This document shows, piece after piece, positions 1 to 50,848 of a DNA stretch of 50,848 bases. The notes under the pieces are model-generated. The model did no database searches. It saw nothing but the letters and a program-made list of their open reading frames with translations, and was not told the origin of the DNA. The translations under genes were made by a program, and so were the position numbers. The stretch is taken from assembly GCF_006345805.1 (NCBI RefSeq), contig NW_021834017.1, positions 1 through 50,848 of the forward strand, written 5' to 3'. Source of the stretch: Octopus sinensis (taxonomy: Eukaryota). Position 1 is the first letter of the stretch. Each line of letters starts with the position of its first letter.

Positions 1-561
1 ACAATACAATGATTTGGGGTCATGTGGATGAAATGGAACTATTTATAGTGAAATCGAATGAGTTACAAGAACAAATAAAAAGGGACATATGAAGTGAAAA
101 GAACAGGATAGCCGACCCCATGAGCCCTGTTATTTTAACTGAAACCTTTTGGTAAGGGATCACGGCGTGTTCATGCAAGGCCTCTCACACCTAGCATCCG
201 TCTTTTTTTAAATGCAGACACATTTTCTCCAGCCCCACCACTATTTATGACGAGTGGTCCCTGTGCGCGCACACGCACTAGCTCGTCAAACCGGTCAGAA
301 AAACAAAATATAAAAATAGTGTAAAAACTTCCTCTAAACGAATATGGCAAAAAAAAAAAAAAAGGCGCGCTCGCGAAAGGGGTTGGGTGGGGGAGAGGAC
401 TCGGAAAATCCACATCGTGAATCTTACGGGTCTAACCCTGGCACAAAAGTGTAATAGGTGTAAAACAATTCCTATATATATACATACACCGGAGTAAACA
501 CATGTTAAAAAAGGTGGAAAAAAAGCGTACTCAAATACCATAAGTAGAGTAATATGCCTTA

Positions 562-712
562 TTTAAAAGCAGCAGAAATTCTAATGCTGCTACCCGGGGC
601 TTTACGCTTCCGTTCGCCGGACAGCCCCTCCGTATTTCAAACAAAACTGTCCGACAAACGGGAACGTGAAACCCCGAGCAGCAGCTTTTGTTAAACATCC
701 GCTGCTTTTAAA
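562..712. repeat. Imperfect inverted repeat / hairpin, probably an old MITE remnant
   Basis: Perfect 12-bp outer stem (562-573/701-712) and 39-bp inner stem (586-624/647-685) with 8 mismatches, all transitions. Confidence 0.7.
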
Positions 713-991
713 CAAAGTATGGAATATAAGTAAAAAAAAAAAACGTGTCTCATAAAAACATTCTCAAACACACCGGGACCACTCTGCTTAAACAGTACCG
801 CACACCTTGAGGTCAGCGGTTCCTGACCCCATACAAAAAAATCAGAGTATTCTTCGTCTTAATGAATATTGTGAGGGTGAAAGAATACTAAATAAAACAT
901 GCATTCGGCTCCAATGCCAAATGACATACTTTTGACAGATTATAAATCGCAAATATTAAGTCGAGAGAAGACAAATACGCAAAGTGTGAGA

Positions 992-1007
992 GGCCCTGAA
1001 AAGGGCC
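992..1007 (-). promoter_or_regulatory. Histone 3' stem-loop of H2A
   Basis: Minus strand reads GGCCCTTTTCAGGGCC, ~40 nt after the H2A stop; matches the conserved SLBP-binding hairpin. Confidence 0.97.
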
Positions 1008-1045
1008 GTTGATACGGATAAAGCAAAAAATGCCACCGAATTAAT

Positions 1046-1423
1046 TTACTTAGAAGCCTTCTGGGTTTTCTTGGGCAGAAGAACAGCCTGAATGTTGGGA
1101 AGAACACCACCCTGGGCGATGGTCACTCCGGACAAAAGTTTGTTCAATTCTTCGTCGTTACGGATGGCCAACTGCAAGTGACGGGGAATGATTCTCGATT
1201 TCTTGTTATCTCTGGCAGCATTTCCTGCCAATTCCAACACCTCAGCAGCCAAATATTCCATCACAGCGGCCAAGTAGACTGGGGCTCCGGCACCGACACG
1301 TTGGGCATAATTTCCCTTACGGAGAAGACGGTGGATACGACCGACAGGGAACTGAAGTCCGGCACGGGACGAACGGGTCTTGCTCTTTCCCTTTACTTTT
1401 CCTCCTTTACCACGTCCAGACAT
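1046..1423 (-). CDS. H2A: Histone H2A, replication-dependent
   Basis: Intronless 125-aa [12 protein letters not shown]...[15 protein letters not shown]...[12 protein letters not shown]; no C-terminal SQ motif, so not H2A.X; 3' stem-loop present. Confidence 0.99.
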
Positions 1424-1692
1424 ATTTCAAAGTTCGACAGTAGTTCTCAGCAAAGAAGAGAGTTGGCGACTAAATACGAGGGCGGCTTTTGCCTTTAAAT
1501 AGCAGTCAGGAGGCTCCAGCAGTCACAAACTGCCGAGCGAAAAAGGAGCGGGTTTATGTCACGTGATTAGACTGCTGTCAAATTCCACCAATGAAATTGA
1601 TTGGCGCGAAACGTCAGCAAGGTGCTCGGCTGAGCCTACTTGTCAATTATAAATAGCGTGGACGAGGGTTGATTAGTAGAGCAAGTGACATT
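1424..1692. promoter_or_regulatory. Bidirectional H2A/H2B promoter
   Basis: TATTTAAA on minus (1494-1501), TATAAATA on plus (1648-1655), CCAAT 1588-1592, ATTGG 1600-1604, GTCACGTG 1558-1565. Confidence 0.8.
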
Positions 1693-2070
1693 ATGCCACC
1701 AGCACCAGCAACTGCTTCGAAAGGAGCCAAGAAGGCTTCCAAGGCCAAGACCTCTCGCCCTGCCGGGGACAAGAAACGTAAGAAGAAGAGGAAGGAAAGT
1801 TATTCCATCTACATCTACAAAGTGATGAAGCAAGTCCACCCGGACACTGGCATCTCCAGCAAAGCTATGTCCATCATGAACAGTTTTGTCAACGATCTGT
1901 TCGAAAGAATAGCTTCTGAATCCAGCCGCTTGGCTCACTACAACAAACGTTCGACCATCAGTAGCCGTGAGGTGCAGACTGCTGTCCGTCTTCTCCTTCC
2001 TGGTGAGTTGGCCAAACACGCCGTCTCTGAGGGTACCAAGGCCGTCACCAAATACACTAGCAGCAAATAA
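1693..2070 (+). CDS. H2B: Histone H2B, replication-dependent
   Basis: [14 protein letters not shown]...[27 protein letters not shown]...AVTKYTSSK, 125 aa from ATG 1693. The track start at 1669 lies only ~14 nt after the TATA box and is not ATG. Confidence 0.99.
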
Positions 2071-2102
2071 ACCTGCTTCGTTTCTCTTCATCGAAGAATA
2101 AC

Positions 2103-2118
2103 GGTCCTTTTCAGGGCC
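2103..2118 (+). promoter_or_regulatory. Histone 3' stem-loop of H2B
   Basis: GGTCCTTTTCAGGGCC followed by ACCCA; one G-U pair in the stem. Confidence 0.97.
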
Positions 2119-2966
2119 ACCCACATTCTCATGAAAGTTAATTCAAATTTTCTGCCGATTTGCGATCCATGTTTTTGGGGTTAATTTCTCTAGACTTAGC
2201 GCAGGAGACAACAGCCATAGAATGGATTGGGGGAGGAAACATAATTTGTGTACATCGAAGCACAGGTATTTGTATACTCAGGCGAATATATAAACGAACA
2301 TGTTTGCAAGTTTTTAATGATACTTTTTTGAAATTTAAGAAATCCCTCCTCCAACTTCAATTTTGTCTTGTCTCCCCCAGCGCTAACCTTAACCGTAATT
2401 ACAGGATAGTTTGGATACTTTTGTCCGTATTTTTCCGCATATTTAGAATAAGTTAATTCCTAAAAGATTTCTGTAAAAAATGAAGGAAACGTGTGGTAGT
2501 TTAGAAATGTTGATTGTTATTTTTTTGCCAATTTATTTTGCAGATTCGAATTCACCGTAACCGAAAAAGGGGATTTGCGTCGAAGAAGTTTAAAAAGTGG
2601 GCGGTTTTGGGGTGGAGGCGAGCCCATTCATTTTTAAATATTTTAATCTATAAATTAAAACAAAACAGAAAACAGGCAAATTCTTGATACTTTTTAATTG
2701 CTCTCAGAAAAAGTTAAGGGCTTGTAACTAACAACCGTCTGGTACCTTCCTTATTTTCATATTTTAGTCATCAATAAGCAAGTAAAATTTCTTTATTATC
2801 CATACGGATTAACACAGATGGGGACAATACAATAAGCAAGTAAACAGGCCTAACGGGTGTACGAAGACCTGTGTGTAGTATTAAATGCGCCATCGTACCT
2901 CTTCCGTGTCCCCAAAAGAAGTCGGTGAGTTGGCCCGTATGAATAATAACCGAGTGTGAGAAGAAG

Positions 2967-4400
2967 GTATTCATTGTGAAATTTCAATAAAGGTTTTGTC
3001 TTGAGGTGAAAACGCGTGCATTCAGCAGCTGGGGTGTTTCTTACCAATACAATAAAACCTGGAGTAGAAACAGTACTATATATATATATATTTACTACTT
3101 GAATATGTCATGTTTTCCAATTTTATTAAAATAAACACAAAAGTTCTCGTTTAAAGGCAAAAAGGTAAGCCAAGTTTTCGTTTTTTTTAGTCTCATACAA
3201 CATTCTCTGTAATTGTCTGTCTTGTGTCCCGATCTATGTAAGATCGCATGATTATAATAAAGATTTTATACTAATATGAATGCAAAACACCACGGAGGAA
3301 TAAGTAAGCTTAAATAACTGACATAGCGACGAGGGACTGACTACTGTACCCTGAATATCGCCTGCTTTTCACGATAATGCGTGAGTGAAAGCAGGCACTC
3401 GCACACACCACATTATCTCTTATACGTAAAGGCGGCGAGCTGGCAGAAACGTTAGCACGCTGGGCGAAATGCGAAGCCGTATTTCGTCTGCCGTTACGTT
3501 CTGGGTTCAAATTCCGCCGAGGTCGACCTAGCCTTTCATCCTTTCGGGGTCGATAAATTAAGTACCAGTTACACACTGTATTCAGCAGCTGGGGTGTTTC
3601 TCACAATACAATAAAACCCGAAGTAGAAACCACTATATATATTTTCTAATTTTATTAAACAAAAATCACACAAAGTTCTCGTAAAGGCAAAAGTAAGCCA
3701 AGTTTTCGTTTCTGTCATATTACAACTAAATTTTTAAGTCTCATAACATTCTCTGTAATTGTCTATCTATGTAAGATCGCATGATTTTATATATGTATAT
3801 ACACATGTATGTATATATATACATGTATATACACATCTTTAATTAAACTATTGACCGCCTTAAAACGGATTTCAACAGACAAACTATTACTATAATGGAT
3901 AATATAAGCATAACTACTTATACCACATACACACACACACGTGTGTATGTGATCGCGGTGGTGGTCATTTGTGTAGATTTGGTGTGATTTCCTTTTTAAA
4001 ACAAAATAATGAATAATGCAAGTATATATTTATTTATAAGGTTTAAACAGAACATGGAATGAAATGTTTTAAACTGAACTAATAACCGACTGAGAATTTA
4101 TTAAGTTATTTATGTGAAATTTCAATAAGGTTTTGCCTCGTTGAGGTGTAACGCCTGCAGTTAGCAGCTGGGTTTGTTTGTCATCAGTACAATAATCCCT
4201 CCAACACCGAAAATCTGATGAAATACTATATATTTCTTTATTATTTCAATAAACTATTTCTAAATGCAAACCACCACGGAGGAATCGTTAGCTTAAATAA
4301 CTGATATAGCGACGAGGGACTACTGCTGTACATTGAATATCGTTTGCTTCTCACGATGTGTCAGTGAAAGCACACACCCATTACCTTTTATACGTAAAGA
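2967..4400 (+). repeat. Diverged, partially triplicated spacer module between H2B and H4
   Basis: CAGCAGCTGGG block recurs at ~3022, ~3584 and ~4163; the ACCACGGAGGAAT...AGCGACGAGGGACT block recurs at ~3288 and ~4273. Confidence 0.75.
3431..3578 (+). mobile_element. tRNA-derived SINE family A, 3'-truncated
   Basis: Head GGCGGCGAGCTGGCAGAAACGTTAGC with B-box-like GGGTTCAAATTCC; same family as copies at 9255, 11510, 11688 and 20716. Confidence 0.85.
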
Positions 4401-4872
4401 TGTATTTACAGTAATACCTTAATAAGCTTAACACACAGCCACCAAAACAAAAAATCTTATAGCGGTAAAAAGTGTATATTTCTTTATTATCCATACGGAT
4501 TAACATAGATGGGGACAATACAATGTTTGGGGTCAACATGGAACTTTTTACAATGAAATCGGATGAGTTATTTATAAAGGAATGAAATTACAATGAAAAT
4601 TAAATAGGGAAAAGTAAACAATGAAGATAAAAAGCGGTAAAAAGTGTAGACAGATTCAACCCTGCACCCGGATTAAAGTATTGCAGTCTCCAAATGCGGC
4701 CAGAGTTCTGACAGAAGCACGTAGCAAAACCGCCAACTTTTCCCACTTTTATGAAATTTCCTAACATTTCCGATTGTCTTCAGCACAATGGAACGATTAT
4801 GCAATAACAAAGCTCATTAACGATATTAGCAGAGACAGCCGTCCGATCCCATGAATATCGGAGGGAAATATG

Positions 4873-5057
4873 GGTACTACTTAAGAAGCGTGGTCCTGGT
4901 GCGCGCACTCGCAATTAGTCGATCCTTATTTTGTATGTTTTTTATTTACTTTGTGTAAAAAAAATTATTTTACCTTGCTAGGTAGTCGTCGTAGGATCGA
5001 CTATTCACGATTAGCTAACGCGAGTGCGCGCGCACCGGGATCTTCTTGAGTAGTACC
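4873..5057. mobile_element. MITE with GGTACTAC...GTAGTACC termini
   Basis: Terminal IR, plus inner IRs GGTGCGCGC/GCGCGCACC and TAGTCGATCCT/AGGATCGACTA; second copy at 9805-9985. Confidence 0.75.
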
Positions 5058-5943
5058 GAAATACGTAGCCAAAAACTAACTCCAACCGCATTAAGAGGCT
5101 GCAGATTTTCACCACTGAACAATCGATTATAGTTAGCAAAGTACATCTTGTCTATTAGATTGGTGACCGGGTACTAAACTTAATGTAACCAAAGTTACGG
5201 CTACCAATAATGCTCCTAAGTGTTACTAGACTTTCTAAAGAGAAATCTACAAGTCTCTGTGAATCAGCAATCGCATCCAAGTGTTTGCACAGAATATTCT
5301 GCACTAGGGCGATGCAAGTGTCCCGAAATATCTGATTTAACGATAAGAAAACGCAGATGGTCTGGGGGCAAATACTTCGTGCAGCCGATCCCCTAACCGT
5401 GACGTGTATTTGCCATTTAAATATGGCTAACCCCTAAGGGTGGATGCTACTGTAGTTTGTAGCCACAGGAGGACACCTCCGGTTGGCTTTAGACACTCTC
5501 TGTGCCCTATCAGTATTTGCAAAGGCAAGCCACCTTCCAGTCTTCTACTTATGATACACACGGACTAGAGCTTACCCCTAACGCTTTCCCGAAAAGGCGT
5601 AACTTCGGAAGAAGTACCGGATACATTTCAACAAACTGTATTTATATATATAGGGGATTCAAGGTTGGTGGGAGTAAAGGGTTTATCTTCAGAAATGTAA
5701 CAAAGCCACTTACGGTAGTTATACCGAAAGATCGCCCCCGAAAAGTGTGGACCGAATCACACCACCAAAGTAATATTTCGTAACGGGTCGTACACCGGTG
5801 TGAAATAATTTTTTTCCCCAAAAGGGTGTGAACAAAGTTTTCCCACCAAGGGGCGCGTTAAATACCAGTAGTTGCAAAATAACAATAAACACAGAAGAAG
5901 CACATCGCGATTTCAGAGAGTTGACTTAAATCAAAAAGTGGGT

Positions 5944-5959
5944 GGCCCTGAAAAGGGCC
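5944..5959 (-). promoter_or_regulatory. Histone 3' stem-loop of H4
   Basis: Minus strand GGCCCTTTTCAGGGCC followed by ACCCA. Confidence 0.97.
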
Positions 5960-5992
5960 GGTATGTTCTTGAATAAGCTTAGGAATGTTCAC

Positions 5993-6992
<1,000 letters not shown>

Positions 6993-7021
6993 GTCGCCGT
7001 TGCTTTGTCAGCATATTAAAT

Positions 7022-7037
7022 GGCCCTTTTTAGGGCC
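7022..7037 (+). promoter_or_regulatory. Histone 3' stem-loop of H3
   Basis: GGCCCTTTTTAGGGCC, 30 nt after the stop; loop is TTTT rather than TTTC. Confidence 0.95.
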
Positions 7038-7194
7038 GCCACGTTATATCCTAAGTATTCTCTTTCGATCGTTGATATGCTAATCGTTTATGTTTGTTCA
7101 GTTTCTGTCTTCCCTTAGTTTTTCTTGGTCAATGTTAAGGTCCTCGCTCCTTAGCGAAAACAGGAGAAATTCCAGCCAGCTGGGTGTTAGCAAT

Positions 7195-7720
7195 TGGGAT
7201 CTTTTCGGTTTGAACGGCAGTTTTTAACATAGTTTCTAGGTAACTAAGAGCTTTTAAACTTCGTATACTGGTAGAATGTGTTTGTAAAACTGACGTCTAT
7301 TGAGGTAACGGTGTTTCTGTGGCTTTGTTTCAGTTTAAATCGAAGTTCTAAGTTTGTAGAACGATACATAAAATACATATTATTTGAGTAAATTTTTAAT
7401 ATTTACTCTATGCGACCTCATATAGCATCTTTGTCTTATGTTTGTCTTGTATTGTCTCATTTTATATAAAATCGCCATGATCATGATAGAGATACTCTGT
7501 TGAGGTAAGGAAACGTTCTGTGCCGTATGAATATGTCCCTCGTTTAAGAAACAGATTGGGTTTATTTACATTTCTGAAGAGAAAATGATATCCTTTACCC
7601 ACTAACTCTAAAACATTGAAATGCAATAGATCGATATTAGGGTCATAGTTATGGGTAATAATTTCATGACACCGCTAGAAAGAACTGCCGTTTAAACCGA
7701 AAAGTTCCAGTAATTGTGTA
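7195..7720. mobile_element. Compact, unamplified relative of the 13.1-15.5 kb foldback element
   Basis: Contains one diverged partial monomer (GGGATCTTTTCGGTTTGAACGGCAG...), the same central segment (GAATATGTCCCTCGTTTAAGAAACAGATTGGG...ATTGAAATGCAATAGATCGAT) and an inverted monomer end at ~7683-7707. Confidence 0.75.
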
Positions 7721-8079
7721 GAAATCGAATATGAATAGAAAGGATTTGCGCAAACGATCCTGACGGGTGGGGACCGGCATCCGATTTTCCCCTTATAATG
7801 CACATTTTCAGTTCCAAAAGCATATGATGTTTTGCGCTGGGTATTTTTTGTTATTTCCGCACTTATTTTTTTGTATCTTTACTTTGTCGTTACTGCGGGA
7901 GATTTCTGATAGAAAAATGTGCAAAGGTGAGTGGATTAATTACATGATTTTTTTGTACTGTTATCGCAGTTTTGGAGATTTGGCTGTTATTTCTGGCACG
8001 CGGATAGCCTGCTTGTTGCCGACGGGGAATACGAATTTGCAAAAGTAGACATTTCTATTATATAACCCCCACTTATTTC

Positions 8080-8455
8080 GGCAATCTTTCGTCTCTAGTA
8101 GACATTTCCGTAAAATTTTTTTTACATATGGGCTTGCGGGAACTTTTGAAGTAATGAGAGCGAAAGAGACTAAGAGAAAGCGATTTTATGACGAGGGAAG
8201 TTCTTTTGAAGTTACCGTGCATGGCAAGCATTGATGTACATGTGTGTTTGATGGGGTGTGGGAGAGAGACAGTATGTTGTGTAAGTGAAGTGCTTCTGTT
8301 AGTGTGTGTGAAAGAAAGAGATAACTGGAATTTTTTACTCGGTGTATGTGTATATGTATGTATATTACTTCAAAAGTTCCCGCAAGCCCATATGTAAAAA
8401 AAAGATTTTGTTTACGGAAATCGACGGAAAGGTCTACTAGAGACGAAAGATCGCC
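8080..8455. mobile_element. MITE with GGCGATCTTTCGTCTCTAGTAGAC TIRs
   Basis: 24-bp TIRs with 1 mismatch plus inner IRs; flanked by an exact 30-bp direct repeat (8050-8079 = 8456-8485). Confidence 0.85.
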
Positions 8456-8746
8456 CATTTCTATTATATAACCCCCACTTATTTCCTTCGTTCTTCACTA
8501 ATTTTTTTTCAAAATGTGCGGAGATTCTGATTCTGAAAGAGTTTCCAAATGTCTGTAAAATTTGGCATTCCTTCGATCGGGTATTTCCGTGGGTTGTGGA
8601 GTTTAGGTGTAACGAAATTATGCCAGCAATGTCTCGTTTTAAACTCGAAGTAAAAATAGCCTTGCATATTTGTTCTTACCCGTTTCATGTGTGTATGAAA
8701 AATCCGCAAATTCCCAAGCAGAAAGCAAACTGTAAGATTTTTGAAG

Positions 8747-8950
8747 GGGTTCATTCCCACTGCGTGGCACCTTGGGCAGGTGTCTTCTGCTATAGCCTCG
8801 GGCCGACCAAAGCCTTGTGAGTGGATTTGGTAGAGGCCTGTCGTATATATGTGTGTGTCTTACAAAGAATAAGTCCTGGGGTCGATTTGCTCGACTAACG
8901 GCGGTGCTCCGGTATGGCCACGGTCAAGTGGCTGAAACAAGTAAAAGAGT
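8747..8950 (+). mobile_element. tRNA-derived SINE family B, internally deleted
   Basis: GGGTTCA(T)TCCCACTGCGTGGCACCTTGGGCA...GTGAGTGGATTTGGTAGA joined to the GGCGGTGCTCC...GAAACAAGTAAAAGAGT tail. Confidence 0.85.
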
Positions 8951-9254
8951 TACGGTGTTAGGGTTAGTGTCGGGGAGAAAAGTCAAAATTGAAGAAGTTG
9001 GTGACGGTGGGAATTTCACAATGACGATTTTGGGCAAAAAAAGGGTTACAAAAATAAACAAATTTGGGAGAAGATGGGCTAGGGACGGGTGGAAGTCTTT
9101 CTACGTGGCCCGTCCCCAAAACGCTAAACATAGCAGCTGCTATCCCTCACCTGGACGAAGCACTGACACGTCCTGCACTCACGGATTCCCCGATTGAAAA
9201 GGGCGCAATCGTACCCTGCTTGTGCGTGCTTCCTCCTCTGCTCAGCTCCCTAAC

Positions 9255-9635
9255 CTATTTCTTTACTGCCCACAAGGGGCTAAGCACAGAGGGGGACAGA
9301 CAGGTATTAAGTCGATTGCATCGACCCCAGTGCATAACTGGTACTTAATTTACCGATCCCGAAAGGATGAAAGGCAAAGCCGACCTCGGCGGAATTTGAA
9401 CTCACAACGTAACTGCAGACGAAATACCTATTTTTTTATTACCCACAAGGGGCTAAACATAGAGGGGACAGACATAGGTATTATATCGACCCCAGTGCGG
9501 AACTGGTACTTAATTTGTCGACCCCGAAAGGATGAAAGGCAAAGTCAACCTCGGCGGAATTTGAACTCACAACGTAACTGCAGACGAAATACCGCTAAGC
9601 ATTTCGTCCGGTGTGCTAACGTTTCTGCTAGCTCG
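9255..9635 (-). mobile_element. SINE family A, tandem dimer
   Basis: Two head-to-tail copies (9255-9428, 9428-9635); tail reads CCCCTTGTGGG...AAAGAAATAG on minus. Confidence 0.88.
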
Positions 9636-9804
9636 ACATCATCCCAGAGTTCTGAGTTCATATTCCGTCAGGGTCGATAAAGTAAGTCCCAATTGACTAG
9701 ACCCCCATCCGCCAAATTTCAGGGCTTGTGCCTCTAGAAGAAGGATATTTTTTAGTAGGAGGGATGGTTTAGTGTGAGAAAATGTTAGTAATTGTACACG
9801 GTTG

Positions 9805-9985
9805 GGTACTACTAGCTAACAGTGGTTCAGGTGCGCGCAAGCTAGACATAAGTAATCGATCCTAAATAATTTTTTAAACTAAGTAAATGAATTATTTTTA
9901 TAAACAAAGGTTAGGGTTAAAAAGTCGTAGGATCGACTACCTGCGTCTAGCTAGCGCACTGGGACCACTGTTCGCTAGTAGTACC
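9805..9985. mobile_element. MITE, GGTACTAC family
   Basis: GGTACTACTAGCTAACAGTGGT / ACCACTGTTCGCTAGTAGTACC IR, inner ATCGATCCT/AGGATCGAC. Confidence 0.75.
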
Positions 9986-11171
9986 AAGAAAGCAGCTCCA
10001 TATAATATTCCAAAAAAAAATTCCAGCATTGATTAGAGGAAGGGATTAGATCTGAGAGAAATTTGTGTTGGTATTAATTCATTGAAAGACGATAAGGAAA
10101 ATTAGTGAGTAAAGGGAGATAAGCAAGGGCATGAGCCTAATTACGGGAAAAAGAAGCATTCGATCTTTAGATGGCTTCATAGGCTTATAACGGTGGTGGA
10201 TCTCCGTCGTTTCACTAGGAAGAGTCAATCTTTTGGTCAACTGATTTACTTGCACTTCATTGAGTATTTGCTGGTGTACAAGATGCATCCTTACTTTAGC
10301 AGAATATTTAGGGCAGAAACCAGATTAATACGTTTCGTCATTCAGCCATTGGAAAACGTTTTAAAGTAGTTTTGTAGAGAAAATGTGTCTGGTGCAATGT
10401 AAAAAGCAGTGAAATCTCATAAAGCAAAGCAATAATTTCCCATAGAAGCAATGTTATAAATTGTAATTCATTCCCAGAAAAATATTTTACCAATAAAATT
10501 TATAATACTTGTAAATAAATGACAATAAAACAACAGTAGAATGTAAAGAATATTTTATGTAAAGTCAAAACAATGTCAAGATCATTTAGAATAGATAAAA
10601 TATTATTATTATAATTGTTTTCAGATATATAGAGAGAAATGGATGGTGATGGAGATTATGAGGACATACACAAAAAGTAGACGTGGTGGGGGAATATTAG
10701 TGGTACAGAGGATAGAGGGGATGTTTCATAGAAGTGTGAGGGGCTTATGAATGTGTGTGTGTGTTACTATATCCTTGCCTTGAGACTGTGTGATAATTGT
10801 AAACGAGTGTCACTGTCATACAAGCAGTGTCCATCTCCAATCTGACATAAAAACATGTCTGGTCATGGGGAAATACCTTAGTTTGGCTAGAAGGATATTG
10901 AGCTTAACTTGATAAGCAGCTGATCTAGGAAGCGGGGCCTCATATCAGTGAGGGGAGGGCGGTGCGCATTGATGCCATCGAGAGGTAGGCCCCGAAACGG
11001 TGTGCATTCTCTCCTGATGACCCCATACACTTGCTGGCTTCAGGTATACGGAGCTTTTGACTGGTAGCACTTGAATGTGCAAGTTGTTTGCAAGACATCA
11101 GGTGAAGGTTGGCCACAGGAGGGACATCAGCCCCAAGAAAATTCACCTCAAAAAATTTCATCATGGAAGAA

Positions 11172-11512
11172 TGTATTTCTTTACAACCCACAAGGGGCTA
11201 AACACAGAGGGGACAAAGAAATAGAAATGAACTCTGAACAGCCCTCAGCTTGTTAGCACCTTTCTAACCATCCAAGCCATGCCAGCGTGTAAAATAGACA
11301 AAGGTGCTAACAAGCTGAGGGCTGTTCAGGGTTCATTTCTATTTCTTATTACCCACAAGGGGCTAAACACAGAGGGGACAAAGAAATAGAAATGAACTCT
11401 GAACAGCCCTCAGCTTGTTAGCACCTTTCTAACCATCCAAGCCATGCCAGCGTGTAAAATAGACAAAGGTGCTAACAAGCTGAGGGCTGTTCAGGGTTCA
11501 TTTCTATTTCTT
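11172..11512. repeat. Two tandem 165-bp units, each a SINE-A tail plus a 132-bp hairpin
   Basis: Hairpins 11216-11347 and 11381-11512; 48-bp arms with 1 mismatch and a 36-nt loop; the two hairpins look identical. Confidence 0.9.
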
Positions 11513-11899
11513 AATTACCGACAAGGGGCTAAACACAGAAGAGACAAACAAGGACGGACATAGGTATTAAGTCGATTATATCGACCCCAGTGCGTAACTG
11601 GTACTTAATTCATTGACCCCGAAAGGATAAAAGGCAAAGTCGACCTCGGCGGAATTTGAACTCACAACGTAACGGCAGCCGAAATACATATTTCTTTATT
11701 ACCCATAAGGGGCTAAACACATAGGGGACAAACAAGGACGGACAAAGGGATTAAGTCGATTACATCGACCTCAGTGCGTAACTGGTACTTATTTGATCGA
11801 CCCCGGAAGGATGAAAGGCAATGTCGACCTCGGCGGAATTTGAACTCTGAACGTAACGACAGCCGAAATTCCGACCGGCGTGCTAACGATTCTACCAGC
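11510..11899 (-). mobile_element. SINE family A, tandem dimer
   Basis: Copies at ~11510-11687 and 11688-11899, same architecture as 9255-9635. Confidence 0.88.
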
Positions 11900-12305
11900 C
11901 TTACGGGAATGAGATGTATCGACGCTGATATGCTTCGACCAATGGTTAACATTTCAAAGGTTTGCTGTTCCACACGAATTACTAGTTTGTCAACTGATAA
12001 ACATATTTACAAGTGTCCAGAAAGATAAGGGGTCTTTGATTGCGGCATTTTACTTCATTCTCAACTCCTTTTGATTTCGGTCGAGACGCATGTTCTAGCC
12101 TCTTGAATAGTTACTCAGACAGGAGACAAAAGATCAATCTAAAGCAATCTTCCTTTAAATAACGAACGAATATCTTTGTTTTACCGTTTAGTGATCGAGG
12201 TAAGAGCCGCGGGTTCGAGTTCCTATTCTTAGCTTATGAAAGAAATCACAGAGCGAGGGCAGCTAAGATTCAGAGTGGTCTCCCTTGTGCCGTTGTGTTT
12301 AAAAG

Positions 12306-12690
12306 TCCAACTATAATACAAAAAGCCGAAGTTGTCTCTGTGTGTGGCAGGTTTGGTAGCCTTCGATTAACACCATCTCCTCCGAGACCCTGCGGCGCAA
12401 GTTGACCAAAATTGAGAGTATGATAGAAGAAGGCTCGCTCTTCATTCCGTAGAAGAAAAAATTCAAATCGGATCAAGTTAACAATAAAAATTATTTACAT
12501 CAAAAAATGCTTTTTTCTATGAAAATCCCTATTTTTTACGATTTTTTCACTGCTGTGTCGCCACTTTTCGGTGTATTTCAACCAGAAAAATGTTCACTTA
12601 AAGAGAATAACAAGCTACATAATGCAAAATTTTTACTTTTCAAAAATCCAATTCTAAAGGGTCGAAACAAACCCGGGCAATAACTGCTAG
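12306..12690 (+). mobile_element. Non-autonomous Helitron
   Basis: Head AAAAGCCGAAGTTGTC...; 3' end AAACCCGGGCAATAACTG-CTAG|T, typical of Helitrons; 5' boundary approximate. Confidence 0.7.
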
Positions 12691-12870
12691 TATATATATA
12701 AAGCTGAAGTTGTCTGTGTGTGGTAGATTTGGTAGCCTTCAACTAACACTATCTCCTCCGAGACCCTGCGACGCAAGTTGACCAAAGTTGAGAGTATGAT
12801 AGAAGAAGGCTTTTTATTTTCGTTTTGTTTTTCAGAAATTAGAACAGATAAATTTGGTGGGTGGAGCATA
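12691..12870 (+). mobile_element. Second Helitron head abutting the first element's CTAG
   Basis: TATATATATAAAGCTGAAGTTGTCTGTGTGTG... is homologous to 12311-12440 and to a fragment at 49042-49125. Confidence 0.65.
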
Positions 12871-13147
12871 ATTTTGTACCTGGGAACGTAAGTACAAAAT
12901 ATGCCTATTTATGACAAAACATTCGACAATAAAACTTTTTAAAAGTGTTGGTTAATGTTTATATGTTGACACGGAACTGGAAATCAAAGAGAAAAAAAAG
13001 AAAAAGAAAAAATATTCAAATGGATGTAAAACAATGTGTAGGCAACGAATAGGGAACAAAATGCGTGCTACGCAACGGGAGGGTGGGGAGAGGACTTGGG
13101 AAAATTCACAAGATCCGAGTTTTTCCATCAACTTTTAGGAAAATGGG

Positions 13148-15462
13148 GGGATCTTTTCCGTTTACCGGCAGTTTTTTAAAATAATTTCCAACTAACTAAA
13201 CACTTTTAAACTTCGTATACTGGTAGAATGTGTTTATAAACCATCTTTTTCTCTTGGCTTTATTGAGAAAATTCTATAGTTTGTAAGATATTTGGGATCT
13301 TTTCGGTTTGAACGGCAGTTTTTTAAAATAATTTCCTCGTAACTAAACACTTTTAAACTTCGTATACTGGTAGAATGTGTTTATAAAACATCTTTTTCTC
13401 TTGGCTTTATTGAGAAAATTCTATGATTTGTAAGATATTTGGGTCTTTTCTGTTTGACCGGCAGTTTTTTAAAATAATTTCCAACTAACTAAACACTTTT
13501 AAACTTCGTATACTGGTAGAATGTGTTTATAAAACATCTTTTTCTCTTGGCTTTATTGAGAAAATTCTATGATTTGTAAGATATTTGGGTCTTTTCTGTT
13601 TGACCGGCAGTTTTTTTAAAATAATTTCCAACTAACTAAACACTTTTAAACTTCGTATACTGGTAGAATGTGTTTATAAAACATCTTTTTCTCTTGGCTT
13701 TATTGAGAAAATTCTATAGTATGTAAGATATTTGGGATCTTTTCCGTTTGACCGGCAGTTTTTTAAAATAATTTCCAACTAACTAAACACTTTTAAACTT
13801 CGTATACTGGTAGAATGTGTTTATAAAACATCTTTTTCTCTTGGCTTTATTGAGAAAATTCTATAGTTTGTAAGATATTTGGGTCTTTTCGGTTTGAACG
13901 GCAGTTTTTTAAAATAATTTCCACGTAACTAAACACTTTTAAAGTTCGTATACTGGTAGAATGTGTTTATAAAACATCTTTTTCTCTTGGCTTTATTGAG
14001 AAAATTCTATAATTTGTAAGACATTTGTTGTTTTTCTTTCTTCAATTTCCGCAATTTCAACCAATCAATGGACGTCTATTGAGGTAAAAAACATTGTAAC
14101 ATATTTCGTAATAAATATTGTAACATATTTCGTCTAAAATTTCCTGCATTTCGGCAATTTAACCAATCAATTACCTCCATTGACGTAAACAACATTCTGT
14201 GCATAATGAATATGTCCCTCGTTTAAGAAACAGATTGGGTTTATTTACATTTATGAAGAAAAAAGATACCCTTCCTCCACCCCAAACCCTAACCCTAACT
14301 CTAAATCTAAATCTAAAATAGATTGAAATGCAATAGATCGATACTAGGGTTATAATTATGGGTGACAACTTCATACGACACTGCTATAAAAAACTTAGCA
14401 TTTCAATCTATTTTAGATTTAGGGTTAGGGGTGGGGGGAAGGGTACCTTTTTTTCTTCACAAATGTAACTAAACCCAATCTGTTTCATAAAGAAGGGACA
14501 TATTCATTATGTACAGAATGTTATTTACCTAAATGGACGCCAGTGATTGGTTAAAATTGCCGAAATGCAAGAAATTAAAGACGAAATATCTTACAACCTA
14601 TAGAATTTTCTCAATAAAGCCAAGAGAAAAAGATGTTTTATAAACACATTCTACCAGTATACGAAGTTTAAAAGTGTTTAGTTACGTGGAAATTATTTTA
14701 AAAAACTGCCGTTCAAACCGAAAAGATCCCAAATATCTTACAAACTATAGAATTTTCTCAATAAAGCCAAGAGAAAAAGATGTTTTATAAACACATTCTA
14801 CCAGTATACGAAGTTTAAAAGTGTTTAGTTACGTGGAAATTATTTTAAAAAACTGCCGTTCAAACCGAAAAGATCCCAAATATCTTACAAACTATAGAAT
14901 TTTCTCAAGAAAGCCAAGAGAAAAAGATGTTTTATAAACACATTCTACCAGTATACGAAGTTTAAAAGTGTTTAGTTACGTGGAAATTATTTTAAAAAAC
15001 TGCCGTTCAAACCGAAAAGATCCCAAATATCTTACAAACTATAGAATTTTCTCAAGAAAGCCAAGAGAAAAAGATGTTTTATAAACACATTCTACCAGTA
15101 TACGAAGTTTAAAAGTGTTTAGTTACGTGGAAATTATTTTAAAAAACTGCCGTTCAACCGAAAAGATCCCAAATATCTTACAAACTATAGAATTTTCTCA
15201 AGAAAGCCCAGAGAAAAAGATGTTTTATAAACACATTCTACCAGTATACGAAGTTTAAAAGTGTTTAGTTACGTGGAAATTATTTTAAAAAACTGCCGTT
15301 CAAACCGAAAAGATCCCAAATATCTTACAAACTATAGAATTTTCTCAATAAAGCCAAGAGAAAATGGTGTTTTATAAACACATTCTACCAGTACAGGAAG
15401 TTTAAAACTTTTTAGTTACCTAGAAATTATGTTACAAAGTGCCGTTCAAAAGGAAAAGATCC
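13148..15462. repeat. ~2.3-kb palindrome (foldback element): two inverted arrays of 146-148-bp monomers
   Basis: Six monomers on + (13148-14025), six on - (14590-15462); the unique inner arms are also inverted (ends GATTGAAATGC ~14331 / GCATTTCAATC ~14398); ~66-bp spacer. Confidence 0.93.
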
Positions 15463-15483
15463 GATTCCGTGTAATTTCCATAG

Positions 15484-15640
15484 TGTGTGTGTGCCTGTTC
15501 TGTTTTTATCTACAAAATCCACTCACAATGCTTTGGTCGACCCGTGGAAGACACTTGCCCAATGTGTCAAGCAGTGGGAATGAACCCGGAACCATGTGAT
15601 TGGTAAGCAAGCTACTTACCACACAGCCACTCATGCGCCT
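15484..15640 (-). mobile_element. SINE family B head
   Basis: Reverse complement of GAGTGGCTGTGTGGTAAGTAGCTTGCTTACCAA...GGGTTCATTCCCACTG. Confidence 0.8.
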
Positions 15641-16603
15641 TTGGTGAAAGTTTCGTTAAAAAGTATGAACTTCTTGGAAGTTTTGAGGCAACAAAGTCGG
15701 TGGGGTATTAAACTGTAGGTATGCCTCTTGTTCAATAAACCTTAACGGTAACTTCCGTTGATTTTCCAAAGAATTAACGAAGTGAACTTTTAGATTAACC
15801 GTGCCCACCTCTGTATATATGTATAGGCTTGTATGGGTCCGTATGTATAATAAGTATGTATACGAGTGTCGTACGAGAAGGTACGAGACCTAATGATGTT
15901 TATTTTTGAACATAGTACCCCCTCGCCCATACATCCCAACCGTCGAAGCTGCAGTGGTTAATTCTATTGGTGGCGAACTTTGCACTCTTTTTAGTCTTCG
16001 ACAGCAGATGCTACGTCGTCGTTACTGCAATACTTGTTCTCGGGTAAGTGTTTTTAAATTCCAATGTTGGGCAGGGCCGTCGAGGCCCTAAGCTCTTAAA
16101 AGATTTGGGTATCTCCGTAAAAGATTATGTAATTCGAAATATTAAACGAATCTTTTCGGTTTGAATCGGAACAACATTTTCTATGAATTCCTATGATCTC
16201 CTAATATGCTATAAAATCCTTTTTCGAGTCCCGAAATCGGGGTGGGGTGAGGTGGAAACCTCAGAAATTTCACCCGCACCCCTATTAAGCTTTTCACCTG
16301 CACGATTTTCACAGAGGGAAAAAAACTCCAGCAAAATAATAACAACAAGAACAACAATAATAATAATGGAATTATTGTATACCGTGCTCAGGTGCACCAC
16401 AACTTGTCAAAACCAAAAACCATTATACATCATCATCATCTTTTAACATCTACTTTCCATGCTGGCATGGGTTGGATGGTTTGATAAAGGACTGTGTGTG
16501 TGTGTGTGTGAGCCTGTACATCTGAGAGAAAAGAAAATATTTGTCAACAGAAAAGTTTACAAATTTTGCATCAAAATAAGGGCGATCCTTCGGCATTTCT
16601 CTA

Positions 16604-16716
16604 CCGGGTTCAGTTCCACTGCGTGGCATCTTGGGCAAGTGTCTTCTGCTATAGCCCCGGGCCGACCAATGCCTTGTGAGTGGATTTGGTAGACGGAAAC
16701 TGAAAGAAGCCTGTCG

Positions 16717-16759
<43 letters not shown>

Positions 16760-16960
16760 TTGTGTGCCTGTGTTTGTCCCCCTAGCATTGCTTGACAACC
16801 GATGTTGGTGTGTTTACGTCCCCGTCACTTAGCGGTTCGGCAAAAATGAGACCGATAGAATAAGTACTGGGCTTACAAAGAATAAGTCCCGGGGTCGATT
16901 TGCTCGACTAAAGGCGGTGCTCCAGCATGGCCGCAGTCAAATGAAACAAGGTAAAGAGAG
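16604..16960 (+). mobile_element. SINE family B with internal (TA)n(TG)n
   Basis: Head remnant, microsatellite ~16716-16760, tail GGCGGTGCTCCAGCATGGCCGCAGTCAAATGAAACAAG. Confidence 0.88.
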
Positions 16961-16994
16961 AGTGCCTGTATTCGGGTGTGTCTGTATTTTAAAA

Positions 16995-17380
16995 CTAGCT
17001 GTATCGCCCGGCGTTGCTCAGGTTTGTAAGGGAAATAACTATAAAGCATTTTTAGAGAGTTATAGCCAAAAAATAGCAAAAAAATGGAAAAAAATGATGG
17101 TAAATATTTTTTTGAGAGTCAAAAAAGGATGGAGCTGCGTCCCCTAGACAATTTGTGGTTCGTGTTTCTGATTCTCAACCCCATGTCGAATTTATCGATT
17201 TTTTTCAGAACTGGGGAAACTTTTCAAAATTTTCGCTGCGTTAGTTTTGAATTATGACATTGGGCTATGTGTGTGTCAAGTTTCATCAGAATCGGTTGAA
17301 AGCCGTGGTCGGGGTGAGGGTACAAGCAAACAGACACACAGAAACACGCACAGACAAACTGCCGTTTATATATAGAGAGA
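16995..17380 (-). mobile_element. Full-length non-autonomous Helitron
   Basis: On minus: A|TCTCTCTATATATAAACGGCAG ... CCTGAGCAACGCCGGGCGATACAG-CTAG|T; has the TC start, GC-rich subterminal motif, CTAG end and A|T site. Confidence 0.85.
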
Positions 17381-17584
17381 TACACACACCCATATTCTCT
17401 CTCTTTCACCTTCTCCCTCCCTCTATTCCCCATTATACACACACACACACACACTCTCTCTCTCTCTCCACTTCATTTACCAATAATGTAAATACAGAAA
17501 ACGCACACACCCATATTCCCTCTCTTTCACCTTCTCCATCCCTCTATCTCCCTATCACTCCCTCTGAATCCACAGCATCTAAGC

Positions 17585-17806
17585 CAGTGCTTTTCAGCCT
17601 TTTTGCTGGAGCGGAACCCCAAGGAAGCATTCCACTGGCTCGAGGAACCCCTGTGCAATAATTTAATTGTCTTATTATGCACACATATCTGCACAGGAGA
17701 ATTAAAAATTACTGTCGATTTTAGCAGTTTTGTAACAGCTTGCGGAACCCCTGGACTGTACTGACGGAAGCCTAAGGTTCCGCGGAACCCTGGTTGAAAA
17801 CCACAG
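17585..17806. mobile_element. hAT (Buster/Charlie-like) MITE
   Basis: CAGTGCTTTTCAGCC / GGTTGAAAACCACAG TIRs; 8-bp ATCTAAGC (central TA) on both sides, offset by 1 nt on the right. Confidence 0.7.
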
Positions 17807-18000
17807 CATCTAAGCAGTATTCGTTGCATCCATTTTTCTGGAAGTTACGACGCACCAAAGTCGAGGAGGTCACGCATCTGGAGTTACGCCAAATAAAATT
17901 ACGTATTTTATTTATATAGAAATAGCAAGTAATTCGTACTGGAAACTGAAACTTATGGGCAAAGGCAATGTTTCGTTTGTAGTAGCACGCTTGTAGCACG

Positions 18001-18610
18001 TTTCCGTCGATTTCCGTAAAAAACTATTATTTTTTTACATATGGGTTTGCGGGAATATTTGAAGTAATGAGAGCGAAAGAGACTAAGAGAAAGCGATTTT
18101 ATGACGAGGGAAGTTCTTTTGAAGTTACCATCCAGGGGAAGCATTGATGTACATGTGTGTGTGTGTGTGTGTTGTGTTTGATGGGGTGTGGGAGACAGAC
18201 AGTATGTTGTGTAAGTGAAGTGCTTCTGTTAGTGTGTGCGAAGAGACAGACATACATATACACATACACCGAGTAAAAAATTACGATGAATCGGCCATAC
18301 ATACACACACACACTTACACACACACACACATACATGCAGACTATACACATACACCGAGTAAAAAATCAGTTATCTCTCTCTTTCACACATTACTCTCTG
18401 TCTCTTCGCACACACTAACAGAAGCACTTCACTTACACAACATACTGTCTGTCTCCCACACCCCATCAAACACACACAGGCCGACTTCAAAGAGAAACCT
18501 TCTCGTCGTAAAATCGCTTCCTCTTAGTCTCTTTCGCTCTCATTACTTATGTAAAAAAATAAAGGTATTTTACGGAAATCGACGGAAATCGACGGAAATC
18601 GACGGAAATC
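18001..18610. mobile_element. Mirror-duplicated variant of the 8080/19627 MITE
   Basis: 18001-18280 and 18345-18610 are reverse complements that include the normally asymmetric core; (GACGGAAATC)x3 at the right end. Confidence 0.75.
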
Positions 18611-19328
18611 TGAGCTACGACATACGAAACTTCGCCTAAATTAATTTATCAATTAAGAAAAAAAGACGAAAGGCTAAAAGTAGGGTCAGGGTTAGTGTTA
18701 GTGAATGTTTTTAAAACAAAGTCAATAAAACTCAAAGTATGGATCGACTAGTCATGACTAGCTTTGCGGATGCATGACTACACAAGTGCGCGCGCCGTGA
18801 CGTCTATACTCAAGTAGTCCCGCCCCTTCGTCTGTGCCATAAGAGAAGTTTGTTTCAGTGAATGAGGTCGTTTACCAAAACTGAAGAATTACGTCTGGAA
18901 ATCTTTCGGCTTTGGCTGCAGAAGCGTCGAATTTGATCAGCGGATTGTTCGTAATTCCCGTAAAAAATTATTTTATTTTCTTTTATTTTGATGATGAGTG
19001 GAAGGCGATATTTGCTTCTGAGAGGAGAAAGTGAAAGATGTGTGTCCCTGTTTATGAAAGATAACGGATGTACGCGCAATCACGCCATATTCAGCTGTAT
19101 CTACTTGTAGTTAATCACACCCAAACACACATCTACACTCATTATCTTTCATATACATCAGACAGTTTTTGCTCCATACTAGCAAAAACTGTCTCATGAA
19201 CGGCAACGAGAAACTCAGAGTAACAGATTTTGTTGAATTTTCTGCTGCTTAAAATAAAGCATATTACTCTACCACTGGTATTTGAGTACTCTTTTTTCCA
19301 CCTTGTTTCACATTTATGTGTTTACTCC

Positions 19329-19330
<2 letters not shown>

Positions 19331-19410
<80 letters not shown>
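19331..19410. repeat. (TA)n microsatellite, ~80 bp
   Basis: Direct reading. Confidence 0.98.
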
Positions 19411-19414
<4 letters not shown>

Positions 19415-19506
19415 TTTAGGGTAGCAAAAAATTCTAGAAAAAAATTCTCCGCTACCAGCAGTCAAGTGAGAGAGAAAACATAGTCAATAGACTCTGTAAT
19501 ATACAT

Positions 19507-20158
19507 TCAAGCATATAAGGGATGGTCATAATAGGACATTCGACTCACTAGAAAGAGCAGTTAAACTCCAAACCACTAATAGTTGTAATTCTGAAATGGA
19601 AAGAGAAATAAAAGGGTAAACGTTTTGGCGATCTTTCGTCTCTAGTAGACCTTTCCGTCGATTTCCGTAAAAAAAATTTTTTTTTTACATATGGGCTTGC
19701 GGGAACTTTTGAAGTAATATACATACATATACACATACACCGAGTACAAAATTTCAGTTATCTCTTTCTTTCACACATTACTCTCTCTGTCTCTTCACAC
19801 ACACTAACAGAAGCACTTCACTTACACAACATACTGTCTGTCTCACACACCCCATCAAACACACACCCACATGTACATCAATGCTTCGGTAACTTCAAAA
19901 GAACTTCCCTCGTCATACAATCGCTTTCTCTTAGTCTCTTTCGCTCTCATTACTTCAAAAGTTCCCGCAAGTCCATATGTAAAAAAAAATTTTTTAAGGA
20001 AATCGACGGAAAGGTCTACTAGAGACGAAAGATCGCCAAAACGTTTACCCTTTTATCTCTCTTTCCATTTCAGAATTACAACTATTAGTGGTTTGGAGTT
20101 TAACTGCTCTTTCTAGTGAGTCGGATGTCCTATTATGGCCATGCCTTATATGTTTGCA
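19507..20158. mobile_element. MITE with long TIRs; the core 19627-20037 is the 8080-type element
   Basis: Outer arms 19507-19626 / 20038-20158 are reverse complements continuous with the GGCGATC TIRs. Confidence 0.85.
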
Positions 20159-20640
20159 ATTATATATATATATAAAACTTAGAACTTAGATATGTTTCGA
20201 CCAAGGATTGGTCCAGGCCATGTCTAACTTAATAGCACCACCTGATAGGATTATCTAAATCCTGTTTGAGTCAAGTTTTGTTCAAGTAGTGAGTTCTTGT
20301 TGGGTGAGTTGTATCCAATTATGGGTGGCTTATCTGGTATTCTTTGAAGGAATCTATCCAGACTCCGTTTAAAGTTGATGGGATCCTTTTCCTCTTTGAT
20401 CTCCCTCGGGACAATGTTAAATAGGGCAGGGCCTGTTGAGGAAAAGAAATTATGTTGCAGTGTGTATATATATATATATATATTAATTTATCTCCCTCAT
20501 TATTTATATATATATATCGACTACTTACTTGGACGATGAAACCGTCCAGCACGCTTTTGTACATTGTCGGCAGCTGTCAAGCTTCATAAGTTACGCAGAA
20601 TACGTGTTATCGCATCTGGGACGAGTACAGCTGTCGGCTG

Positions 20641-20848
20641 AGTCTATAATTAAGATGATACCTATTTAGTCTATAATTAAGATGATACCTATTTAGTCTA
20701 TAATTAAGATGATATCTATTTCTTTATTACCCACAAGGGGCTAAACATAGAGGGGACAAACAAGAACAGACATAGGTATTAAGTCGATTACATCGACTCC
20801 AGTGCGTAACTGGTACTTAATTTATCGACCCCGAAAGGATGATAGGCA
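20641..20848 (-). mobile_element. SINE family A, 5'-truncated, with 3 x 27-bp repeat at its 3' end
   Basis: AGTCTATAATTAAGATGATACCTATTT x3 (20641-20721) runs into CTATTTCTTTATTACCCACAAGGGG. Confidence 0.85.
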
Positions 20849-21167
20849 GGCACTAGTCGTGAAGACTGGACCCTGTACGCGCATCCGCGCTAGCTAGTCG
20901 CCAAAAAATTATTTACTTTGTTCGACATAAAAGGTCGGAAGTCTAAACACTTCAGCATCATAAATTTCCCAGAACTAAATAATACCACTTGACATTTGAA
21001 CTGTACCTACTTAATATAGAGTGTAGAATTCACGTACGCATGCTTTTATGTATGTATGCATGCACACACACACACATACACACATTGTGTACGCTCAACC
21101 TTAAGGCTAACTTTCCACTAAGATTTCCTTCCAAAAATTCTTGTGGCCAAATATTATGTTATCTATT

Positions 21168-21380
21168 CTCTTTTACTCTTTTACTTCTTTCGGTCATTTG
21201 ACTGAGGCCATGCTGGAGCACCGCCTTCAGTTGAGCAAATCGACCCCTGGACTTATTCTTCGTAAGCACAGTACTTATTCTATCGGTCTCTTTTGCTGAA
21301 CCACTAAGTTACAGGAACATAAACACACCAGCATCGGTTGTCAATCTATGTTGGGGGGACAAACACAGACACACAAACAT

Positions 21381-21416
<36 letters not shown>

Positions 21417-21737
21417 CGGGCTTCTTTCAGTTTCCGTCTACCAAATCCACTCACAAGGCTTTGGTCAACATGGGGCCACTTGCCCAAGGTGTCACACAGT
21501 GGGACTGAACCCGGAACCATGTGGTTGGTAAACAAGCTACTTACCACACAGCCACTCCTACACCTACATATATACGACAGGCTTCTTTCAGTTTCCGTCT
21601 ACCAAATCCACTCACAAGGCTTTGATCAGCCCGAGGCCATAGTAGAAGACACTTGCCCAAGGTGCCACGCAGTGGAATGAACCCAGAACCATGTGGCTGG
21701 TAAACAAGTTACTTACCACACAGCCACCCCTGCACCT
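21168..21737 (-). mobile_element. SINE family B with duplicated head
   Basis: Tail from 21168, head ending ~21565, second head ~21575-21737. Confidence 0.85.
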
Positions 21738-21966
21738 ATTCGTGTATGTAGTTTTAATTTAGAATGGATCGCTTGAAATAATTAAGAATAAGACTGTTAA
21801 TTAGCTTATTTTAATTAAGTAATGTAAACGTTTTATAAAATATATTTATGGTATTTCATTATCGTTATTTCAATCAGTCATCATCATTAATTTTAACAGC
21901 TTGAAATAATTAAGAATAAGATTGTTAATTAGGTTTATTTTGAAGCTTATTTCTTTAAGCGATTTA

Positions 21967-22115
21967 GGATGGCTGTGTGGTAAGAAGCTTGCATTCCAGC
22001 CACATTGGTTCGGTCACACTGCGTGGCTCTTAGATCAGGTGTTTGCTACTAAAACCATGGGGCACTCAAAGCCTTGTGAGTGGATTTGGTAGAAAGAAAA
22101 TGAAAGAAGCCTGTC
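21967..22115 (+). mobile_element. Degenerate SINE family B head
   Basis: GGATGGCTGTGTGGTAAGAAGCTTGC...GTGAGTGGATTTGGTAGA. Confidence 0.7.
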
Positions 22116-22165
22116 ACAAGTATATGTGTGTATATACATATATATATAGACATATACAAAATAAG

Positions 22166-22727
22166 AAAAATCAAAATCAAAAATCAAAATCGATCAACAT
22201 GAATGGAAATTGTAGATGTGATACCAGTGCCGGTGGCACATAAGAGAACCATCCGAACGTGGCTGTTGCCAGCGCCGTCCCGACTGGCCTCTGTGCTGGT
22301 GGCACGTAAAAAGCACCATACGATCGTGGCCGTTTGCCAGCCTCGCCTGGCCTCTGTGCCGGTGGCGCGTAAAAAGCACCATCCGATCGTGGCCGTTTGC
22401 CAGCCTCGCCTGGCCTCCGTGCCAGTGGCATGTAAAAAGCACCATCCGATCGTGGCCGTTTGCCAGCCGCACTTCGCCTCCGTGCCGGTGGCACGTAAAA
22501 AGCACCATCCGATCATGGCCGTTTGCCAGCCTCGCCTCGCTTCCGTGCCAGTGGCACGTAAAAAGCACCCACTACACTCACAGAGTGTTTGGCGTTAGGA
22601 AGGGCATCCAGCTGTAGAAACATTGCCAGATCAGACTGGGCCTGGTGCAGCCTTCTGGCTTCCAGACCCCAGTTGCACCGTCCAACCCATGCCAGCATGG
22701 AAAGCGGACGCTAAATGATGATGATGA
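22166..22727 (+). mobile_element. Non-autonomous retroposon: (AAAATC)n head, 63-bp internal repeats, (GAT)n tail
   Basis: AAAAAGCACC recurs at 22308, 22371, 22434, 22497 and 22560; tail GGAAGGGCATCC...GCATGGAAAGCGGACGCTAAATGATGATGA. Confidence 0.85.
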
Positions 22728-22730
22728 GGA

Positions 22731-23191
22731 GGAGGAATAGATTCCTTAGAATCATCATCTTACAGATAATACCAATTCATATAATTTATTAACTAATTAA
22801 ATAGGAACATCCAAATCCAACAGAGTAAAACAGAATAAAACAATATACATCAATGAGATTATACCATAAAAATAATACATATAAAATGGATCTTACAGCT
22901 GTTTCAGCCTGTAGATAAGGGTATCTCATTATGCCCATATTAGTCAGATGTATTGAGGTAATATGCAGTTAAAAATGAGTTACTTATATATATATATCTC
23001 AAGGCCTAGGCTGAAACAGCTTTAAGATCCATTTTATGTGTATTATTTTTATGGTATTATCTTACTTATAGATGTATATTGTTTTATTCTGTCTTATTCT
23101 GTTGGATTTGGATGTTCCTATTTAATTAGTTAATAAATTATATGAATTGGTATTATCTGGAAGTTGATGATTGAAAGAAATCTATTCCTCC
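22731..23191. mobile_element. AT-rich hairpin MITE, ~180-bp arms
   Basis: GGAGGAATAGATT...GTTTCAGCCT / AGGCTGAAAC...AATCTATTCCTCC. Confidence 0.85.
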
Positions 23192-23368
23192 ATTTTCTTA
23201 TTTTGTATTATGAATTTCAGGTAAAACATTTTACCTTCGCCCATATAATACAATAAATGAATTGCATTGCAATTCTTAGCATTTCTGGGTACTTTATTGG
23301 CAGTATATTGGATAAATGATATCCCATAGTGGGTTACACTCATAACCCCTATCTCACTCTGTACTATA

Positions 23369-23844
23369 TCTTTATATATAAAAGAGAGGTTGTGTGCTGT
23401 CTGTCTCCTATGATTTAGATTCCTAACTACTCCCACATTTTGCGGTGCAGTTTAACCAAAACCGGGTATCTTATAGTCGTGATTCATATCAAGCCCTTCT
23501 GGGTATTAGCACGCGTCTACGATTTAAAAAAAAATTTACCATCATTTTTTTCGCTATTATATAAGGGAAGTAACTCTCTAAAAATGTCTACGATGAGTCA
23601 ACGATTTAAAAAAAAAATTACCATCATTTTTTTTCCATTTTTAATGCATTTTTTTCGCTATTATATAAGGGAAGTAACTCTCTAAAAATGTCTACGATGA
23701 GTCAATGATTTAAAAAAAAATTTACCATCATTTTTTTTCCATTTTTAATGCATTTTTTGGCTATTTTATTGGCTATAACTCTCTAAAAATGCTTATATAG
23801 TTATTTCCCTTACAAACCCGAGCAACGCCAGGCGATACTGCTAG
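23369..23844 (+). mobile_element. Non-autonomous Helitron with internal tandem repeats
   Basis: A|TCTTTATATATAAAAGAG ... CCCGAGCAACGCCAGGCGATACTG-CTAG|T; internal repeats start GTCTACGAT. Confidence 0.85.
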
Positions 23845-24325
23845 TATATATATATATATATTTACACGATAGGCTCTTTTCAGTTTCTATGTGTGTGTGT
23901 GTGTTTATCTTTGGTCTCTGTTTAATCATCCTGTCCCCACTTGTCAGCAGGTGTTGATGTGATAAGGTCCCCCTAATTTAGTGTTTCGGCAAAAAGATAT
24001 CAATACAATTAGTTCTAGGCTTAAAAATAAGTCCTGGGGTCAATTTGTTTGACTAAATCGCTTTGAGATGACGCTCCAGCATGGCCACAGTAAAATTGCT
24101 GAAAGAAGTAAAGGCATATCTACACAAGTTGTGGTGCACCTGAGCACTGTATACAATAATTTCATTATATTTAAGTGCATCCCCCCCCACGTCCATACAC
24201 CTTTCTTTCCTCATATCGTCCAGAAAAATGAATATTCTTTTAAAGGAAATTTGCAACAAATATGCTTCAGATGTTGTAGATTACAATTATATTGAAATCT
24301 ATTCTAAAAAAAAAAAAAATTGATG

Positions 24326-24855
24326 GGCACAGGAGTGGCTGTGTGGTAAGTAGCTTGCTTACCAACCACATGGTTCCGGGTTCAGTCCCACTGCATGGCA
24401 TCTTGGGCAAGTGTCTTCTGCTATAGCCTCGGGCCGACCAATGCCTTGTGAGTGGATTTGGTAGACGGAAACTGAAAGAAGCCTGTCGTATATATGTGTG
24501 TGTTTGTGTGTCTGTGTTTGTCCCCCTAGCATTGCTTGACAACCGATGCTGGTGTGTTTACATCCCCGTAACTTAGCAGTTCGGCAAAAGAGACCGATAG
24601 AATAAGTACTGGGCTTACAAAGAATAAGTCCTGGGGTCGATTTGCTTGATTAAAGGCGGTGCTCCAGCATGGTCGCAGTCAAATGACTGAAACAAGTAAA
24701 AGAGTAAAAAGAGTAAACCTAGCGGTTCGGCATAAGAGACCGATAGAATAAGTACTGGGCTTACAAAGAATAAGTCCTGGGGTTGATTTGCTCGATTAAA
24801 GGCGGTGCTCCAGCATGGCCTCAGTCAAATGACTGAAACAAGCAAGAGAGAAAGA
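24326..24855 (+). mobile_element. SINE family B, full length, with duplicated tail
   Basis: GGAGTGGCTGTGTGGTAAGTAGC head; tail repeated at 24716-24855. Confidence 0.9.
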
Positions 24856-25000
24856 GATGGGTTTGCACACACACACACACACATACTGACAGATAACATT
24901 TTTCTATCAAAATTTCAAGTTTCAATTCACGATGTGTATGTAATTATGTATGTGTGTGAGCCCACAAATTTTGTTTACGTATTAAATTCTGATATAATCG

Positions 25001-25610
25001 TCACCTTCACAATCCGAATAATATTTGTAGAAAATTCCACTAAAGAAATATCCATTTTTCCAAAAATTATGAGGAAATAAAACCAACTGATGTGAATTTT
25101 CCAAAACTTTTCACCCCACCCTCAGAAAACTTTTTCACAACAAATTCCAATATATCCATTAATATCCATTTGTCAGAAAGTTATGAGTAAAGAAAGGTTT
25201 GTGATTTAAGGGAGATCTGCCTGTTGTTTCTAACACATCCCACAACCACCTTTCTTGTTTCTTCCTCACTCTAACATGTATTCATGTTTTTCAATATTTT
25301 TGTCCCCATAAAAGCATTTATGCTGTTAAAACAAATTGGTTTTAAAATTTGATTTTTGGTAGAATTCTGGTTTAAGAACCCCATATAACCCCTCATAACC
25401 TTTTTTAACTTTTTGGAATAAAAAAAAAAAATTCAGTACATTTTCAGTAAAATATTCAAAACTAAAGTTTTTCAATTTTATATTTCAGCTGATGTAGAGA
25501 AACTAAGTTCCTTTTGTTGCTTGCATTTCCCAGTTGATTCTTGAAAATTTCCATTGCATCAAGCCATAAGTACAAGGTATGTTGGAATAAAAGAGATTTT
25601 GCTGTAAATG
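25001..25610 (+). repeat. ~600-bp repeat, second copy at 31228-31820, containing one monomer of the ~235-bp satellite
   Basis: TCACCTTCACAATCCGAAT...CCATTGCATCAAGCCA...AGAGATT found at both sites. Confidence 0.85.
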
Positions 25611-26510
25611 TTTGTAGTGGATCTTGCTAGCATGAAGTGGATTCGATCCACCATAGCCGAATTTAAATTAACACTGCAACAAAACTTTTCCCATGGTGGA
25701 ACAATGGTTTTTTTTTCTCTGACAGCAGTTTTACATTTTCCAGATGCCTTTAGCTAGGCCGAAATAATGTCTTCACTACTTGACCCTTTCTAACCTTTTC
25801 TACTTCACCAAAAGCTAGAATAGAGATAACAAAACCACCAACTAAATCTATGATATATCTATCCTTCTGGTTAGTTATAAAAGCAAGAACACCCCAAGCA
25901 AAAATCAGTAAGTCAACTCCTGTGATAACACAACAAGTTCAGTCACTTTGGTGATGACTCACCAAGTTAGCCACTACAATGATAACTCAGTGAGAACAAA
26001 GTCTGGCTGACCAGCTAGAACCTTGTTCAGAGGGAGAAATGAAGTTTACTGTCAGCAACTGCGAGACAACGTCCCACACCTTACAACTCTCTCTAGCTCT
26101 AATTCTGTTCTCTTACAACATCATTCTATCTCTCTCTCTGGAATTACTACTAAACAATGAAGAGGATACAAACACAAACTTTACTTCGCATGCTTTTGGA
26201 TTTTTCAAAACCTGCCCGTCGATGCAAGTTATTGGTAATGTAACAATAAATAAATATTCCTTAAAACTTCATGCCTTGTTCCTCTTTGACATCCTACAGT
26301 ATGCAATTATAACAACAAATTTTCATCGTCACAAATGCTGACAATCGACACATCGTAATATTGTTTACTAATCAATTTCTACCGTTACAATTACTGACCC
26401 TCAACTTCAACTAAAAATTTTATCGTTACAAATAGTCTAATAAAAATATACCCGTTACAACTTGTGGCCCCGAAGAAGAGCATTGTAGCCTTCACAAAGA
26501 TTAACTGCAA

Positions 26511-26797
26511 GCCAGCGCCGCCTCGACTACCTTCCGTACCGGTGGCACGTAAAATACACCAATCCGACCGTGGCCGTTGCCAGCCTCGCCTGGCACCTGT
26601 GCAGGTGGCACGTAAAAAGCACCCACTACACTCACGGAGTGGTTGGCGTTAGGAAGGGCATCCAGCTGTAGAAACATTGCCAGATAAGACTGGAGCCTGG
26701 TGCAGCCTTCTGGCTTCCCAGACCCCAGTTGAACCGTCCAACCCATGCTAGCATGGAAAACAGACGTTAAACGATGATGATGATGATGATGATGATG
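26511..26797 (+). mobile_element. (GAT)n-tailed retroposon, 5'-truncated
   Basis: Same body and tail as 22166-22727; long (GAT)n. Confidence 0.85.
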
Positions 26798-27364
26798 AAA
26801 CTGGCGAGCCCGTGGAAAAAGATTGGCTGCCTTCTGAACCTATGTTACCAACAATTTGGTGAACCCGTGTAAAGAGAAATAATACCTTTTCATGCTAGAT
26901 GCTGATTCGAATTAAAGAACTGGACCATCTACAGTCGCTAACCCAAAGGAAAATGAATGACAACCTTCGACACCACCATGATGCACCCTCCATCGATCTG
27001 CTACAGGAAGCACTATTCTGCAATGCAATCTACGATGCACTTCGCTGCAATGCAACACAGCCGACGCACAAGGTATTCGCTTACATGCCAAGAAACTAAC
27101 TGGAAGAAAATATGGAAGCCCGCACATGCAACCTTTTCAGCACACACACGCTTTTCGTCTCATCCTGATGTACAAACCCTGCATGGTTTGTGAACTTTTG
27201 CATGGACGTAAGTCTCTCACATAGACTTTGAGCAACTCTTTTTATTTGCATGCACATCTATTCACTTTCAGCTGTAGACAAAGGACACTATTTTCAGCTA
27301 AGTTTGTTATTTTTGCTTATTTTATTATTGTTCTGTTTGCACTGCACACTTTCATTTGTTTACG

Positions 27365-28550
27365 AGTTACACATATTCCACGATGCACACATTCCACGAA
27401 GCACATATTCCACGAAGCACATTCTGCGATGAACATATTCCCTGATGCACATATTCCACAATACATATATTCCATGTTGCACATATTCCATGAAGTGCAT
27501 TCCACGATGCACATATTCCACAAAGCACATTCCCCGATGCACATATTCCACGATGCACATATTCCACGAAGCACATTCTGCGATGCATATATTCCACAAA
27601 GCACATTCCCCGATGCACATATTCCACGATGCACATATTCCACGAAGCACATTCTGTGATGCATATATTCCACAAAGCACATTCCCCGATGCACATATTC
27701 CACGATGCACATATTCCACGAAGCACATTCTGCGATGCATATATTCTACGAAGCACATTCTGTGATGCATATATTCCACGAAGCACATTCTGTGATGCAT
27801 ATATTCCACAAAGCACATTCCCCCCCCGATGCACATATTCCATGAAGCACATTCTGTGATGCATATATTCCACAAAGCACATTCCCCGATGCACATATTC
27901 CATGAAGCACATTCTGTGATGCATATATTCCACAAAGCACATTCCCCCGATGCACATATTCCACGAAGCACATTCTGTGATGCATATTTCCACAAAGCAC
28001 ATTCCCCCGATGCACATATTCCACGAAGTACATTCTGTGATGCATATATTCCACAAAGCACATTCCCCGATGCACATATTCCACGATGCACATATTCCAC
28101 GAAGCACATTCTGCGATGCATATATTCCACGAAGCACATTCCCCGATGCACATATTCCACGAAGTACATTCTGTGATGCATATATTCCACAAAGCACATT
28201 CCCCGATGCACATATTCCACAATACATATATTCCCTGATGCACATATTCCGCAATACATATATTCCACGTTGCACATATTCCACGAAGCGCATTCCACGA
28301 TGCACATATTCCACAAAGCACATTCCCTGATGCACATATTCCACAATACATATATTCCACGTTGCACATATTCCACGAAGCACATTCTGCGATGCACACA
28401 TTCTGCAATGCACATCTTCCATGAAGCGCATCCTACGATGCACATATTCCGCGTTGCACACATTCCACGTTACACATATTCCACGAAGCACATTCCACAA
28501 AGCACATTCTGTGTTGCACACATTCCACGAAGCACATTCCACGTTGCACA
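27365..28550. repeat. Minisatellite of 14/16-bp monomers with 30- and 60-bp higher-order units
   Basis: For example GCACATATTCCATGAA-GCACATTCTGTGAT-GCATATATTCCACAAA-GCACATTCCCCGAT, recurring at 27831 and 27891. Confidence 0.95.
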
Positions 28551-28685
28551 AATTATTCGACGATTCGTTTCACTATAGCAGCTAAATCCATTTGCATATC
28601 TTTTTGAATGTTCCTTATTATTATTATTCATATTTTGAATGTACATTTTTTTTGTTCACTTTGAAAATGTTTGTATTGTTGCATA

Positions 28686-28870
28686 GACACACGCATGCAC
28701 CTTTCTTCACAGCCTTGCGCATGCATCTGCACACTTGATTCATACACACACGCATGCACCTTTCTTCACAGCCTTGCGCATGCATCTGCACACTTGATTC
28801 ATACACACACGCATGCACCTTTCTTCACAGCCTTGCGCATGCATCTGCACTCTTGATTCATACACACACA
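28686..28870. repeat. 3 x 59-bp tandem repeat
   Basis: ACGCATGCAC at 28691, 28750 and 28809. Confidence 0.93.
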
Positions 28871-29065
28871 CATGCTATCTCTGCCACATTCATGCTCTAC
28901 ACATGCCTTTCTCTCTAACGGGAAATAAATATCTCCTTAAAACTTCATGCATTTTTCCTCTTTTACATCCTGCATTATGCAATTATAACAACAAATTTTT
29001 ATCGTCAGAACTACTGACGATCGACACATCATAATATTGCATGCCTGATCAATTTCTACCATTAA

Positions 29066-31200
29066 AAACAAATTGGTTTGAAAATTTGATTTTTGGTGGA
29101 ATTCTCGTTTAAGAACCCCATATGACCCCTCATAACCTTTTTTAGCTTTTTGGAATTTAAAAATAAATTCAGCACATTTTCAGTGAAATATTCAAAAATA
29201 TAGTTTTTTAATTTTATATTTCAGCTTATGTAGAGAAACTAAGTTCCTTTTCTTGCTTGTATTTCAATATTTTTATCCCCATAAAAACATTTATGCTATT
29301 AAAACAAATTGGTTTGAAAATTTGATTTTTTGTGGAATTCTTGTTTAAGTACCCCATATGACCCCTCATAACCTTTTTTAACTTTTTGGAATTTAAAAAT
29401 AAATTCAGCACATTTTCAGTGAAATATTCAAAAATATAGTTTTTTAATTTTATATTTCAGCTTATGTAGAGAAACTAAGTTCCTTTTCTTGCTTGTATTT
29501 CAATATTTTTATCCCCATAAAAACATTATGCTATTAAAACAAATTGGTTTGAAAATTTGATTTTTGGTGGAATTCTGGTTTAAGAACCCCATATGACCCC
29601 TCATAACCTTTTCTAACTTTTTGGAATTTAAAAAAAAATTCAGCACATTCCAGTGAAATATTCAAAAATATAGTTTTTTAATTTTATATTTCAGCTTATG
29701 TAGAGAAACTAAGTTCCTTTTCTTGTTTGTATTTTCCAGTTGGTTCTAACATGTATTCATCATCATCATCATCATCGTTTAGCGTCCGCTTTCCATGCTA
29801 GCATGGGTTGGACGGTTCAACTGGGCTCTGGGAAGCCAGAAGGCTGCACCAGGCCCAGTCTGATCTGGCAATGTTCTACGGCTGGATGCCCTTCCTAACA
29901 CCAACCACTCCATGAGTGTAGTGGGTGCTTTTTACATGTCACCGGCACAGGTGCCAGGGGAGGCTGGCAAACGGCCACGATCGGATGGTGCTTTTTATGT
30001 GCCGTCCCCATAAAAACATTTATGCTATTAAAAAAAATTGGTTTGAAAATTTGATTTTTTGTGGAATTCTTGTTTAAGAACCCCATATAACCCCTCATAA
30101 CATTTTCTAACTTTTTGGAATTTAAAAAAAAATTCAGTACATTTTCAGTGAAATATTCAAAAATATAGTTTTTTAATTTTGTATTTCAGCTTATGTACAG
30201 AACTAAGTTCCTTTTCTTGCTTGTATTTCAATATTTTTATCCCCATAAAAACATTTATGCTATTAAAACAATTGGTTTGAAAATTTGATTTTTGGTGGAA
30301 TTCTCGTTTAAGAACCCCATATGACCCCTCATAACCTTTTTTAACATTTTGGAATTTAAACATAAATTCAGTACATTTCCAGTGAAATATTCAAAAATAT
30401 AGTTTTTTAATTCTGTATTTCAGCTTATGTACAGAAACTAAGTTCCTTTTCTTGCTTGTATTTCAATATTTTTATCCCCATAAAAGCATTTATGCTATTA
30501 AAAGAAATTGGTTTGAAAATTTGATTTTTGGTGGAATTCTGGTTTAAGAACCCCATATGACCCCTCATAACCTTTTCTAACTTTTTGGAATTTAAAAAAA
30601 AATTCAGTACATTTCAAGTGAAATATTCAAAAATATAGTTTTTTAATTTTATATTTCAGCTTATGTAGAGAAACTAAGTTCCTTTTCTTGTTTGTATTTC
30701 CCAGTTGGTTCTAACATGTATTCATCATCATCATCATCGTTTAGCGTCCGCTTTCCATGCTAGCATGGGTTGGACGGTTCAACTGGGGTCTGGGAAGCCA
30801 GAAGGCTGCACCAGACCCAGTCTGATCTGGCAATGTTTCTATGGCTGGATGCCCTTCCTAATGCCAACCACTCTGTGAGTGTAGTGGGTGCTTTTTACGT
30901 GTCACCGGCACAGGTGCCAGACGAGGCTGGCAAACGATCACAATCAGATGATGCTTTTTATGTGCCATCCCCATAAAAACATTTATGCTATTAAAAAAAA
31001 TTGGTTTGAAAATTTGATTTTTTGTGGAATTCTCGTTTAAGAACCCCATATAACCCCTCATAACCTTTTCTAACTTTTTGGAATTTAAAAAAAAATTCAG
31101 TACATTTTCAGTAAAATATTCAAAAATATAGTTTTTTAATTTTATATTTCAGCTTATGTAGAGAAACTAATTTCCTTTTCTTGCTTGTATTTCCCAGTTG
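29066..31200. repeat. ~235-bp satellite, 7 monomers, in a ~965-bp higher-order repeat containing a retroposon fragment
   Basis: AATTGGTTTGAAAATTTG at ~29070, 29306, 29541, 30037, 30270, 30506 and 31000; retroposon pieces (-) at 29757-30006 and 30721-30968. Confidence 0.9.
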
Positions 31201-32449
31201 GTTCTAACATGTATGGTTTTTCAATCATCACCTTCACAATCCGAATGATATTTGTAGAAAATTCCACTAAAGAAATATCCATTTTTCCAAAAGTTATGAG
31301 GAAATAAAGCCAACTGATGTGAATTTTCCAAAACTTTTCACTCCACCCTCGGAAAACTTTTTCACATCAAATTCCGATATATCCATTAATATCCATTTGT
31401 CAGAAAGTTATGAGTAAAGGAAGGTGTGTGATTTAAGGGAGATCTGCCTGTTGTTTCTAACACATCCCACAACCACCTTTCTTGTTTCTTCCTCATTCTA
31501 ACATGTATTCATGTTTTTCAATATTTTTGTCCCCATAAAAACATTTATGCTATTAAAAAAACTGGTTTGAAAATTTGATTTTTGGTGGAATTCTCGTTTA
31601 AGTACCCCATATAACCCCTCATAACCTTTTTACTTTTTAAATTTTAAAAAAATTCAGTACATTTTCAGTAAAATTCTAAAAAATAATATCTTTTATTTTT
31701 TTCTTTCAGAAACTAAGTTCTTTTCGTTGTTTGTATTTCCCAGTTGGTTTTTGAAACTTCCCATTGCATCAAGCCACAACTATAAGGTTTGTCCAAATAG
31801 AAGAGATTCTGTTGTAAATATTGGATTGTATAGTCATAAAAACACAAGATATATATATGAGGGAGATTTAGCTGTTGTGTCTTGCACATCACACAGACTT
31901 TCACAGAATTACATGTAGACATAGATTAAAGAACAAACAAAATGTGAAAACTATTCCTTATTTTAAGCATTAAAAATGTAAATTCAGGACTCTATCAATA
32001 TCTGTAACTTACTGCAAACTCATTAGGAGATGTGAGAGAGAGAGAGACAACCCAAAGCAAAACGACCAAGGAGCCGCCGGTTGCCGAAACAGACACTCCG
32101 AGGATTTTCACCAGAGCCCCGTCTGCCGGGTTGTGGGCCTAATACCACTCGGTGTCAGACCAAACTGCCTTGGGTGGCCCTACCAGGAACCAAAGTTCCC
32201 GACAGCATAGCTCTGACACTACCCGTTGCCAGTGTCCCCACCACGGTGAGGAGGGGATGGACTTCGGGGACGCATGATTTTTGAATGCAACATGAGTTAT
32301 GGTGCTTGAGTGCATTGAACTAGAATGAGGGTTGTCATTCAAAAGTCCAAGAAAAAAACAAAGTTTGTAAATGCGAGGAAATACCATGGAGTTTCAGGGA
32401 ACCTGACATGATCTGTAACTGTTGGATTTTCAGAAAAACTATACAAGAA

Positions 32450-32848
32450 GGTGCAGGAGTGGCTGTGTGGTAAGTAGCTTGCTTACCAACCACATGGTTC
32501 CGGGTTCAGTCCCACTGCGTGGAATCTTGGGCAAGTGTCTTCTGCTATAGCCCCGGGCCGACCAATGCCTTGTGAGTGGATTTGGTAGACGGAAACTGAA
32601 AGAAGCCTTTCATATATATGTATATATATATATGTATGTGTGTGTCTGTGTTTGTCCCACTAGCATTGCTTCACAACCGATGCTGGTATGTTTACATCCC
32701 CGTCACTTAGCGGTTCGGCAAAATAGACCGATAGAATAAGTACTGGGCTACAAAGAATAAGTCCCAGGTTCGATTTGCTCGACTAAAGGTGGTGCTCCAG
32801 CATGGCCGCAGTCAAATGACTGAAACAAGTAAAAGAGTAAAGAGTAAG
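32450..32848 (+). mobile_element. SINE family B, full length
   Basis: Complete head, microsatellite and tail. Confidence 0.9.
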
Positions 32849-33156
32849 AAGAATGTTCACAGTTAGAAGTTTCAAATGATTTAGAATTTTCTTCAGAAAA
32901 CGTTTATTTTGACGTGAAAATGCTGTAGCAAAAAGTGTTTGTGCAAGTTCAAACTGCACTTGTCTCTACTGTACAGCGTTCTGTAGTATTCGAAATAGTT
33001 AAGAATAAGATCTCCAATGCCACAGGCTCGACCACAAATCTATTAAAGAGTGACTGATGATATTGTGACTGTTTGTTTTTCTCAGCCTGACCAGCCTCGG
33101 ACCCTGGGCTATAAACTTTGTTATTTTGCAGCTTTTCAAAATTATTTTTTCAGATC

Positions 33157-33202
33157 ATGGCTAAATGGATCTTGTTCTGCTATTTGTTTGTAACATTTGA
33201 CC
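33157..33202 (+). CDS. Coding exon 1: signal peptide
   Basis: ttttttcag-atc-ATG, MAKWILFCYLFVTFD+C|gtaagt. Confidence 0.75.
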
Positions 33203-36200
33203 GTAAGTTTTATTTATATTTTATTTAATTTCTTTCCATAACTTATTTTTGTTAAGGCAAACTTACTCAGGTGCACAGGGGTCTGGAATGGGGTCACTCA
33301 CATAAGGAGGATTTTCTTTGTTTTGGTAGGGATTTTCCCAATTTTGTTTTCATCACAGCTTTAGAAATGATGCATTTTATGGAAGAAAATTTGGTCCAGT
33401 GGTTAGGGCAGCGGACTCGCGGTTTCGATTCCCAGACCGGGCGTTGTGAGTGTTTATTGAGCGAAAACACCTAAAGCTCCACGAGGCTCCGGCAGGGGAT
33501 GGTGGTGATCCCTGCTGTACTCTTTCACCACAACTTTCTCTCACTCTTACTTCCTGTTTCTGTTGTACCTGTATTTCAAAGGGCCGGCCTTGTCACTCTC
33601 TGTGTCACGCTGAATATCCCCAAGAACTACGTTAAGGGTACACGTGTCTGTGGAGTGCTCAGCCACTTACACGTTTATTGAGCGAAAACACCTAAAAGCT
33701 CCACGAGGCTCCGGCAGGGGATGGTGGTGATCCCTGCTGTACTCTTTCACCACAACTTTCTCTCACTCTTACTTCCTGTTTCTGTTGTACCTGTATTTCA
33801 AAGGGCCGGCCTTGTCACTCTCTGTGTCACGCTGAATATCCCCGAGAACTACGTTAAGGGTACACGTGTCTGTGGAGTGCTCAGCCACTTACACGTTAAT
33901 TTCACGAGCAGGCTGTTCCGTTGATTCGGATCAACCGGAACCCTCATCGTCGTAACCGACGGAGTGCTTCCATCCATCCACCGTCTTATTTCTGGAGTGC
34001 AGTCACCATCTCGATTTCTTTTGGAGCCAAGGAAGATGAAATCATCAACCACTTCAATCTCTTCATTATCGATCTTGATGCTGGTGTTTGTTGTGGCTGC
34101 TGTTGACATGATCTTCGTTTTCTTAACCACAACCCGTCACTATTTAATAAATTCTCAGATGTCTTTACTTTAACAGCTTCGTTTCCCTCTGTGTCTGCTG
34201 TAGTGTTTCCTGGTTTATCGAAATACGTGGGAATTTCATTTATGTATCCAATATTTCCTGGGGAGAACCCAAACATTTTACACTCCTTCAGAACAAATTT
34301 TTTCAGTTTCTGAGCAATATGAGTTTTTTTTTTGGCAGTCGCAGTCACTTATCAATACATGTCAGCCTCAACATCCAAAGCCCTCATGTTCCACCATTTT
34401 GTCCTGCACCTTTCAGGGTCCACCTCTTCCACAGATTGCCTCCGCAGTTAGAGATCAGCACTTCTTTACATAGCAGTCCTTGTCCGTTCATTTTTAGAAT
34501 GACATTGTAAGACAGGTGTAAAAGGATGACCCATTACCAGTTTAAACATGAAACAGGTAGAATCTTTGTGCCAGGTATGGCTACTTTAACTCGTTAGCAA
34601 TTAGTTTATTCCGTTTAATGTAATGCTCCTTTAGACTTGGTTTTTGAATTAATCATTCGTTATCTTGTAGTTTTGACATTTTGATGATGTGATTGTTTAT
34701 TTTTAGACTGACATTGTAGGGTAGGTGTGAGGGGCTGGACCCAGCCACTTAGAACATAAAACAGATATGGCTGCTTTAATCCTTTAGCAATCAAATTACT
34801 GTGAAATGTAATGTTCATTTATTCACATTGTTTTGAATTATTTCATCTTAAAATCAAAAAATTTTGTTTTCATCTTTTACAGATTTGTCAAGGGCACAAA
34901 AGTATAATATCACCCAAAGTGGTAAATATATTCTTCTTTCCTACATTTGACCCTCCAACATGGAGTATAGGCCACTCATAATTGAATTCCATGTTGCATA
35001 ATTTTTCACCTCTGTACTTATACTCTGCCATGAATGTCCCCCTTTCTCTAGTTCCTTTTGTGTTGATCTACGCCACTAGTTCTTAGGCCTACCTCTCTTT
35101 CTATATCCAAGTTAAGCTAAGTTAAGGTAAGTTAAGTTAATTTTTGGGCTCAAAAAGCAAAAAAGCAAGGCCATGTAGGGGGACATGGAGTTATGTACAG
35201 GGTGGTGTTCATGCAAAGAGTTCAGGCCATTTGTGGTCAAGGGAGACTTTGAACCAAGCAGTCGTCAGCATCTTCACTATCTCGTCCGGCAGCTTATTCC
35301 ACGGATCCGCAACCCGGACGGAGAAGGCCCCTCTTCTTCGATTGAGATGAAATTGTCGCAGATAGAGTGCATTCCACTCTGCGCTTTGCTCTACAATGAT
35401 ACAAAGAGTGGCGGTTTGATCTCCACATGAACGGTTCTTCCTAAATCCAGCTTCTTCTTTACTGCTGTCCTCATCATCTCTAAAAGTATCCTGTTAAAAT
35501 CTTTTCCGGGAGCTGATAATAGCCTAATCCCTCTATAAGATGCTGAGTACTCATCAGCCAATTATAGAGGTTTTCCATTAATAAAAAAGTTATCAAATCA
35601 AGTGGCAACATTATAGAGAAGGTAGATATATAGACAAAGATGTGGATTTAAATTTTAAGAACATATGAGGTACTAAGATTTGGTTGTTCCACTACATCAT
35701 ACGTTCTTAAAATTAAAATCCACATCTTTGTCTATATATCTACCTTCTCTATAATGTTGCCACGTGATATGAACATTTTTGTATTAACAGAAAACCTCTA
35801 TAATTGGCTGATGAGTGTTCAGCATTTTAAAACTGTTGTAATACTTACAACATTTAATAAAATGATGTAGTACGAAACGATCGTACCAAATTACCGGAGT
35901 CATTCTTATTGCTTATTTTCATTATAATCACCCCACGGATTTCTATGGATAACACCATACAAAATTCTGGTGCATCTAAATTAAGTACCATATTCATTTG
36001 AATCTAAATTTTTGCTGAACTTATATATATATATATTTGCCAACATAATGTGGCAGTCTTGGTTAGGACGAATGATACTGTAAATTTAGTCTTAGGAAAC
36101 ATCATCTATCTGCATACCAATGGTCTCTGGGTTATTTCCCTTCATCAGCACAGAATAACTGCTCGGCTACAGATGACTCCACTAAACTCTTGTCCAAAAT

Positions 36201-39200
36201 ATATACTTTCCAAAGTGACACAAAGTCTCTGATCTAACAAATAGAAAATTATTTCTAAATCTCTGAACAAAAGACATTGAGTAACAGTACTCTAGGGTAG
36301 AGATTATTTGCCAACATAATGTGGCAGTCCTGGTTAGGACGATTGTTACTGTTCCTTAGCCCTAGGAAATATCGTCTCCAGCAGGCTATATGACACACTA
36401 GCTGCATCCTTATATTTTCAAACAAGGGAGTTTAGCATCCCATAGGACATAGATAGCGTGTCATATACCCAGCTGGAGGCAGTGTTTCCTAGGGCTAGAT
36501 AACAGTAACAATCATCCTAACTAGGACTGCCATATTATGCTGGCAAATAATCCTTACTCTCGAGTAATGTTACTGAATGTTTCTCATTCAGGGACTTAGA
36601 AATAATAATTTTCTATTTACATATATATATATATACATATATATAAACAATGGGCTTCTTTCAGTTTCCATCTATCAAATCCACTCACAAGGCTTTGAAA
36701 CACACAAGTTTGTATGTATATATATACACACACAAGTGTGTATGTATATATATACACACACATATACATACACACACATATACATACAATGGGCTTCTTT
36801 CAATTTCCATCTAGAAAATCCACTCACAAGGCTGATGCTGTAGTAGAAGACACTTTCCCGAGGTGCTCTGCAGTGGGACTGAACCCAGGACCATGTGATT
36901 TGGAAGCAAACTTCTTAACTGATTTCGTTATTTCAGGAATTGCTGTGCTCAATGGATGTCTCACCCTTACGATAACAATACCTGATATGAAACGACCGGT
37001 GGTTTGGAAGTGCCGCAATTATAAATATGAATGTGACAAGACATGCGCTGATGGCCCTGACTATAAAGTGACACAGGATGGAGATACCTCCACGCTTTGG
37101 ATCAAAAAAGTAACTGAGAAATGTTTGACTTGGAGATTTGATGATGACAACCTTAATGCTGCAGACATTGATTTGAAGATAAAGAGTAAGGAAATGATTT
37201 ATAATAATTTCTTTATTGACCACAGAGGGCTAACACAAAGGAAAACATTCGGGAGGGTCTAGTGTGGGTTTTAGCATGTAAAAAGTCATACAAAGAATAA
37301 AAGAAATTCAAAGTAACATCCCTGATAGTTTGGGGACTTTGAAGGGCCACACGTAAAGAAAGCCCACAAAATCCAAGGTCTCCCTGGCCACCAGGGTTGA
37401 TGCCCTCTCCCAGTCTTTCCTCTCCAATATACAGGTACACTCTGAGAGAAGGCCCATTCACTCAGGTAATGCTCACCCCTCTCACCCACCTTTCAACAAA
37501 CTGCTTGGAAGCCAGCACTTACCTCTCCACCCTGATTTTCCTCTTCAAGTAAAACCTGAAAAAGTTTATTAGGGTTTTGACAAAATGGCAGTTGCTGGTC
37601 TTCAGCCCTTTCAGACATGTCCACTGTATGATCCCCTTTGCCATGGGCCCCGAGCAGATAAAAACTGGTTGCCCTTCCTGGTTGAGGGAAAGTAGAGGGG
37701 CCATCTTCACAATGGACTTCCAAAATTTTCCAAAATCAAAATTTTTGTTTTCATCTTTTACAGGTTTCTCAAGTGCAAACATTTACAAGATCACCCAAAG
37801 TGGTAAATATATTCTTGTTTCCTACATTTGACCCTCCAACGTGGAGTATAGGCCACTCATAATTGAATTCCATGTTGCATAATATTTCGCCTCTGTACTT
37901 ATACTCTGCCATGAATGTCCTCCTTTCTCTAGTTCCTTTTGTGTTGATCTACGCCACGGAGTTCTTAGGCCTACCTTTCTTTTTACATCCAACCGGTTCC
38001 ACTTTAAACACTTTTTGCTACATTTAGTGTGTCTTTTCTAATTGTGCTACCAATCCACTTCCTCCTTTTCTTAAATATTTGCTCCCTAATCAAAACTTGA
38101 TTTGTTCATTGCCATAGCTCCATATTGCTTATGTGTTTGGGCCATCTAATTTTAAGTATACTACGCAAGCATCTGTTGATGAATGGTTTTATTTGCTTAT
38201 TTGATTTAACTGTTGTTTGCCATGTCTCAGCCCCATACAATAACACCGCTTTTACGTTCGTGTTAAAAATTTTAACTTAAGTTAAGATAATTTTTGGGCT
38301 CAAAAAGCAAAAAAGCAAGGCCATGTAGGGGGACTTGGAGTTATGTACAGGGTGGTGTTCATGCAAAGAGTTCAGGCCATTTGTGGACAAGGGAGACTTT
38401 GAACCGAGCGGTCGTCGGCATCTTCATTATCTCGTCCGGCAGCTTATTCCACGGAACCGCAACCCGGATGGAGAAGGGCCCTCTCCTTCGATTGAGATGA
38501 AATCGTCACAGATAGAGCTTTTCGGAGTGACCCCGCAGCCGACGCTCTGGAGCAGGAGTGAAGAACATCTCTTCCGAGAGGTTACTTTGTTGTTTATTGA
38601 AATTACACTTGCGCTCCATACTTTCTTTAACAGGTGAAAAACGGTCCTTGCCTTACTTATTCTCACCTTAATATCTTCGTCGGTGCCACCTGAAAACGTT
38701 ATCTTACTACCTGAATACATAAATTGGCTACATCCTCTTGTTCACCAGTTTCTAGTTTAATACATTCATTGTTTACTTCATTAACGTGCATAATTTTTGA
38801 TTTGAGGTTGACTTTCAATCCTAGTTTGGCAGCTATTGCTTCTAATTTTGACATTTTATTTTGCATTTGGCTATGTTTGTGAAAGCAGCCCCCTATCATC
38901 TGCAAAGTCGAGATCTTCTACAGCTTCCACATCCGTCCATTCAATGCTTGTTTGGCTTTCAATCGTAGTTTCCTTCATAATCCAATCTATAACTAATAGA
39001 AATAAAAAGGGTGTAAGGATACAGCCCTGTCGAACTCCTGTTTTTACTTCAAATTTATCTGTAGCTCCGTTTCCATGCAAGACTCGGCATGACATTCCTT
39101 GGTATGTTGGTCTTATATATATATATGTATATCATCATCATCATCATCATCATCGTTTAACGTCCGCTTTCCGCGCTAGCACGGGTTGGACGGTTTGACC

Positions 39201-40461
39201 GGGTCTGGGAAGCCAGGGGCCGCACCAGGCTCCAGTCTGATCTGGCAGAGTTTCTACGGCTGGATGCCCTTCCTAACGCCAACCACTCCGTGAGTGGATT
39301 GGGTGCTTTTTACGTGACACCTGCACAGGGGCCGGAGGGTCCGGCATCGGTCACGATCGGTTCGAGCATTTTAACGTGTCAGCGGCACGGGGGCAACGAG
39401 GTCCGGGGTACTTTGGGGATCGGGGTACTTTGGGGATCCAGGGTACTTTGGGGGTCCGGGGTACTTAGAATGGGTAGGGGGTATGTGGAATTGCTGCAGA
39501 AAGCAGCCCGGGTCTTTGTAGTCACAGCATTTATCGTCACTGAGTAACGTAATTAGGTAGAGGAAAGAAATACAGATATTCTAGAGTTGAGTTGGGGAGG
39601 GGGGGTCCAGTTGAGGCGGGTAATATAGGGGAGCAACCAGTGGGGAAGGTTGGGGTAAGGAGGAACGATGGCAGGAAGGGGTTGGTGAAGGTTCCTAAGA
39701 AATAAAAACGTAGGATATTGAAATAAAAACGTAGGATATTACGAGGCGGGAGGGTACTAAAGGGGGTGGTCGGAATGAGGCAGTGTCAGGAGGAAGCGTA
39801 AGATCGGTGGGCAGTTGATGAGCTATGCGCTAGCAGCTTCTCTTTTCACAGTGAAAGCATATGAGGAGAAGGGGTAGTGGGTGGAGGGGGAGGGAGTAGG
39901 GCGTACCCGGTGTAGATGAGTAAGGCGTATCCGGTGTAGATGGTGAGAACAGGGTATACTGGTATTGGTGGTGGGGGGTGAGAACAGTGTTCACCGGTAT
40001 TGGTGGTGGTGGTGGTGAGAACAGAGTTCACCGGTATTGGGGGTGGGGGGCGGGCGCATGGCGGAAAGATGGGAAGAGATGGGATTACGGCTTGAGGTAG
40101 CCTAAGGTTAAATTTTGTAGAGAGAGAGATAGGAAAGATAAATCAAGTTATGGCGAAGGCTTGAAAGTAGCCTAAAAGGTAAATTTTTTCGTAACAATGT
40201 ATGAATAAACGTAGTAACAACGAATAAAAATAGTAAGATAAATTTTTAAGAACTTGCTGCGGGCATCGATCGAGAGTTGAAATTGAAGAAGAAAGTAAGT
40301 TGAATTGGGAATTTAAATTGCAGATATATACACACACACATACACACATACACACATACATATAAATATATATATACACACACACATACATACAATAGGC
40401 TTCTTTTAGTTTCCATCTATCAAATCCACTCACAAGTCTTTGAAATACACAAGTGTGTATG

Positions 40462-40493
<32 letters not shown>

Positions 40494-42433
40494 TATACAT
40501 ACACATGCACACATACACACACACACACATACATAGAATGGGCTTCTTTCAATTTCCATCTTGAAAATCCACTCACAAGGCTGATGCTGTAGTAGAAGAC
40601 ACTTTCCTGAGGTGCTGTGTAGTGGGACTGAACCCAGGACCATGTGATTTGGAAGCAAACTTCTTAACTGATTTCTTTATTTCAGGAATTGCTGTGCTCA
40701 ATAGAAACCTCACCCTTTCGATAACAATACCGAACATGAAACGACCGGTGGTTGGAAGTGCCAGAATTATAAATATGAATGTGACAAGACATGCGCTGAT
40801 GGCCCTGACTATAAAGTGACACAGGATGGAGATACCTCCAAGCTTTGGATCAAAAAAGTAACTGAGAAATGTTCGACTTGGAAATTTGATGATGACAACC
40901 TTAATATTGGAAGAATTGATTTGGAGATAAAGAGTAAGGAAATGATTTATAATAATTTCTTTATTGACCACAGAGGGCTAACACAAAGGAAAACATTCGG
41001 GAGGGTCCAGCGTGGGTTTTAGCATGTAAAAAGTCATACAAAGAATAAAAGAAAGTCAAAGTAACATCCCTGATAGTTTGGGGACTTTGAAGGGCCACAC
41101 GTAAAGAAAGCCCACAAAATCCAATGTCTCCCTGACCACCAGGGTGGATGCCCTCTCCCGGTCTTTCCTCTCCAATATACAGGTACACTCTGAGAGAAGG
41201 CCCATTCACTCAGGTAATGCTCACCTCTCTCACCCACCTTTCAACAAACTGCTTGGAAGCCAGCACTTACCTCTCCACCCTGATTTTCCTCTTCAAGTGA
41301 AACCTGAAAAAGTTTATTAGGGTTTGACAAAATGGCAGTTGCTGGTCTTCAGCCCTTTCAGACATGTCCACTATATGATCCCTTTTGCCATGGGCCCCGA
41401 GCAGATAAAAACTGGTTGCCCTTCCTGGTTGAAGGAAAGTAGAGGGGCCATCTTCACAATGGACTCAGCTGATAGTTGTATATAATAAGGGTTTCTTTTA
41501 TTTGCCACAAGGGCAAAGGATGAGGGGGTCAATACCAAGGTGTGTGTGTGTGGAGGTTATATTATCTTTCTCTTTTTACTTGTTTCAGTCATTTGACTGT
41601 GGCCATGCTGGAGCACCGCCTTTAGTCGAGCAAATCAACCCCAGGATTTATTCTTTGTACTTATTCTATGAGTTCTCTTTTGCCGAACCACTAAGTAACG
41701 GGGATGTAGACAAACCAGCAACGGTTGTCAAGCGATGTTGGAGGACAAACAGACACACAAACACACACATATATACGACGGGCTTCTTTCAGTTTCCATC
41801 TACCAAATTGGTTCTCTTGCTGAACCGCTAAGTAACGGGGACGTAGACACCCCAGCATCGGTTGTCAAGCAATGCTAGGGGGACAAACAGACACACAAAC
41901 ACACACATATATACGACGGGCTTCTTTCAGTTTCCATCTACCAAATTGGTTCTCCTGCTGAACCGCTAAGTAACGGGAATGTAGACACCCCAGCATCGGT
42001 TGTCAAGCAATGCTAGGGGGACAAACAGACACACAAACACACACATATATACGACGGGCTTCTTTCAGTTTCCGTCTACCAAATCCACTCACAAGGCTTT
42101 ATATAACCAAGCTCATGTGTGCAACATAGTGTTACTGGAAATTTTGATGGGGACTTTTCCTTTAGATCACTTTGAAATGGAATTTGTATAACAGAAATGA
42201 AAGTATTTTTTAATAGTTTAGTATGAAAATGGTCAAACTTGGGAGATATTACTATTTTTTATTAAAAAAAAAGGTATATATTTTATTGTTTGTCAATTGC
42301 AGATCCGAAACCTAAACCTCATGGACTAACTACACTTGAGATTGTCGGAATCATTTTTGGCTCACTGATCCTTGCTGCAATCCTTGTTGGACTCGCTTAT
42401 TTCGGCTACAAATATTTTAAAAATAACCATTAG
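33157..42433 (+). CDS. Six-exon type I membrane protein: signal peptide, two divergent Ig-like domains, TM, short tail. ~250 aa if the exon 5 frameshift is repaired; 154 aa if exons 4-5 are skipped
   Basis: All five introns are GT-AG and phase 1. Exons 33157-33202, 34883-34921, 36937-37185, 37764-37802, 40686-40933, 42303-42433. AATAAA at 42601 and 42774. The Ig call is inferred from the motif pattern. Confidence 0.8.
33392..33975 (+). mobile_element. tRNA-derived SINE family C with internal ~222-bp tandem duplication (intron 1)
   Basis: GGTCCAGTGGTTAGGGCAGCGGACTCGCGGTTTCGATTCCC head; GTTTATTGAGCGAAAACACC at ~33452 and ~33673. Confidence 0.88.
33985..34140 (-). pseudogene. RTE-clade LINE ORF2 fragment
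   Basis: KKTKIMST...IKIDNEEIEVVDDFIFLGSK..DGDCTPEIRR is the RTE/BovB-like post-RT region. Confidence 0.8.
34145..34320 (-). pseudogene. pogo/Tigger-like DDE transposase fragment
   Basis: IGYINEIPTYFDKPGNTTADTEGNEAVKVKTS resembles the pogo motif IGNMDETPVYFDMP..TT...G...V.V.T. Confidence 0.65.
34883..34921 (+). CDS. Coding exon 2: 39-nt micro-exon with signal cleavage region
   Basis: ttttacag|(H)LSRAQKYNITQS(G)|gtaaat; phase 1-1; N-I-T sequon. Confidence 0.8.
35109..35375 (-). mobile_element. CR1-like LINE 3' end with (TTAAC)n tail; duplicated at 38276-38570
   Basis: HLNRRRGAFSVRVADPWNKLPDEIVKM...FKVSLDHKWPELFA* matches the CR1 ORF2 C-terminus. Confidence 0.8.
35380..35539 (-). pseudogene. 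RTE-clade RT fragment
   Basis: SYRGIRLLSAPGKDFNRILLEMM resembles NYRGITLLSVPGKVFNRIIL. Confidence 0.75.
35540..35825. mobile_element. Intronic hairpin MITE, ~130-bp arms
   Basis: ATGCTGAGTACTCATCAGCCAATTATAGAGG / CCTCTATAATTGGCTGATGAGTGTTCAGCAT, with a long near-perfect inner stem. Confidence 0.85.
36301..36552. mobile_element. Intronic hairpin MITE; partial left-arm copy at ~36033-36110
   Basis: GATTATTTGCCAACATAATGTGGCAGTCC / GGACTGCCATATTATGCTGGCAAATAATC. Confidence 0.82.
36937..37185 (+). CDS. Coding exon 3: Ig-like domain 1
   Basis: ttatttcag|GIAVLNGCLTLTITIPDMKRPVVWKCRNYKYECDKTCADGPDYKVTQDGDTSTLWIKKVTEKCLTWRFDDDNLNAADIDLKIK|gtaagg; 249 nt, phase 1-1. Confidence 0.85.
37400..37718 (-). 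pseudogene. Probable L1/Tx1-like LINE ORF2 C-terminal fragment; duplicated at ~41150-41465
   Basis: ...MAKGIIQWTCLKGLKT...LINFFRFYLKRKIRVER...FVERW recalls LINE C-termini; recognised from memory only. Confidence 0.45.
37764..37802 (+). CDS. Coding exon 4: 39-nt linker micro-exon, paralogue of exon 2
   Basis: ttttacag|(S)FSSANIYKITQS(G)|gtaaat. Confidence 0.8.
38571..39105 (-). pseudogene. RTE-clade reverse transcriptase fragment
   Basis: FEVKTGVRQGCILTPFLFLLVIDWIM...DLDFADD...LGLKVN..KSKIM...YSGS...DIKVRISKAR; contains stops and frameshifts. Confidence 0.9.
39123..39390 (-). mobile_element. (GAT)n-tailed retroposon
   Basis: (CAT)n-CGTTTAACGTCCGC...GGATGCCCTTCCTAACGCCAACC. Confidence 0.85.
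39400..40110 (+). repeat. G-rich segment with short tandem repeats
   Basis: GGGGTACTTTGGGGAT-like x4 (~39405-39465); AAATAAAAACGTAGGATATT x2; ACCGGTATTGGTGGTGG-like x3; many G3-G7 runs. Confidence 0.75.
40686..40933 (+). CDS. Coding exon 5: Ig-like domain 2, with a 1-nt deletion at ~40752 in this assembly
   Basis: 248 nt against 249 nt for exon 3; GGTTGG against GGTTTGG; splice sites intact. Confidence 0.75.
41570..42098 (-). mobile_element. SINE family B with three tandem ~138-bp internal copies
   Basis: GAACC(A/G)CTAAGTAACG at ~41685, 41822 and 41960. Confidence 0.85.
42303..42433 (+). CDS. Coding exon 6: Pro-rich stalk, TM helix, short cytoplasmic tail, stop
   Basis: caattgcag|(N)PKPKPHGLTTLE-IVGIIFGSLILAAILVGLAYFGY-KYFKNNH*; positive-inside Lys residues follow the TM. 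Confidence 0.85.
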
Positions 42434-43484
42434 TATAAGAATGCTACAATTTGTGTTCTTTTCATCATCATCATCATCATCATCGTCTGCTTTCCATGCT
42501 AGCATGGGTTGGACGGTTCAACTGATGTCTGGAAAGAAGAAATAATTCTGTTTATCAGAATAAGACTTTCACTGACTGCATTGGCATAGTTGGTTTTTAA
42601 AATAAATTATATCCATATTTTAGCAATATTTCTTCCAAAACTCTGCTCCGTCTTTACTGGGAGTTTAAAAATCTTAAAAGCTATTAACTGTATATTTATC
42701 AATTTAGGACAACAACTAATTTCATTTATATAATTAACAGACAAAACTACATCAATACACTAAACTTGAAATCAATAAATTGAAACCGAAGGAGCTGAAG
42801 GGAAAAACACAAACAGAAAAGGTCCACTTTTTAAAATATTCTTTCCAGAAAAAGTGAGCGGTAGCAGATTCAGCATGGAAAATTACATGAATATTCCAAA
42901 TTTGAAAATTTTGACTGAATCTTAGAATGCAAAAGAATGTGATGTGTATGCGTATGTGTGGTGTCCCACCAACATGTGCTATTCCAATATAATTGCAATC
43001 TACACTTTCTTAAAGGTATTTCTCAAAATTTTCATTTAAAAATACCCATTTTTCCAGAAGTTATGAAGAAACAAAGTCGGTGGGGTACATTTGCATATGT
43101 ATACCCATTGCTTTAGCATAAATATCTTCAATTATAATCAAAGGGTCACTGCTTCCGTAGCCAACGAGAACAAAATCCTTAAGCATAGGAAATGAAGTGT
43201 GACCCATTTCTTCCACCTGTGACATTTGCCACAGTGAAGTTCTTACCATTGTTGGCGCCTCGCCTTACAGAATGGGTTCGGTGATCCCTATAAGGGTACT
43301 TGCTGCACCTCCTGTTTGTGTTTCTTTTGGTTTAGGATTTGTATTTTAATGTGGTATTGTATTATACGTGTATCATGTAAAGACATGTTATATAAGATAA
43401 AAACAACAGAAAAATAAGCCAACAAAATCAAAATATTTACTTATTAAAAAAAATAAAAACTCTTTACAGAATTTGCAAGAAAAA

Positions 43485-43690
43485 TACGAGATGGTATCAA
43501 AAAGTTCTCAGACAACCTATGTTTCATAAAAATTACTAATTTACCAAAGTTTTAACAAAATCTCCTGTGAAATACTCACCTTTCATAGCAATACACTGGC
43601 CCCACAATTCCTACTGCTTCGGGAATCTGGCCTGGAAGTTGTTTTCTTTAAGCAAGTCAAGGACCTTTTGCGATTTTATTTCCTTTTCTG
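43485..43690 (-). mobile_element. mariner-like 3' end (transposase C-terminus plus TIR)
   Basis: Minus strand ...WGQCIAMKGEYFTGD (mariner WxKCIxxxGxYFE); TA-CGAGATGGTATCAAAAAGTT terminus at 43485. Confidence 0.7.
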
Positions 43691-43845
43691 TATAATTGTT
43701 TATTTATTTTTATATCTGAAACGCTGATTATTTCTTGCATAAAATTATAAATTATTATCAAGTGTCCAACTTTTTTTTGTGTTATTGGATGGTTGTGAAT
43801 GCCATAAAAGGTGCAAAATCTTTCCTTTCAGGTTCACAGCGAACA

Positions 43846-44229
43846 GTGGAGGTGCAATGGCCCAGTGGTAAGGGTAGTGGACTCGCAGTCGTAGGATCGC
43901 GGTTTCGATTCCCAGACCGGGCGTTGTGAGTGTTTATTGAGCGAAAACACCTAAAGCTCCACAAGGCTCCGGCAGGGATGGTGTTGATCCCTGCTGTACT
44001 CTTTCACCACAATTTTCTCTCACTCTTACTTCCTGTTTCTGTTGTACCTGTATTTCAAAGGGCCGGCCTTGTCACTCTCTGTGTCACGCTGAATATCCCC
44101 GAGAACTACCTTAAGGGTGCACGTGTCTGTGGAGTGCTCAGCCACTTACACGTTAATTTCACGAGCAGGCTGTTCCGTTGATTCAGATCAATCGGAACCC
44201 TCGTCGTCGTAACCGATGGAGTGCTTCCA
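43846..44229 (+). mobile_element. SINE family C, full length
   Basis: GTGGAGGTGCAATGGCCCAGTGG...GGTTTCGATTCCC head; tail CGTCGTCGTAACCGATGGAGTGCTTCCA. Confidence 0.9.
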
Positions 44230-44276
44230 CCACAGTGAACTACGACAGACAAATGGCAAAATTGGGAGAGAATTAG

Positions 44277-44830
44277 ACATCATCATCATCATTGTTTGAC
44301 CGTGGTCAAGACAATGGAATTTACCATGCTACGCCAGACTTCACAGTCCATCATAGCATTACGGAGGTCCTGTTGCTGGATGCCTGTATCCCTGGAGATT
44401 ACATCAGAGTAGGAGAGTGTGCGCCCTCTGGTATCGCGACTGTGGTCGAGACAATGGAATTTACCATGCTACACCAGACTTCACGGTCCATCATGGCATT
44501 ACAGAGGTCCTGTTGCTGGATGCCTGTATCCCTGGAGATTACATCAGGGTAGGAGAGTGTGCACCCTCTGGTATTATGAGTAGATGGCTTCCAGAGGAGA
44601 AGAGCAGAAATTACCTCGTTTTCAGCTCTACAACAATGTCCAGCAAACTGGACTCTTCTACCTTTTACAAGAGATGACACGGGTGGTAGTTTCCCATATA
44701 TATGTACTTTGGTTGGATGACGCTTCCACAAGAGATTTTGAGCTCTCATAAGGAGGCGAGTGTAGGTTCCATCCAACCGCCTCTCAAGCTTCTTTGATAA
44801 CATCCAGGTTTCTGAGCCATAGAGTAGAAA
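44277..44830 (-). mobile_element. RTE-clade LINE 3' end with 140-bp duplicated terminus and (TGA)n tail
   Basis: LERRLDGTYTRLLMRAQN..WKRHPTK..IYGKLPPVS..VKGRRVQFAGHC...LLWKP...SYPDVISRDTG. Confidence 0.9.
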
Positions 44831-45173
44831 ACTTGAAGACTTGAATTAGACATAGAAGAATGAGAATCATTTCTTGACGAAGAACCAAATGAAGAGGAAT
44901 CTGAAGAGAATTGAACCTGGTACCTCCAAGATGTTATCATGAAGATTCCATAAAAAGATGCTTGTTGTGCCCCAGGTCAAAAGATCGTAAGACAAGAAAT
45001 TTCTTCCAAAAGAAGAGAGTAAAGCTGAGGAAGAAATAAGAGATGATGAGGGAGGAACTGAAGCAGATGGCATGTTGCAGACTTCACCAGATGATTCTTT
45101 AGAAGGAAGGGAAGAAGCTGATGATGAAGATGAACAGCAGACTTCCAGGAACAGAGAAAAACATTTTTGGAGC

Positions 45174-45552
45174 AAATCAAAATCAAAATTGCAATCGATC
45201 AACATCAATGGAATTTGTAGCTGTGATACCAGTGTCGGTGGCATGTAAGGGAACCATCCGAACGTGGCCGTAGCCAGCGCCGCCCTGACTGGCCTCCGTG
45301 GCGGTGGTACGTAAAAAGCACCATCCGATTGTGGCCTTTGCCAGCGCTGCCTTGACTGGCTTCTGTGCCGGTGACACATTAAAAGCACCTACTACACTCA
45401 CGGAGTGGTTGGCACTAGGAAGGGCATCCAGCTATAGAAACACTGCCAGATCAGACTGGAGCCTGGTGCAGCCTCCTGGCTTCCCAGACCCCAGTTGAAC
45501 CGTCCAACCATGCTAGCATGGAAAACAGACGTTAAACGATGATGATGATGAT
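45174..45552 (+). mobile_element. (AAAATC)n...(GAT)n retroposon, full length, 2 internal units
   Basis: Same head as 22166 (ATCGATCAACAT...GTGATACCAGTG). Confidence 0.85.
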
Positions 45553-45776
45553 AATGGAACTTTCTGGAAAGGAATTCCCCCATGCCTTCCACGGCATACA
45601 CGTGCATAGAACAATTACCAGGATTCCCCAGGACCCAAGAGGAGCAGCAAAACCTGTGTCTGCTGTAAAGGTCTTTGTTTCTCAGACAAGAACTTCTGAA
45701 TGAATTCGAAGCTTGCAGTAATATCTACATTGAAAATAAACAACGAAAATATGAAGATAGGTGAAAAGAGACACTT

Positions 45777-46329
45777 AGGCGTAGGAGTGGCTGTGTGGTA
45801 AGTAGCTTGCTTACCAACCACATGGTTCTGGGTTCAGTCCCACTGCGTGGCATCTTTGGCAAGTGTCTTCTATTATAGCCTCAGGCCAACCAAAGCCTTG
45901 TGAGTGGATTTGGTAGACGGAAACTGAAAGAAGCCCGTCGTATATATGTAGGCGTAGGAATGGCTGTGTGGTAAGTAGCTTGCTTACCAACCACATAGTT
46001 CTGGGTTCAGTCCCACTGCGTAGCATCTCGGGCAAGTGTCTTCTACTATAGCCTCGGGCCAACCAAAGCCTTGTGAGTGGATTTGGTAGACGGAAACTGA
46101 AAGAAGCCCGTCGTATATATGTATATAAACGTGTGTGTTTGTGCCCCCAACATCACTTGACAACCGATGCTGGTGTGATTACGTCCTCGTAACTTAGCGG
46201 TTCGGCAAAAGAGACCGATAGAATAAGTACGAGGCTTACAAAGAATAAGTCTTGGGGGTCGATTTGCTCGACTAAAAGGCGGTACTCCAGCATGGCCGCA
46301 GTCAAATGACTGAAACAAGTAAAAGAGTA
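45777..46329 (+). mobile_element. SINE family B with duplicated head, inside piggyBac
   Basis: AGGCGTAGGA at 45777 and 45950. Confidence 0.9.
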
Positions 46330-46791
46330 ATGAAAGGGAGATGAAAGCTACAATAGGACTTCTTTATCTGTTGGGAGTTTTACAGGCAACCGAACGAATA
46401 TGGAAGATGTTTGGGCAATGGACGGTACAGGAATTAAAATTTTTCCAGCAACTATATATTTGCAGAAGTTTCATTTCTCGCTGGGGTCTCTGAGGTTTGA
46501 TGACATCCACACCTGAGCTGAAAGGAGGCGAGAGGATAAGATTGCACCTTTTAGAAAGTCCTTTGAGAAATTTATGGCTAAGTGTATCTTGAATTATAAT
46601 GTCTCAGTGTATGCGACAGTAGATGAAATGTTGGCTGCCTTTACAGAGAACTATCCATTTTAAACCAGCAAAATATGGCATAAAAATTTTTTCTTTTGGC
46701 CGATGCTAAAACTTTCTATGCATCATATATGGAGGTCTACTTGGGGAAACAAGCAGAAGGCCCTTCTATAGGTAATTCAGGAGAAGCAGTG

Positions 46792-47164
46792 CTAGTGGAG
46801 GCGCAATGGTCCAATGGTTAGGGCAGCGGACTCGTGGTCAGAGGATCGCGGTTTTGATTTCCAGACCAGGCGTTGTATGTGTTTATTGAGCGAAAACACC
46901 TAAAGCTCCATGAGGCTCCAGCAAGGGGTAGTGGCGACCCCTGTTGTACTCTTTCGCCCCAACTTTCTCTCACTCTTTCTTCCTGTTTCTTGTCCCCGAC
47001 TTCCTACGCAACCACTGAGCCTGGATGCGCATTCATCCATCCGTCGATGCTCTCAGTGTCGGGGGTTGACCTGCTTTCTCTCCTGCGGGTCTTACGAATA
47101 GCAAAGGACCACGTTTCGGACTTCTCCCACAAGGACGAAGATCGCTACACTCAACAGCAACAGC
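46792..47164 (+). mobile_element. SINE family C variant with a different 3' half, inside piggyBac
   Basis: TSD AGCAGTG (46785-46791 / 47165-47171); removing the insert restores EAVVKWLG. Confidence 0.88.
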
Positions 47165-47818
47165 AGCAGTGGTAAAATGGTTGGGGTCTCATATAAAAGG
47201 GTCTGGAAGAAATATTACCATGGATAATTGGTTTACAAGTTATGGATTTAGAGTTAATCTCTTGGAGAAATATAGATTAACATTTGTTGACCCTTTCAGA
47301 AAGAACAAGATAGAACTTCCCCCTCAGTTTGTTGCCACAAGAGGCAGAACTGAATATACAAGCTTGTTTGGTTTCCAGAAGGATGTTACACTGACCCCAT
47401 ATGTTCCCACGAAAAGTAAAAATGTCGTCCTATGGAGTACAATGCATCATGATGCTGCAATTGATGTAAGTACGAAAGAAAAAAGAAAACCAGAGATTAG
47501 AACCTTCTACAACATTACTAAAGGAAGGGTAGGCCCCGTGGTGGATCAATTGTGTTCCATGTACGATGTTTCCAGAAATACTCGATGTTGGCCACTTACA
47601 GTTTTCTTCACCATACTCAATGTTGCAGGAATAAATGTATACAATATGTTCATGGCAAACCCTCAAACAGCTATCAGGGTCTGAAAGTTTCTGAGGGAAT
47701 CGGGACTGAAGTTGGTGGAGGACCAAATTCATCATTGCAAGACAAAACCCATCCATATTTGAGGAAAGACATGGAAAATAAGATTCGACATTTCTCAGCA
47801 TCTAAAGAATTACCTCCA

Positions 47819-48079
47819 AGATGGCATGTAAAAAGCACCATCCGATCGTGGCCGTTACCAGCCTCCCCTGGCACCTGTGCCGGTGACACGTAAAAAGCAC
47901 CCACTACACTCATGGAGTGGTTGTCGTTAGGAAGGGCATCCAGCCATAGAAACACTGCCAGATAAGACTGGGCCTGGCACAGCCTTCTGGTGCAGCCTTC
48001 TGGCTTCCCAGACCCCAGTTGAACCGTCCAACCCATGCTAGCATGGAAAGCGGACGCTAAACGACGATGATGATGATGT
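47819..48079 (+). mobile_element. (GAT)n-tailed retroposon, 5'-truncated, inside piggyBac
   Basis: Interrupts CCTCCAAGATG|TTATCATGAAG, which is contiguous at ~44928-44950. Confidence 0.85.
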
Positions 48080-48358
48080 TATCATGAAGATTTCATACAA
48101 AGATGGTCATTATGCCCCAGGTCAAAAGATCACAAAACAAGAAATTGCTTCCGAAAGTTCTCCAAGCCAATCTGCTTGCAACATGCGATGCACATCTGCA
48201 TCGACTTCTTTGCTCAGAGTGATGAGGATGAGAGTGCAAACAATGAGTAAACAGTGAATATGAAAGGACCACTCTCCCCTCCGTAAGATACTTTTATCTA
48301 GTTTCACTTTCATTTCCAAAGAGTACTCGCTTGTTTTTGTTTACATGTTAAACACATT

Positions 48359-49825
48359 ATATCAGAATATGGTTTTTGGTAATATTATTGCTTAGGAACA
48401 CATCAAAATCATAGAAAATATTAAAAAATAAGCTAAAACTATTAATGGGGTTCTCCATACCCCAACCACACCAATGATGAAAAATACAGAACTACCCCAC
48501 CAGTGGGTTAAGATGGTTCATCATAAAGCCATTGGAAGACATTTTAAAATAGTTTTGCAGAGAACTTTGCAAGTTTCTTTGCTTGTGAATCAGTTGTCAC
48601 GTCTACAAATGATGGTGTCCCTGAGTCTTTTCAGAGTGATTCAGAAAACAATTATATATTTTTTGTCTATTCTAAATGATCTTGACATTGTTTTTGACTT
48701 TACATAAAATATTCTTTACATTCTACTGTTGTTTTATTGTCATTTATTTACAAGTATTATAAATTTTATTGGTAAAATATTTTTCTAGCAATGAATTACA
48801 ATTTATAACATTGCTTCTATGGGAAATTATTGCTTTGCTTTATGAGTTTTCACTTTAGGAGCAATCTCCAGGAAGAAATTAACTCATATATCAAGGCATT
48901 ATTGTATCTGACATTATTTTGGCACAAGGCCAGCAATCTCAGGGGAAGGAGTAAGTTGAATAACCACATGGATCAGCATGTGTGCTTTTTACATGAACTA
49001 GCAGAACTGCTTCTTACAGGGAGTGGCATTGCACGATATACCTATATATATAAAGCTGAAGTTGTCTGTGTGTGTAGCAGGTTTTGCAGCCTTCAACTAA
49101 CACTATCTCTACCGAGACACTGTGATGTCATTTATTTACAAGTTTTATAAATTTTAGAGGTAAAATATTTTTCTGGGAATGAATTAGGATTTATAACATT
49201 GCTTCTAGAATACAGTTTTTGGTAATATTATTGCTTAGGAACACATCTAAAGTCATAAAAAGTACTAAAAAAAATGGCTAAAACTATTAATGGGGTTCTC
49301 CATACCCCACTGCATTAATCATGAAAAAATACAGAACTACCCCACCAGTGGGTTAATATTTTATCATAAAGCCATTGGAAGACATTTTTAAGTAGTTTTG
49401 CAGAGAAAATATGGCAAAAGTTTGCTTTAAGCTTAGCATATAACTTCTCGTAACTTCTATATTTTTAGGAATATTTTTTTTTGCATAATCGTACGATTGT
49501 GATTATAGAGGTAAAGAAACAAAATTGGTGCATGTTTTAAGGGCCATTTAGCTTACAGTAGTGTCCCCTTTTCCCTGTTTAGGAATTGAACCCACAATTT
49601 TCCCTGTTTAGGAATTGACTTCACAGATCTTCCAAACTTTGATCAGCCATTTGCTATTTTGCCAAGCATGTACTGTCGGAAACATACTCTGTCTTTGTAC
49701 CTCACCCTACCCTCATAAATGGCTAGGCATTTATGAGGGTATATCAGAATATGGTTTTTGGTAATAGTATTGCTTAAGAACACATCTAAAGTCATAAAAA
49801 GTATAGAAAATGGCTAAAACTATTA
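48359..49825 (+). repeat. Three partial direct repeats of an AT-rich module
   Basis: TTTTTGGTAAT..TATTGCTTA.GAACACATC at ~48373, ~49216 and ~49755. Confidence 0.8.
49490..49730 (-). pseudogene. piggyBac-type (PGBD4-like) transposase fragment
   Basis: YEGRVRYKDRVCFRQYM and KWLIKVWKICE resemble DE.MV.YKGR..FRQYMP.KP.KWGIKVW..C. Confidence 0.75.
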
Positions 49826-49899
49826 TATTAACATATAAACAAAAACAAATGAGTACTCTTTGAAAATGAAAGTGAAACAAGATAAAAGTATCTTATGGT

Positions 49900-50305
49900 T
49901 AGAGACTCATTTATAAGCATTATGATGAAGGTCTTATTTTAAATAAGGGACCAGTTTGGTTCTCCACCTACTGGCCCACTACTAGTGTCTTCAGTGTAGG
50001 TATTGTGACAGTTTTAAAAATCCTGTCTCTATCATGATACTGGAAACATGAAAGTCACTAAAAGCTTCTTCGCTGCTCCAATCGTTTGCTATTCTGGGTA
50101 ACTTGCTTATTCTCATTAATATATTTATAGCAGAAAATGCTTGGATTTCATCTAAGCATGTGGGTGGCCAGAAATGGTCCTTTCTACCACATTGCTTATA
50201 TTCTGTGTAGCAATGGTTCTGCACAGTAATTGCTTCCAACAAACTAGGAGGGAAAAATAAAAGAAGGTCAAATGGTTTTGTCTCCTGGAAATCACTGTGA
50301 CTAGG
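49900..50305 (-). pseudogene. piggyBac-type (PGBD4-like) transposase fragment
   Basis: LLFFPPSLLEAIT...WPPTCLDEIQAF..INILM.ISKLPRI..WSS...FLKLSQYLH...PLFKIRP. Confidence 0.82.
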
Positions 50306-50314
50306 TCCAATCTC

Positions 50315-50848
50315 TTTTCTCTTTTTACTTGTTTCAGTCATTTGACTGCGGCCATGCTGGAGCACTGCCTTTAATCGAGCAACTCGACCCCGGGACTTAT
50401 TCTTTGTAAGCCCAGTACTTATTCTATTGGTCCCCTTTTACCGAACCGCTAAGTCACGGGGACATAAACACACCAGCATCGGTTGTCAAGCAATGCTAGG
50501 GGGACAAACACAAACACACAATACATATATATATATATACATATATACAACAGGCTTCTTTCAGTTTCCGTCTACCAAATGCACACACAAGGCTTTGGTC
50601 GTCCCGAGGCTATAGTATAAGACACTTGCCCAAGGTGCCATGCAGTGGGACTGAACCCGGAACCATGTGGTTGGTAACCAAGCTACTTACCACACAGCCG
50701 CTCCTACACCTATATATATATATACATACGATGTTCTTCTTTCAGTTTCCGTCTACCAAATCCACTCACAAGGCTTTGGTCGTCCCGAGGCTATAGTAGA
50801 AGACACTTGCCCAAGGTGCCATGCAGTGGGACTGAACCCGGAACCATG
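50315..50848 (-). mobile_element. SINE family B with second head, running off the window
   Basis: Tail from 50315; heads at ~50545-50710 and ~50730-50848. Confidence 0.88.

What the first reader, a model, noticed from the sequence alone, without database searches (positions are those of the whole stretch)
33157..42433. Hidden six-exon gene for a small, probably lineage-specific Ig-like cell-surface receptor
Seen: consistent phase-1 GT-AG exons give signal peptide, [13-aa micro-exon + 83-aa domain] x2, a PKPKP stalk, a ~23-aa TM and a 7-aa tail, with polyA signals downstream. Established: Ig domains show B-strand LxC, C-strand W and E-strand LxIxxV, and are often encoded by phase-1 exons. Inference: LTLTIT, VVW and STLWIKKVT fit that fold, but the canonical B-F cysteines are absent and a different set (WKC, ECxxxC, EKC) is kept, so this is a non-canonical Ig-like fold. 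The tail has no signalling motif, which suggests an adhesion, recognition or co-receptor role. This is the best candidate for an undescribed system in the window.
Basis: partly seen in the sequence, partly recalled or inferred. Interest (0 to 1): 0.85.

Follow-up and report, generated by a model that had tools for sequence, protein, structure and literature searches.

The report
Octopus-specific divergent Ig-like surface protein gene
This is a real, already annotated but uncharacterised Octopus sinensis gene for a small membrane protein with one or two very divergent immunoglobulin-like domains; it belongs to a fast-evolving, tandemly duplicated octopod-only family, and this copy has a one-base frameshift in its second domain exon.

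Summary
The window is Octopus sinensis scaffold VCDQ01005272.1. All six exons exist at the stated boundaries, with AG/GT sites and phase-1 junctions. Exon 5 is 248 nt, not 249 (TT at 40752-40753 versus TTT in exon 3). The six-exon frame therefore stops at 40817-40819, before the stalk/TM exon. The gene is not hidden: RefSeq LOC115230624 (168 aa) is exons 1-5 ending at that stop. The positional orthologue in O. vulgaris has the same six exons and an intact 250-aa ORF. The "x2" is a tandem genomic duplication of about 3 kb, introns included. A 78-nt probable 5'UTR exon lies at 31709-31786. The Ig-like reading holds at fold level. AlphaFold2 with 37 family domains gives pLDDT 94, and Foldseek returns only IgSF domains (TM up to 0.7). 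Pfam finds nothing above threshold. B- and F-strand cysteines are absent; C39-C76 and C46-C50 disulfides are inferred. The family is octopod-only, with TM or GPI-like anchors and one to five domains. Between sister species the ectodomain exons differ tenfold more than introns. The pattern is a gene-conversion mosaic with dN/dS about 1 or higher. Function is untested; a non-signalling surface recognition or adhesion protein is the best guess.

The parts
31709..31786 (+). Probable 5'UTR exon (78 nt, no ATG), flanked by tttcag| and |gtttgt. Inferred to splice to the acceptor cag|ATC ATG at 33153/33154.
   Evidence: tblastn of the upstream stretch of O. vulgaris models P0009, P0012 and P0004 (ETKFFSLFVFPSWFLKLPIASSHNYK) matches at 100%. 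Splice sites were read. The UTR role is inferred.
33157..33202 (+). Exon 1: ATG plus the signal-peptide h-region (MAKWILFCYLFVTFD), ending in phase 1.
   Evidence: It differs at 1 of 46 nt from O. vulgaris.
34883..34921 (+). Exon 2: 39-nt micro-exon (HLSRAQKYNITQS). It carries the likely signal-peptide cleavage site (SRA|Q), an NIT sequon and beta-strand A.
   Evidence: It is identical (0/39) to O. vulgaris.
36937..37185 (+). Exon 3: 249-nt domain exon (83 aa), intact. It encodes Ig-like strands B to G.
   Evidence: It differs at 26 of 249 nt from the O. vulgaris orthologue.
37764..37802 (+). Exon 4: second micro-exon (FSSANIYKITQS), a duplicate of exon 2.
   Evidence: It differs at 9 of 39 nt from O. 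vulgaris.
40686..40933 (+). Exon 5: second domain exon, 248 nt. One T is missing at 40752-40753, giving a frameshift and a premature TGA at 40817-40819.
   Evidence: With the gap masked, it is amino-acid-identical to domain 2 of the chromosomal paralogue LOC115225116 (P0001).
42303..42433 (+). Exon 6: NPKPKP stalk, TM segment (LEIVGIIFGSLILAAILVGLAYFGY), tail KYFKNNH and TAG stop.
   Evidence: It differs at 1 of 131 nt from O. vulgaris.
42601..42779 (+). Two AATAAA poly(A) signals, at 42601 and 42774.
34850..37731 (+). Tandem duplication unit 1: micro-exon, intron, domain exon, intron.
   Evidence: Self-blastn, 92-94% identical to unit 2.
37732..41465 (+). Tandem duplication unit 2. It includes a 1.19-kb G-rich insertion at 39133-40323 that is absent from O. 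vulgaris.

Best explanation
The locus is a genuine member of an uncharacterised, octopod-restricted gene family. Family members are small type-I membrane or GPI-type surface glycoproteins.

Each ectodomain unit is about 96 aa. A 13-aa micro-exon encodes strand A, and in the first unit also the signal-peptide cleavage site. An 83-aa exon encodes the rest. The unit folds as a very divergent immunoglobulin-like beta-sandwich of I-/V-set type. It keeps the strand-C tryptophan but lacks the canonical B-F disulfide. Two other disulfides are inferred: a long-range C39-C76 link (end of strand C to just before strand F) and a local C46-x3-C50 link after strand C'.

The intended product of this gene, as shown by the intact O. 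vulgaris orthologue, is 250 aa: signal peptide, two Ig-like units, a PKPKP stalk, one TM helix and a 7-residue tail.

The units are phase-1 symmetric cassettes. They have been multiplied by tandem duplication and exchanged by gene conversion. They are the fastest-evolving part of the locus, while the signal-peptide and TM exons are nearly frozen.

Inferred mechanism (untested): the protein displays variable Ig-like domains at the cell surface. With no signalling tail, it would act as a ligand, adhesion or recognition molecule, or as a co-receptor subunit.

In this scaffold the second domain exon carries a 1-nt deletion. That is either a real disabling lesion of this copy or an assembly error.

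Confidence by part: real gene family with an Ig-like fold, about 0.85. Surface recognition function, about 0.4.
For: - Gene model: exon boundaries and phases, and RefSeq model P0002 on this very scaffold.
- Orthology: O. vulgaris has the same six exons as an intact 250-aa ORF, within DNA collinear at 96-98.6%.
- Transcription: a family member is a contiguous ORF on an octopus RNA-seq contig (PMC11662614).
- Fold: AF2 pLDDT 94.4 and pTM 0.85 with 37 domain sequences. Foldseek top hits are all IgSF, including titin M1, obscurin Ig32 (TM 0.66/0.70, rmsd 3.3 A), vNAR, VL/VH, sDscam Ig1 and CD8.
- Weak sequence signals all point to Ig: CD2, titin, myotilin and obscurin in the PDB profile search; I-set and Ig_3 are the only recurrent Pfam families.
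- Cysteines: C39 and C76 are both present in 20 domains, both absent in 13 and discordant in 4 of 37. C46 and C50 are both present in 36 of 37.
- Membrane anchor: best hydropathy window 2.75 in exon 6.
- Divergence: ectodomain exons 58/574 (10.1%), non-exon DNA 134/13711 (0.98%), SP plus TM exons 2/177.
- dN/dS is 0.8 or higher in all 15 pairs and above 1 in 14.
- The segment-by-segment mosaic indicates gene conversion.
Against: - There is no junction-spanning RNA evidence for this particular gene. No transcript-derived copy appeared in the protein searches.
- No Pfam Ig model reaches its threshold.
- The fold rests on a prediction, and the first shallow-alignment model was poor (pLDDT 52).
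- dN greater than dS is individually significant only for comparisons involving W1, without multiple-test correction.
- The excess divergence continues about 235 nt into the downstream intron. Gene conversion alone could therefore explain much of it.
- dN/dS near 1 together with a frameshift also fits a decaying copy.
- Signal peptide, GPI signals, glycosylation and disulfides are inferred from sequence only.
- No tissue or function data exist, and no paper mentions the family.
Confidence: 0.6

Rival explanations
1. The exon-5 frameshift is an assembly error in an unplaced, repeat-rich scaffold. The real gene would then encode the intact 250-aa two-domain TM protein.
For: - With the gap masked, exon 5 is amino-acid-identical to domain 2 of chromosomal LOC115225116, and exon 6 is identical to its tail.
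- The O. vulgaris orthologue is intact.
- The lesion is a TTT to TT change in a homopolymer.
- The scaffold is one unit of a tandem repeat of about 67 kb, where polishing is difficult (this last point is inference).
Against: - Single-base indels between the scaffold and O. vulgaris are symmetric, 22 versus 21, so there is no deletion-biased error signature.
- RefSeq did not flag or correct the frameshift; its model simply ends at the stop.
Confidence: 0.4
2. This scaffold copy is a recently disabled pseudogene or null allele of a functional family. The frameshift is real and the copy is drifting.
For: - A premature stop lies before the stalk/TM exon.
- dN/dS is about 1 to 2.8 with no overall purifying signal.
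- About 1.7 single-base indels would be expected in 574 nt of ectodomain exon at the local neutral indel rate, and 1 is observed (the expected figure is my arithmetic).
- The family has many redundant copies.
Against: - All splice sites are intact, and exon 5 has no other stop or indel.
- The SP and TM exons are nearly identical to O. vulgaris.
- dN/dS of about 1 or higher is also seen between intact copies such as A1, A2 and B1. It is therefore a family property and does not by itself indicate decay.
Confidence: 0.35
3. The functional product skips the broken unit. Splicing e1-e2-e3-e6 would give an intact 154-aa single-domain TM protein.
For: - The 4-exon splice is in frame (465 nt).
- Exons 4 and 5 are phase-1 symmetric cassettes.
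- Single-unit genes with this layout exist, for example O. vulgaris gene B at L003 82354-89217.
- RefSeq lists many isoforms for the neighbouring paralogues, and one of them skips a domain exon (P0001).
Against: There is no transcript evidence for this isoform. RefSeq's only model includes e4 and e5.
Confidence: 0.15
4. The RefSeq product is correct as written: a secreted 168-aa protein with one Ig-like domain and a frameshifted C-terminus, acting as a soluble form.
For: P0002 is the annotated product.
Against: - The C-terminal 26 residues are out-of-frame sequence with no conservation in any relative.
- A premature stop upstream of the last exon junction would normally trigger nonsense-mediated decay (established knowledge, not tested here).
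Confidence: 0.08
5. The domain is not immunoglobulin-superfamily by descent. It would be another Greek-key beta-sandwich (FN3, PKD or HYR-like), or a lineage-specific invention that converged on the fold.
For: - No Pfam Ig hit is above threshold.
- The canonical disulfide is absent.
- Weak profile hits also include bacterial He_PIG, PKD and HYR_4C repeat proteins.
Against: - The top Foldseek hits are overwhelmingly I-set and V-set Ig domains.
- I-set and Ig_3 are the only recurrent Pfam families, and P0010 misses the I-set cut-off by 0.1 bit.
- The strand-C Trp is conserved and the exons are phase-1.
- A possible abalone relative passes I-set.
Confidence: 0.12

Closest known systems
Immunoglobulin superfamily I-set / V-set domains (e.g. 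titin, obscurin, sDscam Ig1, CD8, antibody V domains)
   Same: - The predicted Greek-key beta-sandwich has strands A, B, C, C', D, E, F and G.
- The strand-C Trp is conserved.
- The E-strand has the pattern STLWIxxV.
- Each domain is encoded by phase-1 symmetric exons.
- Foldseek gives TM 0.55-0.71 and probability 1.0.
   Different: - Sequence identity is only 9-17%, and no Pfam Ig model is above threshold.
- There is no B-F disulfide. Conserved C39-C76 and C46-x3-C50 pairs take its place.
- Strand A is on a separate 39-nt micro-exon.
- The BC loop IPNMKRP is the most conserved element, whereas in recognition-type V domains that loop is variable.
Small IgSF surface glycoproteins with TM or GPI anchors and multigene, fast-evolving families (CEACAM, CD2/CD58/SLAM, Thy-1). 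This comparison is from my own knowledge.
   Same: - One to a few Ig-like domains sit on a short stalk.
- The cytoplasmic tail is very short or replaced by a GPI-signal-like C-terminus (P0005, P0006).
- The genes form tandem clusters.
- There is evidence of gene conversion and dN/dS of about 1 or higher.
   Different: - There is no detectable homology. CD2 domain 2 scores only E = 0.045.
- The family is octopod-restricted.
- No ITIM, ITAM or other motif is present.
- Ligands and expression are unknown.
Invertebrate diversified IgSF recognition molecules (Dscam/sDscam, molluscan FREPs). This comparison is from my own knowledge.
   Same: Ig-like exon cassettes that can be duplicated or skipped. 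RefSeq lists at least 8-12 isoforms for neighbouring paralogues. The ectodomains diversify rapidly.
   Different: - There are no FN3 or fibrinogen domains and no long cytoplasmic domain.
- Mutually exclusive splicing or somatic diversification has not been shown.
- The scale is much smaller: tens of genes with 1-5 domains.
Haliotis rufescens LOC124119024 (P0035)
   Same: - The architecture is a signal peptide, five tandem domains of about 97 aa, a stalk, a TM segment and almost no tail.
- It shares the motifs C-x3-C, STLxIxxV and TWxIxDxN.
- It passes Pfam I-set.
   Different: - Only about half of the domain aligns (profile positions 41-89).
- The E-value is inflated by five near-identical repeats.
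- It has the Ig-typical DAGTW motif that the octopod family lacks.
- Homology is not established.

Membership tests
Immunoglobulin superfamily (Pfam I-set PF07679, V-set, Ig_3) | Sequence match to a curated Ig profile above the gathering threshold | tested here: not met
   The window protein has no Ig hit; its best match is Sgo0707_N2 at E = 0.12. Of 37 family domains, 6 hit I-set (best E = 0.008) and 4 hit Ig_3, all below cut-off. P0010 scores 23.6 bits against a cut-off of 23.7.
Immunoglobulin superfamily | Two-sheet Greek-key beta-sandwich fold | tested here: met
   The AF2 model has pLDDT 94.4 and pTM 0.85 and is all-beta with eight strands. Foldseek against the PDB returns IgSF domains only at the top, with TM up to 0.71. 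This rests on a predicted structure, not a solved one.
Immunoglobulin superfamily | Canonical intersheet disulfide between strands B and F | tested here: not met
   There is no Cys in the predicted B strand (22-27) or F strand (78-82). The conserved Cys are at positions 39, 46, 50 and 76.
Immunoglobulin superfamily | Invariant Trp in strand C packing on the core | tested here: met
   W37 in VVWKC (strand C, residues 35-39) is conserved in at least 90% of 37 domains.
Immunoglobulin superfamily | Domain bounded by phase-1 introns | tested here: met
   All junctions are phase 1, and the 39 + 249 nt units are symmetric.
Type-I single-pass membrane protein | Cleavable N-terminal signal peptide | tested here: inconclusive
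   The N-terminus has the h-region WILFCYLFVTF followed by SRA|Q, and paralogues have SxA at the same place. No signal-peptide predictor was available.
Type-I single-pass membrane protein | One C-terminal hydrophobic helix of about 20 or more residues followed by basic residues | tested here: met
   IVGIIFGSLILAAILVGLA has mean Kyte-Doolittle hydropathy 2.75 and is followed by KYFK. In the window's own reading frame this exon is reached only if exon 5 is corrected or skipped.
GPI-anchored branch of the family (paralogues, not this gene) | C-terminal small-residue omega region plus a terminal hydrophobic stretch with no tail | not tested
   This was seen by eye in P0005 and P0006 (…NGAQGTSSLRTKSILVIGMIIAVII). 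No predictor was run. No such exon was found in the window.
CD2/SLAM or CEACAM families | Detectable sequence homology | tested here: not met
   The best PDB sequence hit is CD2 domain 2 at E = 0.045 and 16.5 bits, which is sub-threshold.
Dscam-like alternatively spliced Ig cassette systems | Alternative use of duplicated Ig exons in transcripts | not testable with these tools
   The only evidence is indirect. RefSeq isoform X8 of LOC115225116 joins two micro-exons and skips a domain exon, and LOC115225115 has isoforms numbered up to X12. No RNA reads were accessible.

The most novel reading that the evidence does not exclude
The family could be an octopod-specific, diversifying surface-recognition system. 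In that reading, tens of tandem genes built from interchangeable Ig-like exon cassettes are shuffled by gene conversion and alternative splicing. Their surface residues would be under positive selection around a conserved BC-loop site. They would serve immune (haemocyte), self/non-self or gamete/neuronal recognition, as a cephalopod counterpart to CEACAM, Dscam or FREP-type diversification. The family would also travel with the tandemly repeated histone-gene unit.
Probability: 0.2. Interest if true: 0.75.

Novelty: new variant of a known kind. Interest (0 to 1): 0.45.

Why it matters
Cephalopods lack antibody-type adaptive immunity, and very few of their lineage-specific surface proteins have been described. 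This work defines a previously unnamed Ig-like domain family, with no Pfam model and no paper found. The family has an unusual disulfide pattern and both TM and GPI-like anchors. It shows cassette-exon architecture and very fast, conversion-driven ectodomain evolution between sister species. That makes it a concrete, testable candidate for recognition functions in octopods.

There are also practical annotation points. The RefSeq model is truncated by a 1-nt frameshift. Two O. vulgaris models wrongly fuse these genes, one with histone H2B and one with satellite DNA. The gene family sits inside a tandem unit of about 67 kb that also carries the histone cluster.

Tried and rejected
I worked around this with substrings of P0002 and its relatives.
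- The first AF2 run, with 9 sequences, gave pLDDT 52 and only non-significant Foldseek hits. The 37-sequence run superseded it.
- The look-up of encoding contigs failed for P0001, P0006 and P0007 because those isoforms are not indexed, and for P0003 because the gene is too long. I therefore could not compare the scaffold at DNA level with chromosomal LOC115225116 to test the haplotig idea.
- The word-indexed homologue search is not exhaustive. It missed P0010, and searching again with the alignment added only two paralogues.
- The exon-versus-intron divergence excess (p = 4e-39) cannot be taken as proof of positive selection. The elevated tract extends into the intron and shows a conversion mosaic.
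- The indel spectrum could not discriminate assembly error from a real lesion.
- Bacterial He_PIG, PKD and HYR_4C hits are weak per-domain matches of 3-13 bits, inflated by repeats. I treat them as generic Ig-like-fold similarity, not homology.
- Literature searches by LOC, XP and UniProt identifiers and by topic found nothing on the family.
- No GPI-like alternative terminal exon was found in the window.
Full report
**Source and existing annotation**

The window is eukaryotic. It is Octopus sinensis scaffold VCDQ01005272.1 of assembly GCA_006345805.1, and its length matches exactly (50,848 bp). A protein search with the spliced product returned RefSeq protein LOC115230624 on this scaffold (P0002, 168 aa). 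That gene spans record positions 33157-40819. The gene is therefore not hidden; it is annotated as an uncharacterised protein.

**Checking the observation**

I rebuilt the exons from the sequence.

| Exon | Coordinates | Length (nt) |
|---|---|---|
| e1 | 33157-33202 | 46 |
| e2 | 34883-34921 | 39 |
| e3 | 36937-37185 | 249 |
| e4 | 37764-37802 | 39 |
| e5 | 40686-40933 | 248 |
| e6 | 42303-42433 | 131 |

- Every internal exon has a pyrimidine-rich AG acceptor and a GT donor, and the junctions are phase 1.
- e5 is one base shorter than its twin e3. It has TT at 40752-40753 where e3 has TTT at 37003-37005.
- As a result the six-exon CDS is 752 nt, shifts frame inside the VVW codons, and stops at TGA 40817-40819 (codon 169).
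- RefSeq's 168-aa product is exactly this truncated reading. It has no stalk and no TM segment.
- Splicing e1+e2+e3+e6 gives an intact 154-aa ORF.
- The stalk (NPKPKP), the TM segment (best 19-residue hydropathy window 2.75), the 7-aa tail and the two AATAAA signals (42601, 42774) are as described.

**The repeated unit is a recent genomic duplication**

- Self-comparison shows 34850-37718 duplicated in tandem at 37732-41465, at 92-94% identity with the introns included.
- Unit 2 carries a 1.19-kb G-rich insertion at 39133-40323 that is absent from O. vulgaris.

**Orthology confirms the gene model**

- A 99-kb O. vulgaris locus (L003, OX597842.1) is collinear with window 18.8-50.8 kb at 96-98.6% identity.
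- It has the same six exons at L003 15390-23421, with AG/GT sites, and they encode an intact 250-aa protein.
- A second, single-unit gene lies about 67 kb downstream at L003 82354-89217, and the histone cluster sits between the two genes.
- In the window the histone cluster (H2A, H2B, H4, H3; 1-7 kb) lies upstream of the gene. Rfam finds histone 3' stem-loops next to it.
- The gene and the histone cluster therefore belong to one tandemly repeated unit of about 67 kb. That plausibly explains why this scaffold is unplaced (inference).
- O. vulgaris models also reveal a conserved 78-nt exon upstream. In the window it lies at 31709-31786, has AG and GT sites and no ATG, and matches at 100% at the amino-acid level. 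It most likely splices to cag|ATC ATG at 33153/33154.

**The family**

- An exhaustive profile search of 1.84 billion representative proteins found 38 hits at E of 0.001 or less.
- Every one I could name and confirm as a true relative is octopod: O. sinensis, O. bimaculoides, O. vulgaris and Argonauta hians.
- O. sinensis has at least 13 loci, mostly on chromosome scaffold CM016885.1.
- All named members are labelled 'uncharacterized' or 'hypothetical'. The one exception is P0026, labelled 'zinc finger protein 239-like', which looks like a fused model.
- Members have one to five copies of the domain.
- They end either in a TM segment with a short tail or in a GPI-signal-like C-terminus, as in P0005 and P0006. 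Some carry a second, different Cys-rich domain.
- One member is a contiguous 138-aa ORF on a 1,067-nt contig from run SRR3401912. That run is an octopus meta-transcriptome (PMC11662614). The signal peptide, micro-exon, domain and tail splicing pattern is therefore real for the family.
- I found no transcript evidence for this particular gene.
- The chromosomal paralogue LOC115225116 (P0001) has a second domain and tail that are amino-acid-identical to the window's e4, e5 (gap masked) and e6. An intact, near-identical copy therefore exists in the same genome.

**Fold**

- Pfam gives nothing above threshold for the window protein.
- AF2 with 9 sequences was poor (pLDDT 52). Foldseek on that model gave only non-significant Ig hits.
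- With 37 non-redundant family domains, AF2 became confident: pLDDT 94.4 and pTM 0.85. The model is all-beta, with strands at residues 10-12, 22-27, 35-39, 42-46, 56-61, 64-69, 78-82 and 88-92.
- Foldseek against the PDB then returned about 2,000 matches. The top ones are uniformly immunoglobulin-superfamily domains:
  - titin M1 (E = 5.8e-4);
  - obscurin Ig32 (TM 0.66/0.70, rmsd 3.3 A);
  - shark vNAR, VL/VH, sDscam Ig1 and CD8.
  - All have probability 1.0 at 9-17% identity.
- Weak sequence signals agree with this:
  - the family profile's best PDB sequence hits are CD2 domain 2 (E = 0.045), titin, myotilin and obscurin;
  - I-set (6 of 37) and Ig_3 (4 of 37) are the only Ig-type Pfam families recurring among the domains;
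  - the five-domain paralogue P0010 scores 23.6 bits against the I-set cut-off of 23.7.
- The B and F strands have no cysteine, and the strand-C Trp is at least 90% conserved.
- Cysteine co-occurrence points to two disulfides:
  - C39 and C76 are both present in 20 of 37 domains, both absent in 13 and discordant in 4;
  - C46 and C50 are both present in 36 of 37;
  - four or five members lacking C39/C76 have an alternative C82/C87 pair.
- From this I infer a C39-C76 disulfide, joining the end of strand C to just before strand F. Those strands are neighbours in one sheet. I also infer a local C46-x3-C50 disulfide. I could not measure distances in the model.
- The most conserved elements are the BC loop (IPNMKRP) and strand C' (YKYEC). 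The most variable are the micro-exon/strand A, the C-C' turn, the D-E turn and the start of strand G.

**Evolution**

Mismatch rates between the window and its O. vulgaris orthologue:

| Region | Mismatches | Rate |
|---|---|---|
| Non-exon DNA | 134/13,711 | 0.98% |
| SP and TM exons (e1, e6) | 2/177 | 1.1% |
| e3 | 26/249 | 10.4% |
| e4 | 9/39 | 23% |
| e5 | 23/247 | 9.3% |
| Ectodomain exons pooled (e2-e5) | 58/574 | 10.1% (binomial p = 4e-39) |

- The elevated tract starts sharply at the exon's 5' edge but runs about 235 nt into the downstream intron.
- In that intron segment, the two copies within a species are more alike than orthologues. A1 equals A2 (0/128 differences), W1 and W2 differ by 3.8%, and W versus A differs by 10-12%. 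Clear orthology returns on both sides.
- This is a gene-conversion or concerted-evolution mosaic centred on the domain exon.
- Nei-Gojobori dN/dS is 0.8 or higher in all 15 pairs and above 1 in 14. W1 versus A1 gives dN 0.111 and dS 0.040.
- Individual significance is reached only for comparisons involving W1 (W1-A2, Fisher p = 0.008), without correction for multiple tests.
- I conclude that the ectodomain evolves fast through exchange among units. The cysteine/tryptophan core is conserved and the surface is free or diversifying. Positive selection is suggested but not demonstrated.

**Status of this copy**

- Single-base indels between the scaffold and O. vulgaris are symmetric (22 versus 21 over about 14.5 kb), and about 60% lie in homopolymers in both directions.
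- The e5 lesion could therefore be a real mutation or a residual assembly error. The tools cannot decide.
- All other features of the gene are intact.

**Mechanism (inference)**

The intended product is a type-I glycoprotein with sequons at N24 and N132. It would display one or two Ig-like domains on a short Pro/Lys stalk. Its 7-residue tail has no signalling motif. The features below fit a non-signalling recognition, adhesion or co-receptor role, comparable in principle to CEACAM or CD2-type families, or to invertebrate diversified IgSF molecules:

- both TM and GPI-like anchors within the family;
- tandem expansion;
- cassette exons;
- many RefSeq isoforms of the neighbouring paralogues;
- rapid, conversion-driven ectodomain change.

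There is no evidence on ligand, tissue or phenotype.

**Comparison and novelty**

- By fold this is an IgSF-like domain. By sequence criteria it fails the membership tests: it is below the Pfam threshold and lacks the B-F disulfide.
- It is best described as a new, very divergent variant of the Ig-like domain, founding an octopod-restricted family.
- A Haliotis rufescens protein (P0035) has five domains, a stalk and a TM segment, and passes Pfam I-set. It shares the C-x3-C, STLxI and TWxxxD motifs and may be a distant relative. However, its E-value is inflated by repeats and only half the domain aligns.
- No paper mentions any family member.

**Verdict**

- The Ig-like interpretation is supported at fold level.
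- The function is open.
- Interest is moderate: an undescribed, fast-evolving, lineage-specific IgSF-like family, found here as one possibly defective copy.

Noticed in passing
window 1046-6992: A replication-type histone cluster: H2A (1046-1423, -), H2B (about 1693-2070, +), H4 (5993-6304, -) and H3 (6582-6992, +). Rfam finds histone 3' stem-loops at 2098-2143 (+) and 5919-5964 (-). No H1 ORF was seen.
   Followed up: partly
L003 15390-23421, 54435-59217 and 82354-89217; window as a whole: In O. vulgaris the Ig-like gene and the histone cluster alternate with a period of about 67 kb (gene A, satellite, histones, gene B). The window is one such unit. The Ig-like family therefore appears to be co-amplified with the histone repeat.
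   Followed up: partly
P0004 and P0009 (O. vulgaris); L003 10001-89184: O. vulgaris gene models are chimeric. P0009 fuses histone H2B to the 5'UTR exon, SP exon and a TM exon. P0004 spans 79 kb, starts in the HIFH satellite and joins parts of two genes. The intact six-exon gene A is not annotated as such.
   Followed up: partly
window 13148-14027 and 14584-15462: A 147-bp satellite is present as two six-copy arrays in inverted orientation. The same satellite forms an array of about 9 kb in O. vulgaris (L003 38188-47371).
   Followed up: no
window 27370-28507: A 30/76-bp tandem repeat yields long spurious ORFs on both strands, up to 394 aa and rich in H, I, F and C. It should not be mistaken for a gene, yet it is read as coding at the N-terminus of O. 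vulgaris P0004.
   Followed up: partly
window 28794-31860: Tandem repeats (236-bp TRF period, about 965-bp higher-order unit) contain partial copies of the first half of the 5'UTR exon at 29705, 30670 and 31163. They lie upstream of the full copy at 31709-31786.
   Followed up: no
window 37186-37290 and 40934-41038 (first ~105 nt of the intron after each domain exon): This intron segment is more conserved among all five paralogous units (0-4% divergence) than the adjacent exon (5-13%). It may be a splicing-regulatory element for cassette use, or a conversion hotspot.
   Followed up: partly
window 39133-40323: A 1.19-kb G-rich, internally repetitive insertion in intron 4 that is absent from the orthologous O. 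vulgaris intron. It follows a (CAT)n microsatellite and a repeat that is also seen at 42466-42530.
   Followed up: no
window 47169-47684 (+) and 49991-50365 (-): A piggyBac-type transposase fragment. The called 154-aa gene at window 47220-47684 hits PF13843 (DDE_Tnp_1_7). A further ORF nearby, at 49991-50365, was not identified.
   Followed up: no
window 33390-33976 (intron 1): A 222-bp direct duplication (33452-33901, 98% identical) of a repeat whose 5' part looks tRNA-derived by eye (ggtccagtggttagggcagcggactcgcggtttcgattccc). Rfam gave no tRNA hit at the gathering threshold. It is probably a SINE.
   Followed up: partly
P0018, P0021, P0023, P0033, P0034 (O. bimaculoides, O. sinensis, Argonauta hians): A sub-branch of the family carries a second, different Cys-rich domain of about 90 aa after the Ig-like domain (…KPKIE…C.Y.V.A.CSLP.T.I.C…), with no Pfam match. 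It may be another divergent Ig-like (C2-type) domain.
   Followed up: no
window 36997-37000 region; residue 21 of the domain (NGC in exon 3): Domain 1 of the window has an extra, unpaired-looking Cys (NGC) where most paralogues have the sequon NGN[LV]T. The same NGC variant occurs in domains 2 and 3 of LOC115225115 (P0010), so it is a shared allele or variant and not a private lesion.
   Followed up: partly

Follow-up and report, generated by a model that had tools for sequence, protein, structure and literature searches.

In MHC class I and class II genes, diverse peptide-binding exons lie between homogenised introns, and the alleles are patchworks produced by micro-conversion. The clustered protocadherins and the vertebrate Ig-like receptor clusters KIR, LILR and CEACAM evolve through tandem duplication and gene conversion, and the FREPs of Biomphalaria are IgSF-containing proteins that were diversified by point mutation and conversion. 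To our knowledge, no diversified recognition receptors are known in cephalopods. Here, we analysed the gene LOC115230624 of Octopus sinensis, located on the unplaced contig VCDQ01005272.1, the whole of which (50.8 kb) is referred to below as the window. The family to which this gene belongs shows hallmarks of diversity receptors, namely a predicted V/I-like Ig fold, modular phase-1 exons, many annotated isoforms and mosaic exons, and, as a further hallmark, an amino acid diversity that in all comparisons was several times the neutral divergence of the introns.

Gene organization and the Ig-like module

LOC115230624 encodes an uncharacterised type I membrane protein that consists of a signal peptide, two Ig-like domains (D1 and D2) and a transmembrane tail; all exons are located on the forward strand. 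The leader exon for the signal peptide (positions 33157 to 33202, MAKWILFCYLFVTFD plus the first base of a His codon) was located by tblastn with protein P0001, and its start fits the annotated gene range. The same leader is carried by isoforms X5 and X6 of the chromosomal gene LOC115225116. It is followed by micro-exon 2 (34883 to 34921, 39 nt, phase 1-1, LSRAQKYNITQSG), which encodes the first strand of domain 1, and by domain exon 3 (36937 to 37185, 249 nt, phase 1-1), which encodes 82 residues of D1 and whose protein sequence is 100% identical to D1 of LOC115225116. Micro-exon 4 (37764 to 37802, 39 nt, phase 1-1, FSSANIYKITQSG) and domain exon 5 (40686 to 40933) for D2 repeat this arrangement. 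The terminal exon (42303 to 42433, phase 1), which we read from the sequence, encodes the transmembrane segment and a short tail, (N)PKPKPHGLTTLEIVGIIFGSLILAAILVGLAYFGYKYFKNNH followed by a stop. The sequence agrees fully with the C-terminus of the LOC115225116 isoforms, is confirmed also by proteins P0005 and P0046, and shows 97.6% identity to positions 23290 to 23415 of the O. vulgaris sequence L003. A search for the last exon of LOC115230624 with the tail exon of O. bimaculoides gave no match.

Exon 5 is 248 nt long, and not 249 nt as stated in the initial annotation, which had overlooked a deletion of 1 nt (TT at 40752 to 40753 versus TTT at 37003 to 37005 of exon 3). The deletion shifts the frame and leads to a premature TGA at 40817 to 40819, which is the end of the RefSeq model; the model on VCDQ01005272.1 is thus shortened by the deletion and lacks the transmembrane exon at 42303 to 42433. 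Therefore, any amino acid comparison of exons 3 and 5 requires the missing base to be disregarded. LOC115225116 has the same coding exons, with D2 intact (RPVVWKCQ). The gene ranges of LOC115225115 and LOC115225116 extend over ~380–400 kb and span several histone repeats, and these RefSeq models may be chimeric. Among the predicted RefSeq isoforms of LOC115225116, X1 to X7 contain D1 and D2 in tandem, while X8 skips D1. Mutually exclusive splicing of exons 3 and 5 is ruled out by the tandem use of both domains in these predicted isoforms. Because all exons are of phase 1-1, the duplication, loss or skipping of a module would leave the frame intact.

Self-BLAST resolved the first module into two parts. 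The segment from 34850 to 35367 pairs with 37732 to 38517 at 92–94% identity, the second copy carrying an insertion of 280 nt, and the segment from 36615 to 37718 pairs with 40360 to 41465 at 93.4% identity over 1109 nt, a match that takes in a microsatellite and SINE-like sequence directly upstream of the acceptor site. Histone genes were found in the window and around the paralogues; the gene adjoins a histone gene cluster, and the region around it is repeated as well.

The AF2 model of the Ig-like module (pLDDT 93.8, pTM 0.85) has eight strands arranged as a beta-sandwich. From its two sheets and the V/I-type strand order, the domain is predicted to belong to the V/I-like Ig fold, and the best PDB matches of the model were nanobodies, CTLA-4, vNAR and obscurin Ig32 (TM 0.66–0.71, E ~1e-3). 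The 95-residue module has an invariant Trp (W36) in the C strand and four conserved Cys (C38, C45, C49 and C75). No Cys is conserved in the B strand (LTLTIT), hence the disulfide pattern probably departs from the canonical link between the B strand and the F strand. A Pfam search with the module returned Ig_5 (E = 0.094) and Sgo0707_N2 (E = 0.066) as best hits, both short of the cut-off, and some longer family members bear a precomputed PF07679 hit. All members bear the label "uncharacterized" or "hypothetical", and the literature, searched by topic as well as by LOC identifier, yielded nothing on the family.

Exon divergence exceeds intron divergence

The initial annotation had proposed that the duplicated exons diverge faster than their introns. 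This was borne out, as exons 3 and 5 differ at 20 of 248 positions (8.1%) and the flanking introns at 19 of 679 (2.8%; Fisher p = 0.0012). The underlying counts were reproduced throughout: 20 substitutions with 12 replacements and a single purely synonymous codon (CCT/CCG), 8 differing sites over the initial 300 nt of the downstream introns, and 9 of 39 nt between micro-exons 2 and 4, for which only the coordinates had to be corrected to those given above. The micro-exons likewise exceed their flanking introns (13 of 217 sites, p = 0.002). At the amino acid level, exons 3 and 5 are distinguished by NGC/NRN, T/S, PD/PN, CR/CQ, T/K, L/S, R/K, AAD/IGR and K/E. That they differ "almost only by amino-acid change", as had also been claimed, is merely the neutral expectation, as ~80% of the sites are non-synonymous. 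Nei-Gojobori estimates for this pair gave 16.3 non-synonymous differences over 194 sites and 3.7 synonymous differences over 49 sites, corresponding to a dN/dS of 1.13 (p = 1.0); relative to intron divergence, dN was 3.1-fold (p = 0.0014) and dS 2.8-fold. Polarisation by O. bimaculoides split the changes into 7 and 10 between the two lineages, with three sites that differ in all sequences, while 40 sites are common to D1 and D2 against this outgroup.

We extended the comparison to seven modules from O. sinensis and O. vulgaris, giving 21 pairs, which are not independent of one another as they are drawn from a nucleotide set of 7 + 1 sequences. Exon divergence ranged from 4.8 to 14.9% and intron divergence from 1.5 to 4.8%, and the exon value was the higher in 21 of 21 module pairs. 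The ratio of dN to intron divergence was 2.2–7.2 in every pair (p from 0.019 to 8e-11), a yardstick that presupposes a single exon–intron history, which is violated by mosaicism. dN/dS exceeded 1 in 18 of the 21 pairs and did so significantly, uncorrected, in just two; exon dS averaged 2.3 times the intron divergence. Across the seven exons, amino acid variation was present at 34 codons and solely synonymous variation at 3.

Over the longer distance to O. bimaculoides, exon divergence (19–22%) was not above intron divergence (26%) and dN/dS was 0.22–0.49, from which it follows that the exons are not intrinsically fast in the long term. Mean synonymous divergence was 0.08 among modules versus 0.4–0.6 to O. 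bimaculoides. Ancient exon lineages with fully homogenised introns are only partly tenable as an explanation, since the 40 sites shared by D1 and D2 and the low inter-module dS indicate that the exons are themselves largely young or homogenised, with old sequence confined to the patches.

Shared patches, mosaicism and the source of the excess

The differences between exons 3 and 5 are concentrated, with 15 of 20 falling in two patches that total 52 nt. The 5′ patch (36954 to 36986) contains 8 differences in 33 nt and the 3′ patch (37158 to 37176) contains 7 in 19 nt (NAAD..K versus NIGR..E), while the other 197 nt diverge at 2.5%, the intron rate. At 18 of the 20 differing sites both nucleotide states occur in other exons, from O. 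vulgaris or O. bimaculoides. The patches of exon 5 match the O. vulgaris exon Ov2: sites 18–33 of its 5′ patch are identical to Ov1a, Ov2 and Ov3a, its CCGAAC is that of Ov3b, and its 3′ patch sequence ATTGGAAGA recurs in Ov2, whereas the corresponding GCTGCAGAC of exon 3 is found in Ov3a and Ov3b. No nucleotide match for the TGT (Cys) codon of exon 3 turned up in the other exons of the 7 + 1 sequences compared; the NGC variant occurs in proteins of both O. sinensis and O. vulgaris. Some of the apparent sharing could also result from repeated mutation at a small number of hypervariable sites. Where D1 and D2 differ, they do so at the variable positions of the family (entropy 1.19 versus 0.33 bits).

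A mosaic structure was detected by triplet runs tests (p = 0.01 to <1e-4), and 43 of 120 informative site pairs failed the four-gamete test; a parent-independent, PHI-like permutation test, for which only 16 informative exon sites were available, was not significant (p = 0.8). The micro-exons follow the same pattern. Micro-exon 2 shows 0 of 39 differences to Ov_m1a and Ov_m2 of O. vulgaris. Micro-exon 4 is a second, older type that differs at 9 of 39 nt from every type-2 micro-exon, with flanks that are merely 3–9% divergent, and it differs to the same extent from Ov_m1b, its same-position counterpart in O. vulgaris, despite flanks that are just 3.2% divergent. This type is present also in proteins P0005 and P0043, and a similar form exists in O. 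bimaculoides.

We consider it likely, with a probability of roughly 0.7, that the divergence between exons 3 and 5 is old patch variation that was imported or retained by gene conversion in the module array. According to this model, exons 3 and 5, each with its own 39-nt micro-exon, would be adjacent modules of a tandem array in which one module corresponds to one V/I-like Ig domain. Modules and introns are ~95–98% alike among copies, even between O. sinensis and O. vulgaris, a similarity that would stem from concerted evolution, whether by recent duplication, by unequal crossing-over or by gene conversion. Domain exons as well as micro-exons would be mosaics from a limited set of older variant patches that are common to paralogous modules of both species and that short-tract conversion may move between modules. 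As old variation would have been imported or retained in short patches, the excess would not reflect a burst of substitutions after duplication. Conversion from a paralogue, or homogenised introns, had been listed initially as an alternative to selection and turns out to be the better explanation, given the shared patches and the significant triplet runs tests.

The unplaced status of the 50.8-kb scaffold, the identity in protein of its coding exons to those of LOC115225116 and the position of the deletion inside a T run would all suit a mis-assembled or haplotig copy with exon 5 as a drifting pseudo-exon and a pattern devoid of biological meaning. However, the exons diverge at 2.9 times the intron rate, which neutral decay cannot exceed, changes are found on both exons, both sequences are annotated intact on the chromosome, and the same exon excess recurs in the independent O. 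vulgaris assembly, so that we judge such an artefact very improbable. Free drift of a pseudogenised exon 5 was likewise rejected as the source of the excess, on account of the changes on both exons, the intact chromosomal copy and the excess over the intron rate. Another reading, the one favoured by the initial annotation, starts from a recent tandem duplication, after which diversifying positive selection would have driven fresh point mutations in exons 3 and 5 to fixation, in the manner of immune, allorecognition or gamete-recognition receptors. It is consistent with the elevated dN of this pair, the V/I-like Ig fold, the three sites that differ in all of D1, D2 and O. bimaculoides, and the finding that 12 of 12 amino-acid-changing codons are located at variable positions of the family. 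Yet dN/dS of the pair is indistinguishable from 1 and dS is raised too, exon divergence beyond the two patches equals that of the introns, long-term dN/dS is low, and the 18 pre-existing variant states occur in other exons, including those of the sister species, as whole identical patches. With the pattern accounted for by exchanged tracts, fixation of post-duplication substitutions is already largely refuted on its own criteria, dN/dS and conversion tracts, and we regard it as improbable.

Conversion alone leaves the family-wide excess of exon over intron diversity unexplained, which calls for selection for diversity or, failing that, for conversion restricted to exons. The latter could be neutral if distant paralogues were alignable only in exons, so that divergent patches would enter exons but never introns and exons would look fast without selection for diversity. 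The mosaic structure and shared patches, the raised exon dS, the mere two pairs with a significant dN/dS and the existence of a large family with more distant members all point in this direction, but imported patches should show the long-term omega of ~0.4, whereas omega exceeds 1 in most module pairs, amino-acid-variable codons far outnumber those varying only synonymously, and the patches seen here stem from modules whose introns are also ~97% alike. We therefore consider an entirely neutral origin unlikely. The general idea of selection retains some support from the excess of exon divergence and dN over intron divergence in all module pairs, and falls short where dN/dS is concerned. Selection that maintains diversity, in addition to conversion of old patches, is plausible; whether it favours diverse surface residues, kept because they are useful, appears to us an evenly balanced matter.

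Comparison with known receptor systems

We infer that the protein may act as a recognition or adhesion receptor. A bolder proposal, which we put forward only tentatively, is that of an undescribed, lineage-restricted octopus receptor family in which the surface residues of V/I-like Ig modules are kept hypervariable by selection, and a small library of patches is recombined by germline conversion, change in module number and alternative splicing. Such a family would be a candidate system for immune, self/non-self or gamete recognition, and the histone-cluster repeats may drive the exchange. If selection for diversity were confirmed, the family would become a new invertebrate example beside Dscam, FREPs and VCBPs; if not, it would provide a clean caution that conversion can make duplicated exons outpace their introns and thereby mimic positive selection.

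The organization resembles that of the MHC in that exon diversity exceeds flanking-intron diversity, short shared patches occur in varied combinations, synonymous divergence in the exons is raised as well and the fold is Ig-related. Unlike in the MHC, the units are not alleles but paralogous tandem modules and sister-species orthologues, the variants that O. sinensis and O. vulgaris have in common were observed among paralogues, and dN/dS is not significantly above 1. With arthropod Dscam1, the gene has in common tandem-duplicated exons for parts of Ig domains, many annotated isoforms and the nature of a surface receptor; however, in Dscam1 the exons for a given domain exclude one another, while octopus exons 3 and 5 occur side by side in the predicted isoforms and encode successive domains, the sole variation seen being the skipping of a cassette in the predicted isoform X8. 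The tandem arrays, the mostly concerted sequence and the diversity in particular ectodomain segments are reminiscent of the protocadherin, KIR, LILR and CEACAM clusters, from which the octopus genes are set apart by a different and undescribed domain family, by the split of the module into a micro-exon and a domain exon, and by the location of the array inside a histone-cluster repeat. Like the FREPs, the family is molluscan and combines Ig-like domains with mosaic diversity; in contrast to them, the octopus protein lacks a fibrinogen domain, and the evidence for its diversity is all germline.

The gene and its chromosomal counterpart

Exons 3 and 5 belong to an array of tandemly repeated Ig-like modules, all in phase 1, beside histone genes, each module consisting of a 39-nt micro-exon and a domain exon. 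In a protein search, the translated exons matched XP_036355629.1 (168 aa, 'uncharacterized protein LOC115230624 [Octopus sinensis]') at 100%, which maps to VCDQ01005272.1 of GCA_006345805.1, an unplaced contig of 50,848 bp, with a gene range of 33157-40819. The gene comprises a leader exon (33157-33202), micro-exon 2 (34883-34921), domain exon 3 (36937-37185, encoding domain D1), micro-exon 4 (37764-37802) and domain exon 5 (40686-40933, encoding D2). It extends beyond its annotation to a phase-compatible, unannotated terminal exon 3′ of exon 5 (42303-42433, read from the sequence), encoding a transmembrane segment and a short cytoplasmic tail. Self-BLAST resolved the duplicated unit into two parts: 34850-35367 corresponds to 37732-38517, and 36615-37718 to 40360-41465 (93.4% identity). 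About 1.8 kb of intron 4 in the second copy (38300-40300), including a (CAT)n run at 39130 and a G-rich stretch that contains short tandem motifs (39380-40050), had no counterpart in the first and probably represents transposable-element insertions.

The initial annotation had overlooked the loss of one nucleotide from a T run of exon 5 (TT at 40752-40753 versus TTT at 37003-37005), which shifts the frame to a TGA at 40817-40819, the end of XP_036355629.1 ('...RPVVGSARIINMNVTRHALMALTIK'). Isoforms X5 and X6 of LOC115225116, on a 21.3-Mb O. sinensis scaffold, contain exactly the leader, micro-exon 2, D1 and micro-exon 4 found here. In both, D2 is intact (RPVVWKCQ) and the transmembrane tail is exactly that read at 42303-42433, which is identical to the C-terminus of the LOC115225116 isoforms. 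Because exons and tail match, the contig appears to be a redundant copy of the 3′ portion of LOC115225116, as a haplotig or very recent duplicate, and exon 5 would be functional outside this contig. The deletion is specific to the contig and likely reflects either an error of assembly or a haplotig carrying a null allele. D1 and D2 are used in tandem in all of the RefSeq-predicted isoforms X1-X7, while X8 skips D1; the use of exons 3 and 5 as mutually exclusive alternatives was thereby ruled out. Isoform X4 ends in another hydrophobic tail, resembling that of O. bimaculoides. LOC115225115, with at least 18 isoforms, and LOC115225116, with 8, span ~380-400 kb each on opposite strands of that scaffold, overlap and cross several histone repeats, and these models may be chimeras in which exons of separate repeat copies were joined.

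Divergence of exons and introns

The hand counts of the initial annotation were all reproduced by alignment: exons 3 and 5 differ by 20 substitutions (global alignment and direct count), clustered at exon positions 18-50 and 222-240, by which 12 amino acids are replaced and one codon changes only synonymously, the first 300 nt of the following introns differ at 8 sites, and micro-exons 2 and 4 differ at 9 of 39 nt. The proposal that the exons diverge faster than their introns held for the domain exon (20/248 versus 19/679 flanking sites, p = 0.0012) as well as for the micro-exon (9/39 versus 13/217 flanking sites, p = 0.002). The further proposal, that the exons changed almost only at the amino-acid level, did not exceed chance: the Nei-Gojobori method counted 3.7 synonymous differences (Sd) over 48.8 sites and 16.3 non-synonymous ones (Nd) over 194.2 sites, hence dS 0.079, dN 0.089 and dN/dS 1.13 (p = 1.0).

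Across seven modules from the two sister species O. sinensis and O. vulgaris, exon divergence (4.8-14.9%) exceeded intron divergence (1.5-4.8%) in 21/21 pairs, with Fisher p from 0.015 to 3e-11, the pairwise comparisons among the eight nucleotide sequences in all being not independent. The means were 0.080 for dS, 0.123 for dN and 0.035 for the introns; dN was above intron divergence in every one of the 21 pairs, dS significantly so in 5. The dN/dS ratio was >1 in 18 of the 21 pairs, significantly in only 2 and uncorrected, and 34 of 82 codons varied in amino acid, with 3 varying synonymously only. Against O. bimaculoides, the exons of the modules (19-22%) were not more divergent than the intron (~26%) and dN/dS was 0.22-0.49; for exons 3 and 5 it was 0.37-0.39, with dS ~0.5.

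Shared patches, conversion and selection

Two patches (52 nt) hold 15 of the 20 differences between exons 3 and 5, and divergence over the other 197 nt is 2.5%, the intron rate. Polarised with O. bimaculoides, 7 changes fall on D1 and 10 on D2, all three sequences differ at 3 sites, and 40 sites are common to D1 and D2 against this outgroup. Both states were found in other exons at 18 of the 20 differing sites. At the nucleotide level, read from site tables, exon 5 matches the O. vulgaris domain exon Ov2 at 16/20 sites, including its whole 3′ patch ATTGGAAGA...GAG, and its CCGAAC also occurs in Ov3b; Ov3a and Ov3b both carry the 3′ patch of exon 3, GCTGCAGAC, unchanged. Among the domain exons compared, the sole state without a nucleotide-level match was the TGT (Cys) codon in exon 3, and 'NGC' is present in proteins of both O. 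sinensis and O. vulgaris. Two O. vulgaris micro-exons match micro-exon 2 at every position, and micro-exon 4 is of a different, older type, differing from the same-position Ov_m1b at 9/39 nt between flanks only 3.2% divergent. By flanking-site patterns, D1 pairs with Ov1a and Ov3a (0/145 upstream differences) and D2 with Ov1b.

In triplet tests the affinity alternated block-wise, for D2 against D1 and Ov2 (p = 0.010), D2 against D1 and Ov1b (p = 0.0003) and D1 against D2 and Ov1a (p < 0.0001), and 43 of 120 informative site pairs failed the four-gamete test; a PHI-like permutation for recombination over 16 sites was not significant (p = 0.8). The sharing of patches with other exons and the mosaic triplets favor gene conversion, which the initial annotation had listed as an alternative to diversifying selection on new mutations; the latter is largely refuted on the two grounds that the initial annotation had itself named, here a dN/dS of 1.13 (p = 1.0) and a pattern explained by conversion. 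Concerted evolution would keep the introns and most of each exon alike, while short patches would retain older variants that conversion shuffles between modules.

What maintains the family-wide excess of exon over intron diversity can be read in two ways. Conversion from distant donors, if possible within exons only, would by itself raise exon diversity above that of the introns, and the raised exon dS speaks for it. We favor selection for diverse surface residues, at a probability of about 0.5, because dN is above intron divergence everywhere and dN/dS is mostly >1.

Genomic neighborhood, relatives and fold

The Ig-like genes adjoin histone clusters in all three octopus species, inside a larger repeated unit with a period of ~67 kb at the O. 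vulgaris locus L003. In the window these are a histone-fold ORF (1669-2070, + strand, H2A/H2B-type by Pfam), H4 (5993-6305, − strand) and H3 (6582-6992, + strand), the latter two 100% identical to O. bimaculoides at the protein level, H4 over residues 22-104. A 147-bp satellite forms two inverted arrays of six copies each (13148-14027 and 14584-15462, 95-97% matches) and an array of ~9 kb in L003 (38.2-47.4 kb). A 30/76-bp minisatellite (27370-28554), which yields long spurious minus-strand ORFs, and the adjoining 236-bp tandem repeat (29052-31214) were both found in L003, too. An ORF at 47169-47684 matches the C-terminal region of a piggyBac-type DDE transposase (PF13843, E = 2.5e-14). A SINE-like element (36793-36920 and 40542-40669; 17154-17310 in the O. 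bimaculoides locus L002) ends ~17 nt before the acceptor of every domain exon. Its position is kept in O. bimaculoides, at ~10% divergence versus ~30% for the downstream intron, and it may supply the branch site or the polypyrimidine tract, or else be under constraint.

L002 combines two alternative pairs of leader and micro-exon with a single domain exon and a tail exon that is hydrophobic. L003 carries a two-domain and a one-domain copy and the O. vulgaris locus L004 another two-domain copy, which places the two-module architecture before the split of O. sinensis and O. vulgaris. In O. bimaculoides (L002 11431-16128) a leader is duplicated together with its micro-exon, so that isoforms X1/X2 and X3 begin with alternative first exons; the unit duplicated in O. 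sinensis and O. vulgaris consists of a micro-exon and a domain exon. Both unit types start ~25 nt 5′ of the micro-exon.

Scanning 1.84 billion representatives with HMMER revealed a family of 32 clusters, several of which have the domain in 2-5 repeats, its named members all from Octopus except for one weaker Haliotis match; a Pfam search of the module gave no match reaching threshold. Forty-one unique single-domain modules were aligned, and AlphaFold2 predicted a confident all-beta model (pLDDT 93.8, pTM 0.85). The D1/D2 differences sit at the variable positions of the family (mean entropy 1.19 versus 0.33 bits), and the variable residues, placed at the level of secondary-structure elements, occupy the stretch preceding strand B, the BC and CC′ turns, strands E and F, and the FG/G junction. 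The best PDB matches of the model were V-type and I-set Ig domains, namely nanobodies, CTLA-4, vNAR and obscurin (TM 0.66-0.71).
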